Assembly: GCA_016124275.1 (NCBI GenBank)
Contig: WGOA01000029.1
Span: 58,877-122,876, forward strand
Length of the DNA: 64,000 nt
Source of the DNA: Bacteroidota bacterium
GTDB lineage: Bacteria > Bacteroidota > Bacteroidia > Chitinophagales > BACL12
Direction: 5' to 3'
This document shows, in pieces, positions 1 through 64,000 of this stretch (positions are counted from its first letter, which is position 1; the number at the start of each line of letters is the position of its first letter). The position numbers and the translations under genes are program-made. The notes below the pieces were generated by a model that saw nothing but the letters and a program-made list of their open reading frames with translations, ran no database searches and was not told the DNA's origin.

Positions 1-1644
1 CTTTCCGGACAATACATAGGGCATGGCCACGCCGCTGTTGGAGCGCTGAAGCCTAGGGCTCTCCGTGCCCAGCGTTAACAGGTTCTGGGCTGTTTGGGTG
101 CCCAGTTGATAGTCGAAACCGGGCAACAGACTAAAGTCAAGGGATACCCTGCTTTCGCCTACGGGAATTTCCACCAGCTTGCTGGCCAGTACCGCACCGG
201 AAGCATCCCGCCACTCAACGACGCGGGGACCGGCCTGATCCGTATAAACTTTTACGGAGCGAAGCGTCAGCGCTTGTTGCACATCAACAATCAGTGCTCC
301 ATTAAACGTAGAGCCGCTGTACAGACTGGCCCCGATATGCGCCACCGGTCCCACTTGCCCGACCTCGCCGGGGATGAACTTCTGTTCAGCGGACCAATAC
401 GAAGTAGTGGCGGTCAACACCGGGGTGGTGAAGGCAGGACCGCTGCCCAGCAAACTTCCCCCTTCCACCGAATCATACCATTGGATGGTTCCGCCAGTGG
501 ACACCGCCGTTAAGGTCATCGAGCCACTGCTGCACACCGAATCGCCCTGCGTGACCGGGGCAACCACATCCAAACTGCTGAGCGTAATCGGAAGCGATGA
601 TACGGAACCACACGTGGCACTGGTTACTGTGACGGTATAGGTTCCGGGATCACTGACGGTGATGCTCGGGCCCGTCATGCCATTCGACCAGACATAACTC
701 TCTGCAAAAAAGGGAACCGACAAGGTAGCGCTCTGCCCAGGGCAGAGTTGCGTGACCCCTTCGTCAACCAACACTTCAAACGCGCTGAAACCGCCTTGCT
801 GCGTCAGCGTGATGGGAACAGAAACAACGTTATTGTCGTCGCTTTCTTCCAGGAAATAATTGTTGGGATCAACCTGGACCACAAGCTGGTACGTGCCGTT
901 GCACACCGAGGGAGGGATGGCTATTTGCATCCCGTCCAGGTAATAGTGGTAAATGTCCGTCCAACCCGCTGAGATGCCCTGGTTGGTCATGCCGCAGGAA
1001 TAGCCGCCGCCGCCCAGTCCGTAGTTGGGAGCGTCCGTTGTCAGGATGCCATCGGCGGCATCCCGGCAATGGCCGTAATAATACGAGCAGGAACCAAAAT
1101 CCATGAGGCAAAAACCGAGCTTGCCGCCCTCTGCTACAATGGGCCAGCTCAGCGGATCCGGGTCTGCCGTAGCCGTGCGCAAACTGTACACGCCCCAATC
1201 GTCCACGTGCATGTGCCCATGGCTAATGTGGTAGGTCATGGAACCGGCCCAGCGCTCTGTGTAAGACATCGTTCCATCCGGATGCTTGTGGTAAACGCGC
1301 TGCTTGATCAATTGCCGCGGCTCCGTGCCATCCGTGCACAAGCCGGGAAAACCACCCGGACTCAAAATGGTATCCGTTCCACAGACAAAATAATCGGTGG
1401 CCACCACGCGAAGCGGTCCGTGGCCGGTGTTGGGCGTGGACACGGAAACACCGAGCTCCCCGGCTATTTCCGGGTTCTCCGACGGGTCCAGCAGCAGGTC
1501 GCGGGACAACTGCAAATCCGGCAACAAGTCGCAGTCATTCGACCCGTCCAAACAATCGCAACCCGCTGCGTTGGTCAACGTGCAAGGCTGCGCTGTGGCC
1601 AAAAAAGGCACGAGCACCGCCAAAATGAGCAACCAAGATTTCAT
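1..1644 (-). CDS. Secreted lysyl-oxidase-like protein with Ig-like repeats (N-terminal part only; the C-terminus lies beyond the window start)
   Basis: Absent from the supplied ORF track because it has no in-window stop. There is a reverse-strand ATG at 1644-1642, and the frame stays open to base 1 in my manual translation (MKSWLLILAVLVPFLATAQPCTL...). The signal peptide has an A|Q site. YHISHGHMHVDDW (HxHxH copper site), GGKLGFCLMDFGSC and GWTDIYHYY resemble the lysyl oxidase catalytic domain. Ig-like repeats follow (SYVWSNGMTGPSITVSDPGTYTV, GGTIQWYDSVEGGSLLGSG). Confidence 0.6.
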   Translation of the reverse strand, partial: MKSWLLILAVLVPFLATAQPCTLTNAAGCDCLDGSNDCDLLPDLQLSRDLLLDPSENPEIAGELGVSVSTPNTGHGPLRVVATDYFVCGTDTILSPGGFPGLCTDGTEPRQLIKQRVYHKHPDGTMSYTERWAGSMTYHISHGHMHVDDWGVYSLRTATADPDPLSWPIVAEGGKLGFCLMDFGSCSYYYGHCRDAADGILTTDAPNYGLGGGGYSCGMTNQGISAGWTDIYHYYLDGMQIAIPPSVCNGTYQLVVQVDPNNYFLEESDDNNVVSVPITLTQQGGFSAFEVLVDEGVTQLCPGQSATLSVPFFAESYVWSNGMTGPSITVSDPGTYTVTVTSATCGSVSSLPITLSSLDVVAPVTQGDSVCSSGSMTLTAVSTGGTIQWYDSVEGGSLLGSGPAFTTPVLTATTSYWSAEQKFIPGEVGQVGPVAHIGASLYSGSTFNGALIVDVQQALTLRSVKVYTDQAGPRVVEWRDASGAVLASKLVEIPVGESRVSLDFSLLPGFDYQLGTQTAQNLLTLGTESPRLQRSNSGVAMPYVLSGK

Positions 1645-1728
1645 GAAAATGCTGTTTAGAAGAACAAAAGCAGCCTTTAAAGTACAAAAAACGTGGGAAA
1701 TGACCCGTTTCTCCGGGCAAATGCTCCG

Positions 1729-2676
1729 TTAGCTTTTGGCTGTGCCGCCTGAAAAATCCCGGGCAACAATCGCGGCAATACCCTCCTGATACGATGTTGC
1801 GCGCATGGGAAAGCGCTTTTCGAACTTGGTGGAATCAAACAAATAGGGGCGGTCATACTGGTAAATCATCTCCACCAACTCGCGCATCACCGGGTTGAAA
1901 AGCCCCAGTACACGCACCAACCAGGCCGGGGCTACCTGAACACCCGGTTTAGCCCCCAGGGCCTGGGCAATAGCGGCCACCCATTCCTGGCCGGTCATCG
2001 GGTTTGCCGCAGTGGGCAAATGCCAAGTCTGCCCATAAGCGTCTGGCGTGTTGCCGAGCAAGGCCGTTGCCTTGCCGGCATCCGGGGTATAGGTAAACGA
2101 ATGGGGAACGCGCGCCGAACCAAGCCACTGGGCTTTTTTGCCCTGAGAAAGGGGCTTGAACACCGTTTCCGTCAGCACACTGCGGTCTTTAATGCCGGGG
2201 CCGTAAAAATCTGCGGCGCGGGCGATGAGCGCCTTTACTCTTCCGGAACTCGCGGCATCCAAAACCATGCGCGCAACCTCAGCGCGGACCTGGCCCTTCT
2301 GGCTGGAAGGGTTCCAGGGCGCATCTTCGGTCATCGGTGCCAGATGGCCGGGGTCGTACATGTAGATGTTGTCGAAAAACACCAGACGCGCCCCAAACTC
2401 TTCGCAGGCAGCCAACACATGGCGCATGAGCGGCGGCCACTGCGCCTGCCAGGTTTTGCGATCATAGGGCAAGCCCACCGCAAGGTAAACGGTTTCTGAG
2501 CCCTCTACCGCGCGAAACACCTCGCGGCTTTGCAACAGGTCCGCGGGAAAAAGCTGATCCGATGCATTGACGGCTTTAGGATTCCTGTTCACCAGGCGAA
2601 TGGATTGCGTATAGGCTGGCAACGCCCGCGCTATTTCCTGACCGATTATACCGCCTGCACCAAGAATCGTTTGCAT
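1729..2676 (-). CDS. NAD(P)-dependent epimerase/dehydratase family oxidoreductase (extended SDR)
   Basis: 315-aa ORF with an ATG start. N-terminal Rossmann motif ILGAGGIIGQEIARAL and overall SDR-like length and layout. Confidence 0.65.
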   Translation of the reverse strand: MQTILGAGGIIGQEIARALPAYTQSIRLVNRNPKAVNASDQLFPADLLQSREVFRAVEGSETVYLAVGLPYDRKTWQAQWPPLMRHVLAACEEFGARLVFFDNIYMYDPGHLAPMTEDAPWNPSSQKGQVRAEVARMVLDAASSGRVKALIARAADFYGPGIKDRSVLTETVFKPLSQGKKAQWLGSARVPHSFTYTPDAGKATALLGNTPDAYGQTWHLPTAANPMTGQEWVAAIAQALGAKPGVQVAPAWLVRVLGLFNPVMRELVEMIYQYDRPYLFDSTKFEKRFPMRATSYQEGIAAIVARDFSGGTAKS

Positions 2677-2730
2677 CGCTTAAATTAAATATCTGGTATT
2701 ATTCCGAATAGGAGGTGTTTAGAAAATCTG

Positions 2731-3765
2731 CTACGCTGTGGTCCAGGTTTCACTGCCTGCAATCAAAGCGTCCAGCGCTTCCATAGAATCAGCAATGCCG
2801 CGCTTGGCTTGTGCCTGAGCCAACTGCGCTTCCATCATCACTTCATAGACCGGGCGCTCCATAGCATAAAGTACGCCAAAAGGTCTTGGCAGGGAACCTG
2901 GCACTCCCGGGTCATCAAACATTCGCGAGAGGATCATGGCCTTGACCATGTCGCGCTCGTCATGCACCCAACAGTCTTCAAGACTGCCTTCCAAATCCAG
3001 GACAAAACTTCTCGGCGTAAACCCGTCCAGCCGTATGCCCAGCTCGCTGTTCATGCCGTAAACCAACGGCTGTCCATGCTCCAGAAAGAGGGTATTGGCG
3101 CCTTTGCTGCTCTTCTCTGTCAGCGCTTCAAATGCCCCGTCATTGAAAATGTTGCAATTCTGGTAGATCTCTAAAAAACTGGTGCCCACATGCCCGGCAG
3201 CGCGGATCAGCATCTGTTGAAGATGTTTGGGATCGCGGTCCATGCTTCTGGCTACAAACGAAGCATCAGCGCCCAGGGCCAGTGCGCCGGGATTGAACGG
3301 GTGATCAATGGAACCCAAAGGGGTGGACTTTGCCACTTTGCCCAACTCAGAAGTAGGCGAATACTGACCCTTGGTTAAACCATAGATTTGGTTATTGAAG
3401 AGCAGCATGTTGCAATCCACGTTGCGCCGCAACAAGTGAATAAAGTGATTTCCGCCAATGGACAGCCCGTCGCCGTCGCCGGTTATCAACCAGATGCTCA
3501 AATCCGGACGGGTAGCTTTCAATCCGGTAACAATGGCCGGGGCCCTTCCGTGGATGGAGTGCATTCCGTAGGTATTCATATAGTACGGAAAACGGGAAGA
3601 ACAGCCTATGCCCGAGATCATGACAATCTTTTCCCGGGGTATGCCCAATCCGGGAAGCACCGTTTGCACTTGCTTGAGGATGGAATAATCGCCGCAGCCC
3701 GGACACCAGCGGATGTCCTGATCAGTAACAAGGCTCTTTGCAGTCAGCGTTTCAGAGTCAGCCAT
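2731..3765 (-). CDS. korB: 2-oxoglutarate:ferredoxin oxidoreductase, beta subunit
   Basis: 344 aa. N-terminal CPGCGDYSIL Cys motif and TPP-binding ITGDGDGLSIGGNHFIH. Lies directly downstream of the alpha subunit. Confidence 0.9.
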   Translation of the reverse strand: MADSETLTAKSLVTDQDIRWCPGCGDYSILKQVQTVLPGLGIPREKIVMISGIGCSSRFPYYMNTYGMHSIHGRAPAIVTGLKATRPDLSIWLITGDGDGLSIGGNHFIHLLRRNVDCNMLLFNNQIYGLTKGQYSPTSELGKVAKSTPLGSIDHPFNPGALALGADASFVARSMDRDPKHLQQMLIRAAGHVGTSFLEIYQNCNIFNDGAFEALTEKSSKGANTLFLEHGQPLVYGMNSELGIRLDGFTPRSFVLDLEGSLEDCWVHDERDMVKAMILSRMFDDPGVPGSLPRPFGVLYAMERPVYEVMMEAQLAQAQAKRGIADSMEALDALIAGSETWTTA

Positions 3766-3783
3766 AGCTGTTAATGGGTTAGA

Positions 3784-5733
3784 TCAGTGAGGGGTGCCAC
3801 CGGCATTGCTCGCAGACGAATGCAATCCGGTCTGCCCGGCAGCATCAACGCCGCGCAGCACGTCCACCGCGGCCTGCATCAACTCGCTCTTGCGCAAAGG
3901 AATGCCCTGGATGCGGTTGAACGGAACAAACGTGCGCGGAAAGTGATCGCGCAAAATCCGAACCAATTGTCCGTTGTTGATTTCCGGAACCAACACGTGC
4001 TTGAAGCGGCTCATCAGGCTTTCCAAATTTCGGGGGAAGGGCCGGATGTGCCGAAGGTGCGCGTGAGCGACTCCATATCCGGCGGCGTTCAGGTCCCGCA
4101 CGGCAGCGCTGCAAGTGCCAAACGTGGACCCCCAGCCGAGCAGCAGCAGATCGCCTTCTTCGGGTCCCTGGTCAATGCGCAACTCGGGAATAAAATCGGC
4201 AATCCGCTCAATCTTGGCTTCGCGCAAGTGGACCATCAGCTCGTGGTTCATCGGATCGTAGCTGATGTTGCCTGTTTCGTTTTGCTTTTCCAGTCCGCCG
4301 ATTCGATGCTCCAGCCCTGCAATGCCCGGCACAGCCCACTTTCGAACCAGGCGCTCATCGCGGCGATACGGCAGAAATCCGCGTTCCGGGTCGGCATCAG
4401 CTGCCGTGGCAAAGACCGGATGAATGGCCGGTAAATCCGCGGCCTGCGGAAACTGCCAGGGCTCCGCCCCGTTGGCGATGTAGCCGTCGGAGAGAAAAAT
4501 AACCGGCGTCATGTGCTCCACGGCAATGCGACAGGCTTCGTAAACCGTTTCAAAGGCATCAGAAGGGGAATGCGCCGCCATGACCACGAGCGGGCACTCG
4601 CCGTTGCGGCCATAAACCGCCTGCAACAGGTCGCTCTGCTCTGTTTTGGTCGGCAATCCGGTGGAAGGGCCTGCGCGCTGGATGTCGCAAATGACCAGCG
4701 GCAATTCCAACATAACAGCAAGCCCCATGGCTTCGGTCTTAAGCGCCATGCCGGGGCCGGAAGTGGTGGTGATGCCCAAACTTCCTCCAAAGGCTGCGCC
4801 AATGGCGGAGCAGATGGCGGCGATCTCGTCCTCTGCCTGAAAGGTCTTAATGCCGAACGATTTGCGTGCAGCCAGGTAATGCAAAATCTCCGAGGCCGGG
4901 GTAATGGGATAGCTGCCCAAAAACAACGGCAAGCCAGAGCGAACAGAGGCAGCGACCAGGCCCATGCCCGTAGCTTCGTTGCCCGTGATGCTGCGGTAGC
5001 GGCCGGGAGGCATTTTGGCCGGTTCAACTTTGTACCGCGTCGCAAAGGTTTCTGTGGTATCGCCGTAGTGGTAGCCGGCGCGCAGAACGGCCGCATTGGC
5101 TTCGTAAATGGCGGGGTCCTTTTTGAATTTGGCGGCTAAAAAATCCAGGCTGGACTGCATCGGGCGGTCGTACATCCAGTAGAGGAAGCCCAGCACAAAC
5201 ATGTTCTTGGACCGATCCTTTTCCTTGGTGCTCAGGGTGTAATCCTGCAGCGTTTCGCGCGTCATTTTGGTCACGTCCATGACGTGAAGCGTGAACCCTT
5301 CCAGGCTGCCGTCTTCGAGCGGGTTGCTGGCATAACCGGCAAGGCGCAGGTTTTTAGCATCAAAACCATCAGAATTCAGCACGAGCTCGCCTCCGGGTAC
5401 CAGCCCGGACAAGTTGGCCTTCAGGGCGGCGGCATTCATGGCCACCAGCACATCGCAGGAATCTCCCGGGGTAAAAACCGGACGGCTGGCGAAATTGATC
5501 TGAAAGCCGGATACCCCTGCCAGGGTGCCGACCGGGGCGCGTATTTCAGCGGGAAAGTCGGGAAAGGTAGCCAGATCATTTCCCACAAGAGCGGCTGTAT
5601 TGGTGAATTGGCCGCCTGTAAGTTGCATGCCATCCCCGGAGTCGCCCGCAAATTTGATGACGACTTCTTCGCGCACCACAAAGTCCCCGGCTGGTGACGT
5701 TGACGCGCGGTTTGTTGTTTCTTGATCAGGCAT
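3784..5733 (-). CDS. korA: 2-oxoglutarate:ferredoxin oxidoreductase, alpha subunit
   Basis: 649 aa with an ATG start. FAGDSGDGMQLTG and SYPITPASEIL motifs typical of the OFOR alpha/gamma fusion. Overlaps the purF stop by 8 nt. Confidence 0.9.
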   Translation of the reverse strand: MPDQETTNRASTSPAGDFVVREEVVIKFAGDSGDGMQLTGGQFTNTAALVGNDLATFPDFPAEIRAPVGTLAGVSGFQINFASRPVFTPGDSCDVLVAMNAAALKANLSGLVPGGELVLNSDGFDAKNLRLAGYASNPLEDGSLEGFTLHVMDVTKMTRETLQDYTLSTKEKDRSKNMFVLGFLYWMYDRPMQSSLDFLAAKFKKDPAIYEANAAVLRAGYHYGDTTETFATRYKVEPAKMPPGRYRSITGNEATGMGLVAASVRSGLPLFLGSYPITPASEILHYLAARKSFGIKTFQAEDEIAAICSAIGAAFGGSLGITTTSGPGMALKTEAMGLAVMLELPLVICDIQRAGPSTGLPTKTEQSDLLQAVYGRNGECPLVVMAAHSPSDAFETVYEACRIAVEHMTPVIFLSDGYIANGAEPWQFPQAADLPAIHPVFATAADADPERGFLPYRRDERLVRKWAVPGIAGLEHRIGGLEKQNETGNISYDPMNHELMVHLREAKIERIADFIPELRIDQGPEEGDLLLLGWGSTFGTCSAAVRDLNAAGYGVAHAHLRHIRPFPRNLESLMSRFKHVLVPEINNGQLVRILRDHFPRTFVPFNRIQGIPLRKSELMQAAVDVLRGVDAAGQTGLHSSASNAGGTPH

Positions 5734-7627
5734 AAGCCCGGATGTTCTTGCCTTCCATGAAGTTTAAAAAAGCCCGGTTGGCTACACGAACACCGCCTGG
5801 TGTGGGATAGTCGCCGGTAAAATACCAATCGCCTTTGTGATTGGGAATGGCTCGGTGCAAATCAGCAACGCTCTGGTAAACAACCTGCACTTCGGCGCGC
5901 AAGTCATCAGGCGTAACGATGCGGGCTATTTGCGCGGAAAGATCCAGATCGCTGAATGGCTCGTACATCCGTTTGACCAGGTTCTTTTGCTCGCGAAGGG
6001 GTTTGACCACTTCCAGCTTGACCTCCTCAAACAAACTTTGGAGTTCTTCCTCCATGTTGCGCTCCCGGTAAAGTTGAATGGCGGCCTGGAAAGCTACAAA
6101 ATCCCCCATTTTGGACATATCAATGCCATAGCAATCCGGGTAGCGAATTTGTGGAGCCGAGCTGGCAATAACGATTTTCCGGGGACCGAGTCGATCCAGG
6201 ATGCGCAGAATGCTTTCGCGAAGCGTCGTGCCGCGCACGATGCTGTCGTCGATGAGCACCAACGTGTCCTGACCGGGCCTGACCTGACCATAAGTGGTGT
6301 CGTACACATGGCTGACCAGATCGTTTCGGCTGTTGTCCTGGGTGATGAACGTGCGCAGCTTAGCGTCCTTAATGGCGAGTTTTTCCACGCGAGCCCTTCG
6401 CCCTAAAATCCGGTCAAGCGCTGCCGGATCCGGGTTTGCTCCGAGCGCCAGAATGGCCGATTTTTTCTCGGTATCCAGGTGATCTTCCAACCCTTTGATC
6501 ATGCCCAAAAACGCAACTTCTGCTGTGTTAGGGATGTAACTGAATATGGTATTGTCTAAATCGTTGTCAATCGCTTTGAGGATATGCGGCGTTATGTATT
6601 GCCCCAGCCGAATGCGCTCGCGGTAAATGTCTGCATCGCTACCTCGCGAAAAATAAATGCGTTCAAAACTGCAGGAACGGCGAGGCTCCGGTGTGCGGAT
6701 AAAAGCCTCTTCAAATTGGCCATTGGCCTTAATGATCAGCGCGTGCCCGGGCTGCAATTCCCGCACCTGGTCAACGTCCAGATTAAACGCATTTTGAAGC
6801 GCGGGTCGCTCCGATGCGGCAACAATCACTTCTTCATCCGCATACCAGAAGGCGGGGCGAATCCCTACCGGATCGCGAAGCACAAAAGCATCGCCGTGCC
6901 CGATCAATCCGGCCATGACATAACCGCCATCAAAATCCTTTGCCGAACGCACCAGAACCCGTTTCAAATCGAGCTCGCGCTCAATGAGGTTGGAGATTTC
7001 GCGGTTGTCGTGGTAGGCTTTGTACTGTTCAAAAAGCCGCTGGTTTTCCTGGTCCAGAAAATGCCCGATTTTCTCCAGCACGGTCACCGTATCCGCGTTT
7101 CGAATGGGGTGCTGGCCAATGGCCACCAATTGCCGGAAAAGCTCGTCGTTGTTGGTCAGGTTAAAGTTCCCGGCCAACACCAGATTTCTTGACTTCCAAT
7201 TGTTGGATCGAATAAACGGGTGGCAGGAGTTAATGGAATTCTGGCCGTGGGTACCGTAGCGCAAATGGCCGAGCAGCAGCTCGCCTGCATACTTGACGTT
7301 CTTTTTGATCCACTGGGAATCTTCGCGCTTTTTGGGCTTTTGCTGAAGCTCTTCTTCAATGCGCCCAAAAACCCGGTCAAAAATGTCCTTGATCGGCTGC
7401 TGGTCAATGCTCCGCATCCGGTCAATATATTTGGTGCCTGGCTCCGCATCTAATTTGATGGTGGTTATGCCCGCACCATCCTGGCCCCTGTTGTGCTGCT
7501 TGTGCATCAGCAGGTAGAGCTTGTTCAGGCCGTAAAAAGAGGTTCCGTAACGCTCGCGGTAATGCGAAAGGGGCTTCAAGAGCCTAACCATCGCTATACC
7601 GCATTCGTGCTTTATAGGATCAGACAC
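5726..7627 (-). CDS. purF: Amidophosphoribosyltransferase (long Bacteroidota form)
   Basis: The track ORF is 5726..7681 (TTG start). Ntn nucleophile motif HECGIAMV and PRTase loop LVLIDDSIVRGTT. I prefer the GTG at 7627, which gives MSDPIKHECGIAMVRLLKP, as recalled for Bacteroidota PurF. The start is uncertain. Confidence 0.88.
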   Translation of the reverse strand: MSDPIKHECGIAMVRLLKPLSHYRERYGTSFYGLNKLYLLMHKQHNRGQDGAGITTIKLDAEPGTKYIDRMRSIDQQPIKDIFDRVFGRIEEELQQKPKKREDSQWIKKNVKYAGELLLGHLRYGTHGQNSINSCHPFIRSNNWKSRNLVLAGNFNLTNNDELFRQLVAIGQHPIRNADTVTVLEKIGHFLDQENQRLFEQYKAYHDNREISNLIERELDLKRVLVRSAKDFDGGYVMAGLIGHGDAFVLRDPVGIRPAFWYADEEVIVAASERPALQNAFNLDVDQVRELQPGHALIIKANGQFEEAFIRTPEPRRSCSFERIYFSRGSDADIYRERIRLGQYITPHILKAIDNDLDNTIFSYIPNTAEVAFLGMIKGLEDHLDTEKKSAILALGANPDPAALDRILGRRARVEKLAIKDAKLRTFITQDNSRNDLVSHVYDTTYGQVRPGQDTLVLIDDSIVRGTTLRESILRILDRLGPRKIVIASSAPQIRYPDCYGIDMSKMGDFVAFQAAIQLYRERNMEEELQSLFEEVKLEVVKPLREQKNLVKRMYEPFSDLDLSAQIARIVTPDDLRAEVQVVYQSVADLHRAIPNHKGDWYFTGDYPTPGGVRVANRAFLNFMEGKNIRAYA

Positions 7628-7828
7628 ATCGGGGGAATTGTGATAGAAGCAAGGGCAACATGCGTGCAAAAACACCACCAAAGCGAACAGGCCAAGCCGT
7701 CAAGGCAGGCTAACAGCACACCAAACCGACTTGACGCATGCCGCAGTTCATACAAAGATAACCGATCCACGGCTGCAAAGGTTTCCGGGAAGGCTCCGGA
7801 AAAGCACCTCCGCCGGCCAGGCACCGGA

Positions 7829-8344
7829 TTAGATGGGTATCTGCGTGTTGTGCTTGATCTCATCCATGACAAAAGAACTCTGCACCCTGCCAATGTTCTC
7901 CAGGGCCGCGAGTTTCTGGACCAAAAACTGCTGGTAAGCGTTCATGTCCGGAACCACAATTTTCAGCAAATAGTCAAAGCCACCAGCCGTGTGAAAACAC
8001 TCCAATACCTCTGGCAAGGTCTGGATTTCGCGTTCAAACTGCAGAATATAGGGGCGGGCGTGTTCCTTGATGCTGACGTTGCAAAACACCAACAACCGCA
8101 AACCCAGCTGCTCTCGGTCTATCAAGGCTACGTAACGGCGGATCACTCCGGTTCGCTCCAACCTGCGGATGCGTTCGTAAACAGGACTGGCTGTCAACCC
8201 GAGTTCAGCGGCAATTTCCTTGTTCGTGACTTTGGCCTGATGCTGCAAAAGCCTCAGAATTCGCAAATCGGTGGCATCCAGGTTGTGGAGCGGTGCCTGG
8301 TGCATGCCTTCGGGAGCAGGATAGGGCAAAGAATCTTCTGACAT
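7829..8344 (-). CDS. Lrp/AsnC family transcriptional regulator
   Basis: The track ORF extends to 8446. The ATG at 8344 gives MSEDSL... HTH region LDATDLRILRLLQHQAKVTNKEIAAELGLTASPVYERIRRLERTGVI plus a C-terminal AsnC-type ligand domain. Divergent from the PLP enzyme gene. Confidence 0.85.
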   Translation of the reverse strand: MSEDSLPYPAPEGMHQAPLHNLDATDLRILRLLQHQAKVTNKEIAAELGLTASPVYERIRRLERTGVIRRYVALIDREQLGLRLLVFCNVSIKEHARPYILQFEREIQTLPEVLECFHTAGGFDYLLKIVVPDMNAYQQFLVQKLAALENIGRVQSSFVMDEIKHNTQIPI

Positions 8345-8477
8345 GGGGCGCTGGTTGGTGATCTGAACCAAAAAATATCTGCAAAAGCCGCTAAAAATAG
8401 AAAAATCATTGGCATAATGGGAAATTATTGAAACTAAACACGCCAAATGCGAACTTTAGTAGACAAAATACTGCATC

Positions 8478-9782
8478 ATGGCACGCGCTTCTTCTTCCCC
8501 CCTCCCCCCTGACCGCAAAGGCTCCCCAAAAAGGCACCTGGAGAGCCGGATGATGTCCCATGGCTATGATCCGGAAACAGCATCTGGCGCCATTAAAGCC
8601 CCGCTTTACGCCACCTCAACGTTTGCCTTTCCCAATGCAGAAACCGGCAAAATGCGGTTTGCCGCTGCCCATGGGGTAGCAGGTGCCGAACCGGGAGCCG
8701 TGTACAGCCGCCTGGGCCATCCGGGGCTGGAGTTGGCCGAAGAGCGCCTGCGCCTGTGGGACGATGCCGAAGCCTGCGCCATTTTCCACAGCGGCATGAG
8801 CGCCATCAGCACATCGCTGTTAGCCTACCTGAAACCTGGTGATGTTCTGCTCTTCAACGGGCCTTTGTACGGAGGAACCGACCATTTTATCCGGCATTAC
8901 CTGCCCGAATTGGGCATCCATGCCCTGGAGTTTGCATCCGACGAACCAGAATCAGCCATCCGACTCCGGTTGCGCAGAACCGGCTTGCAAAATCGGGTTA
9001 AGATGATTTTTGTCGAAACCCCGGCCAACCCCACCAACGAACTTACTGACCTGGCCGCTTGTCGCGCCCTGGCCGACAAGCTCTCCCGGCCTGACCAACG
9101 GGTTCTTTTGGCCGTTGACAACACATTTTTGGGTCCGTTGTGGCAACACCCGCTTCAGCACGGCGCAGATTTGGTCCTGTACTCGGCCACTAAGTACATT
9201 GGCGGCCACAGCGACTTGATCGCCGGTGCTGCCAGCGGAAGTGCCGCCGTGCTTCAGCCGATCAAAACACTTCGCGTTTACCTGGGCACTGCGGCTGATG
9301 CATGGGTCAGCTGGCTCCTGTTGCGCAGTATGGAGACGCTATCTGTGCGCATGACACGCCAGGCCGAAAGTGCTGCTGTCGTCGCGGAATACCTGCGCCA
9401 ACACGAGGATGTTGTGCAAGTGCGCTACCTCGGCTTTCTGGAACCGGCCGATGGCCCTGCCTATACCACCTACAGCAACCAGTGCGAAGGTCCTGGCGCC
9501 ATGATCTCGTTTTACCTTCAGGGCGCTGAAGAAGATGCCTTTCGTTTTCTGAATGCTCTGGACCTGATCCGACTGGCGGTGAGCCTCGGAGGAACAGAAT
9601 CGCTTGCAGAGCACCCAGCAACCATGACGCATTCCGGCGTATCTCCGGAAGACCGGGAGCGCTTGGGCATCCATTCCAACCTGATCCGCTTATCCATTGG
9701 CCTGGAACACCCGCAGGACTTAATCGCGGATCTTGAACTGGGTTTTGCGGCCGTAAGGCAGCAACTGGTAACTGCCCGCTAA
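8478..9782 (+). CDS. Cys/Met-metabolism PLP-dependent enzyme, most likely methionine gamma-lyase
   Basis: 434 aa. PLP-lysine motif YSATKYIGGHSD, ETPANPTNELTD and PLYATSTFAF. An alternative start at 8550 (MMSHGYDP) is possible. Confidence 0.8.
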   Translation: MARASSSPLPPDRKGSPKRHLESRMMSHGYDPETASGAIKAPLYATSTFAFPNAETGKMRFAAAHGVAGAEPGAVYSRLGHPGLELAEERLRLWDDAEACAIFHSGMSAISTSLLAYLKPGDVLLFNGPLYGGTDHFIRHYLPELGIHALEFASDEPESAIRLRLRRTGLQNRVKMIFVETPANPTNELTDLAACRALADKLSRPDQRVLLAVDNTFLGPLWQHPLQHGADLVLYSATKYIGGHSDLIAGAASGSAAVLQPIKTLRVYLGTAADAWVSWLLLRSMETLSVRMTRQAESAAVVAEYLRQHEDVVQVRYLGFLEPADGPAYTTYSNQCEGPGAMISFYLQGAEEDAFRFLNALDLIRLAVSLGGTESLAEHPATMTHSGVSPEDRERLGIHSNLIRLSIGLEHPQDLIADLELGFAAVRQQLVTAR

Positions 9783-9922
9783 GCCCAACCAACCTATACG
9801 GCTATTCGCAGTCGGCATCCGCATCTATACGGTTGCCCGCTGTATTTCAGCACTTGCTAAAACGTAATTTTTTTGGTTAAACATACGTTTAAACGTGGTC
9901 TATTCTTGCTGCAAAACATACC

Positions 9923-10939
9923 ATGCAGTACTGTATTCAAAGCGTTCGCTACGGCCTATGCTTGCTCCTCGCAATAACCACCTTTGTTGCCTGCCAAAAG
10001 GAACAACCGCCGCTGCTTCAACCAACCCCGCTCAGTCGCACCGATAGTGCAGGCAGCTGCCACGAATACCTTTTTGACTCTGCGCTGGCCAACCTGCTTT
10101 ACCTGACCAGTGCCATGGAAAACGCCACCAGCATTACCAGCTATGCGCCGCCGGATACCAACGTGTTTGGCTGGATGCAGGAGCGTTTTGTTATCCACTT
10201 TCAAACGGACCACCCAAGTCCAAAACCCTATGATGTGGTTTACCTGCACGGCGGAGGCGGAGACGTTGGCCATGCCGGAAATTTCAGTGATGATGTAGCG
10301 GCTTTCCTCCGCTCCGGCTATGATGTTTGGTGTTTGGAATACCGCAGAGGATGGCATGAAGGGTCCTATGACCCTTGTATACCCCGCAATCCCTATGCCG
10401 CCACGGAAGCTGACTTCAACCGCTTTGATACGGCGACTGTTTGGGCTGCACAGGATGCACAATTGGGCATTGTTTACATTGCCAGCCAGACAACCGATAG
10501 CCTGATCCTTTACGGCACTTCGTTTGGCGGTCACCTGGCGGTCATGAACGGGCCTTACGGTTCAACAGCGGCGGCGGTGAACCAGCGCATTGTTGCAGCC
10601 ATTTCAGTTTCCGGGAGTACCATGCCACACTTGACCTTCCAACATGTGGTCCCCATGCTTTTCATCCACGGAGAAACCGATTCCGTGAACACTCCTGATT
10701 TCGGACCGCTTTACCAGTCAACGTTTGGCTATGCCCGCTATGCGGTGGGGGGCAGAGCACTCTACGAGGCGCTTTCACCAAACACGCCGTCCTGGCTCAT
10801 CATGCACCCGGGAGGGCACAGCAAAAGCATTGCAAAAGGCAAGCGATTGGTCAACATCATTGAACGCACGGTGTTGACCGGGCAAATCCCGCCTGGCCGT
10901 TTCAACGCCAATTCGTCCGGCATAACACCAACCCCTTAA
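9923..10939 (+). CDS. Alpha/beta hydrolase lipoprotein (esterase/peptidase-like)
   Basis: 338 aa. Lipobox-like TTFVAC, nucleophile elbow YGTSFGGHLA, and FIHGETD plus a late His (HPGGHS) consistent with a Ser-Asp-His triad. Confidence 0.6.
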   Translation: MQYCIQSVRYGLCLLLAITTFVACQKEQPPLLQPTPLSRTDSAGSCHEYLFDSALANLLYLTSAMENATSITSYAPPDTNVFGWMQERFVIHFQTDHPSPKPYDVVYLHGGGGDVGHAGNFSDDVAAFLRSGYDVWCLEYRRGWHEGSYDPCIPRNPYAATEADFNRFDTATVWAAQDAQLGIVYIASQTTDSLILYGTSFGGHLAVMNGPYGSTAAAVNQRIVAAISVSGSTMPHLTFQHVVPMLFIHGETDSVNTPDFGPLYQSTFGYARYAVGGRALYEALSPNTPSWLIMHPGGHSKSIAKGKRLVNIIERTVLTGQIPPGRFNANSSGITPTP

Positions 10940-10969
10940 TCGGATAGCGGCCAGGACCTAAAGCGCACC

Positions 10970-11938
10970 CTACAGCAACTTGGCAATCAGGCTCTCCGTG
11001 CTGATGCCTTCCGCCTCTGCCTTGTAGTTGCGCACGATGCGGTGGCGCAGAATGGGTTCGGCCACGGCTTGCACATCTTCAATGTCAGGCGAGTACTTGC
11101 CTCGGGTTGCGGCGTGGGCTTTGGCCCCAAGCACCAGGAACTGCGACGCGCGCGGGCCTGCACCCCAGCTCAGGTAATTGGTCACAAACTCCGGAGCGCG
11201 CTCGGTGCCCGGCCGGGTTTTGGCGGCCAGGTTTACCGCATACTCCAACACATTGTCTGCAATAGGTATGCGTCGAATCAGGCTTTGAAAAGCACGAATC
11301 TGATCGCCGCTCAGAATTTTGTTGACGCTGGCCTGCCGATCCGTTGTGGTGGCCTTTACCACAGCCACCTCCTCTGCATACGACGGGTAATCGAGGCGGA
11401 TGTTGAACATGAAGCGATCCAGCTGCGCCTCGGGCAAGGGGTACGTCCCTTCCTGCTCAATCGGGTTCTGGGTAGCTAACACAAAAAAGGGCAGGGGAAG
11501 GGCATGGCGATGTCCTGCAGCGGTAACGCCGCGTTCCTGCATCGCTTCTAACAAGGCCGCCTGGGTCTTGGGGGGGGTTCGGTTAATCTCGTCAGCCAAC
11601 ACGATGTTGGCAAAGAGCGGCCCGGGAATAAAGCGAAAATGCCTTTGTTCATCCAGCAACTCCGATCCAATAATGTCCGAAGGCATAAGATCCGGAGTGA
11701 ACTGAATGCGCTTGAAACTCAGGTGCAGCACATCGGAAATGGTCTGGATCAACAGCGTTTTGGCAAGCCCTGGGACACCAACCAATAAACTGTGCCCATC
11801 GCAAAAGATAGACAACAGCACATAGCGAACCACATCTTCCTGCCCAACGATCACCTTGCCAATTTCGGCCCGGAGTTCTTCAAACGATCGCGCCAGCGCA
11901 TCAACAGCCTGGACTTCATTGCCTTGCGTGGAAATCAT
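10970..11938 (-). CDS. MoxR family AAA+ ATPase
   Basis: 322 aa. Walker A GVPGLAKT, Walker B/sensor VLADEINRTPPKTQAALLEAMQE, and ATQNPIEQEGTYPLPEAQLDRF typical of the AAA_3/MoxR family. Confidence 0.9.
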   Translation of the reverse strand: MISTQGNEVQAVDALARSFEELRAEIGKVIVGQEDVVRYVLLSIFCDGHSLLVGVPGLAKTLLIQTISDVLHLSFKRIQFTPDLMPSDIIGSELLDEQRHFRFIPGPLFANIVLADEINRTPPKTQAALLEAMQERGVTAAGHRHALPLPFFVLATQNPIEQEGTYPLPEAQLDRFMFNIRLDYPSYAEEVAVVKATTTDRQASVNKILSGDQIRAFQSLIRRIPIADNVLEYAVNLAAKTRPGTERAPEFVTNYLSWGAGPRASQFLVLGAKAHAATRGKYSPDIEDVQAVAEPILRHRIVRNYKAEAEGISTESLIAKLL

Positions 11939-12004
11939 ATTCTTTAGAAAGTAATTATTTGCCGGCGGGTCATCCGACTCTTCCCCCGAAACAGATGGAA
12001 ACCA

Positions 12005-13363
12005 TCAACGGCCCAGCCCACCGGAAGCTGCACTCAACCAGCGCTCTGCCTGCGGACAGCCTGCGTAAACCGGGTCCACGCGAAGATACGTTTTGCCCAA
12101 TCTACCGGCCAGCCATTCATCCATGAGCCGCCCGCGCTTGGCTTGCAACGCAACAGCCTGAATTTTGGAGTAATCCTGATCCAGATTGGCCTTGTGAGGC
12201 TCGGTTTCGTCCAGCAGCAAAATCAGGCGAAAGGCTTGCTTTCCTTCGGGCGTCACATAAGCCTGCGCCGCAGAGAGTTGGCCCGGTTTGAGCTGCTCAA
12301 TGGCAAAGTAGGTATCCCGATCCAGGTCAGCAACGGTAAACAGGTTGGAGCCGTCCGCCGGGTTGATCATGCCGCCGCCGCTTTTGTTGGTCTGCTGATC
12401 CATCGAGAAACGCGCCACTGCCGCGGCAAAAGTCAGGGTTCCGGTTTCAATGGCATTGCGGATGGAATCCAACCGGCTGGAGGTAGCCGCCAGGTTGGAA
12501 CTCGTAACCCGTGGCTGGACCAGGATGTGGCGCAGGCACGCTTGTTCCCCTTTGCGCTCCACCATTTCAATGATGTGGAACCCGAATTCCGTCTCCACCA
12601 CCTCTGAAATTTCCCCGTTTTTCAGGCGAAAAGCGGCCGCTTCAAAAGCGGGGACCAGGGTTCCCCGACCCATGCAACCCAAATCGCCTTCCTGCTCCTT
12701 TGAGCCTGGATCATCCGAATAGATGCCTGCTAAAAAGCTGAGCTTTTCCCCCTTTCGAACACGCGCGAGCAATTCCTCTGCCTTTTCACGGGCAAAGGCC
12801 CGCTGTTCCTGGTTGGGCTCCGGAATCAGCACGATATGGGCCATTTGCACTTCGGCATCAAAAAACGGCAAGCTGTCCGTGGGGATCTCTTTGAAAAAAG
12901 TCCGAACCTCTGCGGGACTGATCCGAACGTCGCCGGTGACCAGGCTCTGCATGCGTCGGGCCAGCAACTGGTCCGCGATGTCTTGCCGGAATTCTTCCTT
13001 CAACTGAACAATGGGCTTGCCGTAAAACTCCTCGAGTTTTTCTGCGCTTCCCAGCAGCCCGATAAAGTAGTTGAAGCGTTGGGTTAACTCAGCATCCACC
13101 TCCTCTTCTGAGATAATCACAGAATCTTCTTCGGCCTGAAGCACCAGCATTTTCTGGGCCACCATCTGGTCCAGCAACTCACAGCGCAACTCAGCACCAG
13201 GTGCCCCTTCCTGCGTGTACTGAAGGTATTGAAACTCAATATCTGACTTCAACACGATCTGGTCGCCTACCTGCGCCACCACTTTGTCCAGCAACATAGG
13301 GTATTGGGCGCGGGCCACTAACCCGGAAAGCAGAAAGAGACAATAAATAAAGCTATGTTTCAC
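12005..13363 (-). CDS. SurA-like periplasmic chaperone / parvulin-type peptidyl-prolyl isomerase
   Basis: 452 aa with a GTG start. Signal peptide ending ARA|Q. Parvulin core GCMGRGTLVPAFEAAAF...FGFHIIEMVER. Confidence 0.8.
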   Translation of the reverse strand: MKHSFIYCLFLLSGLVARAQYPMLLDKVVAQVGDQIVLKSDIEFQYLQYTQEGAPGAELRCELLDQMVAQKMLVLQAEEDSVIISEEEVDAELTQRFNYFIGLLGSAEKLEEFYGKPIVQLKEEFRQDIADQLLARRMQSLVTGDVRISPAEVRTFFKEIPTDSLPFFDAEVQMAHIVLIPEPNQEQRAFAREKAEELLARVRKGEKLSFLAGIYSDDPGSKEQEGDLGCMGRGTLVPAFEAAAFRLKNGEISEVVETEFGFHIIEMVERKGEQACLRHILVQPRVTSSNLAATSSRLDSIRNAIETGTLTFAAAVARFSMDQQTNKSGGGMINPADGSNLFTVADLDRDTYFAIEQLKPGQLSAAQAYVTPEGKQAFRLILLLDETEPHKANLDQDYSKIQAVALQAKRGRLMDEWLAGRLGKTYLRVDPVYAGCPQAERWLSAASGGLGR

Positions 13364-13378
13364 GGGCTGCTGATAAGG

Positions 13379-14224
13379 TCAATAAATTTCAAAATGGTCG
13401 CGCTTGCCTCCTTCAATGTACAAATCCCGGTAAGTGGCTTTGATCAGTTCGCGGTGGCGGCGGTTCATGATTCGTTTGCTGATGTCCGTTCGGCAATAGG
13501 ACAGCGGCATGGGTTCTCCTTTTCGCTTGCGTTCCAAAATCCGGAACAACGCGATCCGGTCCTGGTCGTTGATCTGAATCCAATCGGCACCTTCTAAACG
13601 CTCCGGGGCAATGTCCTCCCCGGGAAAGTTACGCCCCAGATCGTCCTTGCTGTACCATTTGCCCCCGTTAACCTGGTAATCGATACAGGCAGTGCTGCAA
13701 TAGCGATCCAGATTTCCCCGGTTCCGCTCGATGTTTCGAAACCAATAGCGGATGGAGTCTGCATTGAATTTACCAGCATCGCCGATGGCGTATTCAATCC
13801 GATAAACGGTTTCCTGAAGCTTGAATTGCTGGGCGTTTTCGTCGTAAAAGGTCTGAATTTGTTCTCTGGACATGGCTGTATCCAGGTTCTGATCCACCCA
13901 TTGTTGCAAATAGGCTTCAATGAGCAGACTCTCCCGGTATTCCTTGGCCTGTCGCTCTATTTCAGACAATTGGCCGCTCAGGTTCTCCGAAGCCACTTCG
14001 ACCAGCAAATGGTGTTTGATCCAATTGTCCAGGTAATCCTGGGTCAGGCGGGCGCTGTCTTCCGGTCTTGTGCCGGCGGGCACGATCCCGCTCAGGTCAG
14101 CCGGATACAGGTAGCGGTCGTAAACGCGCGCAATCGGCTCTTCTCCGGGACGGGCACCAGACTGACAAGCCGACCACAAGGTCAGCCCGACAAAGGCAGC
14201 GATGAGGGCCGGGCGGTTGCGCAA
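13379..14224 (-). CDS. Hypothetical lipoprotein (possible SurA-N-like chaperone domain)
   Basis: 281 aa with a TTG start 3 nt after the upstream stop. Lipobox LWSAC. Sits between two PPIase genes in the same operon. No catalytic motif recognised. Confidence 0.5.
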   Translation of the reverse strand: MRNRPALIAAFVGLTLWSACQSGARPGEEPIARVYDRYLYPADLSGIVPAGTRPEDSARLTQDYLDNWIKHHLLVEVASENLSGQLSEIERQAKEYRESLLIEAYLQQWVDQNLDTAMSREQIQTFYDENAQQFKLQETVYRIEYAIGDAGKFNADSIRYWFRNIERNRGNLDRYCSTACIDYQVNGGKWYSKDDLGRNFPGEDIAPERLEGADWIQINDQDRIALFRILERKRKGEPMPLSYCRTDISKRIMNRRHRELIKATYRDLYIEGGKRDHFEIY

Positions 14225-14227
14225 GGC

Positions 14228-16210
14228 TTATCGGATCATGGACTGAAAAGTCTGCTCGTGAATGACCACGGGAAACTTGGCCCGCAGCTCTTCTACCCAG
14301 CGATCCTCCAGAAACTCCTGGTAGTCTGAAATGACATAGCCCTTGGCTTCGTCCAGGGTCTTGGGTTCTGAAGGCACCGTCCGCAGAACCTGCACAAGAA
14401 CGGTATTGCCGCTTTCGTTGGTAAGGTCAGCACTGAGGCCAACCGCGCGACCCGCTTCATCCACGAAGCTGTTCTGGCCGGGCAAGAACAACCCGCGCTC
14501 CGTGCTCACCATGTTCTTGCTGTCACCTGTATTGTATTTGGCGGAAACTTGCTCCGCTGTAGCGCCACCCTGGAGGCTTTTGCGCACTTTTTTAGCCGTC
14601 TTGGCATCTTGAATCGTGTACACAACCGCTTCAACGCGCTCATCCCAGAGGTAATTGTTCCGGGTCTGCTCGTAAAAATTCTGCAGTCCGAGCGTATCGC
14701 GCATGGCCTGCTGCCAGACTTTCTCTTCGGTCAATTCAAAAAGCAGGATACCATCGCGATACTCCTGCAACAAGCGGCGGAACGCTTCGTCCTTGCGGCC
14801 CAAAGCATACTCTACCGTATTGTCTTCCACATACTGTTGGTACAAGCGGTCAATTTTGGCGGCGATGTCCTGATCGCGGTAGGCGCGTTGGCTGCGCTCT
14901 ACGTGAAACGCAAAGTCATCCACTTTGTAGGCCACATCACCCAATTGGAACAATACGGCATTGGTATTTTCCGCTTTGGCGGCGCGCCAGGTATTGACCA
15001 AAATGGAGGAATCCATCGAAGCCTTGAACGCATCCAGCGCAGCTGCATTTTCGGTAAACCCGTAGCTGCGCTGTGCATTGCGAATGTAGCGCGCCCGCGC
15101 TTCGTCGTACCGGCCCGCGCGCTGCAAACGGCGCAACACTTCGGCTTTCATATCATCGTAACCAGCCAAAGGCGTGCGCTCTACCAGTTTGATCAGGTGA
15201 AAACCGTAAGTGGTTTCAATCGGCTCGGAGACATCGCCAGGATTCTTCAAAGCGAAGGCGGCTTCTTCAAAAGAGCCGACCATTTTACCCGTGCTGAAAG
15301 GCTCCAGAATACCGCCCTTGGAAGCCGTGGTTTTGTCGTCAGAGTGGATGGTCACCAGGCTGTCAAATGACGCTCCGTTCCGAATCATTTCGCGCAGTTC
15401 CGCAGCGCGCTTGAGGGCAGCATCGCGGCTTTCAGCGCCTGCTTCTTTGGAAAACTTAATCAGCATATGCGCCACCTGCACGGTGCCCCGGTTGGACCGG
15501 CGCTCGCCGGGCTTAACCAGGTGGTAGCCGTACCGCGTGCGCACAGGAGCAGAAACCTTTCCCTTGGTCGTGTTGAACAGCGCATCTTCAAAGCGGGCAT
15601 CCGGAATTTGCAGGCCTGTAACATAACCAATGTTGCCTTTGTTTTCTTTGGCCGAAGGGTCCTCGCTAACCTCTGCAGCCAACTTGGCAAAATCTTCTCC
15701 TTTGGCCAGGCGCTGTTGGATAGCCAAAATCTTGTTCCAGGCAGCCAGGGTATCTGCGGGCGCAGCACCGGGTTGAACGGTGACCATGATGTGGTGGGCA
15801 TCAATCTCCAGCAGCATTCGATCGTAAGCCTCTGCGGTCATGTTGTCGGTAACCGCCTTGTCAAAATAAGACTTGACCAGTTGCTTGCGGTAGCGGTCCA
15901 ATTCGCTCTGTACGGCCGGGAGCGTATCAATGCGCAGCGTGCGGGCCTCTTTGACCTTCAGCTTAAAGTTGATGTACAACTCCAGGTACTCCTCTAAAGA
16001 AGCCCGGCTGTAATCGTTCTGCTTGGTCGGGTTGTTCTTGCGGTAGACGTATTCAAATTCCTCCAGGGAAACCTTCTCGTTGCCCACTTCAAACAACACG
16101 GTCCCGGGGTCATCGCCTGCAGGGGGCGTTGAACCATCAGCGGCCAGCAAAGCTGTTGAACAGAGCGCAAGAGCAACGGCGGCAAAAATTCCCAAAAAAT
16201 CCTTTTTCAT
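14228..16210 (-). CDS. Peptidyl-prolyl cis-trans isomerase with two parvulin domains (PpiD/SurA-like)
   Basis: 660 aa, ATG start, signal peptide. Two parvulin signatures, YGYHLVKPGER and YGFHLIKLVER. Confidence 0.8.
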   Translation of the reverse strand: MKKDFLGIFAAVALALCSTALLAADGSTPPAGDDPGTVLFEVGNEKVSLEEFEYVYRKNNPTKQNDYSRASLEEYLELYINFKLKVKEARTLRIDTLPAVQSELDRYRKQLVKSYFDKAVTDNMTAEAYDRMLLEIDAHHIMVTVQPGAAPADTLAAWNKILAIQQRLAKGEDFAKLAAEVSEDPSAKENKGNIGYVTGLQIPDARFEDALFNTTKGKVSAPVRTRYGYHLVKPGERRSNRGTVQVAHMLIKFSKEAGAESRDAALKRAAELREMIRNGASFDSLVTIHSDDKTTASKGGILEPFSTGKMVGSFEEAAFALKNPGDVSEPIETTYGFHLIKLVERTPLAGYDDMKAEVLRRLQRAGRYDEARARYIRNAQRSYGFTENAAALDAFKASMDSSILVNTWRAAKAENTNAVLFQLGDVAYKVDDFAFHVERSQRAYRDQDIAAKIDRLYQQYVEDNTVEYALGRKDEAFRRLLQEYRDGILLFELTEEKVWQQAMRDTLGLQNFYEQTRNNYLWDERVEAVVYTIQDAKTAKKVRKSLQGGATAEQVSAKYNTGDSKNMVSTERGLFLPGQNSFVDEAGRAVGLSADLTNESGNTVLVQVLRTVPSEPKTLDEAKGYVISDYQEFLEDRWVEELRAKFPVVIHEQTFQSMIR

Positions 16211-16242
16211 CTATCGAATTCCTTATCGGTTAACGATTTGTG

Positions 16243-16280
16243 GATAAAAACAACGCGCTCCGGAGCTGTTCCGAAGCGCG
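16243..16280 (-). terminator. Rho-independent terminator candidate downstream of the partner-switching operon
   Basis: The minus strand reads CGCGCTTCGGA-ACAGC-TCCGGAGCGCG (one mismatch) followed by TTGTTTTTATCC. Lies about 100 nt after the stop at 16376. Confidence 0.5.
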
Positions 16281-16375
16281 GCAAAGGTACGCAAAATTTA
16301 GAGGACCTCCGGCAAAACCGGCGGTGGTTTAAGTTGCGGGCGAAGGGCTTCCATGCCCGTGCAACAGCCTGATTA

Positions 16376-16792
16376 TCAGCTAACTGGAACAGCCTTGATC
16401 ATGGTGCAGACGCAAACACCGTCCACCAGATCAAAGCGAACTTCATCCATAATGGCGTGGATCAGCTTGAGGCCCAGGCCACCCTTCATCTTGTTGCGGA
16501 TAAAGTAGTCAATGTCGCGCTCCAGCAACTTGGGATCAAACTCAAACTGGCCAACGTCGTAAATGCGCACGGTTAAGATCCCTTCGCGCAATTCTGCTTC
16601 AATGCGAATGGTGCGGTTCTCATCGCAATCGTTGCCGTGTATGATGGCGTTGGCACAGGCCTCATCTACCGCCAAAACAACCTGGTCCCGGAGCAATCCG
16701 GTTATGCCATGGGTTTCGAGCTCCGCCCCCAGGCGGTCGCGGATGGATTTAAGTTCCTCCCGGCGACAAATGACCGAGTAATGGGCTATCAT
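16376..16792 (-). CDS. Anti-sigma-factor-type serine kinase (RsbW/SpoIIAB-like, HATPase_c)
   Basis: 138 aa. N-box EACANAIIHGN and G-box KGGLGLKLI. The start overlaps the STAS gene stop (ATGA). Confidence 0.8.
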   Translation of the reverse strand: MIAHYSVICRREELKSIRDRLGAELETHGITGLLRDQVVLAVDEACANAIIHGNDCDENRTIRIEAELREGILTVRIYDVGQFEFDPKLLERDIDYFIRNKMKGGLGLKLIHAIMDEVRFDLVDGVCVCTMIKAVPVS

Positions 16793-17151
16793 GCAAGAAG
16801 GTCCATCGCTTCTTCCTGTGAAGAGACGAAGGTGAACAAATCGGTAAGTCCCAACAGGTTAAAAACGTTTTGGACCCCTTCGCGGAGACCAAAAAAGATA
16901 AACTGCCCCCCTTTGTCATAAACGTCGTCTTTGTTGCTGATAAAGACCCCGAGGCCGGCAGAGGCAATATAGGCCAGCTCCGTGCCGTCGAAAATGAAGT
17001 GGGTGTGACCTTCGGCAATCAGTTGCTTGAGTCGGGAATCAAAATCAAGCGAAGAACTGGCATCCAGTTCGCCGCTGATTTTCAGGATGAGCGCTCCGAC
17101 GATTGGCTCACTGATTAAATTCAGTCCGGTTGGCTTGTTGGTGGTGTTCAT
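16789..17151 (-). CDS. STAS-domain anti-sigma-factor antagonist (RsbV/SpoIIAA-like)
   Basis: 120 aa. STAS layout with a candidate phospho-serine in YIASAGLGVFIS. Confidence 0.85.
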   Translation of the reverse strand: MNTTNKPTGLNLISEPIVGALILKISGELDASSSLDFDSRLKQLIAEGHTHFIFDGTELAYIASAGLGVFISNKDDVYDKGGQFIFFGLREGVQNVFNLLGLTDLFTFVSSQEEAMDLLA

Positions 17152-17202
17152 CTTGGTTGGCTTCTACGAATATTACGACTTTTTGTTACGTAATGGTAAC
17201 CC

Positions 17203-19248
17203 TCATTGGAATTTGATCACCAGCAGGGTGATGTCGTCACCGGCCCTTCCCCCGCCCAGAAACTCCTGGATATCATCCAGAATGCGGCGCTTGATCTCTT
17301 CTGCCGTAAAAAAGGCATGCCGGGCTACAATGTGCCGTAGGCGTTCAAGCCCAAACTCCTCGCCGGTTTCCGGGTGGTTAGCTTCCATGATGCCGTCGGT
17401 GAACAACACAATGATGTCGTTCGTGTCAAACCGGTGGCTGTTTACCTGGATATGGTTCCGGTAGCGGTCTGTGCGGACAATACCAAGGCCCATTCCTTTG
17501 TCTTCCAGGTACTCCGCCTGCCCGTCGCTGGCCCGGTAGAACAACAGCGGACAATGCCCTGCCCGCGCGTAAATGAATTGGTTTTCCATCGGCCGGAAGC
17601 TCAGGAACACCAGGGTGAGGAAAATCTGGGGGTCAAAACACGCGCTGACAGCCGTGTTAACCCGGTACAAAAACTCTTCAGGATCCTCCAGATGGTCCAG
17701 ATTGGAGTGGAAAATGCCCTTGAGTTCGGCCACGTTAAAGGCGGCGCCCATGCCCTTGCCCGTTACGTCGCCCAGGACAATGAATACTTCATCGCCCTTT
17801 TCGAAAAAATCGTAACAATCTCCTCCCACTTCCTGGGCCGGCTGATAGGCCACCGCTAAACTAACCCAGGAGCGAACCGGTGCCGCGCGGGGCAAAAGAT
17901 TCTCCTGCACTCGCGTAGCGATTTCAAACTCGTTTTTCATCCGTTCGTTTTCAACAGCTTGAGCAACGAGGCGGTTTTTCTCCAGGGCCAGTCGGGCCTG
18001 ATTGACATAGGTTCCGAGCATCCGAATGGAATACTCGTCAAAGGCATCTTCGGGCTCCTTCAACAAAACCAGGCTGCCTTCGGGATGGCCATTCACGGAC
18101 ATCGGAAAACTCAGTGCTGTTTTAAACTGCGTGCCCAAATCCTGCAAATGCTCGTGGCGCGCGGCATTGCGCACATACAGGTGCCCTTCGCGCTCCACCA
18201 CCTCTGCTGTAGCCTGTTGGCGCAGCCCGCCTTCCCAACGGCCAATTTGGCCAAGGGCTACATCACCGCGCTTGAGGTACTGAACCTGTTGACCACCGCT
18301 CAAAGGCCGGGTAAACCAGGCGGCGCGTGCACCGCTGTTGCGGTAACACAAGTCAAGCAGCAATTCCTGAATATCTTCGGCCGACCCTTGGTGGCTGATT
18401 TGCTCATGGAGGCTTTGAAAACCAAAAATATCGTTGTTGCGGCGCTCCATAATGGCGGTCATCGGCCAGTTAAAAAGCACCGACAGCAAGCTCATCAGCC
18501 CATAAGCCCCATTGAACATCAGCAAAAGCAGGGGGAAGGGGTTTTGGTGCGCCTGGCTAAAGAAAATGCCGTGAGCATCTTCCACAAAGAACCAAAGCAC
18601 CAGGCCCAGATGCACCCAGGTGATCAAAAACAGGTACACAAAGACATACACCCTGCTGCTTTGCGTCAGGTCGCCGATCCAGCGCACCCGAAAAAGCAGC
18701 GAAAATGCGGGGATGGCAGCCAGCACAAACAACCCGTACAAAACCAGATCCGGCAGCGGAAAAAGGGCGGCAAAGGCAGAAACGAAAAGCAGCCCCGTCA
18801 TGGTTCGCAACCATTGGCGGGTAGAGGCGGACCGCTCGTCAATCAGGTGCCTGACCCGGACAAACGTGCGCACCTGGTAGATAACCAGCGGAAGGCAAGC
18901 CAACAGCGGGTACACTTCGCCCGTGAAATAGGCCAGTGGCCCCCGGTTGCTGGGTGGGAAGAGTTGAGACAGCAACACCAGCGAGAGCGTAAACAAGCCG
19001 CCCACCAGCATATTGCGCAGCAAGATCTCGGGATCAAGCGGTTTATTTGTGCGGTCATAAACGATCGCAAAAGCAAGAGAACCCGCATAAAACAAGGCGA
19101 CCAAAAGGCCGGAAACCCAGGGCAGCAGGACATAGGGGCCCTCGTAGGCCTCGCTGGCCGAACTGGCAGCGGCAAAGCCCCAGGCCAGAAAAACGGCGAG
19201 GGGCAGCAAAGGCTTAAGCCAGGGAAAACGTTGCAGCGTATCGGGCAA
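17203..19248 (-). CDS. Membrane-bound PP2C/SpoIIE-family phosphatase with a GAF-like sensor (RsbU-like)
   Basis: 681 aa with a TTG start. About 260 aa of multi-TM N-terminus and a central GAF-like region. PP2C motifs GGDCYDFF, LGDVTGKGMGAA, LFTDGIMEA and GDDITLLVIKF. Confidence 0.85.
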   Translation of the reverse strand: MPDTLQRFPWLKPLLPLAVFLAWGFAAASSASEAYEGPYVLLPWVSGLLVALFYAGSLAFAIVYDRTNKPLDPEILLRNMLVGGLFTLSLVLLSQLFPPSNRGPLAYFTGEVYPLLACLPLVIYQVRTFVRVRHLIDERSASTRQWLRTMTGLLFVSAFAALFPLPDLVLYGLFVLAAIPAFSLLFRVRWIGDLTQSSRVYVFVYLFLITWVHLGLVLWFFVEDAHGIFFSQAHQNPFPLLLLMFNGAYGLMSLLSVLFNWPMTAIMERRNNDIFGFQSLHEQISHQGSAEDIQELLLDLCYRNSGARAAWFTRPLSGGQQVQYLKRGDVALGQIGRWEGGLRQQATAEVVEREGHLYVRNAARHEHLQDLGTQFKTALSFPMSVNGHPEGSLVLLKEPEDAFDEYSIRMLGTYVNQARLALEKNRLVAQAVENERMKNEFEIATRVQENLLPRAAPVRSWVSLAVAYQPAQEVGGDCYDFFEKGDEVFIVLGDVTGKGMGAAFNVAELKGIFHSNLDHLEDPEEFLYRVNTAVSACFDPQIFLTLVFLSFRPMENQFIYARAGHCPLLFYRASDGQAEYLEDKGMGLGIVRTDRYRNHIQVNSHRFDTNDIIVLFTDGIMEANHPETGEEFGLERLRHIVARHAFFTAEEIKRRILDDIQEFLGGGRAGDDITLLVIKFQ

Positions 19249-19368
19249 GCGGAGCGATTGGGTTCAGGAGAGAAGGCGAGGGAAGACAGCGGGAAAAAAC
19301 ACCCAAGCTGGAAGTTGGGGAGATTTAACCGTATCCGCTAATTATTGCAAAATTAAGGCATAGTCAAC

Positions 19369-20763
19369 ATGAAGCAGGTCAAGGTGTTGCAACACCTGGA
19401 AATCGTGAAGGTAGCTGACAAAGGATTGGGAATGGCCTACCAGGACGGCAAAGTGATTTTTGTGGAAAGAACAGTGCCCGGCGATGTAGTCGATGCGCAG
19501 TTGTTCAAGAACAAGAAGAACTTCGCCATGGGCTACCCGCTGCATTTCTCCAAGCTTTCGGAGTTCCGGATTGAACCTTATTGTTCGCATTTCGGCACCT
19601 GCGGCGGCTGCCGCTGGCAGAACCTTCCCTATGCCAAGGAATTGGAGTTTAAGACCCAACTGGTCGCCGACGCGCTGCAACGGCTGGCGCGCATCCGCGA
19701 AGCCCCGGTTCTGCCCGCCATCGGCGCCGAACCCTCCACGCACTACCGCAACAAGCTCGAATACACGTTTTCAAACCGGCGCTGGCTGACCCGCGAGGAA
19801 ATTGACGCAGGCGCTGATGCGGCCATGGATATCCTCGGCTACCATGTGCCCAATTACCACGACAAGGTCCTGGACATTGAAACCTGTTACCTCCAGCCCG
19901 ATCCGTCCAATGCCATCCGGTTGTTTGTCCGCGATTATGCGCGGCAGGCGGGTCTTTCGTTCTACGACCTCGGGCGCAAAACCGGCGTACTCCGCAACCT
20001 GCAAATCCGGAACAACCGCCAGGGTGAGGTCATGATCATCCTCGTGGTCAGCGAATTCAACGAGGGAATTGCCGCGATGCTGCAAGCGACGGCGGAGCAT
20101 TTCCCCCAAATTGCTTCTGTTCATTACGCGCTCAACACCAAAAGCAACAGCGCCATGAACGATGTGGAAATTCTGCCGTTCTCCGGCGCCCACTACCTGA
20201 CCGAGCACCTGGGCAACATCCGCTACCGGGTGGGCCCGCATTCGTTCTTCCAGACCAATCCCGCGCAGGCCGAAGTGCTGGTGGGCAAGGTTCGGGAGCT
20301 GGCGCAATTGCGCCCGGATGACCGGGTTTACGACCTCTACACCGGGCTGGGAAGCATCGCGCTTTACGTGGCTGATGCCTGCCGCGAAGTGGTAGGGGTG
20401 GAATCGGTGGAAGGCGCTGTGGCTGATGCGCGGATCAATGCCAGCGACAACGGCATTGAGAACTGCCGGTTCTTCAGCGGCGACATGACCAAACTGCTCA
20501 CCCCGGAATTTCTGGCAGCGCAAGGCAAACCAGATGTCATCATCACCGATCCGCCGCGTGCCGGTATGACGGAAAAGGTCAACCAGCGCTTGCTGGAAAG
20601 CGGGGCCCGGCGCATCGTTTACGTTTCCTGCAATCCGGTTTCGCAAGCCCGCGATCTGGAACAACTCTGCGCGGGATACACCATCGCTGCCCTGCAACCT
20701 GTGGACATGTTCCCCCGAACCTATCACGTAGAAAACATTGCGGTGTTGGACCGCATCGGGTGA
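19369..20763 (+). CDS. rlmD: 23S rRNA (uracil-C5)-methyltransferase RlmD/RumA family
   Basis: 464 aa. TRAM N-terminus, Fe-S Cys cluster CSHFGTCGGCRWQ, SAM motif DLYTGLGSIAL, DPPRAG, and catalytic VYVSCNP. Confidence 0.9.
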   Translation: MKQVKVLQHLEIVKVADKGLGMAYQDGKVIFVERTVPGDVVDAQLFKNKKNFAMGYPLHFSKLSEFRIEPYCSHFGTCGGCRWQNLPYAKELEFKTQLVADALQRLARIREAPVLPAIGAEPSTHYRNKLEYTFSNRRWLTREEIDAGADAAMDILGYHVPNYHDKVLDIETCYLQPDPSNAIRLFVRDYARQAGLSFYDLGRKTGVLRNLQIRNNRQGEVMIILVVSEFNEGIAAMLQATAEHFPQIASVHYALNTKSNSAMNDVEILPFSGAHYLTEHLGNIRYRVGPHSFFQTNPAQAEVLVGKVRELAQLRPDDRVYDLYTGLGSIALYVADACREVVGVESVEGAVADARINASDNGIENCRFFSGDMTKLLTPEFLAAQGKPDVIITDPPRAGMTEKVNQRLLESGARRIVYVSCNPVSQARDLEQLCAGYTIAALQPVDMFPRTYHVENIAVLDRIG

Positions 20764-20778
20764 AGGGCAACCGCCCGC

Positions 20779-23013
20779 TCAGCGACCGAGTCCCAGACCC
20801 ATGGCCTGCAAACGCTGAAATTCAGCGCGGTTCTGCGCGCTGGAAGTGGCTTGCAAAATGTCGTAGCGCTCCCGCCGAGTCAGGTGCAAGCTAACCGAAG
20901 CCTTTTCTGCGCCTTCTGCCGGCGTGTATTCAAAGACCAACACATCGAGCTTGCCGTTCATCGCTTCGCTGGCGTAATCAATCAGAAAATCGTGTTGGTA
21001 GTCCTGGATTTCGCTCCAGTTGGCGATCAGGTTGCCCACCGGGCTGAACACCTTATCCAAAAACGACTGGCCCTGGTAGTCCTCAATCATTTCGAATTGC
21101 TCGTGCCCTCTGATCTCCAGCAGCACCACCCCGGAGGTATGCTCGTTGAGCCAGTCCGCAAATTGGTGGATGAACCGGGTGCTGGTTTCCAGGCCAAAAT
21201 TGTCGCGCAATCCGGCGTCCATGACTTCCGTCAGCGGATTGCTAGGCAGCGCTACGTTGGGCAAAATGTAGGGAAAGGTAGCATTCATGCGCAGCGCCGA
21301 GGTCAGGAGCAGGGAATCAGCGCCCTGATTTTTATAAAAAGAACCAAAATCAATGCCGTCCACCTGGGGCTGGCGCAAACTCCGATCAACATTGGCCGGT
21401 CTGGTCAGCCAGGAAACCGGATGCGGGCTGATGTAGCATTTTCGTCCATCGTTGATGATGGTTGGGCTGAGCACCATGCAGGGCATCTCCTGACGTGCTT
21501 CTGCCTCGCGGAAGTAGGCAAGCGGATGATTCAACAGACTATCGGTTGAACGATTGAACGTTTGTTCAAAAATATACGCGCGATCCTTCCGGTATTCGCG
21601 GCCTGCCACTTCAAAGTGCTGCCAGGGAAAGAACAGATCGTTGACCACAATGGTGAAAAAAACCGGATTGAGCATATCGGCGGCCATAGCATCGCCGTGC
21701 TCAACTCCGTTCTTGTTGATGGCCGTGTCCTGGCGGGCCAGCCAGGCCAATTGCCGGTAGTACGCCAGGCCCAACATTCCTCCGGAAGCTCCGGACAGCA
21801 AAAAACTGTGGTCCATTAACCGGCCATGGCAAAGGCTGTCAGCCTGTTGCATGACCTTGGTGGTGAACAGCCCCGCACGAAGCCCCCCCCCGCTGGCATT
21901 GATCAGCACCATTTTGGGTTTGCGCCCCCCCGACACGGGATGCTTGGCCGCCCACTCGTCCAGCATGCCTTGCCAATGCGCGCGATCGCGCGCACGGATG
22001 GCCGGCGAACTCAGGCTGTCCAGGCGCTCCAGCGTGTAAGCAGCCGGTTTGGTTTCGTAATCCAGGCCGTAAGCGTGGTTGGCGTACTTGAACAGGTCGT
22101 GCTGCATGAGGGCATTCAGACCCAGGATCAGGGCCACGTACATGGCGGCCCGCCACCCGCGAATCCAGTAGCTGAACGCGCCCGTGAGCGCGACGAGCAG
22201 GCCAAAGAGCACCAACACACTGGCACCTGCCGGCACGCGAAAGAATTCGTAATCGATCAACAAGCCCAGCCCCAACAGCAAAACCAACCCGGTCACCTCT
22301 ATAAACACGGCATTGCCGTGGTGTTGCCGGTACACTTTGAGCAGCATAGCCACATCGTAATGGGCTACCGAACGCACAATCCGGGGGCGCAAGCTGGTGT
22401 TCAGGTAGGTATCCACCCGCCAGATGAGCATGGAGGGCAAGGTGTTTTCGCCCGCTGCGGTCATCTGGATGTCCAGGGCTTCATCCTCACGGCGCAAACC
22501 CAAGATCTGCCAGATGTCTTTGTTGGTCTGAAAAAAATACGTGCCAGCCAGAAAGATGATGGCCACAATGCCTGCTACCAGCCCCAATACATTGGACAGC
22601 ACCATTTGCGTAGAAGCAAATTCATCGTCGCGCTGAAAAGACACCAGGCAATAGATGTACACGCCCAAAAAGGCCAGCGGGATCAGGCTGTTGTTGAGCA
22701 TGAAGACACCAAACGGCCGGTGAATGGTGGCCAGAAAGGGAAAACGGTGGGCGTGCAGAATATAGGCTGTGATGTTCCAGGTCACCAGAAAGCCCCCCAG
22801 GGCCATTCCCACAATAAAAAAACTCAGAAAGTCCACCTCGCCGAGGTACTCCGGATCCAGGTAGAGGTAGTTGATGCCATAGTGCTGACCGATGGTGCTG
22901 GTAACCAGAAGGGTCAGGAAAACCCAAAAAAGCAGCAGGAAATGGTGCTTTTTAGCGTGCACCAAAACCAATTGGATGGGGAAAGAATAGAAAACGCCGG
23001 TTAGAAACTTCAC
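20779..23013 (-). CDS. Patatin-like phospholipase with a large N-terminal membrane domain
   Basis: 744 aa with a GTG start. Oxyanion motif NASGGGLRAG, nucleophile GASGG, and dyad Asp in MDAGLRDN. About 330 aa of TM-rich N-terminus. Confidence 0.8.
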   Translation of the reverse strand: MKFLTGVFYSFPIQLVLVHAKKHHFLLLFWVFLTLLVTSTIGQHYGINYLYLDPEYLGEVDFLSFFIVGMALGGFLVTWNITAYILHAHRFPFLATIHRPFGVFMLNNSLIPLAFLGVYIYCLVSFQRDDEFASTQMVLSNVLGLVAGIVAIIFLAGTYFFQTNKDIWQILGLRREDEALDIQMTAAGENTLPSMLIWRVDTYLNTSLRPRIVRSVAHYDVAMLLKVYRQHHGNAVFIEVTGLVLLLGLGLLIDYEFFRVPAGASVLVLFGLLVALTGAFSYWIRGWRAAMYVALILGLNALMQHDLFKYANHAYGLDYETKPAAYTLERLDSLSSPAIRARDRAHWQGMLDEWAAKHPVSGGRKPKMVLINASGGGLRAGLFTTKVMQQADSLCHGRLMDHSFLLSGASGGMLGLAYYRQLAWLARQDTAINKNGVEHGDAMAADMLNPVFFTIVVNDLFFPWQHFEVAGREYRKDRAYIFEQTFNRSTDSLLNHPLAYFREAEARQEMPCMVLSPTIINDGRKCYISPHPVSWLTRPANVDRSLRQPQVDGIDFGSFYKNQGADSLLLTSALRMNATFPYILPNVALPSNPLTEVMDAGLRDNFGLETSTRFIHQFADWLNEHTSGVVLLEIRGHEQFEMIEDYQGQSFLDKVFSPVGNLIANWSEIQDYQHDFLIDYASEAMNGKLDVLVFEYTPAEGAEKASVSLHLTRRERYDILQATSSAQNRAEFQRLQAMGLGLGR

Positions 23014-23132
23014 ATCAAACCGGAATTTAGTCAGGTTTCCGGCAAGTTGGCCGGTGCAAACAGCGAGTCATTAATGGGTATACGGGGCAGTGACCTCGCG
23101 GATACACGGTAACCGGGGCAAACCGCGATGCC

Positions 23133-24635
23133 CTACTCATAGCCGCTTTCATAGGCACCGATATCGGGCAAGGTTCCGGCAAAGGGCCGCACATTGCCGT
23201 CCAGATCCAGGCCCAGGCCGATGTCAAAACCCGCATCAATAGCCGGGGAACCTTCGTCCAGGCGGTAATTGCGCTCGCTGCGGTCCACAAACAGCGGTGA
23301 CTCGTTAAAAATGCAGTTAAACGTGTTGATGGTATCGGTGGAAATACGTGTTCGCAAAAGCGAGTGGCTGAACAGGTGGTTGAAGGATGCGCTCTGCTCC
23401 AGGTTGCCCAACACAATCTCCTGCTCGCGCAGAATGTTCCCTTCAACGATCACGTTCCTAAAATCAGCCTGCTCCAGATCCGACTCCAGAATGATGTCCG
23501 AACCCCCTTCGTCCTGCCCAAAATTGTAAAAGTTGGACAGCACCAGAATCGGGGTTTGGTGGCTGATGGCAATACTGCCAAAGTTGGCCAGGGTGGCGTG
23601 GCGAAAATCGTATCGTCCACCCAACAACAGCGCCGCATTTGATGCCCCACAATTATAAATAAGCGTGTTTTCTGCCTGAATATCACTCAGGAGTGAAATA
23701 ATACCGTTGCCTTGAATGTCCTGGATGATCACATTCTCCAGCTGCACTTCCGGCATGTTTCCCGCATTAAAATCCGACAAGTTGGGACTCTTGCTGAAGC
23801 CGCACAACAACCCTTCGCGGCTGTTTTTGATCACAGCATTCCGGAGCACATTGCCCGTGCTGCCGCGCAGAAAAAACAGCCCGTCCCATTGTCCGGGCAG
23901 GTCGCGGAAGAAGGGCTCAAGGCGATCCTGCAAAAACGTTACGGTGGAATCGGGGGTGCCTTCTACCAGCAAGGTTCCGTCGATGAGCATACCCGAGTTA
24001 GCGTGAAAATGCACGCGGCAGCCTTCGCGGATGGTCAGGGTGCAACCGCTGTCCACCTGAACGTAATTGTAGATAACATAAGGTAAGTTATCTTCCCAGA
24101 TTTCATCGCAAAGCCGCTGCCCGCTGAAAAAGTTGGCGTTTTGTCCCCAGGCCACCAGCAACACGCTTTGCCTGTTGCCGTTGGTGATCATGACAATGGA
24201 GTCCTCGATCACATAGGGCATGCGGTCGTCGTTGGGGTCAATGGTGACCTCGACAAAAACGTAAATGCTATCTCGCCCCCGGACCTCGATGTCTTCCTGC
24301 AAGGCACCGGGAATGCCGTCCACGTTGATGCGGAAAAAGGAACCCGCGCCTCCGGCCAGCTCAATGCTGCTGATGCGAATAGCCTGATCCTCCGGGTTGA
24401 AAATCAGAAATTCGCGGGTTGCGGAGCCCACAGAGGCAAAAACCGTGTCAAACTGCAGCGTGTCCGTAGAAAAACGCAAGACCGCATCCGGGTCATTGGT
24501 CAGGTTCTCTTTGCGGCACCCGCTGCTGGTCAACGCCAACAGCCCGGCCAGCACTACTACTCCTGTGACAACCAGCTTGGAGCCGGGTCGCCTGCCTCCT
24601 GAAAACCCGAACAAAGAGAGAAAAAATACCTTCAT
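23133..24635 (-). CDS. Lipoprotein with a right-handed parallel beta-helix-like repeat region
   Basis: 500 aa. Lipobox LTSSGC. C-terminal DLDGNVRPFAGTLPDIGAYE, a motif I associate with beta-helix (pectate-lyase-fold) proteins. Confidence 0.55.
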   Translation of the reverse strand: MKVFFLSLFGFSGGRRPGSKLVVTGVVVLAGLLALTSSGCRKENLTNDPDAVLRFSTDTLQFDTVFASVGSATREFLIFNPEDQAIRISSIELAGGAGSFFRINVDGIPGALQEDIEVRGRDSIYVFVEVTIDPNDDRMPYVIEDSIVMITNGNRQSVLLVAWGQNANFFSGQRLCDEIWEDNLPYVIYNYVQVDSGCTLTIREGCRVHFHANSGMLIDGTLLVEGTPDSTVTFLQDRLEPFFRDLPGQWDGLFFLRGSTGNVLRNAVIKNSREGLLCGFSKSPNLSDFNAGNMPEVQLENVIIQDIQGNGIISLLSDIQAENTLIYNCGASNAALLLGGRYDFRHATLANFGSIAISHQTPILVLSNFYNFGQDEGGSDIILESDLEQADFRNVIVEGNILREQEIVLGNLEQSASFNHLFSHSLLRTRISTDTINTFNCIFNESPLFVDRSERNYRLDEGSPAIDAGFDIGLGLDLDGNVRPFAGTLPDIGAYESGYE

Positions 24636-24875
24636 ATCATGCTGCTGAGCGATTCACCAAGAACGCCGCGAAGTTAGGGCTATTGCGGGCGTGTCTAACA
24701 ATTCCGAATAACGCCAAAAAACCCAGCGCAACCCAGTGATGCGCTGAAAATTCCGGTGCAATACCCGATAAAACACCCGGAAACCGCGCCATGCTTTGGA
24801 TTGATCCGCCGCATCGCTGCCGCAGGTTGCCCGGAATGGGGATTTATTTTTTCGGGCGAAGGGGTTAGGTGCGCA

Positions 24876-25748
24876 TCACTCCGCCGCCGCGAGCGCAGCG
24901 ACACTAAGCTTAAACCCGGCTTCAATCAGGTGTGCGCCACAAGCCTCAAATGTAGCCCCAGTGGTCATCACGTCATCCACCAGCAACACGTGCGGGCATT
25001 GCGCCGGGTTGAGCCGCTTCAAATCCGGTCCGGGCGCATACAATTGGCGCACGCTTTCCCAGCGTTCAAAGCGGTCCTTGTGGGTCTGGGTTTTGCCACC
25101 GGGAAGGCGTGTCAGGAGCTTGTGGTGCACCGGCAAGCCGCTGGCATCGGCCAACCCCAGCGCAATTTCCCGGGCAGGGTTATACCCGCGCGCTGACGTT
25201 TTGGCCATGGTCATGGGCACATAGGCAATGCCCTGAATCCCGGCTAAGGCCCCGTCGCGAACCAGGGTTTCGCCGTAGTAGTGCCCGCAGCCCCGCGCTA
25301 AATCCGGCCGATTGCTGTACTTGAGCCGGTGCAGCAATTCCCGGACAGGGCCGGCACCTTTCATGGCCCAGCAGGCCCAGACCCCCTCCAGGTCCAGCCG
25401 CCCCCAAAAACGGCGGGCCATGGCATGTTCGCCCTTCGAACCTTGATCCTGCACCACCATGCGATGGTAGCCCAACTCCGGCAAGTCGGCTTCGCAGGTT
25501 ATGCAAAACAAACGCTCGCCCCCTCCCATCACGGCCCCGCAGGCCCCGCAATTCAAGGGATAAAAGAGATGCAGCAACCCGTGGATGGCGTCAGCGCCAA
25601 GCGCGCTGAGTTTGCAGGCAAGCTTGCTGTTCAACTTAGTGTTTAGCTTGCTCTTGTGCTTGCTGTCTGGCTTGACATTGAGCTTGCTGTCGGGCTCCGG
25701 CAGCGCCCTGGAACGCGCTTTTTGCGCAGGTGCATGTTGCGTGATCAT
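24876..25748 (-). CDS. comF: ComF family phosphoribosyltransferase-like protein
   Basis: 290 aa. Zinc-finger-like CGACG...CITCEADL and PRT loop VLLVDDVMTTGATF. The N-terminal ~45 aa are a lysine/serine repeat, and the true start is uncertain. Confidence 0.75.
   Translation of the reverse strand: MITQHAPAQKARSRALPEPDSKLNVKPDSKHKSKLNTKLNSKLACKLSALGADAIHGLLHLFYPLNCGACGAVMGGGERLFCITCEADLPELGYHRMVVQDQGSKGEHAMARRFWGRLDLEGVWACWAMKGAGPVRELLHRLKYSNRPDLARGCGHYYGETLVRDGALAGIQGIAYVPMTMAKTSARGYNPAREIALGLADASGLPVHHKLLTRLPGGKTQTHKDRFERWESVRQLYAPGPDLKRLNPAQCPHVLLVDDVMTTGATFEACGAHLIEAGFKLSVAALAAAE
25621..25690. repeat. Imperfect tandem AGCTTGCTGT-type repeats at the 5' end of comF
   Basis: AGCTTGCTGT at 25621 and 25681, AGCTTGCTCT at 25645, GCTTGCTGT at 25658. 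Translates to SKLN/SKHK repeats. Confidence 0.5.
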
Positions 25749-25865
25749 CGGGAGGGAAACAAGAGGGTGAATAGAGGACTGGTTGCGGGGAATCAGCGGC
25801 CTGCCGGCCTGCCCGCAGGCAACTTCACGGCAGGCCGCAGGCTAAGGAGCGCTTAATCATGCCGT

Positions 25866-27323
25866 TTACGTGAGGAGCCTGGCATAAACTTCCTCCACTT
25901 TGCTGACGGGCTCCAGCTTAACCGGGTACTTGCCCGTCTCCAGGCCTTTGGTGTTGAATTTGGGAAGGAAGATGCGCTCGTAACCCAACTTGGCCGCTTC
26001 AGCAATGCGCTGTTCCACGCGGCTGACCGCCCGCACTTCGCCGGACAAGCCCACTTCGCCAAAAAAACAGGTCTGCAAAGGCAATGGCAAATCTTCGTAG
26101 GAGCTGAGCAGGGCCGAAACCACCGCCAGGTCAATGGCCGGGTCTTCGACGCGCAACCCTCCGGCGATGTTCAGGAACACATCCCGGTTGCCGAGCGCAA
26201 AACCGCAGCGCTTTTCGAGTACGGCCAGCAACATGCTCAACCGCCGCAAATCGAACCCGGTGGCGCTGCGCTGCGGGGTGCCGTAAACCGCCGGGCTGAC
26301 CAGCGCCTGCGTTTCAATCAGCATAGGCCGAAGGCCTTCAATGGTGGCCGCAATGGCAATACCGCTGAGCGGCTCCTCGCGCTGGCCCAGCAGGATTTCC
26401 GAAGGATTCGCCACGGGATAAAGGCCCGCTTCGCGCATCTCGTAAATGCCCAATTCCGAGGTGGAACCAAAGCGGTTTTTCACCGAGCGCAGAATCCGAA
26501 ACAAGTGGTTGCGGTCGCCTTCAAACTGCAGCACCGTGTCCACCATGTGCTCCAGCACTTTGGGCCCGGCAATGGCTCCATCCTTGTTGATGTGGCCTAT
26601 GAGCACCACCGGCGTTTGCGTCTCTTTGGCGAAGCGCTGCAGTTCTGCCGCGCAAGTTCTGATCTGGGTCACACTGCCTGCGGGTGCCTCCACACTGTCG
26701 CTGTGCAGGGTTTGGATGGAGTCCACGATCAACAGCCCAGGCTGCATGTCGCGGACCCGGCGGAAAATGCGGGCCATGCCCGTTTCCGTCAGGATGAACA
26801 GCTCCGGGTTGTCCGGCCCGATGCGGTCGGCGCGCATGCGCACCTGGCTGCCGCTCTCTTCGCCGCTGATGTACAGCACTTTGACGCCCCGAATCCGCAG
26901 GCCGAGCTGCAGCAACAGCGTGGATTTGCCGATGCCCGGCTCCCCCCCCACAAGCACAAGCGATCCGGGCACAATGCCGCCCCCCAGCGCCCGGTCCAAT
27001 TCCGGGTCTGTCGTGGGCATTCGGAACTGGTCGCCGGCTTCAATTTCGCTGAGGCGCATGGGTCGCGCACCCGCCCGGTTGCGCTCGGGTCCTTCCCCCC
27101 CATCCTCGCTGCGCTCGGATGCCCACCCCCCAAAACCGCCGCCCGCTCCGCTACCCGCCGGGCCGCCGCCGCCCACCCCACCCCAGGCCGCCGCAGGCTC
27201 GGCCTTTTCGATGACTTCCTCCACATACGTGTTCCACTCCCCGCAGGACGGGCATTTGCCCACCCATTTGGGCGATTCCGCCCCGCAGGACTGGCAGAAA
27301 AATGCTGTGCGTGTTTTGGCCAT
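25866..27323 (-). CDS. radA: DNA repair protein RadA/Sms
   Basis: The track ORF runs to 27530, but the ATG at 27323 gives MAKTRTAFFCQSCGAESPKWVGKCPSCGEWNTY (the canonical zinc finger at the N-terminus). Walker A GGEPGIGKST, KNRFG motif, and a Lon-like C-terminal domain. Confidence 0.9.
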   Translation of the reverse strand: MAKTRTAFFCQSCGAESPKWVGKCPSCGEWNTYVEEVIEKAEPAAAWGGVGGGGPAGSGAGGGFGGWASERSEDGGEGPERNRAGARPMRLSEIEAGDQFRMPTTDPELDRALGGGIVPGSLVLVGGEPGIGKSTLLLQLGLRIRGVKVLYISGEESGSQVRMRADRIGPDNPELFILTETGMARIFRRVRDMQPGLLIVDSIQTLHSDSVEAPAGSVTQIRTCAAELQRFAKETQTPVVLIGHINKDGAIAGPKVLEHMVDTVLQFEGDRNHLFRILRSVKNRFGSTSELGIYEMREAGLYPVANPSEILLGQREEPLSGIAIAATIEGLRPMLIETQALVSPAVYGTPQRSATGFDLRRLSMLLAVLEKRCGFALGNRDVFLNIAGGLRVEDPAIDLAVVSALLSSYEDLPLPLQTCFFGEVGLSGEVRAVSRVEQRIAEAAKLGYERIFLPKFNTKGLETGKYPVKLEPVSKVEEVYARLLT

Positions 27324-27334
27324 AATGTTGCAGA

Positions 27335-27418
27335 GGGGGGGCTGAAGGGGGGGGCAGAAGGGCGGGCTGAGCGGGCTGAAAGGAGGGCAGAAGGGCGGGC
27401 TGAAGGGAAGCGCTGCAG
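27335..27418. repeat. G-rich imperfect ~12-nt tandem repeat array (GGSGGGCWGAAG-like) immediately upstream of radA
   Basis: The plus strand reads GGGGGGGCTGAAGGGGGGGGCAGAAGGGCGGGCTGAGCGGGCTGAAAGGAGGGCAGAAGGGCGGGCTGAAGGGAAG. GGGCAGAAGGGCGGGCTGA occurs twice. Confidence 0.7.
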
Positions 27419-27636
27419 TGCTCCCAGCCCAATCCTCACGCCGCCAAATTTCCCCTGATTTCCGCAGCCGCCTCTCTTTTGGCAGCGGAAACCCGCCGTT
27501 TGTGGATAAATCGCGGTAAAAATCCGCCAAGACGCCACCAAAACCCCTGCCTTAGCCCTGCTTTTGCGAGTTTTGCCGCAGTGCCGCTCAAGGCCGCTCC
27601 GCCCTTCGCCCGAAACCAGGGCTAACGAACACCGCT

Positions 27637-29220
27637 ATGGCAAAATCAGACGAATTCCGCGACCATATTCAGCAAGGCTACACCTTCAAAGACGACTCCA
27701 TCCTGCTTGGAGCCGCCATGCTCGAAGGCGAAGTGGTTTCCGGTGCGCAGGTCAGCGCGCCCCTTCGAACCTTTAACCGGCACGGACTCATTGCGGGCGC
27801 CACCGGAACGGGCAAAACCAAGACCCTGCAAAACATCGCGGAGCGCTTGAGCGAAAAGGGCGTGCCGGTGCTGCTGATGGACATCAAAGGCGACCTGAGC
27901 GGCCTGGCCGCCGCCGCTGCGGAGAACCCTAAAATTCACGAACGCCACGCTAAAATTGGCTCGCCCTGGAAGCCTATGCAGTACCCGGTGGAATTGCTCT
28001 CGCTATCCGGCGAGCCCGGTGCGCGCCTGCGGGCTACGGTCTCCGAGTTTGGGCCCGTGCTGTTCAGCAAAATTCTGGGCGTCAATGAAACGCAGGCTGG
28101 CGTCATCAGCCTGGTATTCAAATACTGCGACGACAAGCACCTGCCGCTGCTGGACCTGAAAGACTTTCGCAAAGCGCTGCAGTTCCTGACCTACGACGGC
28201 AAGGATGAAATTGCAGGCGAATACGGCGCCATTAGCCCCGCGTCGTCCGGGGCTATCCTAAGAAAGGTGGTGGAACTGGAAGAGCAGGATGCGGATGTGT
28301 TTTTTGGCGAAAAGTCGTTCGATGTCCAAGACCTGCTCAGAACCGATGACCGGGGAATGGGCCTCATTCACATTGTGCGGCTGACCGACATCCAGGACCG
28401 GCCAAAGCTGTTCAGCACCTTCATGCTCAGTTTGTTGGCCGAAGTGTACAGCACCCTGCCCGAAGTGGGCGACAAAGCCGACCCCAAGCTGATCATCTTT
28501 CTGGATGAAGCGCACCTGATTTTCAACGAGGCCTCCAAGGCCCTGTTGAGCCAGTTGGAAGCCATCGTCAAACTGATCCGTTCCAAAGGCGTCGGGCTGT
28601 TTTTCGTGACGCAATTGCCCACCGATGTGCCGGATGAAATTCTGAGCCAGTTGGGCATGAAAATCCAGCACGCGCTGCGGGCTTTTACCGCCAAGGACCG
28701 CCAGGCCATTAAGTTGACGGCCGAAAACTACCCGATAACCGCGTATTACGACACAGCTACCGTGCTGACCCATTAGGGCATAGGCGAAGCGCTGGTCACG
28801 GTGCTCAACGAAAAGGGGATTCCCTCGCCGTTGGCCCATACCCTGCTGACCGCGCCATCTTCGCGGATGGATATTCTGAGCCCGGACGAAATTAAAGCGC
28901 TGGTGGCCGGTTCAAGGTTGGCTGCTACCTACAACCAGGTCGTGGACCGCGAAAGCGCCTACGAAATTCTGCAGGCCAAAATGGACCGCGCCAGCACGGA
29001 TGCCGAAGCCGCCAAAAAAGCCGAAGAGGCCCAAAAAGAGGCCGAAAAGGCCGCTAAGGCTGCCCCCGCACGAAGTCCTGCCAGCGGCTCAACCCGCGGC
29101 GCAGGCAGCAGGAGCCGCAGCAAATCGCCGTTGGAAGAACTGGCCGGCAGCCGGGCTACCCAAACCATTTTGCGCGAAGTGACCCGCGGGCTGCTGGGCG
29201 CTTTTCTAAAACGGCGTTGA
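27637..29220 (+). pseudogene. DUF853/HerA-like P-loop ATPase (YjgR family) interrupted by one in-frame TAG
   Basis: ORFs 27637..28776 and 28801..29220 are in the same frame. The only interruption is the TAG at 28774-28776 (..TATVLTH*GIGEALVTVLNEKG..). Walker A GATGTGKT and Walker B LIIFLDEAH are in the first part. The second part continues the family's C-terminal region. Confidence 0.7.
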
Positions 29221-29316
29221 GCGCCGGGCAGGCATGCCAGGCGGTTAACTAAGGCGTCTCTCTGAACTTCACGCCAAGGCGTGTCGCTGACCGTCACGCG
29301 CTACCTTTGCGCTTCC

Positions 29317-30192
29317 ATGGCCCTCCCCTTTCTCCCGTTTAACCGACCTGGCTCCAGCGCCAATCCCACCAGCCAGGCCAGGGAGATGTCGTTCATTGAG
29401 CATCTGGAGGAATTGCGCTGGCACATCATGCGGGCCGTGCTGGTTATTCTGGGCTTCACCATTCTGGTTTTTGTGGCGAAAAGTTTTGTTTTTGACACGG
29501 TCATCTTCGGACCCAAAAACACCGAATTTCTTTCGTACCGGGCGCTGTGCTGGCTATCGTACCAAATTGGCCTGGGCGAATCCATGTGCATTGTGCCGCC
29601 GGATTTTGCTATCGCCAACTTCAGCATGATGGGTGAATTCATGGCCCACATGCAAATTTCACTTATAATAGGTTTTGTTATTTCTTTTCCGTATATTCTC
29701 TGGGAATTCTGGCGCTTCATCCGGCCGGGGCTTTACGAAAAAGAAATTCGCACCACCCAGGGCCTGGTGGGGTATTGCTCCATGCTGTTTTTGCTGGGCA
29801 TCAGTTTCGGTTACTTTATCATCGTGCCCTTTTCCATCAATTTTCTGGTGCCCTATTCCATCAGTGACCAGGTGGCCGACTACATCCAGCTCAGCGATTA
29901 CATCAGTTTTATGGCCATGACGGTGCTTGCCGCGGGCATCATGTTTGAGTTGCCCATGATCATCTACTTTCTGGCCAAGTTGGGCATCGTCTCCGCAGCG
30001 TTTCTGCGCAGTTACCGGCGGCATGCCATCATCATAATTCTTGTGGTTTCTGCCGTCATCACCCCTCCGGATGCGTTGAGCCAGATTCTGATTTTCCTTC
30101 CCGTGCAATTCCTCTACGAGATTGGAATTGTAATCGCGTCCAGGATTGAAAAAAAGCGATTGAAAGAGGATTTGGAGCGCTACGGGTCCTGA
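29317..30192 (+). CDS. tatC: Twin-arginine translocase subunit TatC
   Basis: The track ORF starts at 29281. ATGs at 29317 and 29386 are candidate starts. MSFIEHLEELRWHI signature and six predicted TM segments. Confidence 0.9.
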   Translation: MALPFLPFNRPGSSANPTSQAREMSFIEHLEELRWHIMRAVLVILGFTILVFVAKSFVFDTVIFGPKNTEFLSYRALCWLSYQIGLGESMCIVPPDFAIANFSMMGEFMAHMQISLIIGFVISFPYILWEFWRFIRPGLYEKEIRTTQGLVGYCSMLFLLGISFGYFIIVPFSINFLVPYSISDQVADYIQLSDYISFMAMTVLAAGIMFELPMIIYFLAKLGIVSAAFLRSYRRHAIIIILVVSAVITPPDALSQILIFLPVQFLYEIGIVIASRIEKKRLKEDLERYGS

Positions 30193-30337
30193 ACCTGAAT
30201 CCTTTCTGAGCCCGAAGGCCCTGTTTAACGGCGCAAAAGCCTTTCCCCAAGCCTAGGCCATAGCCCAGACCCTGCTCAAACCTTTAACATTACGGGCAAT
30301 CTGGAAACCGCTTTGAAGGCTGTATTTTTGCATTCCC

Positions 30338-30784
30338 ATGACCATTTCGGCGATAGCGATCGGATGCGATCACGCGGGATTCCCGCTTAAAGACCCCCTG
30401 ATTGCCTGGGCCCGCGAACGCGGGTTCATGGTGCAGGATTTCGGAACCCATTCTACCGAGTCGGTGGACTACCCCGATTTTGTGCACCCGGTAGCCCGGG
30501 CGGTTCAGGAGCAGGAGCAAACCTGGGGCATTCTGATTTGCGGCAGCGCCAACGGAGTGGCCATTACGGCCAACAAGCACGCCGGAATAAGGGCAGCCAT
30601 TGCCTGGATGCCGGAGATTGCCCAACTGGCCCGCCAACACAATGACGCCAACGTGCTCTGCCTGCCAGCCCGCTATTTGGCGGTGGACGAAGCGCTGGCC
30701 ATTGCTGAGCTGTTCTTTTCCACGCAGTTCGAAGGGGGCCGTCACGAAGCGCGAGTGCGCAAAATTGCCCCTGGTTTTCGCTAA
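30338..30784 (+). CDS. rpiB: Ribose-5-phosphate isomerase B
   Basis: 148 aa. IGCDHAGFPLK and ICGSANGVAITANKH motifs. Confidence 0.9.
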   Translation: MTISAIAIGCDHAGFPLKDPLIAWARERGFMVQDFGTHSTESVDYPDFVHPVARAVQEQEQTWGILICGSANGVAITANKHAGIRAAIAWMPEIAQLARQHNDANVLCLPARYLAVDEALAIAELFFSTQFEGGRHEARVRKIAPGFR

Positions 30785-30793
30785 AATGCCGCT

Positions 30794-32533
30794 TTGGTCA
30801 CGCCACGGATAAGCCCTTTTGTGCCCTTCATCCCGTTGTTCCTAAACCGTTTAAAGCTCAACCTTTTGTTCGCAAAACAAATCCTCCCGCTTGCTCTGAG
30901 CCTGGCCCTTGTGCAGCCGGCTATGGCACAAACCCTTTCAGGCCAAAATGCGGCCATCACCCAGCCGGTCGATCGCAACCAAGAGCCCTTGCTTCCTCGT
31001 TCGGGCGCTGATCAGCCAGCCCCGGTTGACCCTCTGGTTTCCGCGGCGGCAACCATTACCGATCAAGAGTTGCAGGAGCACCTCTACCTTTTTGCGTCCG
31101 AAGAGATGCAGGGCCGGGGTACCGGTCTGGAAGGCCAGCGCAGAGCGGCGAACTACCTGGAAACGGAGTTCAAAGCTATGGGGTTGAAGCCTGTGGGGAA
31201 CTTGCCCGGGTACCGACAGCCCTTCGACCTAAAAGAGGAATCCTGGGGCGACGTCTACGTGGAGTCGGGCGGGCAGCGCTACGCGTTTTTGAAGGATTTC
31301 TACGCCTACCCCGGCATGAACAACCCGGTTGATCTGCAGGCGGATGGTTTTGTTTTTCTGGGCTACGGCATTGACGACTCGCTCTACAGCGATTACGCCG
31401 GAATGGATGTCCAGGGAAAGGTTTTGGTGATCATGGCAGGGGAGCCGCAAAACAAAGAGGGCAACTATTGGCTCACCGGCACGAACCAGCGCAGCGACTG
31501 GTCCATGAACTGGCGCAAGAAATTGGGCGTGGCCACTGAAAAAGGCGCGCGGGCATTGCTGGTCATCAGCACCCTGGCCGAAGGGCAATTGCAACAGAAG
31601 AATTTTGTCAATTACCTGAACAACCCCGACATGCAATTGGCCAGCGAAACGGAGGGCAGCCCTTACGTGAACTCCTTGTACCTGACGGTAGCGACAGGAA
31701 AAGGGCTTTTTGGCAAACAGGTAAAAGTGATGGATAAGGGGCTGAAGAAAATCAATGAAAAGTTTGAACCGGCTTCGCGCGAGATCCGAAATGCCCTGGC
31801 CATCAAGGTTCAAAAACAGATCAATTCCGTGACCTCTGACAACGTCTTGGGCATGGTTCCCGGAACGGATCGGGCCGATGAATACATTGTGGTCACCGCC
31901 CACTACGACCACCTGGGTTTTGACAGCACGGGCATTTATTACGGCGCTGATGATGACGGCTCCGGAACCGTGGCCCTCCTGGAGATCGCCGAAGCCGTGC
32001 AATATGCGGCTGCGCAAGGGTTAAAACCCCGCCGAAACATCATTTTCATGGCGGTATCTGGCGAAGAAAAGGGGCTGTTGGGCTCTGAGTTTTACACGGA
32101 CAATCCCGCCGTGCCGCTGGAACAAACCGTCACCAACCTGAACATTGACATGGTGGGCCGGATTGACAAAGAGCACGAAGAGAACCCTTTTTACGTATAC
32201 ATTATTGGCTCAGACTTTCTGAGCACTGAACTGCACGCGCTCAGCGAAACGGCCGCAACAACGTACCCAAGCGTTTCGCTCGATTACAAGTACAACAACA
32301 CCACCGACCCCAACCGGTACTACTACCGCTCTGACCATTACAACTTTGCCAAAAACAACATCCCGATCATCTTTTACATGAACGGTAACCACAACGATTA
32401 TCACCAAATCACGGATACTCCGGACAAAATTCGCTACGATGTCCTACAAGCGCGTGCTCGGCTTATCTTCCACACGCTTTGGTTGGTTTCACAAGCCGAC
32501 AAACGGCCAATCGTGGACGGCGAAACCAACTAG
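30794..32533 (+). CDS. Secreted M28 family metallopeptidase with a PA domain
   Basis: 579 aa from the TTG at 30794. An in-frame TTG at 30866 would give a cleaner signal peptide ending AMA|Q. M28 motifs AHYDHLG, GADDDGSGTVALLEIAE, SGEEKGLLGS, NIDMVG and SDHYNFA. Confidence 0.8.
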   Translation: MVTPRISPFVPFIPLFLNRLKLNLLFAKQILPLALSLALVQPAMAQTLSGQNAAITQPVDRNQEPLLPRSGADQPAPVDPLVSAAATITDQELQEHLYLFASEEMQGRGTGLEGQRRAANYLETEFKAMGLKPVGNLPGYRQPFDLKEESWGDVYVESGGQRYAFLKDFYAYPGMNNPVDLQADGFVFLGYGIDDSLYSDYAGMDVQGKVLVIMAGEPQNKEGNYWLTGTNQRSDWSMNWRKKLGVATEKGARALLVISTLAEGQLQQKNFVNYLNNPDMQLASETEGSPYVNSLYLTVATGKGLFGKQVKVMDKGLKKINEKFEPASREIRNALAIKVQKQINSVTSDNVLGMVPGTDRADEYIVVTAHYDHLGFDSTGIYYGADDDGSGTVALLEIAEAVQYAAAQGLKPRRNIIFMAVSGEEKGLLGSEFYTDNPAVPLEQTVTNLNIDMVGRIDKEHEENPFYVYIIGSDFLSTELHALSETAATTYPSVSLDYKYNNTTDPNRYYYRSDHYNFAKNNIPIIFYMNGNHNDYHQITDTPDKIRYDVLQARARLIFHTLWLVSQADKRPIVDGETN

Positions 32534-32589
32534 ACAAAGGGCAACGCTAAAAAATCATTAAGCTGATTATCAAGCTTTTGAGACATTTT

Positions 32590-32619
32590 GCGCAACGGCT
32601 TGAGTTGCGCTTATCTTTG
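32590..32619 (+). terminator. Rho-independent terminator candidate after the M28 peptidase gene
   Basis: GCGCAAC-GGCTTGA-GTTGCGC stem-loop followed by TTATCTTTG. Confidence 0.4.
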
Positions 32620-32650
32620 CGGTGCTTAAACCTTTCAAATCATTACGCCA

Positions 32651-33532
32651 GTGCTGTTACTCGTTGCTGAAAAATTGACGGTTACCGAGCTTTTCGGCCA
32701 GATTCCGCCTGTGATCCACTACGCGGCCCCCATCATGCTCTTTTTTGTGCTGCTGGAGGTAATCATAGGGCAGATCCAAAACAGGCAGCAATACACGGGC
32801 AAGGATTTCTTTGCCTCTCTGGGCATCGGACTGGGCAACCTGGGGGTGACCGCCCTGGTCAAAGTGGGGTTGTACTCCGTGCTGTTGGTGTTGTACAACA
32901 TGCTTCCGTGGAAGGGCTGGTTGCCCGGTTACGGCGAAGCTGGCTCTATCATTACCTGGGTAAGCTGCCTGGTGGCCATCGACTTTTCGCGCTATTGGGC
33001 TCACCGCATTGCGCACGAGCAGCGTTTCTGGTGGGCTACGCACGTTACTCACCACAGTTCAGAACAGTACAATTTCTCGGTATCGTTCCGCCTTTCCTGG
33101 ACGCAGCACATTAAGCTCATCTTTTTCCTCCCCGCCGTTATGGTTGGTTTTGATCCGGTCATCTTTTTTATCTGTACCCAGATTGAGACGCTCTACCAGT
33201 TCTGGATCCACACGGAATTCATCAAGAAGTTGCCCGCTCCGATTGAGTACTTCTTTACTACGCCTTCGCACCACCGCGTTCACCACGCCATCAACGAGCG
33301 CTACATTGACAAGAACTACGGCTCAACGCTGATCATTTGGGACCGTATGTTCGGCACCTTTCAGGAGGAAGATGAAAAACCCATCTACGGCATCACCACA
33401 CCGGTGGGCTCTTACAACCCGGTGTACCTGGTGTTTCACGAGTGGATGGACATCTTCCGCGACATGCAGCGCTCCCAGGGTGTTCGCAACAAACTCAAAA
33501 TGTTGTTCGGCCGTCCGAGTGTCAAGAGCTGA
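32651..33532 (+). CDS. Sterol desaturase / fatty acid hydroxylase family membrane protein
   Basis: 293 aa with a GTG start. Histidine boxes HRIAHE, HVTHHS and HHRVHH. N-terminal TM segments. Confidence 0.8.
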   Translation: MLLLVAEKLTVTELFGQIPPVIHYAAPIMLFFVLLEVIIGQIQNRQQYTGKDFFASLGIGLGNLGVTALVKVGLYSVLLVLYNMLPWKGWLPGYGEAGSIITWVSCLVAIDFSRYWAHRIAHEQRFWWATHVTHHSSEQYNFSVSFRLSWTQHIKLIFFLPAVMVGFDPVIFFICTQIETLYQFWIHTEFIKKLPAPIEYFFTTPSHHRVHHAINERYIDKNYGSTLIIWDRMFGTFQEEDEKPIYGITTPVGSYNPVYLVFHEWMDIFRDMQRSQGVRNKLKMLFGRPSVKS

Positions 33533-33589
33533 GGCTCCATAATTTTTGGCCCGGCGTTTGCGTTCCTGGTTGGTCTAAGCAGCCAATCT

Positions 33590-34348
33590 ATGCAAAAGGG
33601 TCCTTCGCTTCCGCTCGTCCTGCTTGCCTTCGGGGTTTTTCCGATCCTCAGTTTTTCATGGTCTGTGCACCGCGCAGGTTATGGATTGCCGCAGCGCAGT
33701 GCGGCATTGACCTCCCTGGCCCGCCAACAGGCATTGCCCGGATTCAGCGGCTGGCTGGTCAAACAGCAATGGACCGCGCTGCCCAATCCCGCTGAGACGG
33801 CTTTTGCCCGCAGAAACGAGAACCTCATTTCCCCGGAGCATCCTGCTGCAACCCGCGTCATTTGGCGCCAGGAGACCCCCCTCACCTGGGCGGACTTTCG
33901 AGGCAACCCGGAGCCCCACACCGGCGTGGACGCACTCAGCTCCTGCGGCCTTACTTGCGACCCGGAACTCAGCCGAAACGGAGAGCTCCGCTTTGATGTC
34001 ATGGCCTTTTTCAGCCCAACCGATTCCTGGGTGGATGAGCCTGATGCCAGCGGCCAGCTCCTCAAGCACGAGCAAGGCCATTTTGACATTGGCGAAATCT
34101 ACGCCCGAAAAATGCGCCGCCGCCTGGCCCGGACTTCCTTTGAGCGAAACCGGCTGAACCAGCAGATTTCGGCCATCTACGACCAAACGTTCAACGAATT
34201 CAAATCCGCACAGGAAGCCTATGATGAGGTAACGGAGCATTCCACCCATCCTGAAGCGCAAAAAGAGTGGAACCGCTGGATTGCCGACGAGCTCAAGCGC
34301 TACGAGGCCTACCGCAGCCGGACGGTGCGCGCAAGGTTGTTGCCCTAG
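33590..34348 (+). CDS. DUF922-like putative zinc metallopeptidase
   Basis: 252 aa. N-terminal hydrophobic signal and an HEQGHFDI motif (HExxH-like), as I recall for DUF922. Confidence 0.6.
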   Translation: MQKGPSLPLVLLAFGVFPILSFSWSVHRAGYGLPQRSAALTSLARQQALPGFSGWLVKQQWTALPNPAETAFARRNENLISPEHPAATRVIWRQETPLTWADFRGNPEPHTGVDALSSCGLTCDPELSRNGELRFDVMAFFSPTDSWVDEPDASGQLLKHEQGHFDIGEIYARKMRRRLARTSFERNRLNQQISAIYDQTFNEFKSAQEAYDEVTEHSTHPEAQKEWNRWIADELKRYEAYRSRTVRARLLP

Positions 34349-34413
34349 CGCCTGACCGAAAATTTTGGGCATGGGGAAGGGGAAGCGTTTCTTTGTGCGA
34401 CTCCTACGCCCCC

Positions 34414-35583
34414 ATGAAGCTCGCCGTCCTTGAATTTGACTACCACGCCGAAGTGCTGCGCAACCTTTGCGAGGGGCTGGAAGGCAGCGGCATAGAGACG
34501 GTCATCTTTTGCACCGTAAGCATCGCGCGGACAGCCGGAGGAGCCGCGCGCTTTCCCGGCATCCACTGGGAATGCCCCGGGGCAGGCGAACATACCATAA
34601 GTTTTGTTACGCGAAAGCTCGCTGCCATCAACGCCTGCGATGCCGTGTTGTTCAACACGCTGGCTTCGAATTTTCGCTTTTTCAGCCAATTGGCGTTGAC
34701 CCCGCCGGTGGTGCTCCGCGTGCACAATGCAGCCACATACCTAAGCCCAAATCCGGAGTTCAAGCCCATCTTCACGCCCTTCTTTTTGTGGAAAGACGCC
34801 AGCCACCTGCTGCGCAAAACGCTCGGTGAGCGAGAAGCTTTCTGGCGAACCAAATTCGTGCAGCGCGTAGACTACTTCTGTTTTCCGGACGCCGCGCTCG
34901 AAGCGTCGGTACGCGAAAAAGGCTGGCTGGAAGGTCGCCAAACGATGGCTCCGTTGCCCTTCACGGTGCACGAGCCTGGTCACCGCAAGGCGCCTCAATC
35001 CGGGCATCGTGCACTGACCGTCATTGGTAGTATAGATCCCCGGCGAAGGGATTATGCCGCGCTGCTCGACGCCCTGGAATCCATTCAGGTTGATCTGCGC
35101 AGTGAGTGCACGCTTACATTGTTGGGACGGCCTCGGGGTTCCTATGGCCAAAAATTGTTAAAGCGTTTCCAGCGCCTGCAAAGCGCCCATTTTACCGTCA
35201 ACACCTATACAGCTTTTGTGCCCCAGGAAGAGTTTGAACGCGTGTTGCGCGACACCGATTTTCTGGTCATCCCCGCCTTGGACAAAACGCGCTATACGCT
35301 GTACACCGAACAGTACGGGCAAACGAAAATAAGCGGAAACGTATATGATATGATTCGCTACGGAAAACCCACCATCATGCCGGAACATTACCGCCTGGAC
35401 CCCGATGTGGCTACCATGACCGCGCGCTACCGGAGCAAGGCAGAACTGGCTCGTCACCTTAAAAATTGGATCGATGACGATGGACTCCAGCCCCATGTGG
35501 CCGCCGTGGACCATGCCGTAGCCCGCTTTCTGCGCCCCGCTGTGCAGGAGCAAATGCGCCTAAGTTTTGCGGAGCTTTTTTAA
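34414..35583 (+). CDS. Hypothetical protein, possibly a GT-B-fold glycosyltransferase-like protein
   Basis: The track ORF starts at 34267 and overlaps the upstream gene. The ATG at 34414 gives MKLAVLEFDYHAEVL. The two-lobe alpha/beta-like sequence is a weak impression only. Confidence 0.45.
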   Translation: MKLAVLEFDYHAEVLRNLCEGLEGSGIETVIFCTVSIARTAGGAARFPGIHWECPGAGEHTISFVTRKLAAINACDAVLFNTLASNFRFFSQLALTPPVVLRVHNAATYLSPNPEFKPIFTPFFLWKDASHLLRKTLGEREAFWRTKFVQRVDYFCFPDAALEASVREKGWLEGRQTMAPLPFTVHEPGHRKAPQSGHRALTVIGSIDPRRRDYAALLDALESIQVDLRSECTLTLLGRPRGSYGQKLLKRFQRLQSAHFTVNTYTAFVPQEEFERVLRDTDFLVIPALDKTRYTLYTEQYGQTKISGNVYDMIRYGKPTIMPEHYRLDPDVATMTARYRSKAELARHLKNWIDDDGLQPHVAAVDHAVARFLRPAVQEQMRLSFAELF

Positions 35584-35636
35584 AAGCAGCAATTTGGCAT
35601 AACGAAGTATCTGGAGTTTTTAGGAGTACCCAACCG

Positions 35637-36194
35637 TTACTGGTCCAGGTCCGTTTCAATAGCCATAACCTGTCCGAGTGCCCGCATAATGGCCTGCTCG
35701 GACGAGCCAAAACGCATGACTGCTACCAGCCCTGGGCTGTACAGATGCAGTTCGAGCTCCGGGTTGCCCATCAGCCAGCGCAAGCCTTGCCCGGGCTCAA
35801 AGCGAGCGCCGTAGCGGTTGCGCCATTTCTTGCCTTTGGGCTCTACAAAGTAGCGTTCGGAAACCGCCGTAGCACCGAGCCGGGCTCCGGCGGCCACCAG
35901 CACAGCGCTGTCCACCTGGCGCAACGCATTAGCGGAAGGAAGCGTAAAGGCCACCGTAAAGAAACTGGGTACGCTGGCGGTGGAGTCGCGATAATCCAGC
36001 GTGAAGTCCGCTACGCCCTTCGAACTGCTTTCTTGCCCGTCCGCCATGCGAACCTCCGCCTTAAACGCCTGAGGCTCAATGAAATACATGGTCCCCTCCG
36101 GATGGTCGCGGCGGATGTAGGACTTTTCGGGCTTCTGCGCGTGCAGTGTAGGCACGGCAACTATTCCCAACAAACAAAAAAACAAGTACCCCAA
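35637..36194 (-). CDS. Hypothetical secreted protein
   Basis: The track ORF runs to 36425 and overlaps the TRL gene. The in-frame TTG at 36194 gives a signal peptide (GYLFFCLLGIVAVPTLHA|QKPEK). The alternative ATG at 36089 is preceded by GGAGG. The start is unresolved. Confidence 0.45.
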   Translation of the reverse strand: MGYLFFCLLGIVAVPTLHAQKPEKSYIRRDHPEGTMYFIEPQAFKAEVRMADGQESSSKGVADFTLDYRDSTASVPSFFTVAFTLPSANALRQVDSAVLVAAGARLGATAVSERYFVEPKGKKWRNRYGARFEPGQGLRWLMGNPELELHLYSPGLVAVMRFGSSEQAIMRALGQVMAIETDLDQ

Positions 36195-36211
36195 AATTGC
36201 TTTTGGGGTAC
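36171..36211 (-). terminator. Strong Rho-independent terminator after the TRL-like gene
   Basis: Perfect 11-bp stem GTACCCCAAAA-GCAA-TTTTGGGGTAC, followed on the minus strand by TTGTTTTTTTGTTTG. Confidence 0.6.
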
Positions 36212-36237
36212 TTATAGTAAGGTGCACGTTTTGAAGA

Positions 36238-36555
36238 TTACTCACCGTAAACGTAAACCGTGTACTTGGCATAGAGACCCAGAATAGACATAACATGCAT
36301 GTCAACATGGGAGATCTTGCTGATGCCGCCATTCTTGGCAGCTTCGTTGATGCCGGCATCGCCCGTGGCCACGAGGCCCAGGATGCTGGTAACTTCCGCA
36401 GTCCCGACCTTGGAACCCACACCATTGGCAGTGGCTTCTACAGGGGTCGTGACATCGCTGTACAAAGCGCCGTACATGCCGGAAAATCCACAGCCGGGCA
36501 ACAGAACAGCAACAACAGCCAAGGCCAGCAGGGTGTTAATGGCTTTTTTGATCAT
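36238..36555 (-). CDS. TRL-like family small lipoprotein
   Basis: 105 aa. Lipobox LLPGCG. Gly/Ala-rich body ending YAKYTVYVYGE, as I recall for TRL-domain proteins of Bacteroidota. Confidence 0.65.
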   Translation of the reverse strand: MIKKAINTLLALAVVAVLLPGCGFSGMYGALYSDVTTPVEATANGVGSKVGTAEVTSILGLVATGDAGINEAAKNGGISKISHVDMHVMSILGLYAKYTVYVYGE

Positions 36556-36690
36556 AGGGGTAAAGATTTATTGAACAATGCCGCAAAGATGCGGCAGGAT
36601 GCCTGAAGGAAAAAACGATGCCCTTCACCCGAATTGGGGATTCTGTGCCCTTCTGTGCTGATTGAGGTATTTTTAGCCCGCAATCGAACC

Positions 36691-38085
36691 ATGGCCATAC
36701 CCCAAACCTTCCTGGAAAAAGCCGAGAACAAGGCCTTTAACAGCGAACATAAGCGCAAACTGCGGTTCAACATCGGCAAATACGATGAAACCGTCGTACG
36801 TGGAAAACTTCAGTACCAGGATCTGGAGAAGGCCCGCAGAATAGCTAAACGGACCAAATGGGATGCCATCCATCACCTGGATCAATACCTGTTGCAGTTC
36901 GAAGAGGCGTTTACGGCCCGCGGCGGCAAAGTGATCTGGGCGGAAACGGCACAGGACGCGCTGGACGCTTTTGGGCGAATTGCCGCCGAACACGGCGCGC
37001 GCTCGGTGGTCAAAAGCAAGAGCATGGCCACAGAAGAGATCGAGCTCAACCACTACCTGGAGGAAAACGGCATTATCGTTGACGAAACCGATCTGGGCGA
37101 GTACATCCAGCAACTCGACGGCGAAAAGCCCTACCACATCGTCACGCCGGCCATGCACAAAAGCAAGCAGGACGTGCAGGAACTGTTCCACGCTAAGCTC
37201 GGCACCCCGCTGGACCTGACCGCCGAAGAACTGACGCTGGTTGCGAGAAGGCTGCTGCGCGACAAATACACTTCCGCCGACATCGGGGTCACCGGCGGAA
37301 ACTTTCTGGTCGCTGACGTCGGTGGAGTGGCCATCACCGAAAACGAAGGCAACGCCCGGCTCACGGTCAGCTTTCCCAAAGTGATGGTGTCCATTGTGGG
37401 GATCGAAAAAGTGCTGCCGCGGCTCGCAGACCTCGGGCATTTCTGGCCGTTGTTGTCCACGTTTGGCACCGGGCAATGGGTCACGGTGTACAACAGCGTT
37501 GTGACCGGCCCGCGGCAACCCGGCGAAACCGACGGTCCGGAGGCCATGTACGTGATCCTGATCGACAACGGACGCACACAATTGCTGGCCGAAAAAGAGC
37601 AGCGACAAGCGTTGTACTGCATCCGCTGCGGAGCCTGCCTGAATGCCTGCCCGGTGTACAAGAACATTGGCGGTCATGCCTATGGCACCACCTATTCCGG
37701 CCCGATTGGCTCTGTCATCACGCCGCATTTGCAGGGCATGGAAGATTTCCGGCACCTGAGCCACGCCTCCTCACTGTGCGGAAATTGCACGGAAGTGTGC
37801 CCGGTGCGCATTGACTTGCACAACCTTTTGTTGCTCAACCGCCGCGACGCCAACGAGCAAGGCCACAGCGACATGACCGAAAAACTGGCCTGGAAAGCCT
37901 GGAAATTGGCCATGACCTCGCGCAGCCGGATGGACCTGCTCAGCGGAGGTCCCAAAAACCTGGCCCTCAGCACCCTTTTTGGCAACTCCTGGGGCAAACG
38001 CCGCAACCTGCCTGAAGTCAGTTCGCGCAGTTTCTCGCAACAGTGGCGCGAACAGAACAAGCGAGAACAAAACCGGAAGGGCTAA
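36691..38085 (+). CDS. lutB: LutB-like iron-sulfur protein (LUD domain plus 2x[4Fe-4S])
   Basis: The ATG at 36691 gives MAIPQTFLEKAENKAF. Ferredoxin motifs CIRCGACLNACPVY and CGNCTEVCPV. Confidence 0.75.
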   Translation: MAIPQTFLEKAENKAFNSEHKRKLRFNIGKYDETVVRGKLQYQDLEKARRIAKRTKWDAIHHLDQYLLQFEEAFTARGGKVIWAETAQDALDAFGRIAAEHGARSVVKSKSMATEEIELNHYLEENGIIVDETDLGEYIQQLDGEKPYHIVTPAMHKSKQDVQELFHAKLGTPLDLTAEELTLVARRLLRDKYTSADIGVTGGNFLVADVGGVAITENEGNARLTVSFPKVMVSIVGIEKVLPRLADLGHFWPLLSTFGTGQWVTVYNSVVTGPRQPGETDGPEAMYVILIDNGRTQLLAEKEQRQALYCIRCGACLNACPVYKNIGGHAYGTTYSGPIGSVITPHLQGMEDFRHLSHASSLCGNCTEVCPVRIDLHNLLLLNRRDANEQGHSDMTEKLAWKAWKLAMTSRSRMDLLSGGPKNLALSTLFGNSWGKRRNLPEVSSRSFSQQWREQNKREQNRKG

Positions 38086-38178
38086 AACCCCTTCCCCTCC
38101 CCGCGCCGTTGCGTAAATTTGCGGCGCCCCTTCCCCGGAAAAAAACCGGGCCCACTAAACCGCAACCCCGTGGCCGAC

Positions 38179-40173
38179 ATGCCCGTTTTGGACCCCATCG
38201 TTTACCAGCGCCGCGATTACAGCCCCGAATGGCTGCTGACGCTCTACGCGCGCCTGCTAAAGCCCCGCATGATTGAGGAAAAAATGCTCAATCTGCTGCG
38301 TCAGGGCAAAATTTCGAAATGGTTCAGCGGCATTGGGCAGGAGGCCATCTCGGTGGCGGCCGCATCGGTGCTGCACGACGAAGAGTACATCTTTCCGATG
38401 CACCGGAACCTGGGCATTTTCACCACGCGCAATGTGCCGTTGGACCGCCTGTTTGCGCAGTTTCAGGGCAAGCCGCTGGGCTACAGCAAGGGCCGTGAGC
38501 GCTCGTTCCACTTTGGCATTCCCGAGCAGCGCATCATCGGCATGATCAGCCACCTGGGGCCACAATTGGCGCTGGCAGACGGCATTGCGCTGGCTGATTT
38601 ACTGGAAAAACAGGCCCGCGTCACCATCGTTTTTACGGGCGAAGGGGGTACGTCCGAGGGCGACTTCCACGAAGCCCTCAACGTGGCGGCGGTGTGGAAC
38701 CTGCCCGTCATTTTCGTCATTGAAAACAACGGCTACGGGTTATCGACCCCCACCTCGGAGCAGTACCGCTGCAAAACCCTTGCTGACCGCGGCATAGGAT
38801 ACGGTATGGAAGCCTGCACGATTGACGGCAACAACATTCTGGAAGTTTACGCCACCCTGGACGGCTACGCGGACAGCATCCGCCAAAACCCGCGGCCCGT
38901 GCTGGTGGAATGCATGACCTTCCGCATGCGCGGGCATGAAGAAGCCTCCGGGGTAAAATATGTGCCGCCGGCGCTCCTGGAAGCCTGGGCCCTTCGCGAC
39001 CCGGTAAGCAACTACGAAACCTGGCTGCGCGAGCAGGGCATCCTGACGGACGACTTTGCCAAAGCCCTGCGCAGCCGCATCAAGGCCGAACTGGAAGCCG
39101 GTCTTGTTACAGCCTTTAGCGCTGCGGAGCCTGCGCTGTCCGTGGCTGCGGAGCTCCGCGACATCTACCACCCGGACAGTGCGCCGGAGGTTGTCCCCAG
39201 CGGCCCAGCCCGCGAACTCCGTATGGTGGACGCTATCTCCGATGGCCTGCGCGAAAGCATGCGCCGTCACGACAACCTGGTCATCATGGGCCAGGACATC
39301 GCCGAGTACGGCGGCGTGTTCAAGATCACGCAGGGCTTCGTGGAAGAATTCGGCAAAGCGCGGGTGCGCAACACACCCATCTGCGAGTCGGCTATAGTTG
39401 GTGCAGGTATGGGCCTGAGCATCCGCGGCTGGAAATCGGTGGTGGAAATGCAGTTCGCCGACTTCGTAACCTGCGGTTTCAACCAGATCGTCAACAGTCT
39501 GGCAAAAACGCATTACAGGTGGGCTCAAAACGCCGACGTGGTGGTGCGCATGCCCACCGGCGCTGGGGTTGGCGCGGGGCCCTTCCACAGTCAGAGCAAC
39601 GAAGCCTGGTTTGCCCACACGCCCGGCCTGAAAGTGGTGTACCCGGCCACCGCCGAAGACGCCAAAGGCCTGCTCTGCGCCGCCATCGCCGACGCCAACC
39701 CGGTGCTGTTCTTTGAGCACAAAGCCCTGTACCGCTCGCTCAGCGGCATGGTGCCCGAAGGCTACTACACCACCCCCATCGGCAAAGCGCGCCTTGACCG
39801 CGAAGGTGACGACATCAGTATCATAACTTATGGTATGGGCGTGGTATGGGCCCGCGAAGCGCAGGCAGCCCATCCCGATCTCAGCATCGAAGTGCTTGAT
39901 TTGCGCACCCTCCTGCCGCTGGACTACGAAGCCATTCGAACTACGGTGAAGAAAACAGGCAAGGTGCTCATCCTGCACGAAGACACCCTGATCGGTGGCA
40001 TCGGTGGCGAGTTGGCCGCCTGGATCGGTGAGCACTGCTTCGAGCACCTGGACGCCCCGGTCATGCGCGTCGCGTCACTGGACACGCCGGTGCCGTTCTC
40101 GCTGGCGCTGGAGCAGCAGTTCTTGCCTGTGCAGCGGTTGAGGGAGGCGTTGGAGAAGTTGGTGGCATACTGA
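38179..40173 (+). CDS. Fused alpha/beta E1 component of a 2-oxoacid (branched-chain type) dehydrogenase
   Basis: The ATG at 38179 gives MPVLDPIVYQ. TPP motif GEGGTSEGDFHEALNVAAVWNLPVIFVIENNGYG in the N-terminal half. The C-terminal half is transketolase-like beta subunit (MGQDIAEYGGVFKITQGF, PTGAGVGAGPFHSQS). Confidence 0.85.
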   Translation: MPVLDPIVYQRRDYSPEWLLTLYARLLKPRMIEEKMLNLLRQGKISKWFSGIGQEAISVAAASVLHDEEYIFPMHRNLGIFTTRNVPLDRLFAQFQGKPLGYSKGRERSFHFGIPEQRIIGMISHLGPQLALADGIALADLLEKQARVTIVFTGEGGTSEGDFHEALNVAAVWNLPVIFVIENNGYGLSTPTSEQYRCKTLADRGIGYGMEACTIDGNNILEVYATLDGYADSIRQNPRPVLVECMTFRMRGHEEASGVKYVPPALLEAWALRDPVSNYETWLREQGILTDDFAKALRSRIKAELEAGLVTAFSAAEPALSVAAELRDIYHPDSAPEVVPSGPARELRMVDAISDGLRESMRRHDNLVIMGQDIAEYGGVFKITQGFVEEFGKARVRNTPICESAIVGAGMGLSIRGWKSVVEMQFADFVTCGFNQIVNSLAKTHYRWAQNADVVVRMPTGAGVGAGPFHSQSNEAWFAHTPGLKVVYPATAEDAKGLLCAAIADANPVLFFEHKALYRSLSGMVPEGYYTTPIGKARLDREGDDISIITYGMGVVWAREAQAAHPDLSIEVLDLRTLLPLDYEAIRTTVKKTGKVLILHEDTLIGGIGGELAAWIGEHCFEHLDAPVMRVASLDTPVPFSLALEQQFLPVQRLREALEKLVAY

Positions 40174-40192
40174 GGCGCACGTTTGCCCGCCT

Positions 40193-41665
40193 CTACTGTT
40201 TCACGATCCGGAAAGTCTCCTGCTTTTGTTCCCAAAGTGCATGCACAAGGTACAGTCCGGCTGGAAGTGCGGAAAGGTCTAAACGTTGGCCAGTTGCCGT
40301 GCCCTGCCAAGCCGTTCTTCCCCAGACATCATAGACGATTAACTGAGCCTGTTCAGGCCCGTTGAACGCATACAAACCACTGCTCACCGTTGGGATCATT
40401 TGCCATTGGGGAATGGGGGTTGTTTCTGGAACGGATGTGCTGCCGCCAAGTGTGTCGCAGTCGCTGCCTTCCAAAGGGCCGAGGGCGTAGTTGACAGTGT
40501 TGGGGAGGCCGAAAAAAGTGCGGTTCCCACCAAGACTAACCGTCAGAGTATCAAAATCACAGGCATACCCAGACAAGTCTGGTCTATTTATTACGGATAG
40601 AGCCATGTTCTGTGGAACGAAAACTTCGGTTGGGAAAAGCAGATGTGCTGTTCCTACATATATTCTATTATTAATTCCAAGTTCTAGCTGATGAAATGAA
40701 TACATACCAGAAACTTCTGAAAGCTTTAAAAAGTTATGAACTCCGAACTGATCAGGAATGATGCTTAGTTGGTATAGAGCAGAAGGTGTAGATAAATTTT
40801 CAGTAGTATAATATATATACTTTCCATCATGTGAAAAAGCTAGACCATATCCACCTGTTAATGTATCAATTCGCAGGATTTCTTCTTGAATTTCTCCTGT
40901 GCATCGATCGAAACTCCAAACGAACAGCTGGCTTGATCCGATCATTGCTAGTTTATCACCCGAAGGCGTGAAAACCATTTCGCCAAGTACCACTTGACTA
41001 GCACTCACTGCTTCTGATAACATGATGGGAAAGTTATTCGATTCCTGAACACCATCTTCATTAATGAGTGTCAATGATAAATGAGCTTCAGGCTGCCATC
41101 CATCATCAAACTTGATGCGCAATTGTGCAAGCCACCAATCGCGACCATTGGCATGCCGCACCGATGTACTTTTCTCTGACACACCTAGTGAGTCTTCAAG
41201 GTAAGGATATATAGGAGTTAAAGCTGACTCGCTAACTACTGCACCTAACCCACCCTCCAAACGCATATCAATTAGGGTATAAACGGCAGGATTTATCAAA
41301 TAATATAAATAATCACTTCCAGGCGCAGGCAAAATCAACGCCCCTTGAGTTGTTGAGTGGTGGGGATCCAAAAGTGTGTCGTATAAGACCCCATTCAGCA
41401 TCAAATCATGGTTTCGATTCCACACTTTAGAGCAATTCGTGTAGAACAGCAGATTACCTAGTGAATCTGAAATGGTTGCTTGGGCCTCTTTAGCTAACTG
41501 TTTAGCGCCTGACTTTGCTACAACCATGCTATCCGGCTGAAACTGCAACCAGGCTTTATCTCCAAAGATCCAATTGCTTGCCTCGGGTTGAGCCATTATT
41601 GTATTTTGGTTCCATGAACCAAAAAATAGCAAAACACTATAAATGAAAACTGTGTTCAACTTCAT
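40193..41665 (-). CDS. Secreted T9SS-cargo protein (beta-propeller-like), cassette copy A small gene
   Basis: 490 aa. Signal peptide ending IMA|Q. NWIFGDKAWLQF...ISDSLGNLLFYTN and VRHANGRDWW motifs. C-terminal sorting domain ...LYLVHALWEQKQETFRIVKQ. Paralog of 45550..47025. Confidence 0.8.
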   Translation of the reverse strand: MKLNTVFIYSVLLFFGSWNQNTIMAQPEASNWIFGDKAWLQFQPDSMVVAKSGAKQLAKEAQATISDSLGNLLFYTNCSKVWNRNHDLMLNGVLYDTLLDPHHSTTQGALILPAPGSDYLYYLINPAVYTLIDMRLEGGLGAVVSESALTPIYPYLEDSLGVSEKSTSVRHANGRDWWLAQLRIKFDDGWQPEAHLSLTLINEDGVQESNNFPIMLSEAVSASQVVLGEMVFTPSGDKLAMIGSSQLFVWSFDRCTGEIQEEILRIDTLTGGYGLAFSHDGKYIYYTTENLSTPSALYQLSIIPDQFGVHNFLKLSEVSGMYSFHQLELGINNRIYVGTAHLLFPTEVFVPQNMALSVINRPDLSGYACDFDTLTVSLGGNRTFFGLPNTVNYALGPLEGSDCDTLGGSTSVPETTPIPQWQMIPTVSSGLYAFNGPEQAQLIVYDVWGRTAWQGTATGQRLDLSALPAGLYLVHALWEQKQETFRIVKQ

Positions 41666-41669
41666 CTGA

Positions 41670-44327
41670 CTACAGTTTAGAAACGAGTGCAGAATAGGTG
41701 TATCCCCTTATGCAAGAAACGGTCAATAGATAGATGCCCTTAGGGAAATCAGTAATGTCCAACTTGATTGAATCATCTTCCGCTACCGTGCTACGAAGGC
41801 GCACAACGCCATCAATTCCTGATAAAACATATTCCGCTCCCTTCTGAATAGCTGTGCTTCCATCGATTTCCACAACCAAGAACCCGGAGGTTGGATTAGG
41901 GTATAACAAAATCGGCTTTGTACCGACGGTGCCAAGATTACCCTGCCTGGGAGAAAGAGAGGCATCTATCGGAGCTAATGAATGCTGGCCAAGAATTGCT
42001 CGGGCAAAATAAACCGCATCTCCTCCATCAGTTGGATCCAAACCAGCAATAGTATGAAGAGTTGCCGTCTCACTTGAAGTGTAAGGGAGCCTGCCACCTA
42101 AAACTGCCTCCATGGCTAAACTGTCTGCTGATCGATTTAGGTATAGTGTATAAACATCCTGCCGCAATTGGTCCTTGAGACAATTAGGTACGATGGAATT
42201 CAACTTGAGCTGAGCAGAATCTACCGAGCCAGACTTTAGGTAATTAAAGAACAAGTACCACTCGTCGTAGTTGCCCAAAGCCAATTCATTCATTGCGGCA
42301 ACGTACAGGACATCTTGTGGCACATCAAGCGTCAACCAATCGGGATTGTAAGCAAAGAAATTGTACACATAGCTTTTCTCCTCATAGAAATCGCAATCAG
42401 AGCCGTCGTTGGAATCAAGCAAGTAATGAAAAGCTGAGAACAGATTGTTCCGAGCCTTCTGGGAAGGAGCTACACCCCGACCTGCGAGTCTTGGCGTTAA
42501 ATCGCATACCAAACTCGAAGAACCGGCAAGTAGTGGATCTACTCTCCTTGTACCGCTACCTATCTCTAAATTGAATGTGGCTATCGGTGCCATGTCCATA
42601 AATGCACCGTAGATAGTGGTGTAACGCCAATCAAATATCGGTGGAAAGGTGGCAGGAAACAATGGAGTCCCTAGCGTTGGATCTCCAAATGCATTGGTAA
42701 CCGCAATAGTTCTGTTTGCTGTACTTGCCGGGAACCAACTGTTCCCTGCAGCAGTCAACGTGCTAAGATTCTCGGTAATCGGTCCTATGTCCAAGCCACC
42801 ACCATCCATGCCCACCAAGCCAAATCCATATCGGCACTCATTCATCGTATTGCAGGTGAAGTTACCCCCTTGGCAATCGCCGTGGGCTGCTGCACCTACG
42901 CCGAAATCATTCATCTCATTGCGGTCAACCAAAAAATTCTGTGCCTCCGTAATATCGATACCCCGTATGTTCGTATTCATGCAGGATGTACATCCACTAC
43001 TGATGGTGTTATCAAGCACAACAAGGCCCGGTGAATATTCTGCATGAATACCTATAGAAAATTCTCCACTACATGTTCCAGGCAAGCGGACCGAAATCGT
43101 GTTCTCCGATATCTCTGCTAGGGCGCTGATTACCGAAATGCCAAATTGCAATCTGCTCAACTCGTTATTGGTAACGGAACTATAGCCACCCAGCGATGCC
43201 CGCAACTCGATTCCCGCAATCCGGCAGCTTGAATTGCTTACTACATTGGGGTTGTCCAATGTATTGTTATCAATTCCGCACGAACCTTCGGCGTTTCTTA
43301 TATAAATACCAATGCTGTCAAAATTACTGATCGTGTTGTTGATTACCTGACTATTGCCAGTTTCGTGGTACCAAACCCCATGGTTCATGGTTGGATCTGC
43401 CCCCCCTGAGCCAATGATAAGGTTGTTATCTGTAATGGAGCTTGTCATCTTAAGCGTAAAGACTCCCTTTTCACAATCTTCTATCCGGTTGTTGAATCCT
43501 GTGACGCCCGCATCTGGATATCCCACGTAAAGATTCTGATTGAAGGCATTGCCTACTGCAGCAATTCCTGCGCCAGTTCCAAATCCGGGAACTGCATTCC
43601 ATGTTCGAATGTCCTTGATCCAGTTGTTTTGGACATAGGCTATGCTTCTGGTGAAAAGTAAGCCATACTCCTGATCGTGGATAAAATTGTAACTCCCTCC
43701 GGAACCGTAAGAACTTGATGTCCGGCCAACGGTGATTCCGTCTGTAATACCATCAGCCCGCAATCCTGCGAATCCAAAACGGCCCAAATAAGGAGCAATC
43801 AAACTCGGGGCTCCGATCTCCGAGTTTTCTATAGTTCCTGGATGATTGCCCCCAAAAGGTCTTACATCGATTCCAATATAATTGTTCATCAAACGGCTAC
43901 CCCGCACTTCGAAGTTGCCCGGGTTGCCGGTTGCGTTCTCGATCAACAATGCCGTCTCAGCATGCTCTACCAGGCTGTTCACACGCACGCGAACCGCTCC
44001 TCCCGGTTCCACTCGGATTTGCTCCCACATGCTGTTCTCGCAATTGCTGATCACACTGGTCTCTATGGTCAGGGTATAGTCATCCTTGACCACGATCTCC
44101 ACACCGGCATCAACCAGGACGGAACACGTAAGGATGGTGAAGTTGTTGTTGACTTCAAAGGTGTTCTGAATATGCACCAACTCCGAAGTCCAACCCGTAC
44201 CATAGCTCGTCGACATCGAAACCGTTCCGGACGGCGTGGTCACCGTCGGCGAAAAACCCGCATCCGCCACACACTGAGCGCGCATGGGCGTGGAAAACCC
44301 TATGCCATAGACAAGTGTGCACATCAC
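41670..44327 (-). CDS. Secreted right-handed beta-helix repeat protein with a T9SS C-terminal domain, cassette copy A large gene (conserved ATG at 44403 is out of frame)
   Basis: 885 aa from the GTG at 44327. NNxI/IxDN-type beta-helix repeats throughout. C-terminal LLYPNPTSGFLVVEI...KGIYLLTV sorting domain. Paralog of 47038..49776. The upstream frame stays open through the (CA)n tract but lacks a start codon. Confidence 0.8.
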   Translation of the reverse strand: MMCTLVYGIGFSTPMRAQCVADAGFSPTVTTPSGTVSMSTSYGTGWTSELVHIQNTFEVNNNFTILTCSVLVDAGVEIVVKDDYTLTIETSVISNCENSMWEQIRVEPGGAVRVRVNSLVEHAETALLIENATGNPGNFEVRGSRLMNNYIGIDVRPFGGNHPGTIENSEIGAPSLIAPYLGRFGFAGLRADGITDGITVGRTSSSYGSGGSYNFIHDQEYGLLFTRSIAYVQNNWIKDIRTWNAVPGFGTGAGIAAVGNAFNQNLYVGYPDAGVTGFNNRIEDCEKGVFTLKMTSSITDNNLIIGSGGADPTMNHGVWYHETGNSQVINNTISNFDSIGIYIRNAEGSCGIDNNTLDNPNVVSNSSCRIAGIELRASLGGYSSVTNNELSRLQFGISVISALAEISENTISVRLPGTCSGEFSIGIHAEYSPGLVVLDNTISSGCTSCMNTNIRGIDITEAQNFLVDRNEMNDFGVGAAAHGDCQGGNFTCNTMNECRYGFGLVGMDGGGLDIGPITENLSTLTAAGNSWFPASTANRTIAVTNAFGDPTLGTPLFPATFPPIFDWRYTTIYGAFMDMAPIATFNLEIGSGTRRVDPLLAGSSSLVCDLTPRLAGRGVAPSQKARNNLFSAFHYLLDSNDGSDCDFYEEKSYVYNFFAYNPDWLTLDVPQDVLYVAAMNELALGNYDEWYLFFNYLKSGSVDSAQLKLNSIVPNCLKDQLRQDVYTLYLNRSADSLAMEAVLGGRLPYTSSETATLHTIAGLDPTDGGDAVYFARAILGQHSLAPIDASLSPRQGNLGTVGTKPILLYPNPTSGFLVVEIDGSTAIQKGAEYVLSGIDGVVRLRSTVAEDDSIKLDITDFPKGIYLLTVSCIRGYTYSALVSKL

Positions 44328-44364
44328 AAGGAAAACAGATGCCCAGTTAACCCATGCGTATTTC

Positions 44365-44391
44365 TGTGTCTGTGTGTGTGTGTGTGTGTGT
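44365..44391. repeat. Dinucleotide microsatellite: minus strand (CA)10 followed by GACACA
   Basis: The plus strand reads tgtgtc + (tg)10 + t at 44365-44391. Lies between the conserved ATG (44403) and the body of the 885-aa ORF. Confidence 0.95.
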
Positions 44392-44403
44392 TGCGGCTTC
44401 CAT

Positions 44404-44495
44404 AGCTTAATTAATGTGTGTTACGAAAATGCAATAAAGGCAAGGTAGTGCTTTTGACCGCAGCTCACAGCATGTTTTGTGTTAATTTTTATAAA
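44404..44495 (-). promoter_or_regulatory. Conserved upstream region of cassette copy A (putative promoter/5' leader)
   Basis: Shares blocks with 49777..49868 (minus strand: AAAAATTAACACAAAA and AAAGCACTAyCTTGCsTTTATTGCATTTTCGTAAyACACATTArTTAAGCTATG). No clear -7 TAnnTTTG box recognised. Confidence 0.35.
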
Positions 44496-44498
44496 AGA

Positions 44499-45512
44499 CT
44501 ACATCCCCGCCAACAGAACCGCCAACGTCTCCCCCACCGCTCTTAGCGTCTGTCGGCTGATGATCGGCATGTCATCGCGGTGGGTGTGCCAGAAGTCGCC
44601 GAAGCCTTTGGGGCTTTCGCGGTCATATTGAATGATGTCAATGGTGGGGATGCCCGCGATTTGGTTGACGTACAGGTGGTCATCCGTCAGCGGGGGAAAG
44701 GGCTCCTGGTTGTACACAAAATACGAGCGATGCCCAGCCGTTGCAGCAGCGCGCCACACCCGCTCCACGACGTCGGGGGCGTAATGCATCGAAATGCCTT
44801 CGCGGTAAAACACGGCGCCTTCCGCGCCCACCATATCCAACAGTATGCCGAACTCGGCCGAGTACCCCGTCTTTCGCGCCTGCGTGGCCCAATACTGGCT
44901 GCCCAGGCAATAGCTGTCCTCGACCTTTGGATTGCCGTAATCTTCGGTGTCAAACAGCACCATATCTATTCCTATGTCGGGGTCATTCCGGTGGAATTGC
45001 CTCGCGAGCTCGAGCAGCACCGCAACCCCGCTTCCCCCGTCATTGGCGCCCGCAATGGGCTCACTCTGCCGCGCAGAGTCTTCGTCTGCCACGGGGCGCG
45101 TGTCCCAATGGGCGCAGAGCAGCACCCGCCGCGGATGCTCCGGGTTGAAGCGCGCCGTGATGTTGCGCACCGGCAGGGTCTTGCCGTCCCAGGCCTTGAC
45201 CGTGGTTTTCTGCTCGCTGACCTCGTCCGCCCACCCGCTCAGCGCCTGCACCAGCCAGTCGCCGCACGCCTCGTGGGCAGCTGTACCCGGCACGCGCGGG
45301 CCAAACGCCACCTGCTTAGCTACGTACGCATACGCGGAGTCGGTGGAAAAGGGGGGTGGGACAACCCGCTCCACAACTTGTGGAACCTCTGGATGCGCTT
45401 GGTCTTGTTGCTTGTCCCGCTTGTTTTCACAGCCACTTAGGGAACCAACCAACGAACCTGCCAGCAACAATAAACTACCCGCCTGATAAACTTGCTTGTG
45501 GAAAAGAAACAT
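44499..45512 (-). CDS. Glutaminyl-peptide cyclotransferase (M28-fold, type II QC) lipoprotein
   Basis: 337 aa. Lipobox LSGC. LLCAHWDTRP, ANDGGSGVAVLLELAR, VLFDTEDYG, ILLDMVGA and DFWHTHRDD line up with the metal and catalytic motifs I recall for animal-type and Porphyromonas QC. Confidence 0.7.
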   Translation of the reverse strand: MFLFHKQVYQAGSLLLLAGSLVGSLSGCENKRDKQQDQAHPEVPQVVERVVPPPFSTDSAYAYVAKQVAFGPRVPGTAAHEACGDWLVQALSGWADEVSEQKTTVKAWDGKTLPVRNITARFNPEHPRRVLLCAHWDTRPVADEDSARQSEPIAGANDGGSGVAVLLELARQFHRNDPDIGIDMVLFDTEDYGNPKVEDSYCLGSQYWATQARKTGYSAEFGILLDMVGAEGAVFYREGISMHYAPDVVERVWRAAATAGHRSYFVYNQEPFPPLTDDHLYVNQIAGIPTIDIIQYDRESPKGFGDFWHTHRDDMPIISRQTLRAVGETLAVLLAGM

Positions 45513-45549
45513 CCCGTGAAGCTAGCAATTTGGGCACGTTTGACGGTCC

Positions 45550-47025
45550 TTATTGCTTCACGATCCGGAAGGTCGCTTGCTTTTGTTCCCACTGAGCATG
45601 CACGAGGTAAAGTCCGGTGGGCAAGGTTGAAAGGTCTATGCGCTGACCAGTTGCCGAGCCTTGCCAAACCGTTCTTCCCCAGACATCATACACTATCAAT
45701 ATTGCATGGTCAGGCCCGTTAAACGAATACCATCCTGCACTTACCGTGGGTGTGATTTGCCATTGGGGCAGGGTGGATGCTTCAGGAATGGCTGTGCTGC
45801 CGCCGTCTAGCGTATCGCATTCGCTGCCTTCAAGCGGGCCGAGGGCGTAGTTGACGGTGTTGGGGAGGGCCAACATAGTCCTTCTGCCGCCTAGGTACAG
45901 TCCCAATGTATCGAAATCACAAGACAATCCGGGCAAATCCGGATAATTGATTACACTTAAATTCATATTCAAAGCTGAGAAAATATCACAATTCAAAATT
46001 TTGCAACCTACTGTCATGTAAATTTTATGATCCGGGCCCATTTGCAGCTGCCCATTCGCAAATGTCCCATAATTACTACGTATATATATTTTATTTAATG
46101 CAAATTTCCCAAACTGATCTGCCTCTAAATCCAATTGGTACAAAATATTATCTCCTATATAAAATGCCGATGAACTATTAAAATACAAGTATCTTCCAGA
46201 TGGAGAAAACTCGCAAGAATGAAGATTTGATAATGAATCTACATATATTATTTCACTCCCGATTAGACCACCACACCTATCAAACTGATAGATACTAATA
46301 CTTGTGGGAAAGACTATTGCAATTGAACTCCCGGTTGGTGATATTGCCATTTGTCGAAAAGTACTAGCTGAAGTAGCGGCACGAAGGTCTAATTGAAATA
46401 TTTCCTCGACATACACTCCGTTATTGTTATTTAAATACAACACGAAAGAACTATCCCAACTTTCAGTGGCCAAATTAAAAGATGCTCGCATCTGGATTAT
46501 CCACCAATCCCTGCCATTGCCATGCCGGACAGCTACATTTCTCTCACTCCAACCAGGTACATCGGAATCGAATGGCTGCCAATTCGGAACATTCGCCATG
46601 CCCCCTAAGCCACCATTCATTGACATATCTACAATGGCATAGCGTCCAATACCAACAATTCGGTATTTGTTCTCCTGGCCATATTCTGGAAGAATTAGGA
46701 CTCCCTGAGAGTAGGACTTATAAAATGATGTATCACCGATTGGAATCTCCATTTCTGAAATCACCTCACCCAATCGATTATACACCTCTACGCCATTCGT
46801 ATAAAACAGCAAGTTTCCTAACGAGTCCGAAATACTTGCCGCAGCTTCAATGGTAGAAAACTCCAATGGCTCTTCCTTGACATCTGGTACTCCTGTGCTG
46901 AAGTCAATTAAGATATCACCATCAAGAACCCAATTAAAATGCTCTGGTTGTGCTGTAGCACTGCAGACCATAAAAACAAATGTAAAAGATGCCAAAATTT
47001 TGGCGCAGTTTAAGGTCGTAACCAT
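45550..47025 (-). CDS. Secreted T9SS-cargo protein (beta-propeller-like), cassette copy B small gene
   Basis: 491 aa. Signal peptide ending ATA|Q. SISDSLGNLLFYTN and VRHGNGRDWW. C-terminal ...LYLVHAQWEQKQATFRIVKQ. Confidence 0.8.
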   Translation of the reverse strand: MVTTLNCAKILASFTFVFMVCSATAQPEHFNWVLDGDILIDFSTGVPDVKEEPLEFSTIEAAASISDSLGNLLFYTNGVEVYNRLGEVISEMEIPIGDTSFYKSYSQGVLILPEYGQENKYRIVGIGRYAIVDMSMNGGLGGMANVPNWQPFDSDVPGWSERNVAVRHGNGRDWWIIQMRASFNLATESWDSSFVLYLNNNNGVYVEEIFQLDLRAATSASTFRQMAISPTGSSIAIVFPTSISIYQFDRCGGLIGSEIIYVDSLSNLHSCEFSPSGRYLYFNSSSAFYIGDNILYQLDLEADQFGKFALNKIYIRSNYGTFANGQLQMGPDHKIYMTVGCKILNCDIFSALNMNLSVINYPDLPGLSCDFDTLGLYLGGRRTMLALPNTVNYALGPLEGSECDTLDGGSTAIPEASTLPQWQITPTVSAGWYSFNGPDHAILIVYDVWGRTVWQGSATGQRIDLSTLPTGLYLVHAQWEQKQATFRIVKQ

Positions 47026-47037
47026 ATAGCGTTAGTT

Positions 47038-49776
47038 TTATAGCTTTGAAAACTTGATCACTTGACGCTGACCTGCTTTAGCAATGACTTCGATGTGGTA
47101 AAGACCTGCGGAAAGTTTGGACACATCTACACAACCCGATGCAAATGCTCCTGACATCAGTTGTCTGCCCTGTAGGTCGACGATGTTAAACATTTGTGAT
47201 GCAGCAGAAGCTTCTGAACCCTTGGAAAGACACAACTGCGTTGAAACCGGATTGGGGTAAACATCTATTTGTTTCCGCATATCAGTGACAGGAGCTTGCT
47301 CTCGCAGACTTCCGTCCAAATCGATTGGCGCAAGGGAGTTTGCTCCGACAATGGCGCGTGCAACATAAACTGCAGAGCCATCCGAATCAGGATTTCCTTG
47401 CGCAATGGCGATCAATGTATCTAATTCTGCCTCACTGTAGGGGAGTAGACCGGATACGCCGAACTCTACATGTAGGCTACCTAAACTCCGGTTCAAGAAA
47501 AGCTGATAAACCTCCTTGCGCAACTCTTCCTTTCTGCAGGAAGGTATCAAGCCATTAAGGGTCATAGAGGCGGAATCCAGAACCGTGCGGCCCAAATAGT
47601 CAAAAAACAGATGCCACTCATCGTAATTTGCTGCTGCCAGTTCCTCCACAACGGCTTGGTAATAGGCATCCTGAGCAACGCCCAAGGTTAACCAATCCGG
47701 GTTGCCCGCAAAGAAGTTATAGATGTAGGACTTCTCCTCAAAGTAATCACAGTTGTCTAAACTGACTCCTTCAAAGTATGTAGCATAGGCTGCAAACAAG
47801 TTGTTCCTGGCTTTCTGAGAGGGTTCACCAGTTGTTCGTAGTCCACCTAGTCTGGGGATTATGTCGCAGGGAAGGGAGGAACTTGCAGCCGTGAGGGGAA
47901 CTACTCTGAAACTTGGTAGTGATAAACTAGATGTCTCAAGGTTGAATGTAGTAATCGGTGCCATGTCATGACTAGAGCCTAAGCCAGCATCGTACCGCCA
48001 ATCGATATCCGGCGTAGCACCCGGAATTATCGGAGTACCGTAAGTTGGGATGCTTGCTGCACTCGTCACTGCAATGGTCCGGTTTGCTGTGCTGGAAGGA
48101 AGCCAGCGATTCCCTGCGGCATTAAGTAGAGATACATCATCAGTAATAGGTCCAATGTCCAGTCCACCACCGTCCATGCCGACCAAGCCATACCCATACG
48201 TGCAATCATCAACTTCATTGCACGTAAAATTCCCGCCCTGGCAATCTCCATGGGCGGCCCCTCCTACACCGCTCTCTTGCATCGTGTTACCATCCACCAA
48301 AAATCCCTCACACTCCGTAATGTCAATGGCGCGGATGTTGGTATTACTGCACGAAGGACAGTCGCTGTTGATGACATTGTCCAACAACACAAAATCAACT
48401 GAGTTCTCTGCCTGGATGCCAACCGAAAAAGCACTGCTGCAGCCTGTAGGCAATCGGTGGTTGATGATGTTGCCCGTTGCCGTTGTTCGTGCGCTGATTG
48501 TGGCCATGCCAAATTGAACGTTGTCAATCGTGTTCGTGGTGATGTCAACGATATCGTTTACTCCCATGCGTACTTCAATGCCCGCTATGCGACAAGAAGA
48601 GTTGGTAACAATGGTGGGATTGTCCAATTCATTGTCTTCAATCAACACGCGGCCCACAAAACTCCTGACGTAAATGCCAATGCTGTCAAACTCTTCAATG
48701 ATGTTGTTGGTCACCTCACCATTCTTGCCTAACTCCTGGTACCATACACCAATGTCCATGGTAGGCGTGCTTCCGCCTGAACCAAAAATCTCGTTGTTGT
48801 CGGTAAACGCCTCGTCAATGTCGTATGCCAAAACGCCTACTTCACAGTCTTCAATCCTGTTGTTGATGCCGGTTACGCCCACTCCGGGAAAGCCAACATG
48901 CAATTCTTTTGACACGCCCCCACTGGTTCCTGTTGCAGCAATCCCTACGCCTTTGATTACTGACATGGATGGGTTAAAGGTGCGGATGTTTTCAATCCAG
49001 TTGTTCTGAACAAAGGCTAAACAATTGTTGAAGAACAAGCCGTACTCCAAATCATGAATGTAGTTAAAACTGCCTCCTGCTCCATAGGAGCTTGTTGTAC
49101 GACCTACCGTGATGCCGTAGACAATGCCTGTTGCCTGCAACCCGGAGAAACCAATTTCGCCCAAATACGGAGCTATAAGGCTTGGCGCACCGATCTCTGA
49201 GTTTTCGATGGTCCCGGGGTGTCCTCCGAGGTCGGCAAATGCCTGCACTTCGATGCCCACATAATTATTCATTAACCTGCTGCCCCGGACTTCGAAATTC
49301 CCGGGATTCCCCGTCGCATTCTCAATCTGCAAGGCCTTCTCCGCATTCTGAACCAAACTGTTCAACCGCACACGAACCGCCCCACCCGGCTCCACCCGGA
49401 TATGCTCCCACATGCTGTTATCGCAATTGCTGATAACGCTGGTTTCTATGGTGAGTATATTACCGTTCTCAACCACAATTTCCACCCCTGCATCAACCAA
49501 GACAGAACAAGTAAGGATGGTAAAGTCATCGTCAACCTCAAACGTGTTCTGAATATGAACCAGCTCCGCAGTCCAGCCCGTACCATAAGTTGAAGAAACT
49601 GAAACAGAACCCGATGGCGTCGTCACAGTCGGCGAAAAACCCGCATCAGCCGCACACTGAGCGCGCATGGGCGTGGAAAAACCTATGCTGTAGAGAAGTG
49701 CGCACATCATCAGGAAAACAGATGGCCAGTTAACCCATGCGTAATTCTGTGTGTGTGTGTGTGTTGCGGCTTTCAT
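47038..49776 (-). CDS. Secreted right-handed beta-helix repeat protein with a T9SS C-terminal domain, cassette copy B large gene (intact)
   Basis: 912 aa from the ATG at 49776 (MKAATHTHTQNYAWVNWPSVFLMMCALLYSIGFSTPMRA|QC). Beta-helix repeats. C-terminal VYPNPVSTQLCL...AGLYHIEVI sorting domain. Confidence 0.85.
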   Translation of the reverse strand: MKAATHTHTQNYAWVNWPSVFLMMCALLYSIGFSTPMRAQCAADAGFSPTVTTPSGSVSVSSTYGTGWTAELVHIQNTFEVDDDFTILTCSVLVDAGVEIVVENGNILTIETSVISNCDNSMWEHIRVEPGGAVRVRLNSLVQNAEKALQIENATGNPGNFEVRGSRLMNNYVGIEVQAFADLGGHPGTIENSEIGAPSLIAPYLGEIGFSGLQATGIVYGITVGRTTSSYGAGGSFNYIHDLEYGLFFNNCLAFVQNNWIENIRTFNPSMSVIKGVGIAATGTSGGVSKELHVGFPGVGVTGINNRIEDCEVGVLAYDIDEAFTDNNEIFGSGGSTPTMDIGVWYQELGKNGEVTNNIIEEFDSIGIYVRSFVGRVLIEDNELDNPTIVTNSSCRIAGIEVRMGVNDIVDITTNTIDNVQFGMATISARTTATGNIINHRLPTGCSSAFSVGIQAENSVDFVLLDNVINSDCPSCSNTNIRAIDITECEGFLVDGNTMQESGVGGAAHGDCQGGNFTCNEVDDCTYGYGLVGMDGGGLDIGPITDDVSLLNAAGNRWLPSSTANRTIAVTSAASIPTYGTPIIPGATPDIDWRYDAGLGSSHDMAPITTFNLETSSLSLPSFRVVPLTAASSSLPCDIIPRLGGLRTTGEPSQKARNNLFAAYATYFEGVSLDNCDYFEEKSYIYNFFAGNPDWLTLGVAQDAYYQAVVEELAAANYDEWHLFFDYLGRTVLDSASMTLNGLIPSCRKEELRKEVYQLFLNRSLGSLHVEFGVSGLLPYSEAELDTLIAIAQGNPDSDGSAVYVARAIVGANSLAPIDLDGSLREQAPVTDMRKQIDVYPNPVSTQLCLSKGSEASAASQMFNIVDLQGRQLMSGAFASGCVDVSKLSAGLYHIEVIAKAGQRQVIKFSKL
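49748..49764. repeat. Dinucleotide microsatellite: minus strand (CA)8 inside codons 5-10 of the 912-aa gene
   Basis: The plus strand reads (tg)8 + t at 49748-49764. Encodes THTHTQ. Confidence 0.95.
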
Positions 49777-49868
49777 AGCTTAACTAATGTGTATTACGAA
49801 AATGCAATAAACGCAAGATAGTGCTTTCTTCTACACTTTAAAGAGCTTTTTGTGTTAATTTTTGAAAA
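49777..49868 (-). promoter_or_regulatory. Conserved upstream region of cassette copy B (putative promoter/5' leader)
   Basis: Homologous to 44404..44495 (see that feature). Confidence 0.35.
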
Positions 49869-49871
49869 AAT

Positions 49872-50981
49872 CTACTTTCCCAACTCCACCACAATTGGGT
49901 AATGATCGGTAATCTTTCTGGGAAGCGCCGAATAACGCAGCACTTCCAAAGCTGTATCCACCAAAACGTAGTCGATGCGCACACCGGGCAAAGAAGCGTG
50001 CGTGCGGGCTAAACCGCGGCCAGCTACAGAGAAGGCGTCCTGCAAACCAAAAGATACCCTATGGTATGCATAACTTTGCGGAGGGTCGTTGAAATCGCCG
50101 CAGAGTACCACAGGCCAGGGACTATCCAGTACAGCATCCTCCAACCGGGTGGCTTGGTCGGCGCGGGCTTGATACGCATCGCGGAATTTGAGCAAGGTAA
50201 CCCGGCGGGTATTGGCTTCGCTCAATTCAGAAACGGCATCATCGAGGCCGAAGTCTTCCGTAGATAAATGTATGCTTTGCAGGTGGGTGTTGAAGATACG
50301 GATCCGGCCGGATGGGGTCTCCAGGTCGGCGTATTGGCAACCGTTGAGCACGCCCCCCCCCGGAAAATCGACCTCCCCGGCCTCCAGCACAGGGTAGCGC
50401 GACACAATGGCCAGCCCCCACTGCCGTCCCTTCTTATCGCGCAGCGCTTCCCAAAAACTGAAGTAGGGCAAACCGGTTGCCTCGCGCACCAGCTTCTGGT
50501 GGTCATTGCCTTCTACAGTTGGCATCGTGAAGTACTCCTGAAAACAGATCACGTCAGGCTGCTGGGCAGCCAGAAGGGCCAGAATGGAATCGCGGCCTGC
50601 GAACCGCACATCCGGTGTGTTCTTGTTAAACACGCGCACGTTCCACGATAGAATGCGCAGCGAAGACGGTTGCGCTGTGGCAAGGCTGTCCAGCCCTTCC
50701 ACCGAACGTTCCTTTCCAAAAGACACATAAGGCCAGCGCAGATAGTGTGCACTTTCGCGCAAGGCCGGAAGCAAGGCAACCGCCGCAATGCCCGCAAAAA
50801 CCCATTTGCGGCCAGCCAGCCAGAAAATCAGAAACAGCCCCTGCAGCCCCACTAAAATGGGAAACACCAGGCCGGCAAATGCCGCCGGCCAAAACGTGCG
50901 CGGGTCCAGGTAAGGCGCCATATAGGCCACCCCCAGCGCAGCCATGACAGCCAGGTTTAGTAAAAATCCGATCCAGCGCAT
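49872..50981 (-). CDS. Endonuclease/exonuclease/phosphatase (EEP) family membrane protein
   Basis: 369 aa. About 3 N-terminal TM segments. EEP motifs LRILSWNV, VLCGDFND and ITDHYPIVVEL. Confidence 0.8.
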   Translation of the reverse strand: MRWIGFLLNLAVMAALGVAYMAPYLDPRTFWPAAFAGLVFPILVGLQGLFLIFWLAGRKWVFAGIAAVALLPALRESAHYLRWPYVSFGKERSVEGLDSLATAQPSSLRILSWNVRVFNKNTPDVRFAGRDSILALLAAQQPDVICFQEYFTMPTVEGNDHQKLVREATGLPYFSFWEALRDKKGRQWGLAIVSRYPVLEAGEVDFPGGGVLNGCQYADLETPSGRIRIFNTHLQSIHLSTEDFGLDDAVSELSEANTRRVTLLKFRDAYQARADQATRLEDAVLDSPWPVVLCGDFNDPPQSYAYHRVSFGLQDAFSVAGRGLARTHASLPGVRIDYVLVDTALEVLRYSALPRKITDHYPIVVELGK

Positions 50982-50989
50982 GGGCGGCG

Positions 50990-51934
50990 TCAGCCTTCTT
51001 TGCTGAACTTGAAGAGGAATTCCTTTTCGTCCTTGCTCAGGCTGTCGTAACCGGACTTGCCGATTTTGTCCAGGATCTGATCCACGCGAGCCTGTTTGTC
51101 ACTGATCCCTTCCTGCACGGCCACGCGCGACCGCGGTTTGCGGTTGCGCCTGGCAGCCCGATCGGCATCGGCGGGCCCTGCACTTTGCGGCTGCCGGTGG
51201 GCAACCCGGGGGCCCGGTCTGCGCTTGCCTGAAAAAAGTCCGGAACCCAGTCGGCTCATGCCGTCCACTACACGGTTAAATCCGAGGGAAAGGTCTGTGC
51301 CATTCTGCAACAGCCGGATAAACAGATAGCCCACAGCTACACCGCCCAAGTGTGCCACACTGCCGCCCGTGTTCACAAATCCTTTAACCGCGATAATGTC
51401 CAACACAATACGCGCCAGCGCGATGTACTTGATGCGCACCGGCCACACAAAAAGCATGATCTCAAAGTTCGGCGCGAGCGTGGCCGCCGCCATCAGCACG
51501 GCGCTGACCCCGGCGCTGGCGCCCAACAGAATGGTGCTGTTCTGGTCGGGCAAGAGGTTGAGCAGCGCAAAGGCAACGGCTGCACCTGCAAGCCCGCCGT
51601 AAAAGTAGATGGGCAAAATGCGGCGGTTGCCCAGCAAATCCTGCAAAATGCGCCCAAACCAAAACAGAAAAAGCATGTTCCAGAGCAGGTGCCAAAAATC
51701 CCAATGCAGGAACATGTAGGTGATCGGCGTCCAGGCGCGGTACAACAAATCATCCGCGTTCATCGGCATGGCCAGCCAGTCCAGCGGAAAGCCCATTGAC
51801 CCGATACGCATCAGCAGATCCACAAGGTGTATGCCTAGGAACACCACCACGTTGAGCAAAATCAGGCGCACCACCATGTTGCCATAGCGGTACTGCTGCT
51901 GAACATCGGTCCAGATGGAGGAAAAAACACTCAT
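50990..51934 (-). CDS. Rhomboid family intramembrane serine protease (long, with a basic C-terminal tail)
   Basis: 314 aa. Catalytic GASAGVSAV and HLGGVAVG. WNMLFLFWFG motif. Confidence 0.85.
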   Translation of the reverse strand: MSVFSSIWTDVQQQYRYGNMVVRLILLNVVVFLGIHLVDLLMRIGSMGFPLDWLAMPMNADDLLYRAWTPITYMFLHWDFWHLLWNMLFLFWFGRILQDLLGNRRILPIYFYGGLAGAAVAFALLNLLPDQNSTILLGASAGVSAVLMAAATLAPNFEIMLFVWPVRIKYIALARIVLDIIAVKGFVNTGGSVAHLGGVAVGYLFIRLLQNGTDLSLGFNRVVDGMSRLGSGLFSGKRRPGPRVAHRQPQSAGPADADRAARRNRKPRSRVAVQEGISDKQARVDQILDKIGKSGYDSLSKDEKEFLFKFSKEG

Positions 51935-51958
51935 TCGCGGGGCCAGAATTTCATCACC

Positions 51959-52681
51959 TTAAATCGGTCTGCCGGGTCTGATTTGCCAAAAGCGAATCAA
52001 AAGATAGCCAAAAAGCATTCCCCCAAGGTGGGCAAAGTGGGCAATGTTGTCGCCCTGGATGCGGGTTACCCCGCTGAACAGTTCCACGGCTGCGTAACCC
52101 ATCACAAAATACTTCGCCTTAATGGGCACCGGAAAGAAAATCAACATCAGGGGAACATTGGGGTACAACATGCCAAATCCGAGCAAAAGCCCGAAAACAG
52201 CCCCAGAAGCCCCTACGGTGGGCGTGTTGGCTAAGCGGTTGAGCTGGCCCAAAGGCTGATCGGCATAGTTGCGGCCGCCTTGAAGCAGTTCCCACCCTTG
52301 CTCAAAGACCGTGCGCGCTTCGCCCGGACCAATTTGAGCGCTGAGTTGCATGACTTGAAAGTGAATAACCCCCATGTGAAGGGCGGCGGCACCCAACCCG
52401 CAAACCAGGTAATAGGTCAGAAAACGCTGCGGACCCCAACGCATCTCCAGCGCATTGCCGAACATCCACAACGCAAACATATTCATCAAAATATGCAGGA
52501 AACCGCCGTGCATGAACATGTGCGTCACGATCTGCACCGGCTTAAAAGCCGATGACTGCGGATAATACAAACCCAAAGTACTGTTCAGATCGTGATGCTG
52601 CGCTTGTGCCACCATAAGCGCCAGAAACATCAACCCATTGATGAGCAGCAAATTTTTAACAACAGGAGCCAGGCGGATCAT
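51959..52681 (-). CDS. Rhomboid family intramembrane serine protease
   Basis: 240 aa. HGGFLHILMNMFALWMFG, catalytic GASGAVFGLL and HLGGMLFG. Confidence 0.85.
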   Translation of the reverse strand: MIRLAPVVKNLLLINGLMFLALMVAQAQHHDLNSTLGLYYPQSSAFKPVQIVTHMFMHGGFLHILMNMFALWMFGNALEMRWGPQRFLTYYLVCGLGAAALHMGVIHFQVMQLSAQIGPGEARTVFEQGWELLQGGRNYADQPLGQLNRLANTPTVGASGAVFGLLLGFGMLYPNVPLMLIFFPVPIKAKYFVMGYAAVELFSGVTRIQGDNIAHFAHLGGMLFGYLLIRFWQIRPGRPI

Positions 52682-52714
52682 TCGGAGATTTAAGGGCGAA
52701 AATTAGGGTATTCC

Positions 52715-54634
52715 TCAGGATCGTTTCTTAAAACGGGCTGCCAGTTCAGACAATCCGAGCGTGACGCAGGTCAGGTTGCCATCCGGGCTTGAATAGGGCA
52801 CCATACAGGCAAAAAGGCCGTCGATCAACTCGCGCATTTCCGCCAGGCCCAGCTTGCGACCTGCCGGAATGGCATAGGTTTTGGCCAGGCTGCGGGCCAC
52901 GCGATCGCGCGGGGCCAGTCCGGGAACCTCTCCTAAACTGCGGAAGGCCTCCAGGAGTTCATCAACCGCCAACTTTTCGTCCATTTCCGTACAATCTGCA
53001 GGCAATCCGTGCAGCACAAACGAGTGAGGACCAAAGGGTTGCACGTCAAAACCCAGGCTGTTGACCGCGGGCATCAGGGAGCGCAGCAACTCGGCATCGC
53101 CCGGCGAAAGGTCAATGGTTTGCGGAAACAACTGCCGCTGGCAACTTCCCGCCCCCGCCTCCAGCCGTTGCAGGTACTTCTCGTACAAAATCCGCTCGTG
53201 CGCGGCCCGCTGATCCAGCATCAGAAGCCCGGACTTGATGGGGCACAAAATAAACCTTCCATGCAGTTGGTAGGGCTCTGCAGTGTCCCCATCGCTGAAA
53301 GCTTCGGCCGTTTCGCTTACCCCGGTTAGCCTTTCGGGCGAAGGGCCGCCGTTCACTTCCCGACCGGAGCGCTCCCGCTCCGGCACCCGCTCACTTTCCG
53401 CGTCACCGGCGCGTTCGCGTGCCGCCACTTCGAACAGAGCCTCCCAGGGCTGGGTCCCCCCCGCCCCCCGCCGCATCGAAGCGGGCATCGGCTGTCCGTA
53501 ATCCCCCCCCTGCCCCAACCTGCCGGGGGTGCGCAACGCTGTTGGCATGGGCTGCACATCCCCTTCCACCGAACGCAAGGGGCGCCGGAAAGCCTCCAGG
53601 TCAACCATGTCGGGATCCACGTCAAAATCGAGCGTGGGGGTGGCGCTGAACCGGCTCAGGGCATGCCGCACCGCCGCCTGCAGAATGGCGTAAACCGCGC
53701 GCTCGTCTTCAAAGCGAATCTCCTCTTTGGTGGGGTGCACGTTCACATCCACCTGCGCGGGGTCAACCTCCAAAAACAACACATAAAGCGGATAATGTTT
53801 CTCCGGAATCAGCTTTTCATAACAACTCTGCACCGCGTGGTGCAAATAGCTGCTTCTAAAAAAACGCCCGTTGAGAAAAAAATACTGCTCGCCGCGCAGC
53901 TTGCGTACACTGTCCGGTTTGCCGACAAAACCTTCCACCGTCAGCATCGGCGTCTGCTCGGAAACCGGCACCAGCCGCTCGTTTGACGGCTTGCCGAGCA
54001 CAGCCACCACGCGCTGCCGCGCATTGGCCGGTTTGAGGTTGTACATTTCCACGCCGTTGTGGTCCAGCGTCAGGTGCACATCGGGATTGACCAGCGCCAG
54101 CCGCTGAAATTCGTCCACAATGCGGCGCATTTCGGCATTGCCGGAGCGAAGAAAATTTCGCCGGGCGGGAACATTGTAAAACAAATGCTGCACCGACACC
54201 GAAGTACCGAACGGCGCTTCACAAGGCTCTTCCAGCAGCACTTTTGAAGCATCCACCAACACTCTCCAGCCGGTTTCATCGTCGGCGCGGCGGGTGCGCA
54301 ATTCCACCTTGGCCACCGACGAAATGGCCGCGAGCGCTTCGCCGCGAAAACCCATGGTGCGCAGCGTGAACAGGTCTTCAATGCGCGAAATTTTGGACGT
54401 AGCATGGCGTTCAAAACACAGCCGGGCATCTTCAGGCCCCATGCCGCTGCCGTTGTCCACCACCTGCAACAGGGCCTTTCCGGAATCGCGCACCAACACG
54501 CGCACCACCGTTGCCCCGGCGTCCAGGGCATTTTCCACCAGTTCTTTAATGACGGACGAAGGGCGTTGCACCACCTCGCCCGCGGCGATCTGGTTGGCTA
54601 TGGCCTCCGGTAAGCGTTGAATGAGTGCCGTCAT
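52715..54634 (-). CDS. mutL: DNA mismatch repair protein MutL
   Basis: The ATG at 54634 gives MTALIQRLPEAIANQIAAGEVVQRPSSVIKELVENALDAG. DNGSGM and GFRGEAL motifs. C-terminal dimerisation domain with QRAAHERILYEK. Confidence 0.9.
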   Translation of the reverse strand: MTALIQRLPEAIANQIAAGEVVQRPSSVIKELVENALDAGATVVRVLVRDSGKALLQVVDNGSGMGPEDARLCFERHATSKISRIEDLFTLRTMGFRGEALAAISSVAKVELRTRRADDETGWRVLVDASKVLLEEPCEAPFGTSVSVQHLFYNVPARRNFLRSGNAEMRRIVDEFQRLALVNPDVHLTLDHNGVEMYNLKPANARQRVVAVLGKPSNERLVPVSEQTPMLTVEGFVGKPDSVRKLRGEQYFFLNGRFFRSSYLHHAVQSCYEKLIPEKHYPLYVLFLEVDPAQVDVNVHPTKEEIRFEDERAVYAILQAAVRHALSRFSATPTLDFDVDPDMVDLEAFRRPLRSVEGDVQPMPTALRTPGRLGQGGDYGQPMPASMRRGAGGTQPWEALFEVAARERAGDAESERVPERERSGREVNGGPSPERLTGVSETAEAFSDGDTAEPYQLHGRFILCPIKSGLLMLDQRAAHERILYEKYLQRLEAGAGSCQRQLFPQTIDLSPGDAELLRSLMPAVNSLGFDVQPFGPHSFVLHGLPADCTEMDEKLAVDELLEAFRSLGEVPGLAPRDRVARSLAKTYAIPAGRKLGLAEMRELIDGLFACMVPYSSPDGNLTCVTLGLSELAARFKKRS

Positions 54635-54663
54635 GTTAAGGGTCCGCACAGGGCCGGAATGCC

Positions 54664-54984
54664 TCAGCGAAAAATGATGAAACAAGCCAGCGCCAGCAGC
54701 GCGGCCAGGATATAAACCATGCGCCGGTTGCTTTCAGAACCGTAGCGTTTTTTGGCTCTGAGGCTGCTCATGGGGCCAAAAATGTCCACTTGCTGGCCCG
54801 TTGAGGCCGCTTCCTGTTCGCGCCGCTCTTCGGATCGGTAAAAACGAATCCTTTTTTCACGCTCCTCCTTTTCCGGGTCAGAGAACCGGAAATGGTACTG
54901 GAATTTACGCGGTTTAGGGGGTTTAAACACGGGGAGCAGTTGCCGGGCGAAGGGATCTTGTGACGCTCCCCAAAGGTACGCCAT
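54664..54984 (-). CDS. Hypothetical small protein with a C-terminal TM anchor
   Basis: The track ORF runs to 55059. The ATG at 54984 gives MAYLWGASQDP. Charged middle region and C-terminal hydrophobic VYILAALLALACFIIF. No family recognised. Confidence 0.4.
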   Translation of the reverse strand: MAYLWGASQDPFARQLLPVFKPPKPRKFQYHFRFSDPEKEEREKRIRFYRSEERREQEAASTGQQVDIFGPMSSLRAKKRYGSESNRRMVYILAALLALACFIIFR

Positions 54985-55197
54985 CCGGCAGGGATTCCGA
55001 CCGCTGTCCGGCAGCTTGCCGATGGGTATTCCCGCTGGCAAAGGGTCGGAGGCAAGCATTGGTCCTGGACAGGGTGGTCAGGCATTAGTTTTATTCACAA
55101 TATGCCTGTCACAACTAAACGCTTGCGTCCGGGACTTTCCGGCTGAATTCCGCCAATTTCGCTGTATTATTCCCGTTAACAGGGAATCTATCCTCCT

Positions 55198-58100
55198 GTG
55201 CTGTACAAATTGCTTTCGCTGATTAAAATGGTTGTGGTGGTTGGCCTGGTTGGGCTTTCCGGTGCTCCCGTGGCCGGACCAGGGGGTTTGCCCTTGAGCC
55301 AGGGTCTTGCCGGGCCAAACAATCCGGAGGTTTCGTCCGGGCAAACCCTGCCGTTCTGGGCCCTTTCCAGCCCTTGGGCCGATTCGCTGTTGGCAGCCAT
55401 GACCACCGAAGAAAAGCTCGGGCAATTGTTCATGGTTGCGGCCTATTCCAACAAAGGTGCCGACCACGAGGCGGAACTGGCGCGCCTGATCCGCGAACAG
55501 CACATCGGCGGACTCATCTGGTTTCAGGGCGGTCCGCTGCGGCAAGTCAACCGCAACAACCGGTTGCAGGCCCTCAGCAAAATTCCGCTGCTGCTGGGCA
55601 TGGACGCCGAGTGGGGTCCGTCCATGCGCCTGGACAGCACCGTGCTTTATCCTCGCCAACTCAGCATGGGGGCTATTTCGGACGATAAGGTTGTCTATCG
55701 TTTTGGGGCGGAGGCCGCCAGGCAACTGAAGCTGTTGGGCGTGCACGTGAGCTTTTCGCCCGTTATAGACGTCAACAACAACCCGCTGAACCCCGTCATA
55801 GGCGACCGCTCCTTCGGCGAAGACCCCATGAATGTGGCCCTCAAAGGCCTGGCCTACATGGAGGGCTTGCAGCAAAACGGCATTCTGGCCTGTGGCAAGC
55901 ATTTTCCCGGCCACGGCGATACCGACGCCGATTCGCACCTGGAATTGCCCGTGATTGCCCACAAATGGGCGCGGCTTGATTCCATAGAGCTGTACCCGTT
56001 TCGCGTGCTGATGAGCCAGGGTTTGGCCAGCGTCATGACGGCACACCTGCACATTCCATCGCTGGACAACCGCAAGAACCGCGCCGCGTCCATTTCGGCT
56101 TCCATAACTTCTTCTTTGTTGCGCGACAGTCTGGGCTTCGGCGGTTTGGCCATCACCGATGCGCTGAACATGAAAGGCGTCAGCTCGCATTACGCGCCGG
56201 GGGCTTTGGAGGTCGAAGCCTTCGTTGCGGGCAACGACATTTTGCTTTTTCCCGAAGACGTACCGGCAGCCATGCGGGCGCTGACCAAAGCGCTGAGCGA
56301 AGGCCAAATCAGCATGGCTGACCTGGATGCGCGTGTGCTGCGCATCCTCAAAGCCAAAGCCTGGGCGGGCTTGGATCGCTATGCACCAACGCCCACCGAA
56401 GGTTTGGTGGCCGCACTCAACAACCAACAAGCCCAGTGGACCCGCCGCGAAATTGTCGAGCAGCGGCTGACCCTGTTGCGCAACACAGACAGCGTACTGC
56501 CTTTCAAAACGGGCAGTAAACCCGACCTGATGCTGGTTGATTTGGGGCGCAGCAGCAGTTCGGCTTTTCAGACGCAGTTGCAGGAGTTTGGACCCTTTCC
56601 CGCGCTGGCCTTGCCGGATGGCAGCGCCGCCGCAAGCTACACGGCTGCTTTGAACCAGGCCGCCGGACACGATGTCGTCGTTGTCGGACTGCACGGCATG
56701 ACCCGCTCCGCTAAGCAGAATTTCGGCATCAGCGAAACTGAACAAACGTTCATTCAGCAACTCAGCCAGAAGACCAGGGTAATTTTAGTGCTGTTTGGCT
56801 CGCCGTATGCTGTCCAGAACTTTTCTTATGTTCCGCAGTTGATGTGCGCGTACGATGAACAATCGGACGGGCAACAAGCCGCAGCCCGCGCCTTGTTTGG
56901 CCAGCTTCCCATTCGGGGCAGGCTTCCGGTCAGCGCGGGTGCGTCGTTTCCATCCGGCACCGGCCTCGACCTTGCGGCCACCCGACTCAAACCTTCGGTG
57001 CCAGAACAAGAGTTCTTCGCCAACGCCGCTGTTCAGCGCATTGACAGCATTGCGCAGCGCGTCCTCGATTTGGGTGCCGCCCCCGGCTTGCGCATTCTGG
57101 TGGCGCGCCACGGCAACATCATCGTGGACCGCGCTTACGGGTTCCACAGCTACCCCGATCAGTTACGCGTAAAACACGACGACCTTTACGATCTGGCGTC
57201 CATCACCAAAGTAGCCGCCACCACGCTGGCTGTGATGAAGTTGTATGACGAAGGCAAATTTCGCCTGGACGCAACGGTCAAGGATTACCTGCCGGAGTTT
57301 GCCGATAAACCGGTGGCCAACCTGCGCATGGACGCCATCCTTACGCACAGCGCCGGGCTTCAACCCTGGATTCCGTTTTACCGCTTTACCCTGAACAAGG
57401 ACAAGACGCTCAACGAAGCGTACTACCGCAGTGCCCCAGAAGGCGACTTCAATGTGGCCATCGCCGACGGCATCTGGATGCACCGCAGCTGGCAAGACAG
57501 CATTTGGCGCCGCATCGCCGAAGCGCCGCTCTTGCCCAAAGCCGAGTACAAATACTCCGACCTGGGTTTTTACCTCCTGGCCCGAATCGCGGAACGCCTG
57601 AGCGGCCAACCGCTGGACGAGTACGTGCAGGAGCAGTTCTACCAGCCCATGGGCCTGGAAACTATGGGCTTCAACCCGCTGAACCGCCTGCCCTCCGAGC
57701 GCATCGTGCCCACCGAGCGCGATGTCTATTACCGCCATCAACTCGTGGACGGCTATGTGCATGACATGGGCGCAGCCATGATGGGCGGGGTAGCCGGGCA
57801 TGCGGGGCTTTTTTCCACAGCGGGCGAATTGGCCGCCGTGTTTCAAATGCTGCTCAACGGCGGAACCTACGGGGGGCATCGCTTCTTGCAACCGCAAACT
57901 GTGCAGCAGTTTAGCGCCCGCCAAAGCAACGACAGCCGCCGCGGCCTCGGCTTTGACAAACCCGAAACCGACCGCCGCAAAATCAGTCCGGCCAGCCTCT
58001 CCACCTCCCCATACGCTTTCGGCCACAGCGGCTTTACCGGCACCATTGTCTGGGCCGACCCGCAATACGATCTTGTCTATGTGTTCCTGTCCAACCGCGT

Positions 58101-58236
58101 TTACCCCGATCAGGACAACAAAACCCTGATCTCTGAGAGCATCCGCACCAAAGTGCAGGACCAAATTTACCGGGCCCTCCGCGAGGGTGCCTGGGACTTT
58201 TCATCCACCACCCAGGATACGGTGGCCAAGCCGTGA
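55198..58236 (+). CDS. Fusion of a glycoside hydrolase family 3 (NagZ-like) domain and a serine hydrolase / class-C beta-lactamase-like domain
   Basis: 1012 aa (GTG at 55198; ATG at 55228 is also possible). GH3 motifs GMDAEWG, KHFPGHGDTDADSH and ITDALNM. The C-terminal half has LASITKV (SxxK), YKYSDLGF and GHSGFTG. Confidence 0.8.
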   Translation: MLYKLLSLIKMVVVVGLVGLSGAPVAGPGGLPLSQGLAGPNNPEVSSGQTLPFWALSSPWADSLLAAMTTEEKLGQLFMVAAYSNKGADHEAELARLIREQHIGGLIWFQGGPLRQVNRNNRLQALSKIPLLLGMDAEWGPSMRLDSTVLYPRQLSMGAISDDKVVYRFGAEAARQLKLLGVHVSFSPVIDVNNNPLNPVIGDRSFGEDPMNVALKGLAYMEGLQQNGILACGKHFPGHGDTDADSHLELPVIAHKWARLDSIELYPFRVLMSQGLASVMTAHLHIPSLDNRKNRAASISASITSSLLRDSLGFGGLAITDALNMKGVSSHYAPGALEVEAFVAGNDILLFPEDVPAAMRALTKALSEGQISMADLDARVLRILKAKAWAGLDRYAPTPTEGLVAALNNQQAQWTRREIVEQRLTLLRNTDSVLPFKTGSKPDLMLVDLGRSSSSAFQTQLQEFGPFPALALPDGSAAASYTAALNQAAGHDVVVVGLHGMTRSAKQNFGISETEQTFIQQLSQKTRVILVLFGSPYAVQNFSYVPQLMCAYDEQSDGQQAAARALFGQLPIRGRLPVSAGASFPSGTGLDLAATRLKPSVPEQEFFANAAVQRIDSIAQRVLDLGAAPGLRILVARHGNIIVDRAYGFHSYPDQLRVKHDDLYDLASITKVAATTLAVMKLYDEGKFRLDATVKDYLPEFADKPVANLRMDAILTHSAGLQPWIPFYRFTLNKDKTLNEAYYRSAPEGDFNVAIADGIWMHRSWQDSIWRRIAEAPLLPKAEYKYSDLGFYLLARIAERLSGQPLDEYVQEQFYQPMGLETMGFNPLNRLPSERIVPTERDVYYRHQLVDGYVHDMGAAMMGGVAGHAGLFSTAGELAAVFQMLLNGGTYGGHRFLQPQTVQQFSARQSNDSRRGLGFDKPETDRRKISPASLSTSPYAFGHSGFTGTIVWADPQYDLVYVFLSNRVYPDQDNKTLISESIRTKVQDQIYRALREGAWDFSSTTQDTVAKP

Positions 58237-58245
58237 ACATATAAT

Positions 58246-58602
58246 TTAATATATATTATATATAAAATTTAAAATAATTTTCTGCCTGTCCTCAACTTCC
58301 TTTTCGCTTTTGTGGTACAGCTCAATGAATACTATTTTGTTTGGTTCCTTGGAGTACACATAGATCAAACGAAAACCTGAATTGTTTCCCTTTCCTTTAA
58401 AACTATCGCTTGCAATTCGCTTCATTTTAATAACGCAACTCGAAATCCCCAATCCAGAAATTCTATAACTGAAAGGTGGCAATGCATCAGGTCTGACGTG
58501 CAGCACCTTCTTCACGACTTCCATATCGCGTTCTAAGGTTCGATACTTCTTTGCCAGCCGCTTGAAATCCTTTTCATACGCTGGCAAATATTCAAAAATC
58601 AT
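58246..58602 (-). CDS. RelE/HigB-like type II toxin
   Basis: 118 aa and AT-rich. FKRLAKKY...KGKGNNSGFRLIYVY...IVFIELYHKSEKE matches the RelE-fold pattern (KGKxGGxRxIY ... Y.K..). Starts 5 nt after the antitoxin stop. Confidence 0.7.
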   Translation of the reverse strand: MIFEYLPAYEKDFKRLAKKYRTLERDMEVVKKVLHVRPDALPPFSYRISGLGISSCVIKMKRIASDSFKGKGNNSGFRLIYVYSKEPNKIVFIELYHKSEKEVEDRQKIILNFIYNIY

Positions 58603-58607
58603 ACCTC

Positions 58608-59390
58608 TTAGTCATAAGTCCTTACCGAATGAGATAAATCCCGGTAAAAAACTAAGTTGTAGTCAATGCGGTCACCATCTTTGGTAGCTATCAGCGGAAA
58701 GTCTGTCTGCGTATGGTCTTGTATCATGTTTGCGCTCCAGTTGCCAATACGAAGCAATGCCTGATCAATGACGATTTTCTCAGCAGCGTTCAAACACTTA
58801 AGCTTCCCTTGCTCTAATGGCAGGTAGCGGATTGAAAAAAAACCTTTCGTCTTTATTTTTATACGCTTTATTATTTCTGTATCAATCATAATATTTATTG
58901 TACTATAAAATACTTCCGCAACTGGGTAGTTTCCTGATTTTCTATAAGCCGCCCCTGTTAAATGTTCCTCATATATTTCATAATAATTAAAGTCACACAA
59001 ATACAAAAGGCTTGAAAGTCCCGACTCATTAATGTTTGCTTTCCCAGCACATTGTTCCAGCAGATACAATAGTACACTTGTGAACTTTTCTATATGAAGT
59101 TCGGGCTCCGAAACTCTCAATTCATGGTCAACAGTTGCTTCCATTACTTGCCTCGCTTGAGCTGTAATTTTTGATTCAACGGATAGTATATCTACCATTG
59201 AAAAACCAAGGACTGAAGAAAGGCGTTGGAGCTCGAAGACATCTAAAGACCTGTTGCCCAGTTCGATCTGGGCAAATGAAGGTCTTGAGATAGCGATGCT
59301 TTGGGCAACATCGTGTTGCGATAACCCCTTTGCTTTGCGCAGTTTCATGATTCGCTGTCCCAATTCTAAAGGAGAAAGTTCTGAATCCAT
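58608..59390 (-). CDS. XRE-family HTH fused to a DUF4065 (Panacea/SocA-like) antitoxin domain
   Basis: 260 aa. N-terminal HTH LGQRIMKLRKAKGLSQHDVAQSIAISRPSFAQIELGNR. The C-terminal part (FTSVLLYLLEQ...LSSLLYLCDFNYYEIYEEHLTGAAYRKSGNYPV) fits the DUF4065 pattern KLxKLLYxxD...G.P.TG..Y....GPV. Confidence 0.65.
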   Translation of the reverse strand: MDSELSPLELGQRIMKLRKAKGLSQHDVAQSIAISRPSFAQIELGNRSLDVFELQRLSSVLGFSMVDILSVESKITAQARQVMEATVDHELRVSEPELHIEKFTSVLLYLLEQCAGKANINESGLSSLLYLCDFNYYEIYEEHLTGAAYRKSGNYPVAEVFYSTINIMIDTEIIKRIKIKTKGFFSIRYLPLEQGKLKCLNAAEKIVIDQALLRIGNWSANMIQDHTQTDFPLIATKDGDRIDYNLVFYRDLSHSVRTYD

Positions 59391-59643
59391 CGTTTGGACT
59401 AATTCTTAGTGAAGACTGTGCAAAATTAAATCCTGTGTGTTTATAAATCAACTAAATGTTTTAATATCGAACACATAACGTAATTTTGCCCTGGATTTCA
59501 AGACCTCGCCCCATTGAGCCAAATTCCCGAATTTTACCCTTCCTGCTGAACTCTTCAGCGGGGGAAAGTGTTGTTACAGCCTGAGCAGCTGTGCAGCTTA
59601 ATCCCTCCTGTTTTTCCCTATTGACCCCACCTATCCCCACCCT

Positions 59644-60780
59644 ATGAAAATTGGCATTGTTTGTTACCCGACCTATGGAGGAAGTGGGGTGGTGGCCACC
59701 GAGTTGGGCAAAGCCCTGGCAGACCGGGGACACAAGGTGCATTTTATCACCTACCGGCAGCCCTTTCGGCTGGACTCCTTCCACGAAAACCTGTTCTACC
59801 ACGAGGTAGCCAGCAGCAATTATCCACTGTTTGAATACCCGCCCTACGAAACAGCGCTGGCCGGTAAAATCGTGGACGTTGCCCGTTTTGAAGGGCTGGA
59901 CTTGCTCCACGTGCATTATGCCATTCCCCATGCAGCGGCTGCCTATATGGCCAAGCAGATTTTGGCCTCGCAGGGGCATCATTTGCCGGTGGTTACCACC
60001 TTGCACGGCACGGACATTACCCTGGTGGGCCGCGATGAGAGCTTTGAACCGGTGGTGACCTTTTCCATCAACCAGAGCGACGGGGTTACTTCCGTTTCGG
60101 AGTGGCTCAAGCAGGAGACTTACGCGCACTTCCGGGTCACGCGCGAGATCAACGTTATCCCCAACTTTATTGACTTCAGCCGCTTTAAAAAGCTGAACAA
60201 GGAGCACTTTCGAAAAGCCATTGCCCCGAACGGCGAAAAGATCCTGATCCATACCTCCAACTTCCGAAAGGTCAAGCGCGTCAATGACGTAGTGTTGGTT
60301 TTTGATCAGATCCGAAAAGTGATCCCCGCCAAACTCCTGCTCATCGGCGACGGTCCCGAGCGTCAGGGTGCAGAACGCCTCTGCCGCGAACTCGGCACCT
60401 GCGATTCCATTTCCTTCTTGGGCAAACAGGAGGCCGTTGAGGAACTGCTCGCCGTCTCCGACCTGTTCTTCATGCCTTCCGATAGCGAAAGCTTCGGTCT
60501 TGCCGCCCTCGAAGCCATGGCCTGCCAGGTGCCCGTCATCAGCACCGACACCGGTGGCTTGCCCGAAATCAACCTGCACGGCGTCACTGGCTTCTTAGCT
60601 CCTGTTGGCGACATCGACGCGATGGCGCGTTATTCCCTGCAATTGCTTCGCGACGATGAGATGCTCAAGCGCTTCCGCGCTGCAGCTTACGAACAGGCCC
60701 TTCGCTTCAAAATCGAGAACGTGCTGCCGCAGTACGAGGCGTTGTATCGAAAAGTAGCCGGCGTGGAGGTGGAGGTTTAA
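59644..60780 (+). CDS. bshA: N-acetyl-alpha-D-glucosaminyl L-malate synthase (GT4), bacillithiol biosynthesis
   Basis: 378 aa. [37 protein letters not shown] is the characteristic BshA N-terminus. C-terminal [24 protein letters not shown] is the GT4 EX7E region. Confidence 0.85.
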
Positions 60781-60861
60781 GTAGGGGTACCAAAACGCAG
60801 GTTTGGGGATGGCTTTAACTTTTCTCAACTTGCAACATCCTTGCTCTAACCACCCCATGCC

Positions 60862-61515
60862 ATGGAAACCATCTTTCAGATTTTTCTGATCCTGCACATC
60901 GCGGGCGGTGCGGTCGGTCTCCTTTCAGGACTGGTCAATGTAGTTCGCAAAAAGGGCGACAAGAACCATGTTAAGGTAGGGAAGCTTTTCTTTTTCTCCA
61001 TGCTAACCGCAGGGTTGTCATCGTTGGTGCTGGCGATCCTTCATCCGAATCACTTTCTTTTTATGGTTGGCGTTTTCACCTTGTACATGGTCAGTACAGG
61101 TAATCGCTACCTGTCTCTCAAACAGCTCCGCAAAGGTCAAAAACCCAAGCCCATTGACTGGATAATAACAATTATTATGTTGTTAGCTGGTCTGGTTTTC
61201 ATAGCGCTTGGAACCATAAACCTGATCAATGCCAATTTCTTTGGATTGGTTTTTGTAACCTTTGGGGCATTGGGAATGCTCTTTGTCCGCCAGGATTTTC
61301 AAAACTACCGCGGCAAAGCAAAGGCTCTGAATTACTGGTTACTGGCCCACCTTCAGCGCATGATAGGGGCGTTCATTGCCGCTTTGACGGCATTTTTGGT
61401 GGTAAACGCCCAGCATCTTCCCAACCAAATTCCTGGTTTTCTCTATTGGCTGTTGCCTACGCTGATCTTCACCCCGTTGATCATTTCATGGAGCAGGAAG
61501 CGCGAGAAAAATTAG
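60862..61515 (+). CDS. Hypothetical integral membrane protein (about 6 TM)
   Basis: 217 aa and lower GC. Six hydrophobic stretches. No family confidently recognised. Confidence 0.55.
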   Translation: METIFQIFLILHIAGGAVGLLSGLVNVVRKKGDKNHVKVGKLFFFSMLTAGLSSLVLAILHPNHFLFMVGVFTLYMVSTGNRYLSLKQLRKGQKPKPIDWIITIIMLLAGLVFIALGTINLINANFFGLVFVTFGALGMLFVRQDFQNYRGKAKALNYWLLAHLQRMIGAFIAALTAFLVVNAQHLPNQIPGFLYWLLPTLIFTPLIISWSRKREKN

Positions 61516-61555
61516 CCATCCTAAATATTCATTCTACAAAATACAAGCAACACTC

Positions 61556-61912
61556 ATGTCTCCCGCCGAAGACTTCATCTACCAATTTGATGGAAATCAA
61601 CGCGCGGTCATGCACTATTTGCACAGATGGTTTACCTATGAGTTGTTTCTAATCGATAAAATAAGATTTAGAATACCTTTTTATTACGGCCGCACCTGGA
61701 TTTGCTACATGAATCCATTAAAAAATGGGAATGTAGAGTTAGCCTTTATTCGCGGCCATGAACTATCTAATGCACAGGGTCTATTAGAAAGCAAAGGCAG
61801 AAAACAGATCTGCGGTATTGAATTGCAGCAAGTTTCAGCGATCCCGGTCAAAGCGTTGAACGAAATTGTGCAGGAGGCCATTCTACTGGATGCTACCAAA
61901 AAAATAAAATGA
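61556..61912 (+). CDS. Small cytoplasmic protein, DUF1801/YdhG-like (tentative)
   Basis: 118 aa. Overall pattern (…MHYLHRWF…IPFYYG…VELAFIRGHEL…). The family assignment rests on weak memory. Confidence 0.45.
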   Translation: MSPAEDFIYQFDGNQRAVMHYLHRWFTYELFLIDKIRFRIPFYYGRTWICYMNPLKNGNVELAFIRGHELSNAQGLLESKGRKQICGIELQQVSAIPVKALNEIVQEAILLDATKKIK

Positions 61913-62040
61913 CAGTTAAAACTTGTTAATAGCAGGTAAATTCTATGGAACATAACATGTTTAAAGGTTCCTTAGTGCCAGGGTGTTAATTGAATAACAT
62001 CCAATATTTTGTATTCTTTCAATTTTAATTAACTTTACAA

Positions 62041-62835
62041 ATGGCCAGAAATATTCTTTTTCATATCTTATTTTTTGTTGCCTATGTGCCACTCACAACA
62101 GCACAAACCAACATCCAGGCTGAGGAATATAGTACTATTGCGGCACAGCACAGAAAAAACCTGCAACCTGACAGTGCAATTTTCTTTTACGAAAAAGCGG
62201 CAACCGCCTATCAGGCAAATGGTGACTTGGCTAAATTCATCAATGCTTACAATGACATAGGCATCCTCCTGACCCGGCAAGACAATTACCTGAAGGCAAA
62301 ATCCTACCTCGAAAGTGCTTTAGCAACAGGCCTTTCTTTACCCGATACCAACAGTCTGGAAGTTGCAACTACTTACCTTAGTCTCGGGGTCGTGTATAAT
62401 GCTGAAGAACAGTACGACCAGGCGCTGCGTTACCACCATAGAGCCCTTGTTATTCGGCTTGTCAAACTCGGCGAAAAGCATGCTGATGTAGCCACTTGTT
62501 ATGGCAACATAGGCAACGTTCATCGCAACAACAAAAGCTACGAAAAATCAATTGAGGCCCATGAAAGAGCTATGTATATCAGGGCAGAACTCTTTGGAGC
62601 AACCAGTGCTGAGATCATTGAATCCTATGTGGGTCTGGGAAACGCTTACCGGGAAAAGAAGGAGTACACTACCGCGCTCCTTTACTTTGAAAAAGCCCTG
62701 AACAATAAGATTATACAACGCGGGGAAGGACATAAGGATTTGTCCAGATTCTATAAGTATATTAGTGACGTATACTATCTTATGGATAATAAAGAACAGG
62801 GAGACTTGTATAAGGAGAAAGCGATAAAAATATAA
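62041..62835 (+). CDS. Secreted tetratricopeptide-repeat protein
   Basis: 264 aa and AT-rich. Signal peptide ending TTA|Q. Repeated A..Y..LG.VY....Y..A...H..AL.IR TPR_12-type units. Confidence 0.75.
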   Translation: MARNILFHILFFVAYVPLTTAQTNIQAEEYSTIAAQHRKNLQPDSAIFFYEKAATAYQANGDLAKFINAYNDIGILLTRQDNYLKAKSYLESALATGLSLPDTNSLEVATTYLSLGVVYNAEEQYDQALRYHHRALVIRLVKLGEKHADVATCYGNIGNVHRNNKSYEKSIEAHERAMYIRAELFGATSAEIIESYVGLGNAYREKKEYTTALLYFEKALNNKIIQRGEGHKDLSRFYKYISDVYYLMDNKEQGDLYKEKAIKI

Positions 62836-62871
62836 TCCGTCGCAATTCTGAGCCTGAAAAGCAACATCGAT

Positions 62872-63267
62872 TTACTTATCCTCCCCCCTCCACGCCGTCA
62901 CCTCAATCTCAATTTTCATCCGCGGATCCGCCAGCTCAGCATACCACTGCGTAGCGGTGGGGAGTGCCTTGCCAAAGGCTTCCCGCAGCAGCGGCCAACA
63001 GCGCGAAAAGTCCTGACCTGGTCTAAGAATGTAGTGCACCCGCACCACTTGGTCCAGCATGCATCCTGCCAGGGTCAAGGCCTGTCGGATGTTCTCCAAA
63101 GCGTTCCGGGTTTGGTCCTCCAGATCGTCAGGCAACGTGTGGGCGGCATAGTCAAAGCCAGTAGTACCAGAGACCAGCACCCAAGGCCCGCAAATCACGG
63201 CCCTGGAATACCCGATTTGCTCTTCAAACTTAGAACCGGTCGAAATACGTGCAATCATGGGTAACAT
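62872..63267 (-). CDS. RidA/YjgF family protein
   Basis: The track ORF runs to 63519 and overlaps the upstream gene. The ATG at 63267 (or 63258) gives about 130 aa, MLPMIARISTGSKFEEQIGYSRAVICGPWVLVSGTTG..., the typical YjgF/RidA-like size and pattern. Confidence 0.7.
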   Translation of the reverse strand: MLPMIARISTGSKFEEQIGYSRAVICGPWVLVSGTTGFDYAAHTLPDDLEDQTRNALENIRQALTLAGCMLDQVVRVHYILRPGQDFSRCWPLLREAFGKALPTATQWYAELADPRMKIEIEVTAWRGEDK

Positions 63268-63283
63268 TGGTTGCGTTAGCGGA

Positions 63284-64000
63284 CTAGTGGTGTTGAACAA
63301 AGAGGCGCAGACTGCGCATCGCCGCGCCGGCCTTGAGACGAACCAGGTACACCCCGGGTTCCAAATCAGCCACGCCCAGCACTGCCTCTCCGCGAACCTG
63401 CGGCTGCTGCATCCGCACCCTCCCCTGAACATCCAGCAATTGTAAGTCGAAAACCTGCCCGGGCCAGGAAACGGCGCAGGCATCAGAAACCGGATTCGGG
63501 TACAAAATCGTCTCCGCAACCGCAGGTAGCTCCGGTGATCCTACCCCACTGGCCGAACAGATGATCTGACTCAGGTAAACCCAGACCGAATCGTTAAACG
63601 TGACGGGCACTTCGCCTGCGCCTGGGGCGTCGCCCATTCGAACCATGACCAAACCCTGATCAGGTACTACGTTGATGATCTGGCCATTCTTACCCAGTGC
63701 GGAGATCATAGCATCCGGAGCGTTGGGATGCAGGGAGCCGGGAATCGAAAACGGAAAACCAGGTACCATAAAAGCTGACTGACCGTTGAGCCACCACAAG
63801 TATCCGTAGGCGGGGTTCAGCGCTTGCGAAGGCGTTGTCATAGCGCGAAAGTAGGCCGTGTCACTAAGCAACGTCGCTCCGTTCCAGTTGCCGCCGCCCT
63901 GAATGAGCAACCCAAAACGCGCCATGCTGCGGGCCGTACTAAAGAATACGTTGTTGTAATCTACCGGCACAAAGAGCCCGGTCATTCCGGTCGGCGTTTT
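63284..64000 (-). CDS. Serine hydrolase/beta-lactamase-family protein with a T9SS C-terminal domain (C-terminal part; the N-terminus lies beyond the window end)
   Basis: The frame is open to the window edge. YGYLWWLNG and ALGKNGQIINVVPD resemble the C-terminal lobe of class-C-like serine hydrolases. The last ~75 aa (ILYPNPVSDACAV...PGVYLVRLKAG) form a Por-secretion tail. Confidence 0.65.
   Translation of the reverse strand, partial: KTPTGMTGLFVPVDYNNVFFSTARSMARFGLLIQGGGNWNGATLLSDTAYFRAMTTPSQALNPAYGYLWWLNGQSAFMVPGFPFSIPGSLHPNAPDAMISALGKNGQIINVVPDQGLVMVRMGDAPGAGEVPVTFNDSVWVYLSQIICSASGVGSPELPAVAETILYPNPVSDACAVSWPGQVFDLQLLDVQGRVRMQQPQVRGEAVLGVADLEPGVYLVRLKAGAAMRSLRLFVQHH

Follow-up and report, generated by a model that had tools for sequence, protein, structure and literature searches.

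Why should the genome of an uncultured Chitinophagales bacterium (Bacteroidota) carry, twice and only a gene apart, a cassette for two secreted proteins whose copies agree at their ends and diverge inside? We addressed this question by analyzing the 64 kb stretch of DNA that contains both copies (hereafter, the window) together with related loci from other assemblies.

Organization of the locus

The two cassettes lie in direct orientation on the reverse strand, each consisting of a big gene followed by a small gene. In the direction of transcription, the order is an endonuclease/exonuclease/phosphatase-family gene (EEP; 49872-50981, reverse strand; PF03372), cassette B, an M28-family, glutaminyl-cyclase-like gene outside the repeat unit (QC; 44499-45512, reverse strand; PF04389, 1e-35), cassette A, and a 2-oxoacid dehydrogenase E1 gene that is convergent with the last small gene (E1dh; 38119-40173, forward strand; PF00676/PF02779/PF02780). 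Direct repeats (families D1-D4) and blastn of one copy against the other delimited the duplicated units: 45534-49881 for B, comprising an upstream region, bigB, smB and 16 nt beyond the stop codon, and 40177-44508 for A. bigB (47038-49776) encodes 912 amino acids and smB (45550-47025) 491, whereas the main ORF of bigA (41670-44327), read from GTG 44327 or ATG 44324, encodes 885 and smA (40193-41665) 490. The big and small genes are separated by 12 nt in B and by 4 nt in A. ORFs and blastn thus agree with a preliminary description of this DNA, which had reported a duplicated two-gene cassette in direct orientation with gaps of 4-12 nt.

All sequences considered here are metagenome assemblies, and one contig (L087) ends 9 nt past the repeat tract of cassette A described below. 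It is nevertheless highly improbable that the duplication or the differences in tract length are assembly or sequencing artefacts. L087, an independent assembly, spans B, QC and the start of A at 99.9% identity, which implies that the duplication was not created by assembly, and the layout recurs in a relative, L089. The tracts, at 14-26 nt, are far below read and k-mer length, and five different lengths were found among otherwise near-identical contigs from different samples.

Encoded proteins

Scores for TIGR04183 (T9SS type A sorting domain) exceeded the cut-off in all four proteins (bigA, 25.6 bits; bigB, 28.1 bits; smA, 33.2 bits; smB, 38 bits), and bigB also matched PF18962 (32.3 bits), consistent with the Por-type C-terminal domains (CTDs) noted previously on both gene products. 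In a codon alignment, amino acid identity was 60% between bigA and bigB and 45% between smA and smB. bigA matched the Pfam families Beta_helix (PF13229, 41.5 bits) and NosD (PF05048). bigB comprises a long signal peptide, a right-handed beta-helix (residues ~65-500), a low-confidence linker, a helical domain (~654-810) and the T9SS type A CTD (839-910). Its AF2 model is of low confidence (pLDDT 60) and gave weak Foldseek matches, with low TM-scores, to AlgG/AlgE epimerases, tailspikes and T9SS CTDs. These data indicate that the big protein belongs to the right-handed beta-helix class, as had been suggested, which it would share with polysaccharide-active proteins and, more specifically, with AlgG/AlgE epimerases, PL6 lyases and phage tailspikes. 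No catalytic residues were identified, and a role as an adhesin appears equally possible.

smB contains a signal peptide with an A|Q cleavage motif, a beta-propeller, a linker and the CTD. Its AF2 model (pLDDT 89) matched propellers in Foldseek searches, with PorZ (5m11) as the best hit (E 1.2e-8), and the profile of the small-protein family matched WD40/YVTN propellers and T9SS CTDs; in Pfam and NCBIfam, no named family matched apart from the CTD. PorZ likewise has a beta-propeller followed by a T9SS CTD, but it is a two-propeller protein of the attachment complex, encoded in single copy, whereas the small protein has one propeller and belongs to a multi-copy, hypervariable family. The cassette is best described as a two-gene operon, the small gene presumably being co-transcribed with the big one, for T9SS-exported and probably surface-anchored beta-helix and beta-propeller proteins. 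The pair is also found elsewhere: a homologue of the big gene (BIG) lies directly upstream of one or more small genes in ~43 of 83 loci.

Conserved ends and diverged interiors

In blastn, A and B aligned over their end blocks and a single short interior patch (218 nt), and nowhere else. The 5' block of A (43618-44454, reverse strand; partner in B, 48995-49827) covers the leader, the repeat tract, the signal peptide and the first ~200-240 codons; its identity is 81.6% over the first 591 nt (43867-44454 vs 49250-49827) and 77% over 848 nt. Within it, 113 of 128 positions are identical between 44231-44358 and 49617-49744 (88%, previously put by eye at roughly nine bases in ten), and 78 positions match in the ~90 nt upstream, where the one indel falls within a (TG)n run. 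The 3' block of A (40177-40508, reverse strand; partner in B, 45534-45868), made up of the small gene's last ~105 codons (pre-CTD motif, linker and CTD) and 16 nt, is 79.8% identical over 337 nt, so that the small genes' 3' ends are indeed alignable. Interior identity is 35-60%, and identity at third codon positions is ~0.3 there versus ~0.6 at the ends. The interiors are also AT-rich (GC 0.33-0.48 vs ~0.60 in the flanks), and their GC3 of 0.34-0.50 compares with 0.54-0.60 at the ends and 0.64-0.78 in neighbouring genes, GC2 being equal across all three. Neither divergence nor composition is therefore uniform along the cassettes.

The preliminary description had further proposed a constant promoter, signal peptide and sorting signal. 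This holds for the upstream region, the signal peptide and the CTD of the small gene; in the big protein, however, divergence is greatest in the C-terminal sorting domain itself (20-30% amino acid identity). The conserved 5' block reaches ~200 codons into the mature protein, beyond the signal peptide, and part of the conserved sequence that had been taken as upstream belongs to the start of the coding region.

Could such a pattern result from an old tandem duplication and ordinary divergence, with no recombination and with the ends conserved only through constraint on the N-terminal domain, the pre-CTD motif and the sorting domain? Several observations point in this direction. pN is 0.08-0.21 at the ends and 0.3-0.6 in the interior, a three- to fivefold reduction seen in every pair, even where the two cassettes come from different genomes; pS of the small gene's 3' end is ~0.5-0.65 in all pairs and not within genomes alone; and pre-CTD motifs are kept throughout the family. 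Between A and B, the 3' block has pS 0.55 and pN 0.12-0.21 (interior, 0.73-0.87 and 0.43-0.52), and pS in the 5' block is 0.44, 0.63 and 0.89 for codons 1-60, 61-130 and 131-220, respectively. Purifying selection thus accounts for part of the end conservation. Within the window, evidence for recombination is modest: identity at the ends is ~80%, pS drops in no more than the first 60-130 codons, and no exact match exceeds 28 nt, the two longest (28 and 25 nt) both lying in the 5' block.

Probable cassette exchange among relatives

Comparison with relatives makes constraint without recombination very improbable as the whole explanation. L003 and L084 represent one species, with flanks 97.75% identical across 3.2 kb, yet their shared locus is occupied by an A-type cassette in the former and by a B-type cassette in the latter. 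Their upstream regions and first ~715 nt are 91.8% identical; beyond this, identity collapses and the interior is unalignable. Correspondingly, pS is 0.18, 0.04 and 0.46 for codons 1-60, 61-130 and 131-220, and 0.84 thereafter. L089, a close relative of the window genome, has the same layout (EEP-[cassette]-QC-[cassette]-E1dh), and its two cassettes are 98.6% (488 nt) and 92.8% (264 nt) identical at their ends, with unalignable interiors between. In the window genome, the upstream region, which is non-coding, and the first ~150 nt are more similar between A and B (0.79-0.85) than between same-type cassettes of different genomes (0.45-0.75). In addition, the cassette type next to E1dh differs among relatives whose E1dh flanks are 85-87% identical in nucleotide sequence and whose cassette interiors are unalignable. 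EEP is syntenic in L001 and L089, and in L001 it adjoins QC without cassette B, an adjacency whose existence in relatives had been raised previously. Recombination through the constant ends is therefore supported by evidence from outside the window, and the allelic types of L003 and L084, the L089 ends and the 5' likeness within one genome all favor the earlier suggestion of recombination, gene conversion or module replacement.

It is possible, if less likely than not, that the interiors are foreign modules from lower-GC Bacteroidota and that the cassette is a horizontally exchanged island more than a product of intragenomic conversion, a view compatible with the contingency locus proposed below. 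The large GC3 deficit with equal GC2 is consistent with this idea, as are the family's typical genomic GC (~0.42), the small genes lying ~0.10 below their flanks in genomes of >0.50 GC, and the finding of the A type in L003 (77% nucleotide identity, different genomic context) while the closer relative L089 carries other types. An Abi_2 gene is inserted beside the L003 cassette. On the other hand, no integrase, transposase or terminal inverted repeats were found within the window, low GC3 could also stem from AT-biased drift in mostly switched-off genes, and the L003 and window genomes have no flank genes in common by which their relatedness could be gauged.

A (CA)n tract at the start of the big gene

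A feature absent from the preliminary description is a (CA)n tract, which in every big gene of the clade begins 9 nt after a conserved ATG. The tracts of A and B are the only dinucleotide repeats of at least six units in the 64 kb. In bigB, (CA)8 (49748-49763, reverse strand) follows ATG 49774-49776 in frame; translation yields MKAATHTHTQNY... and continues through the whole 912-aa ORF (ON). In bigA, three-frame translation across (CA)10 (44371-44390, reverse strand), which follows ATG 44401-44403, showed that the ATG frame stops after 18 codons at TAA 44347-44349, which leaves the main ORF in another frame (OFF); adding a single CA would bring it back into frame.

The tract is polymorphic in length. 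Over 5584 nt, L087 and the window share 99.91% identity, and the sole indel is one extra CA in the B tract (n=9, out of frame), upon which the gene caller placed the protein start at M37. The L003 strain is represented by four assemblies (99.80-99.87% identical) that encode the same 885-aa protein, and here n is 11, 7, 8 and 8; each pairwise alignment has a single gap, which falls in the tract. L084 has n=13, and both L089 copies have an interrupted tract (ACACACACCCACACACACA) that is out of frame. Among ~11 tract observations, one (window B) is in frame with the ATG, and window A, L087-B, L001, L090-93, L084 and both L089 copies are OFF (P ~0.08 under a random expectation of one-third). This count is compatible with an OFF-biased switch and fits equally well a tract in an untranslated leader.

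Accordingly, the tract might be a hypermutable but neutral microsatellite within the 5' leader, or might serve as a rheostat by way of a short upstream ORF, with the big protein always made from the internal ATG/GTG and no phase variation. We consider this unlikely, although it deserves weight: besides the ~10 of 11 copies that are out of frame, including the interrupted L089 tracts, gene callers put the protein start at an internal Met. The internal ATG/GTG (MMC...) is a possible start, and the leader ORF in one alternative frame stops at a TGATG/TAATG that overlaps the internal ATG, the classical arrangement for reinitiation, which makes reinitiation conceivable. However, in an alignment of five diverged sequences, the ATG, the 9 nt and (AC)n are invariant amid differing surroundings, and in every copy the main frame runs back across the tract without a stop. 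The short start would also yield a 17-residue signal peptide without a charged n-region, whereas the in-frame version begins MK..., with a long n-region, a hydrophobic core and A|Q, similar to distant BIG homologues. In one of these (L076), ATG AAA ACT (ACTC)5 lies in frame ahead of the signal peptide, and tract and cleavage site have no other start codon between them, so that its repeat is unavoidably coding. Finally, non-A/T simple repeats (others are G9 in L061 and C9 in L073) occurred in 5 of 30 BIG 5' ends from unrelated lineages versus 0.34 expected, a count reached in 0 of 2000 permutations. We infer that the upstream ATG is the real start and that (CA)n acts as a frame switch in the window cassettes.

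A proposed contingency locus and its relation to known systems

Architecture, T9SS signals, tract-length polymorphism with its frame consequences, and the incongruence of ends and interiors are direct observations. The reading of them that we favor, with a probability of about 0.6, is a contingency locus combining slipped-strand ON/OFF switching with cassette exchange to vary the cell surface. The expression of each cassette would be set independently by its own hypermutable tract, which follows the first gene's start codon and precedes its signal peptide. Through slipped-strand mispairing, n would change in whole units, and with only one length class in three would the ATG share a frame with the signal peptide and the remaining protein; copy B (n=8) would then be ON and copy A (n=10) OFF, OFF presumably meaning no or poor export. 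On a slower scale, the variable passenger parts would fall into deeply diverged types (at least four, A and B among them), which homologous recombination via the conserved ends would carry between loci, strains and species, while gene conversion would homogenize the same ends within a genome. The selective agent is likely something that recognizes surface proteins, e.g., phages, grazers or competitors.

Neisseria opa genes have CTCTT pentamer repeats in the leader-peptide coding region and recombining hypervariable regions at multiple loci. The likeness extends to the repeat inside the signal-peptide coding region, several independently switching loci, and conserved ends with reshuffled hypervariable middles; the repeat unit (5 nt vs 2 nt here), protein class, secretion route, phylum and ecology differ. 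The invertible promoters and shufflons behind phase variation in Bacteroidales, in the same phylum and to the same apparent purpose of surface heterogeneity, depend on site-specific invertases and inverted repeats. The mechanism here would instead be repeat slippage plus homologous recombination, and no invertase gene or suitable inverted repeats were found within the window. In Helicobacter pylori, Hop genes are switched in frame by slipped-strand mispairing at a 5' coding dinucleotide repeat near the signal peptide, and chimeras arise as paralogues from several loci trade segments through gene conversion (PMC3960876). The Hop adhesin genes (babA/babB/babC, sabA/sabB, hopZ, oipA) thus combine the same two layers, fast ON/OFF and slower mosaic exchange, but they are single genes for beta-barrel outer-membrane proteins with CT repeats in a host-restricted pathogen of the Campylobacterota, in contrast to a two-gene operon for soluble-fold T9SS cargo with CA repeats in environmental Chitinophagales, where switching is deduced from sequence. 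A two-layer design familiar from Helicobacter and Neisseria would here operate on type IX secretion cargo of environmental Bacteroidota.

Small genes at other loci

Small genes elsewhere also show constant ends on variable bodies. At one locus (L015), small-gene paralogues have diverged bodies and near-identical CTDs (39% vs 93%), and a near-identical CTD on a diverged body was found in 14 of 31 within-locus pairs versus 18 of 150 controls. In L080, which harbours distant homologues, the small genes themselves contain C11 tracts, and one copy is frame-broken at the tract.

Organization and composition of the duplicated cassettes

The two cassettes lie in a series of minus-strand genes. The first of these is an endonuclease/exonuclease/phosphatase (EEP)-family gene (49872-50981), followed by bigB (47038-49776, 912 aa) and smB (45550-47025, 491 aa), which form cassette B, by an M28/glutaminyl-cyclase-like (QC) gene (44499-45512) between the cassettes, and by bigA (41670-44327, 885 aa from a GTG) and smA (40193-41665, 490 aa), which form cassette A. 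An E1 dehydrogenase gene (38119-40173) is convergent with smA. This map agrees with the preliminary description of a big-small gene pair present in two direct copies, the repeat unit being 40177-44508 in one copy and 45534-49881 in the other.

By blastn, the copies aligned at both ends and in a single 218-nt patch of the interior, as expected from the conserved ends and diverged interiors seen by eye. Identity in the 5′ block is 81.6% over 591 nt (77% when 848 nt are counted), and in the 3′ block it is 79.8% over 337 nt; a 128-nt 5′ stretch that had been judged identical at about nine of ten bases is 88% identical. In a codon-aware alignment, third-position identity was ~0.6 at cassette ends and ~0.3 in interiors, and amino acid identity was 60% for the big and 45% for the small proteins. 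The idea that sorting signals are constant held for the conserved 3′ end of the small gene, but not for the big protein, whose own C-terminal sorting domain (CTD) is its least conserved segment (20-30% amino acid identity).

The AT-richness ascribed to the interiors was also evident: GC content is 0.33-0.48 there versus ~0.60 in the flanks, and GC3 is 0.34-0.50 in interiors, 0.54-0.60 at ends and 0.64-0.78 in neighboring genes. The deficit resides in GC3, with GC2 being equal. These values are compatible with import of the interiors from lower-GC genomes, where the family mostly lives; its mean flank GC is 0.42, and in genomes above 0.50 GC its small genes are ~0.10 below their flanks. They are equally compatible with a drift toward AT in genes that are OFF most of the time.

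Predicted cassette proteins

All four proteins scored above the TIGR04183 cut-off of 23 (33.2, 25.6, 38.0 and 28.1 bits), consistent with the Por-type C-terminal domains noted earlier on both genes and with T9SS type A cargo, and the CTD folds match those of NucA, RemA and mirolase. By inspection, each protein has a hydrophobic N-terminus ending in A|Q at the likely signal-peptide cleavage site, and Q26 is >90% conserved across the small family. This pattern fits the Q-rule, according to which Sec signal peptides of Bacteroidota typically expose Gln after cleavage (PMC5837995). No T9SS components were detected among the ORFs scanned inside the 64-kb window.

The right-handed beta-helix proposed for the big protein was recovered in both copies. 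BigA matches Pfam PF13229 (Beta_helix; 41.5 bits, cut-off 25.9) and also NosD; bigB has no Pfam match, yet it shares the above 60% identity with bigA. The AF2 model of bigB (pLDDT 60) places a beta-helix at residues ~65-500, which is followed by a helical domain (~654-810) and the CTD, and in Foldseek it weakly resembles polysaccharide epimerases, lyases and tailspikes. The alignment under this model is shallow because a word-indexed homologue search with bigB and a 7-sequence profile search gave 8 proteins in all. Representative relatives of the big protein numbered 265 at E <=1e-3 and 70 at <=1e-10.

For the small protein, the AF2 model (pLDDT 89) contains one beta-propeller and a CTD, and the family profile matches WD40/YVTN propellers and T9SS CTDs. 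Foldseek matches were propellers with PorZ on top; however, PorZ family membership was rejected, since PorZ has two propellers plus a CTD, NCBIfam and Pfam match the CTD alone, and the likeness is at the level of fold. More than 1700 relatives were found, none with a name beyond "T9SS type A sorting domain-containing", in MAGs of Chitinophagales, Saprospiraceae, Flavobacteriales and further Bacteroidia. PADLOC models of anti-phage defence matched none of the four cassette proteins.

Occurrence and genomic context of the gene pair

A scan of one genome per species yielded at least 590 matching stretches, from which 80 loci were retained, several MAGs supplying 2-4 loci each. Whether the two genes are neighbors in other genomes, and in how many copies, had been raised in the preliminary description; by tblastn and iterated HMM searches, a homologue of the big gene (ORFs up to ~2300 aa) lies directly upstream of 1-3 tandem small genes in ~43 of 83 loci. 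Given this arrangement and the multiple loci in several MAGs, the big-small pair is a recurrent, multi-copy module.

In the relative L001 (Chitinophagales MAG JTS-RE84), the gene order is MutL-rhomboid-rhomboid-EEP-QC-big-small-E1 dehydrogenase. EEP and QC are thus adjacent there, an arrangement that had been considered for relatives of the window, and a single cassette is present. The close relative L089 (same organism as L004, L085 and L088) is nearer to the window than L001 (rhomboids 94-97% amino acid identity, E1 dehydrogenase 93%, EEP 90%) and has the layout of the window, with one cassette on each side of QC. The big gene of its first cassette (L089 3269-3680) is an internal-deletion remnant, in which ~125 N-terminal codons are joined to the last ~10 (ending in STALISKL and a stop), followed by an intact small gene.

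In L003 and L084, two loci of one species, the cassette sits in an unrelated MacB/OEP context, and no flanking genes common to the window and L003, which were sought to calibrate divergence, were found. The window cassettes flank the glutaminyl-cyclase-like gene, and all four of their cargo proteins are probable A|Q substrates; this adjacency is probably incidental because the cassette is located elsewhere in L003/L084.

Different histories of ends and interiors

A four-way alignment revealed two deep cassette types: window cassette A belongs with L003 (~77% nucleotide identity throughout), and window cassette B groups with L084 (76%) and L001. Interiors of different types are 35-60% identical, and ends are 70-85% identical in every pair. 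Cassettes resemble one another according to genome or species at the 5′ end (0.79-0.85 between the window cassettes, 92% for L003-L084, 98.6% for the L089 copies) and according to type in the interior (77% for cassette A-L003, 76% for cassette B-L084), an incongruence judged from identity and synonymous divergence (pS).

Three comparisons show that ends and interiors differ in history. First, the flanks of L003 and L084 match at 97.75% over 3.2 kb, and identity is 91.8% across their upstream region and the opening ~715 nt of the big gene; beyond this point they are essentially unalignable. Their pS is 0.18 in codons 1-60, 0.04 in codons 61-130, 0.46 in codons 131-220 and then 0.84, which amounts to allelic replacement of the cassette body within one species. 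Second, within L089 the two cassettes match at 98.6% over a 488-nt stretch at the 5′ end and at 92.8% over their final 264 nt, with unalignable interiors. Third, the upstream region and first ~150 nt of the window cassettes are 0.79-0.85 identical, versus 0.45-0.75 for same-type cassettes of different genomes, and pS between them climbs in three steps across codons 1-220 (0.44, 0.63 and 0.89). The conversion signal between the window copies is old, their longest exact matches, all within the end blocks, being 28, 25, 22 and 20 nt.

A similar pattern was observed in distant lineages, where small-gene paralogues of one locus often have near-identical C-termini and diverged bodies (93% versus 39% in locus L015); this was the case for 14 of 31 within-locus pairs versus 18 of 150 between-locus controls. 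Purifying selection contributes to the conserved ends too, nonsynonymous divergence being 0.08-0.21 there versus 0.3-0.6 inside. Our confidence in a recombination mosaic is high, and the recombination or gene-conversion reading offered in the preliminary description is supported by the L003/L084 swap, the L089 ends and the 5′ likeness of the window copies. One candidate observation was discarded: an 87% identity with L001 in the E1 dehydrogenase flank, thought to be shared by the 3′ end of smA, is 0.69-0.77 there in the four-way alignment.

To our knowledge, DNA inversions are the explanation given for nearly all surface variation in Bacteroidota. No integrase, transposase, invertase or reverse transcriptase ORFs were found between 36 and 54 kb, and the only inverted repeats were of 16-20 nt, at chance level. 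The absence of invertases and inverted repeats from this interval excludes invertible promoters and shufflons, and a mobile element or DGR was rejected on the same grounds. A 1.1-kb insertion with an Abi_2 (abortive-infection family) gene is present immediately upstream of the cassette in L003 only (L003 5971-7058 versus L084 3202-3236).

A length-variable dinucleotide tract at the 5′ end of the big gene

The sequence reported as conserved upstream of the big genes is present, and its indel is a dinucleotide repeat behind an ATG; it was from this indel that a (CA)n tract, absent from the preliminary description, was recognized. On the coding strand, bigB begins with ATG AAA GCC GCA (AC)8, in frame with the whole 912-aa ORF (MKAATHTHTQNYAWVNWPSVFLMMC...). 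BigA reads ATG GAA GCC GCA (AC)10 AGACACAG..., and its ATG frame stops after 18 codons (TAA, 44347-44349); the ORF call begins at the GTG at 44327 because the main ORF is in a different frame from the upstream ATG. The (CA)8 and (CA)10 tracts start 9 nt behind the conserved ATG, and no other dinucleotide repeat in the 64 kb reaches 6 units. Five sequences with diverged surroundings all have the same arrangement of ATG, 9-nt spacer and tract.

Tract length varied among nearly identical sequences. The independent assembly L087 is 99.91% identical to window positions 49943-44362, and its B tract is one CA unit longer (n=9, out of frame), the other differences being three clustered substitutions. 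Four L003-strain assemblies, 99.80-99.87% identical and encoding the same 885-aa protein, have n=11, 7, 8 and 8, with the tract as the sole gap in each alignment. Tracts of 13 and 10 units occur in L084 and L001, respectively. We consider the tract hypermutable with high confidence. Three-frame translation, which assumes the inferred upstream-ATG start, placed the window bigB in frame and all other copies off by one unit, so that 1 of ~11 copies was seen in frame with the upstream ATG.

These data suggest, with moderate confidence, that the tract is a translational ON/OFF switch. Slipped-strand mispairing would toggle translation of the big gene among one in-frame and two out-of-frame states, the former supplying a long MK... 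signal peptide, as is typical of big-gene homologues. Each cassette would switch independently, and the small gene, 4-12 nt downstream, is presumably co-transcribed; recombination via the conserved ends would swap cassette bodies and homogenize the ends. Alternatively, the tract could be a leader-ORF "rheostat" or a neutral microsatellite. The scarcity of in-frame copies is in keeping with either, an internal ATG or GTG could be the start, and the leader ORF, when read in one alternative frame, closes at a TGATG/TAATG that overlaps the internal ATG; we nevertheless regard this alternative as rather unlikely, and favor the ON/OFF switch.

None of the JGI metagenome contigs scanned matched the exact pattern of the tract with its conserved flank, and a protein-guided follow-up scan gave two loci and no more. 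Sigma-70 promoter and terminator predictions were at or below shuffle expectation, the sigma-70 model being ill-suited to Bacteroidota promoters. The three L087 substitutions fall within 8 nt (47918-47925, bigB codons ~617-620) and are all nonsynonymous (SSLSLPS to SSVTPPS), suggesting a micro-recombination patch or local selection; cassette A, checked as a source of micro-conversion, disagrees with them. Mismatch repair governs the stability of dinucleotide repeats, and mutL (52715-54685) precedes cassette B by three genes, a synteny shared with L001 and L089; its proximity is probably a coincidence.

Simple-sequence repeats in distant homologues and relation to known systems

Simple-sequence repeats (SSRs) other than A/T runs were present at 5 of 30 big-gene 5′ ends versus 0.34 expected by random placement, and 0 of 2000 permutations reached 5. 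In L076, the signal peptide is preceded in frame by ATG AAA ACT (ACTC)5, no other start codon being present behind the tract, and homologues in L061 and L073 carry G9 and C9 at equivalent places. Locus L080 has two tandem small genes, each with a C11 run (7545-7555 and 9136-9146) just past an HGNGRDWW motif. The frame is kept in one copy and broken exactly at the run in the other, so that in this lineage the small gene may have a homopolymer switch.

SSR phase variation together with mosaic recombination is textbook biology of host-adapted pathogens, and the opa genes of Neisseria are, like the Hop adhesin genes of H. pylori, an SSR-switched, recombining surface-protein family. These two are the closest known systems; their logic is the same as that of the cassettes, which encode another class of protein, use another secretion route (T9SS) and have another operon structure, in a different phylum and ecology. 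In the Hop genes, the 5′ coding region contains CT dinucleotide repeats, and gene conversion occurs in babA/babB and sabA/sabB (PMC3960876). Searches of open-access full texts gave no account of T9SS cargo being switched by SSRs.

Our broadest reading, tentative and given a probability of about one in three, is that the big-small T9SS pair represents a widespread system of variable surface proteins, present in multiple copies in environmental Bacteroidota (Chitinophagales, Saprospiraceae, Flavobacteriales), in which SSR switches ((CA)n, (ACTC)n, poly-G/C) evolved independently in several lineages. If so, it would be the first described contingency-locus system for T9SS cargo, and likewise the first for Bacteroidota that are free-living or come from activated sludge or mats, and negative frequency-dependent selection would maintain the cassette types, e.g., as phage or grazer receptors. 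Confirmation of the ON/OFF switch would show that uncultured environmental Bacteroidota use the bet-hedging scheme of pathogens on T9SS-displayed proteins, and the >1700 unannotated relatives would gain a name and a testable role. Tract length would also become a marker readable from metagenomic reads, by which ON/OFF dynamics in wastewater and mat communities could be related to pressure from phages or grazers.

Several other runs were noted. A coding-strand G9 in the EEP gene (50353-50361) encodes PGGG and is kept in L089 and absent in L001; given this coding role and its conservation in L089, it is unlike a switch. A C9 run (21883-21891) lies inside large overlapping ORFs (20779-23013 on the minus strand, 744 aa, and 21826-23004 on the plus strand); at 1e-5, no Pfam family matched the former or a nearby ORF (23133-24635, 500 aa). 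In L083, a Saprospiraceae chromosome, a compound (AC)5-C9 tract (3590-3606) is intergenic, ~500 nt upstream of a big-gene homologue.

Follow-up and report, generated by a model that had tools for sequence, protein, structure and literature searches.

A (CA)n dinucleotide tract within the sequence encoding the signal peptide of a T9SS-secreted beta-helix protein probably acts as a slipped-strand SSR contingency switch. Two paralogous genes in the window, the whole 64-kb stretch of DNA that was analyzed, carry such a tract. At the level of sequence, we show the anatomy of the locus, natural length polymorphism of the tract, the occurrence of both ON and OFF alleles, joint conservation of the ATG and the tract, and purifying selection on the genes. 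Four features of an intragenic slipped-strand locus were found: a perfect repeat in the 5' coding region, a non-triplet unit, length polymorphism and alleles of both states.

In the proposed mechanism, replication slippage would add or remove CA units of 2 nt each, so that one tract-length class in three would place the ATG in frame with the 870-aa mature protein. In this ON class, a full Sec signal peptide (M, K or E, AA, (TH)n, a hydrophobic core and A immediately before QC) would allow export, followed by T9SS secretion via the C-terminal domain. With a tract of either other class, translation would yield a peptide of 17–23 residues and then stop, either at a UAA that precedes the internal start by about 26 nt or at a UGA overlapping the internal AUGAUG, and little or no exportable protein would be made. 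Expression of the closely following partner T9SS gene would probably be lowered too, by polarity. The window would thus hold an OFF copy, paralog 1 (n = 10), and an ON copy, paralog 2 (n = 8). Slippage is expected to be frequent and reversible within a population; tracts of 8-11 dinucleotide units would be expected to switch at about 1e-5 to 1e-3 per generation. OFF alleles are predicted to lack the surface protein, and the benefit may lie in bet-hedging for a structure that is secreted or on the cell surface, with phage, grazers or shifting substrates as examples of the pressures involved.

Organization of the paralogs and their products

The features of the two loci are collected in Table 1. 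Following the paralog 1 ATG at 44403, the minus strand carries GAAGCCGCA-A(CA)10, and the reading from this codon is ATG GAA GCC GCA A(CA)10 GAC ACA GAA ATA CGC ATG GGT TAA. The 885-aa ORF is in frame +1 relative to the same ATG; its earliest possible start is GTG 44327, followed by ATG 44324. This main frame is open backwards across the tract (WKPQHTHTHTQTQKYAWVNWASVFLVMC...), so that gain of one CA unit or loss of two would join ATG 44403 to the ORF. Paralog 2 begins with ATG AAA GCC GCA A(CA)8 G AAT TAC and is in frame, and both tracts begin 10 nt past their ATG. The preliminary description had claimed an ATG and A(CA)10 leading to an early stop, an 885-aa ORF left out of frame with 44327 as its first start, fusion of the two by +1 or −2 units, and an in-frame counterpart at 49776. 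Frame reading confirmed the first two points (18 codons, then TAA), the frame arithmetic agreed with the third, and the counterpart was borne out by an ATG, 9 nt, A(CA)8 and an in-frame ORF.

Table 1. Coordinates of the repeat tracts, reading frames and neighboring genes in the window
Feature	Position	Strand	Remarks
Intergenic region 5' of paralog 1, 95 nt	44404..44498	minus	Conserved block CTAyCTTGC-TTTATTGCATTTTCGTAA, candidate promoter
Paralog 1 ATG start codon	44401..44403	minus	At present out of frame with ORF body
Paralog 1 (CA)10 dinucleotide tract	44371..44390	minus	Followed by imperfect extension GACACAG, 44364-44370
Paralog 1 18-codon leader ORF, MEAATHTHTHTDTEIRMG	44347..44403	minus	Present OFF state; TAA stop 44349-44347
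Paralog 1 remaining signal-peptide coding region, main frame (..QTQKYAWVNWASVFLVMCTLVYGIGFSTPMRA, then QC)	44279..44370	minus	Predicted cleavage just ahead of conserved QC
Paralog 1 body, 885-aa right-handed beta-helix protein with T9SS type A C-terminal sorting domain	41670..44327	minus	
Partner gene 1, 490 aa, own signal peptide, T9SS CTD	40193..41665	minus	4 nt past paralog 1 stop
Paralog 2, 912 aa	47038..49776	minus	ATG in frame (ON allele)
Paralog 2 (CA)8 tract	49748..49763	minus	(CA)9, OFF, in Logan contig L001
Partner gene 2, 491 aa, T9SS CTD	45550..47025	minus	12 nt past paralog 2

Apart from these two tracts, the window has no dinucleotide repeat of at least 5 units, and 100 dinucleotide-preserving shuffles gave an expectation of 0.00 for a (CA)8 match by chance. 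The 203 kb of fetched sequence, overlapping loci included, held no further dinucleotide repeat of at least 6 units.

The region 5' of the genes was screened for regulatory elements. Sigma-70-type sites showed no excess (12 versus 12.1 in shuffles), and the Bacteroidota-type TAnnTTTG element was absent within 100 nt of either window ATG; neither screen yielded an assignable promoter. A known RNA element was rejected, as Rfam gave no match at E ≤ 1 over 44200-50000, and so was a structured leader, folding of the 141-nt leader being no better than in shuffles (z = 0.25). Low weight was given to slippage of the transcribing polymerase, or to programmed frameshifting, at the (CA)n repeat because the known cases require homopolymer runs.

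Pfam and NCBIfam assigned the encoded protein a Beta_helix/NosD region and a T9SS type A C-terminal sorting domain. Paralog 1 matched Pfam PF13229 (Beta_helix) at 9.4e-11, and paralogs 1 and 2 scored 25.6 and 28.1 bits against NCBIfam TIGR04183 (cutoff 23). Against Pfam PF18962 (cutoff 27), paralog 2 reached 32.3 bits and paralog 1, slightly below the cutoff, 26.6. The partner genes scored 33.2 and 38.0 bits for the NCBIfam T9SS sorting domain; a beta-helix gene and a partner gene are paired at all related loci, and partner gene 1 is probably co-transcribed with paralog 1. An AF2 model of paralog 2 placed a beta-helix at residues ~65-500 (pLDDT 70-93), a helical domain at ~655-810 and the CTD at 840-912. 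In fold searches, the modeled CTD resembled the NucA CTD in T9SS complex 8glk_D (TMt 0.76) and also matched the RemA CTD in a T9SS complex. A PDB sequence search with the cargo protein returned no homolog. Its best Foldseek matches, to tailspikes, GH87 and alginate epimerases/lyases, were weak (E 2e-4, TM 0.2-0.3) and reflected generic beta-helix likeness alone, from which a catalytic role is not assignable. T9SS is common in the order Chitinophagales.

Length polymorphism and conservation of the tract

Comparison of tract lengths across strains, as suggested in the preliminary description, was carried out with consensus assemblies. Logan contig L001 (SRR10063240) aligned with the window over 5,584 nt with 3 mismatches and a single indel, which was one CA unit in the paralog 2 tract; paralog 2 is accordingly n = 8 and ON in the window and n = 9 and OFF in L001, while the paralog 1 tract is n = 10 in both. 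At the P0003 locus, an ortholog with an identical 885-aa protein was present in four metagenome contigs with n = 11, 7, 8 and 8, which differ by 0-39 SNPs. Relative to the reference L002 (n = 11), contig L003 (n = 7) aligned over 15.1 kb with 26 mismatches, L004 (n = 8) over 11.0 kb with 35 and L005 (n = 8) over 4.7 kb with none; each time the tract was the sole indel. Flank identity in these comparisons was 99.6-100% across 4.7-15 kb. The consensus assemblies of related strains thus show the CA tract to be hypermutable. The earlier claim of a slipped-strand switch caught in its OFF state gains support from paralog 2, for which ON and OFF alleles exist with the tract as the only indel. The idea that the tract encodes a (Thr-His)n protein motif varying in length within one frame was discarded, as differences of 1, 3 and 4 units shift the frame.

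Homologous tracts in other assemblies ranged from n = 7 to 13. Only 1 of 10 alleles was in frame (window paralog 2); the OFF alleles include all four at P0003, that of the Chitinophagales MAG JTS-RE84, L001 and window paralog 1, and none of the alleles read for paralog 1 and its P0003 ortholog was ON. With one-third expected in frame by chance, the probability of at most one ON allele among about 8 independent alleles is roughly 0.2.

The ATG was invariant and always 9 nt ahead of the tract in all six aligned lineages or loci. The arrangement of ATG, 9 nt and A(CA)n was retained in window paralogs 1 and 2, in JTS-RE84 (n = 10), at the P0003 locus and in the mat lineage. Homology of the P0003 locus to the window starts only at the tract, the DNA upstream being unrelated. 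Differences in codons 2–4 were partly synonymous (AAA/AAG, GCC/GCG). Upstream of the internal ATG, the main frame was open in all lineages and encoded the hydrophobic core, preceded by K/R in JTS-RE84 and the mat lineage. Among the species-representative genome contigs scanned, the family occurred in one only, JTS-RE84, the closest named relative; the metagenome contigs scanned held four loci, every one of the mat lineage. Exact look-up of the flanking M28 peptidase returned one Logan contig, already in the set, and the flanking Exo_endo_phos protein was not on record. As a separate observation, the P0003 locus carries either a paralog 1-like or a paralog 2-like body behind a constant 5' end.

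Signal peptide, selection and competing explanations

By a crude proxy of hydrophobicity and charge, a putative Sec signal peptide was seen only when reading from the upstream ATG, in the ON frame. Canonical signal peptides (MK...A, cleaved before Q) are found in distant family members and in the partner genes, and the mature QC N-terminus is conserved through the wider family. Initiation at the internal GTG or ATG of paralog 1 (44327/44324) would yield a leader of 16-17 aa that lacks K/R and has its hydrophobic core cut; over the lineages, the internal starts would give leaders of 13-17 aa, again without K/R. These leaders bear on an unlikely alternative, in which a hypermutable tract forms part of a 5' leader or uORF, the protein is made from an internal ATG, GTG or TTG, and tract length is neutral or acts as a tuning device via the uORF stop. 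A non-coding leader would leave most alleles out of frame, as found in 9 of 10, and most lineages do have an internal ATGATG or GTGATG. In JTS-RE84, a TTG 3' of the tract (L007:7611) would give a respectable signal peptide (MLAVRGLKFLMIIMVTFSKFSFG, then QC), and in the distant homolog P0007 a TTG seemingly serves as the start, giving a short leader. The leader ORF of one OFF class stops at a UGA that overlaps the internal AUG (UGAUG), as is classic for reinitiation. Furthermore, a paralog 2-like allele at the P0003 locus, in which a 1-nt deletion uncouples the ATG from the ORF, retains an intact 889-aa ORF in contig L016; in L006, however, the same uncoupled allele is split into 724 + 159 aa, and the lineage frozen in the OFF state has been pseudogenised. 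The internal leaders are unlike the family norm, the stretch between tract and internal ATG has been kept open in all lineages, with K/R before the core in two of them, and the ATG, 9 nt and tract persist even where the upstream DNA has been replaced, all of which argues for the switch. The preliminary description had set against the switch the prospect that translation normally begins at the internal start; the short, K/R-free leaders and the conserved ATG weaken that prospect, and some leaky initiation there may still occur.

Selection on the genes was assessed next to their decay. Near-clonal P0003 alleles differ by one SNP within the gene, too few for a SNP test, and dN/dS between window paralog 1 and its P0003 ortholog was therefore used in its place. 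The value was 0.099 with both alleles OFF, by which measure the ORFs are under purifying selection despite the OFF state. Uninterrupted ORFs of 885-912 aa were found for window paralogs 1 and 2, P0003, P0157 and JTS-RE84, and four intact ORFs in this size range share 59-78% identity. It is thus very improbable that the genes are decaying pseudogenes in which the repeat frameshift is one of several inactivating lesions and no reversible switch exists. Such decay is seen in the mat lineage (L008, L011-L014), where an A>C change interrupts the tract and fixes the OFF state and the genes have either lost a large internal segment or acquired independent nonsense mutations, at mature codon 60 or 104; the split gene in L006 and the preponderance of OFF alleles point the same way. 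In the uninterrupted genes, by contrast, lesions are confined to the tract, the repeat is perfect in four lineages with saturated dS, and the ON and OFF alleles of paralog 2 lie one unit and 3 SNPs apart. Least credible of all is that the length differences arose as artefacts of sequencing or assembly, through PCR stutter or low-complexity collapse. Dinucleotide repeats do stutter in PCR-based libraries, and contigs L016 and L001 end in or directly after a tract. The tracts, however, span 14-26 nt, well within single reads and k-mers; independent samples gave the same length (n = 8 in L004 and L005, and n = 10 for paralog 1 in the window and L001); and the differences reach 4 units, with flanks free of other indels over a summed 36 kb of alignment.

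Relation to known phase-variable systems

Among known systems, the slipped-strand switch proposed here resembles Helicobacter pylori oipA (hopH), as well as sabA, babA and other Hop genes, in which a dinucleotide repeat lies a few codons past the ATG. In oipA, too, the repeat falls in the signal-peptide region of a surface protein, slipped-strand mispairing sets the ON or OFF frame, and an ON allele can be told from the conserved C-terminal portion of its signal peptide. Many tract patterns have been recorded in strain surveys (PMC10564699). The oipA unit is CT rather than CA, and the Hop beta-barrel outer membrane protein is unrelated to the beta-helix T9SS cargo. The oipA host is a human pathogen of the Campylobacterota, whereas the present lineages are free-living Chitinophagales, and the effect on expression is proven for oipA, whereas here the switch is read from sequence, on duplicated two-gene cassettes. 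The Neisseria opa genes carry CTCTT pentamer repeats in the signal-peptide coding region and form, like this locus, a multi-copy surface family, whose paralogs switch independently to give combinatorial expression; they differ in the pentamer unit, in encoding outer membrane beta-barrels and in belonging to a host-restricted pathogen. Switching rates have been measured for opa, whereas the present data are of cross-sample polymorphism. Campylobacter jejuni and Haemophilus influenzae share SSR hypermutation with translational frameshifts in surface-related genes, polymorphic among near-clonal isolates. Their units are poly-G and tetranucleotides, as opposed to CA, the organisms are different, and they have many loci per genome compared with two dinucleotide tracts in 64 kb.

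To our knowledge, phase variation in Bacteroidota has been described almost only as invertase-driven. Bacteroides, of the same phylum, switches surface structures ON and OFF stochastically (reviewed in PMC11868660). It does so by recombinase-mediated, site-specific inversion (invertible promoters, capsule and SusC/D loci) and not by repeat slippage, whereas neither inverted repeats nor an invertase are involved at the present locus. In the literature searched, type IX secretion and slipped-strand phase variation appeared together in one paper only, a general review.

Contingency loci are regarded as a hallmark of host-adapted pathogens and commensals. The locus described here is a candidate switch of the classical slipped-strand type on T9SS cargo, with natural ON and OFF alleles, in several species-level lineages of environmental Chitinophagales; it would mean that localized hypermutation serves free-living bacteria as well, and offers a concrete case for testing selective agents such as phage receptors, grazing and surface attachment. 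A doubtful but conceivable extension is that the tract is a selectively maintained three-state switch on recombining, paired T9SS cargo cassettes of free-living, geothermal and mat Chitinophagales, which together with cassette swapping would generate surface variation. The states would be a full signal peptide, a leader ORF ending well upstream, and a leader ORF ending at UGAUG with reinitiation. If true, switch and cassette swapping would form a surface-variation system under phage or grazer pressure outside any host; it would be the first description of SSR contingency for T9SS cargo and in environmental Bacteroidota.

Phase states at the population level could be extracted from metagenomic reads piled up at such tracts. 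Gene callers truncated the members of this family, calling them at 876, 885, 770 and 724 aa from internal starts, and SSR-aware annotation would therefore recover their true N-termini.

Reading frames at the two CA tracts

For paralog 1 (p1), the minus strand reads ATG(44403) GAA GCC GCA A(CA)10 GAC ACA GAA ATA CGC ATG GGT TAA, an 18-codon ORF, and the 885-aa p1 ORF (from GTG 44327) lies in frame +1 relative to this ATG. The main frame is open upstream through the repeat (…HTHTHTQTQKYAWVNWASVFLVMCTLVYGIGFSTPMRAQC…), so that one CA unit more or two fewer fuses ATG 44403 with the ORF. For paralog 2 (p2), on the same strand, ATG AAA GCC GCA A(CA)8 G AAT TAC… is in frame and gives a protein of 912 aa. 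The preliminary description had reported the p1 start codon, tract and frames, the same unit arithmetic and a paralog at 49776 whose N-terminus the fused frame would reproduce; re-reading of the sequence confirmed all of these details. As read here, the genome in the window appears to be OFF at p1 (upstream ATG out of frame with the ORF) and ON at p2 (in frame). The two tracts are the only dinucleotide repeats of at least five units in the 64-kb window (44371-44390 and 49748-49763), and dinucleotide-preserving shuffles gave an expectation of no (CA)8 by chance.

Tract length among related assemblies

Gene callers had cut almost every relative back to an internal Met (876, 885, 770 and 724 aa), and relatives were therefore read at the DNA level.

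Tract lengths (n, CA units), frame states and coordinates of the copies and regions compared
Contig or copy	Source	Gene or allele	n	State	Coordinates
p1	this window	paralog 1	10	OFF	41670..44327
p2	this window	paralog 2	8	ON	47038..49776
L001	Logan SRR10063240	paralog 2	9	OFF	
L001	Logan SRR10063240	paralog 1	10	OFF	
L002	metagenome contig	P0003 ortholog	11	OFF	
L003	metagenome contig	P0003 ortholog	7	OFF	
L004	metagenome contig	P0003 ortholog	8	OFF	
L005	metagenome contig	P0003 ortholog	8	OFF	
L006	metagenome contig	p2-like allele at P0003 locus	13	OFF	
L007	MAG JTS-RE84	single cassette	10	OFF	
L011-L014	mat metagenomes	mat lineage	9, interrupted	OFF	
Mat-lineage copies					L011:2864-5509, L012:3001-5643, L008:2-2500, L013:3001-3306, L014:142-447
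Compared regions, P0003 locus					L002:9931-12658 vs L016:1-2711 and L006:3447-5694

SRR10063240 is a geothermal sample from New Zealand (34.5 °C; PMC7692377). Over 5,584 nt its contig differed from the window by 3 clustered mismatches, and the sole indel was one CA unit in the p2 tract. These substitutions fall within a single 8-nt stretch inside p2 (window ~47916-47923, L001:2021-2028; SLS vs VTP), a pattern that suggests a single multi-nucleotide event or micro-conversion.

P0003, a related protein with 78% identity to p1, is exactly identical (885 aa) on L002-L005, where its 5' end reads ATG AGC ACC GCA A(CA)n ATT AC and the ON state would need an n divisible by 3. In blastn alignments against L002, mismatches numbered 26 in 15.1 kb for L003, 35 in 11.0 kb for L004 and 0 in 4.7 kb for L005, and the single gap was the CA tract every time. 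Because L005 and L002 share 4.7 kb free of base differences yet stand three repeat units apart, we infer a mutation rate for the tract that would be orders of magnitude above that of a normal site. Tract lengths thus differ between near-identical assemblies (8 vs 9 for p2; 7, 8, 8 and 11 for P0003), and this cross-strain comparison, which the preliminary description had proposed, supports its reading of a slipped-strand switch.

The P0003 locus is a single chromosomal site (flanks 98.4% identical) that carries either a p1-like body (P0003) or a p2-like body (P0157/P0002), depending on the population; the CA tract and first ~200 codons of the two are nearly identical, as though the cassette had been replaced, or the gene converted, while its 5' end stayed constant. 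Two independent assemblies of the p2-like allele (L006:3490-3525 and L016:1-45) have lost one T (1 nt) from the stretch separating the tract from ATGATG; this puts TAA in the main frame, and the upstream ATG is therefore unfusable at any tract length. The ORF behind the deletion is intact in L016 (889 aa), a contig whose end falls inside the CA tract, and split (724+159 aa) in L006. The gene immediately upstream of the relocated cassette is of the Abi_2 (abortive-infection-like) type (L002:8929-9789).

Start codon, alternatives and proposed mechanism

That the length differences are an assembly artefact is scarcely credible: the tracts are shorter than reads, their lengths recur in independent samples, and the flanks are free of indels. 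Decay into pseudogenes, which we judge very unlikely, is contradicted by the intact ORFs of p1, p2, P0003, P0157 and JTS-RE84 and by the low dN/dS of p1 vs P0003 (0.099, dS ~1.5). Both alleles are OFF at present, and a low dN/dS despite this would be the signature of a gene used yet not constantly on. Decay is seen in the microbial-mat lineage, where A(CA)9, out of frame, carries one A>C interruption (ACACACACCCACACACACA) that four contigs share; one population has acquired a nonsense codon at mature position 60 and others, independently, at 104, and an internal deletion leaves ~100 codons of the paralog-2 copy. A frozen tract thus appears to accompany gene death, and a perfect tract intact genes. 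Since perfect tracts of at least 7 units last in four lineages with saturated synonymous sites, the repeat itself is probably under selection for maintenance.

The serious rival, which we regard as unlikely, places the tract in a non-coding leader or uORF, with the protein made from an internal start. In its favor, only 1 of 10 alleles is in frame with the upstream ATG, and in JTS-RE84 a TTG past the tract would give a good leader. In one OFF class (L001 and L003) the leader-ORF stop overlaps the internal AUG (UGAUG), so reinitiation there could make some truncated-leader protein. On the other side, the upstream ATG never changes and precedes A(CA)n by 9 nt in all lineages, including the P0003 locus, where the cassette has different genomic surroundings and is homologous to the window only from the tract onward; changes in codons 2-4 are partly synonymous third-position ones (AAA/AAG, GCC/GCG). 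Between tract and internal ATG, the main frame is open in every lineage and codes for the N-terminal half of the hydrophobic core (WPSVFL|MMCALLYSIGF), with n-region K/R also encoded there in two lineages (AWFKRTIVCLVMSAF…; LLAVRGLKFLMIIMV…). A protein begun at the internal ATG or GTG would keep a leader of 13-17 residues devoid of K/R, in contrast to those of the partner genes and of distant family members. No Rfam family match or stable RNA structure explaining the leader was found by Rfam search and folding.

The slipped-strand switch, supported by this comparative sequence evidence, would operate as follows. Replication slippage would alter n; in one-third of length classes the ATG would be joined to the ORF, yielding a complete Sec signal peptide and export, probably with gain of an N-terminal pyroGlu (the Bacteroidetes "Q-rule"), and the cargo would then be secreted or anchored through type IX secretion (T9SS). 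In the remaining two classes translation would end prematurely, 17-23 codons in. Lying 4-12 nt downstream, the partner gene would probably follow, via polarity or coupling, and independent switching of the two paralogs would give four combinations.

In position and unit length, in its polymorphism against conserved flanks, and in occurring as both ON and OFF alleles, the tract corresponds to an intragenic SSR contingency locus. The tract architecture matches that of H. pylori oipA and likewise of Neisseria opa, both being analogues and not homologues. In oipA, the signal-peptide coding region holds a CT dinucleotide repeat that switches the gene ON/OFF by slipped-strand mispairing, with many tract patterns among strains (PMC10564699). 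A 2025 review of phase variation names Bacteroides only for invertase systems (PMC11868660), and our full-text search returned no research paper tying type IX secretion or Bacteroidota to slipped-strand switching, an absence from the literature searched and not proof of absence. The mechanism would be classical and its setting, a free-living Chitinophagales bacterium with T9SS cargo, unusual.

Cassettes, cargo and family

Each paralog has Beta_helix/NosD repeats and a T9SS type A C-terminal sorting domain (CTD), and is directly trailed by a 490/491-aa partner gene that starts 4 or 12 nt past its stop and has its own signal peptide (MKLNTVFIYSVLLFFGSWNQNTIMA|QPE) and T9SS CTD; the region therefore reads as two tandem two-gene cassettes. 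The AlphaFold2 model of p2 (shallow alignment, mean pLDDT 62) comprises a confident beta-helix (residues ~65-500), an unmodelled stretch (503-659), a helical domain (~655-810) and a beta-sandwich CTD (840-912). Foldseek gave generic beta-helix matches only (phage tailspikes, GH87, alginate epimerases/lyases; E ~2e-4, TM 0.2-0.3) and, for the CTD, a good match to the NucA and RemA CTDs in T9SS complexes; a PDB sequence search with the cargo returned no homolog. The obvious guess is that the cargo is a surface protein that binds or cleaves glycans.

The close family is very small (7 clusters among 5.8 billion proteins), and HMMER added 265 more distant representatives. The majority of full-length distant homologs read have canonical leaders, e.g. 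MKTLIKRVPAYLCLILFGFINIKSQA|QC, and the QC of the mature N-terminus is conserved. A distant homolog without a CA tract, P0007 (40% identity), has ATG TAA and then, in the same frame, an open stretch whose product would make a plausible signal peptide (NILEHTEFGSLRNLPVLASLIVALLFTASSVEG|QC; L009:470-600); its codon 2 could be a nonsense mutation, or its start a TTG. Among GTDB species representatives, the only carrier was "MAG: Chitinophagales bacterium JTS-RE84", which shares with the window the order MutL-rhomboid-rhomboid-Exo_endo_phos-M28-cassette-E1 dehydrogenase at 70-86% nucleotide identity. JTS-RE84 has a single cassette after the M28 peptidase. In the window (45550-49871, compared with L007:6288-8000) an extra inserted cassette, p2 and its partner, separates Exo_endo_phos from M28; the 95-nt upstream region is part of the duplicated unit.

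Homopolymer runs of at least 8 nt occur in the window at 11570 (G8), 21883 (C9), 26942 (C8), 27347 (G8), 53503 (C8) and 58835 (A8), besides a G9 run encoding Pro-Gly-Gly-Gly (50353-50361) inside the Exo_endo_phos gene (49872..50981, minus) directly upstream of p2. The mat-lineage ortholog of this gene has G10 (L013:2289-2298), and both G9 and G10 are in frame.
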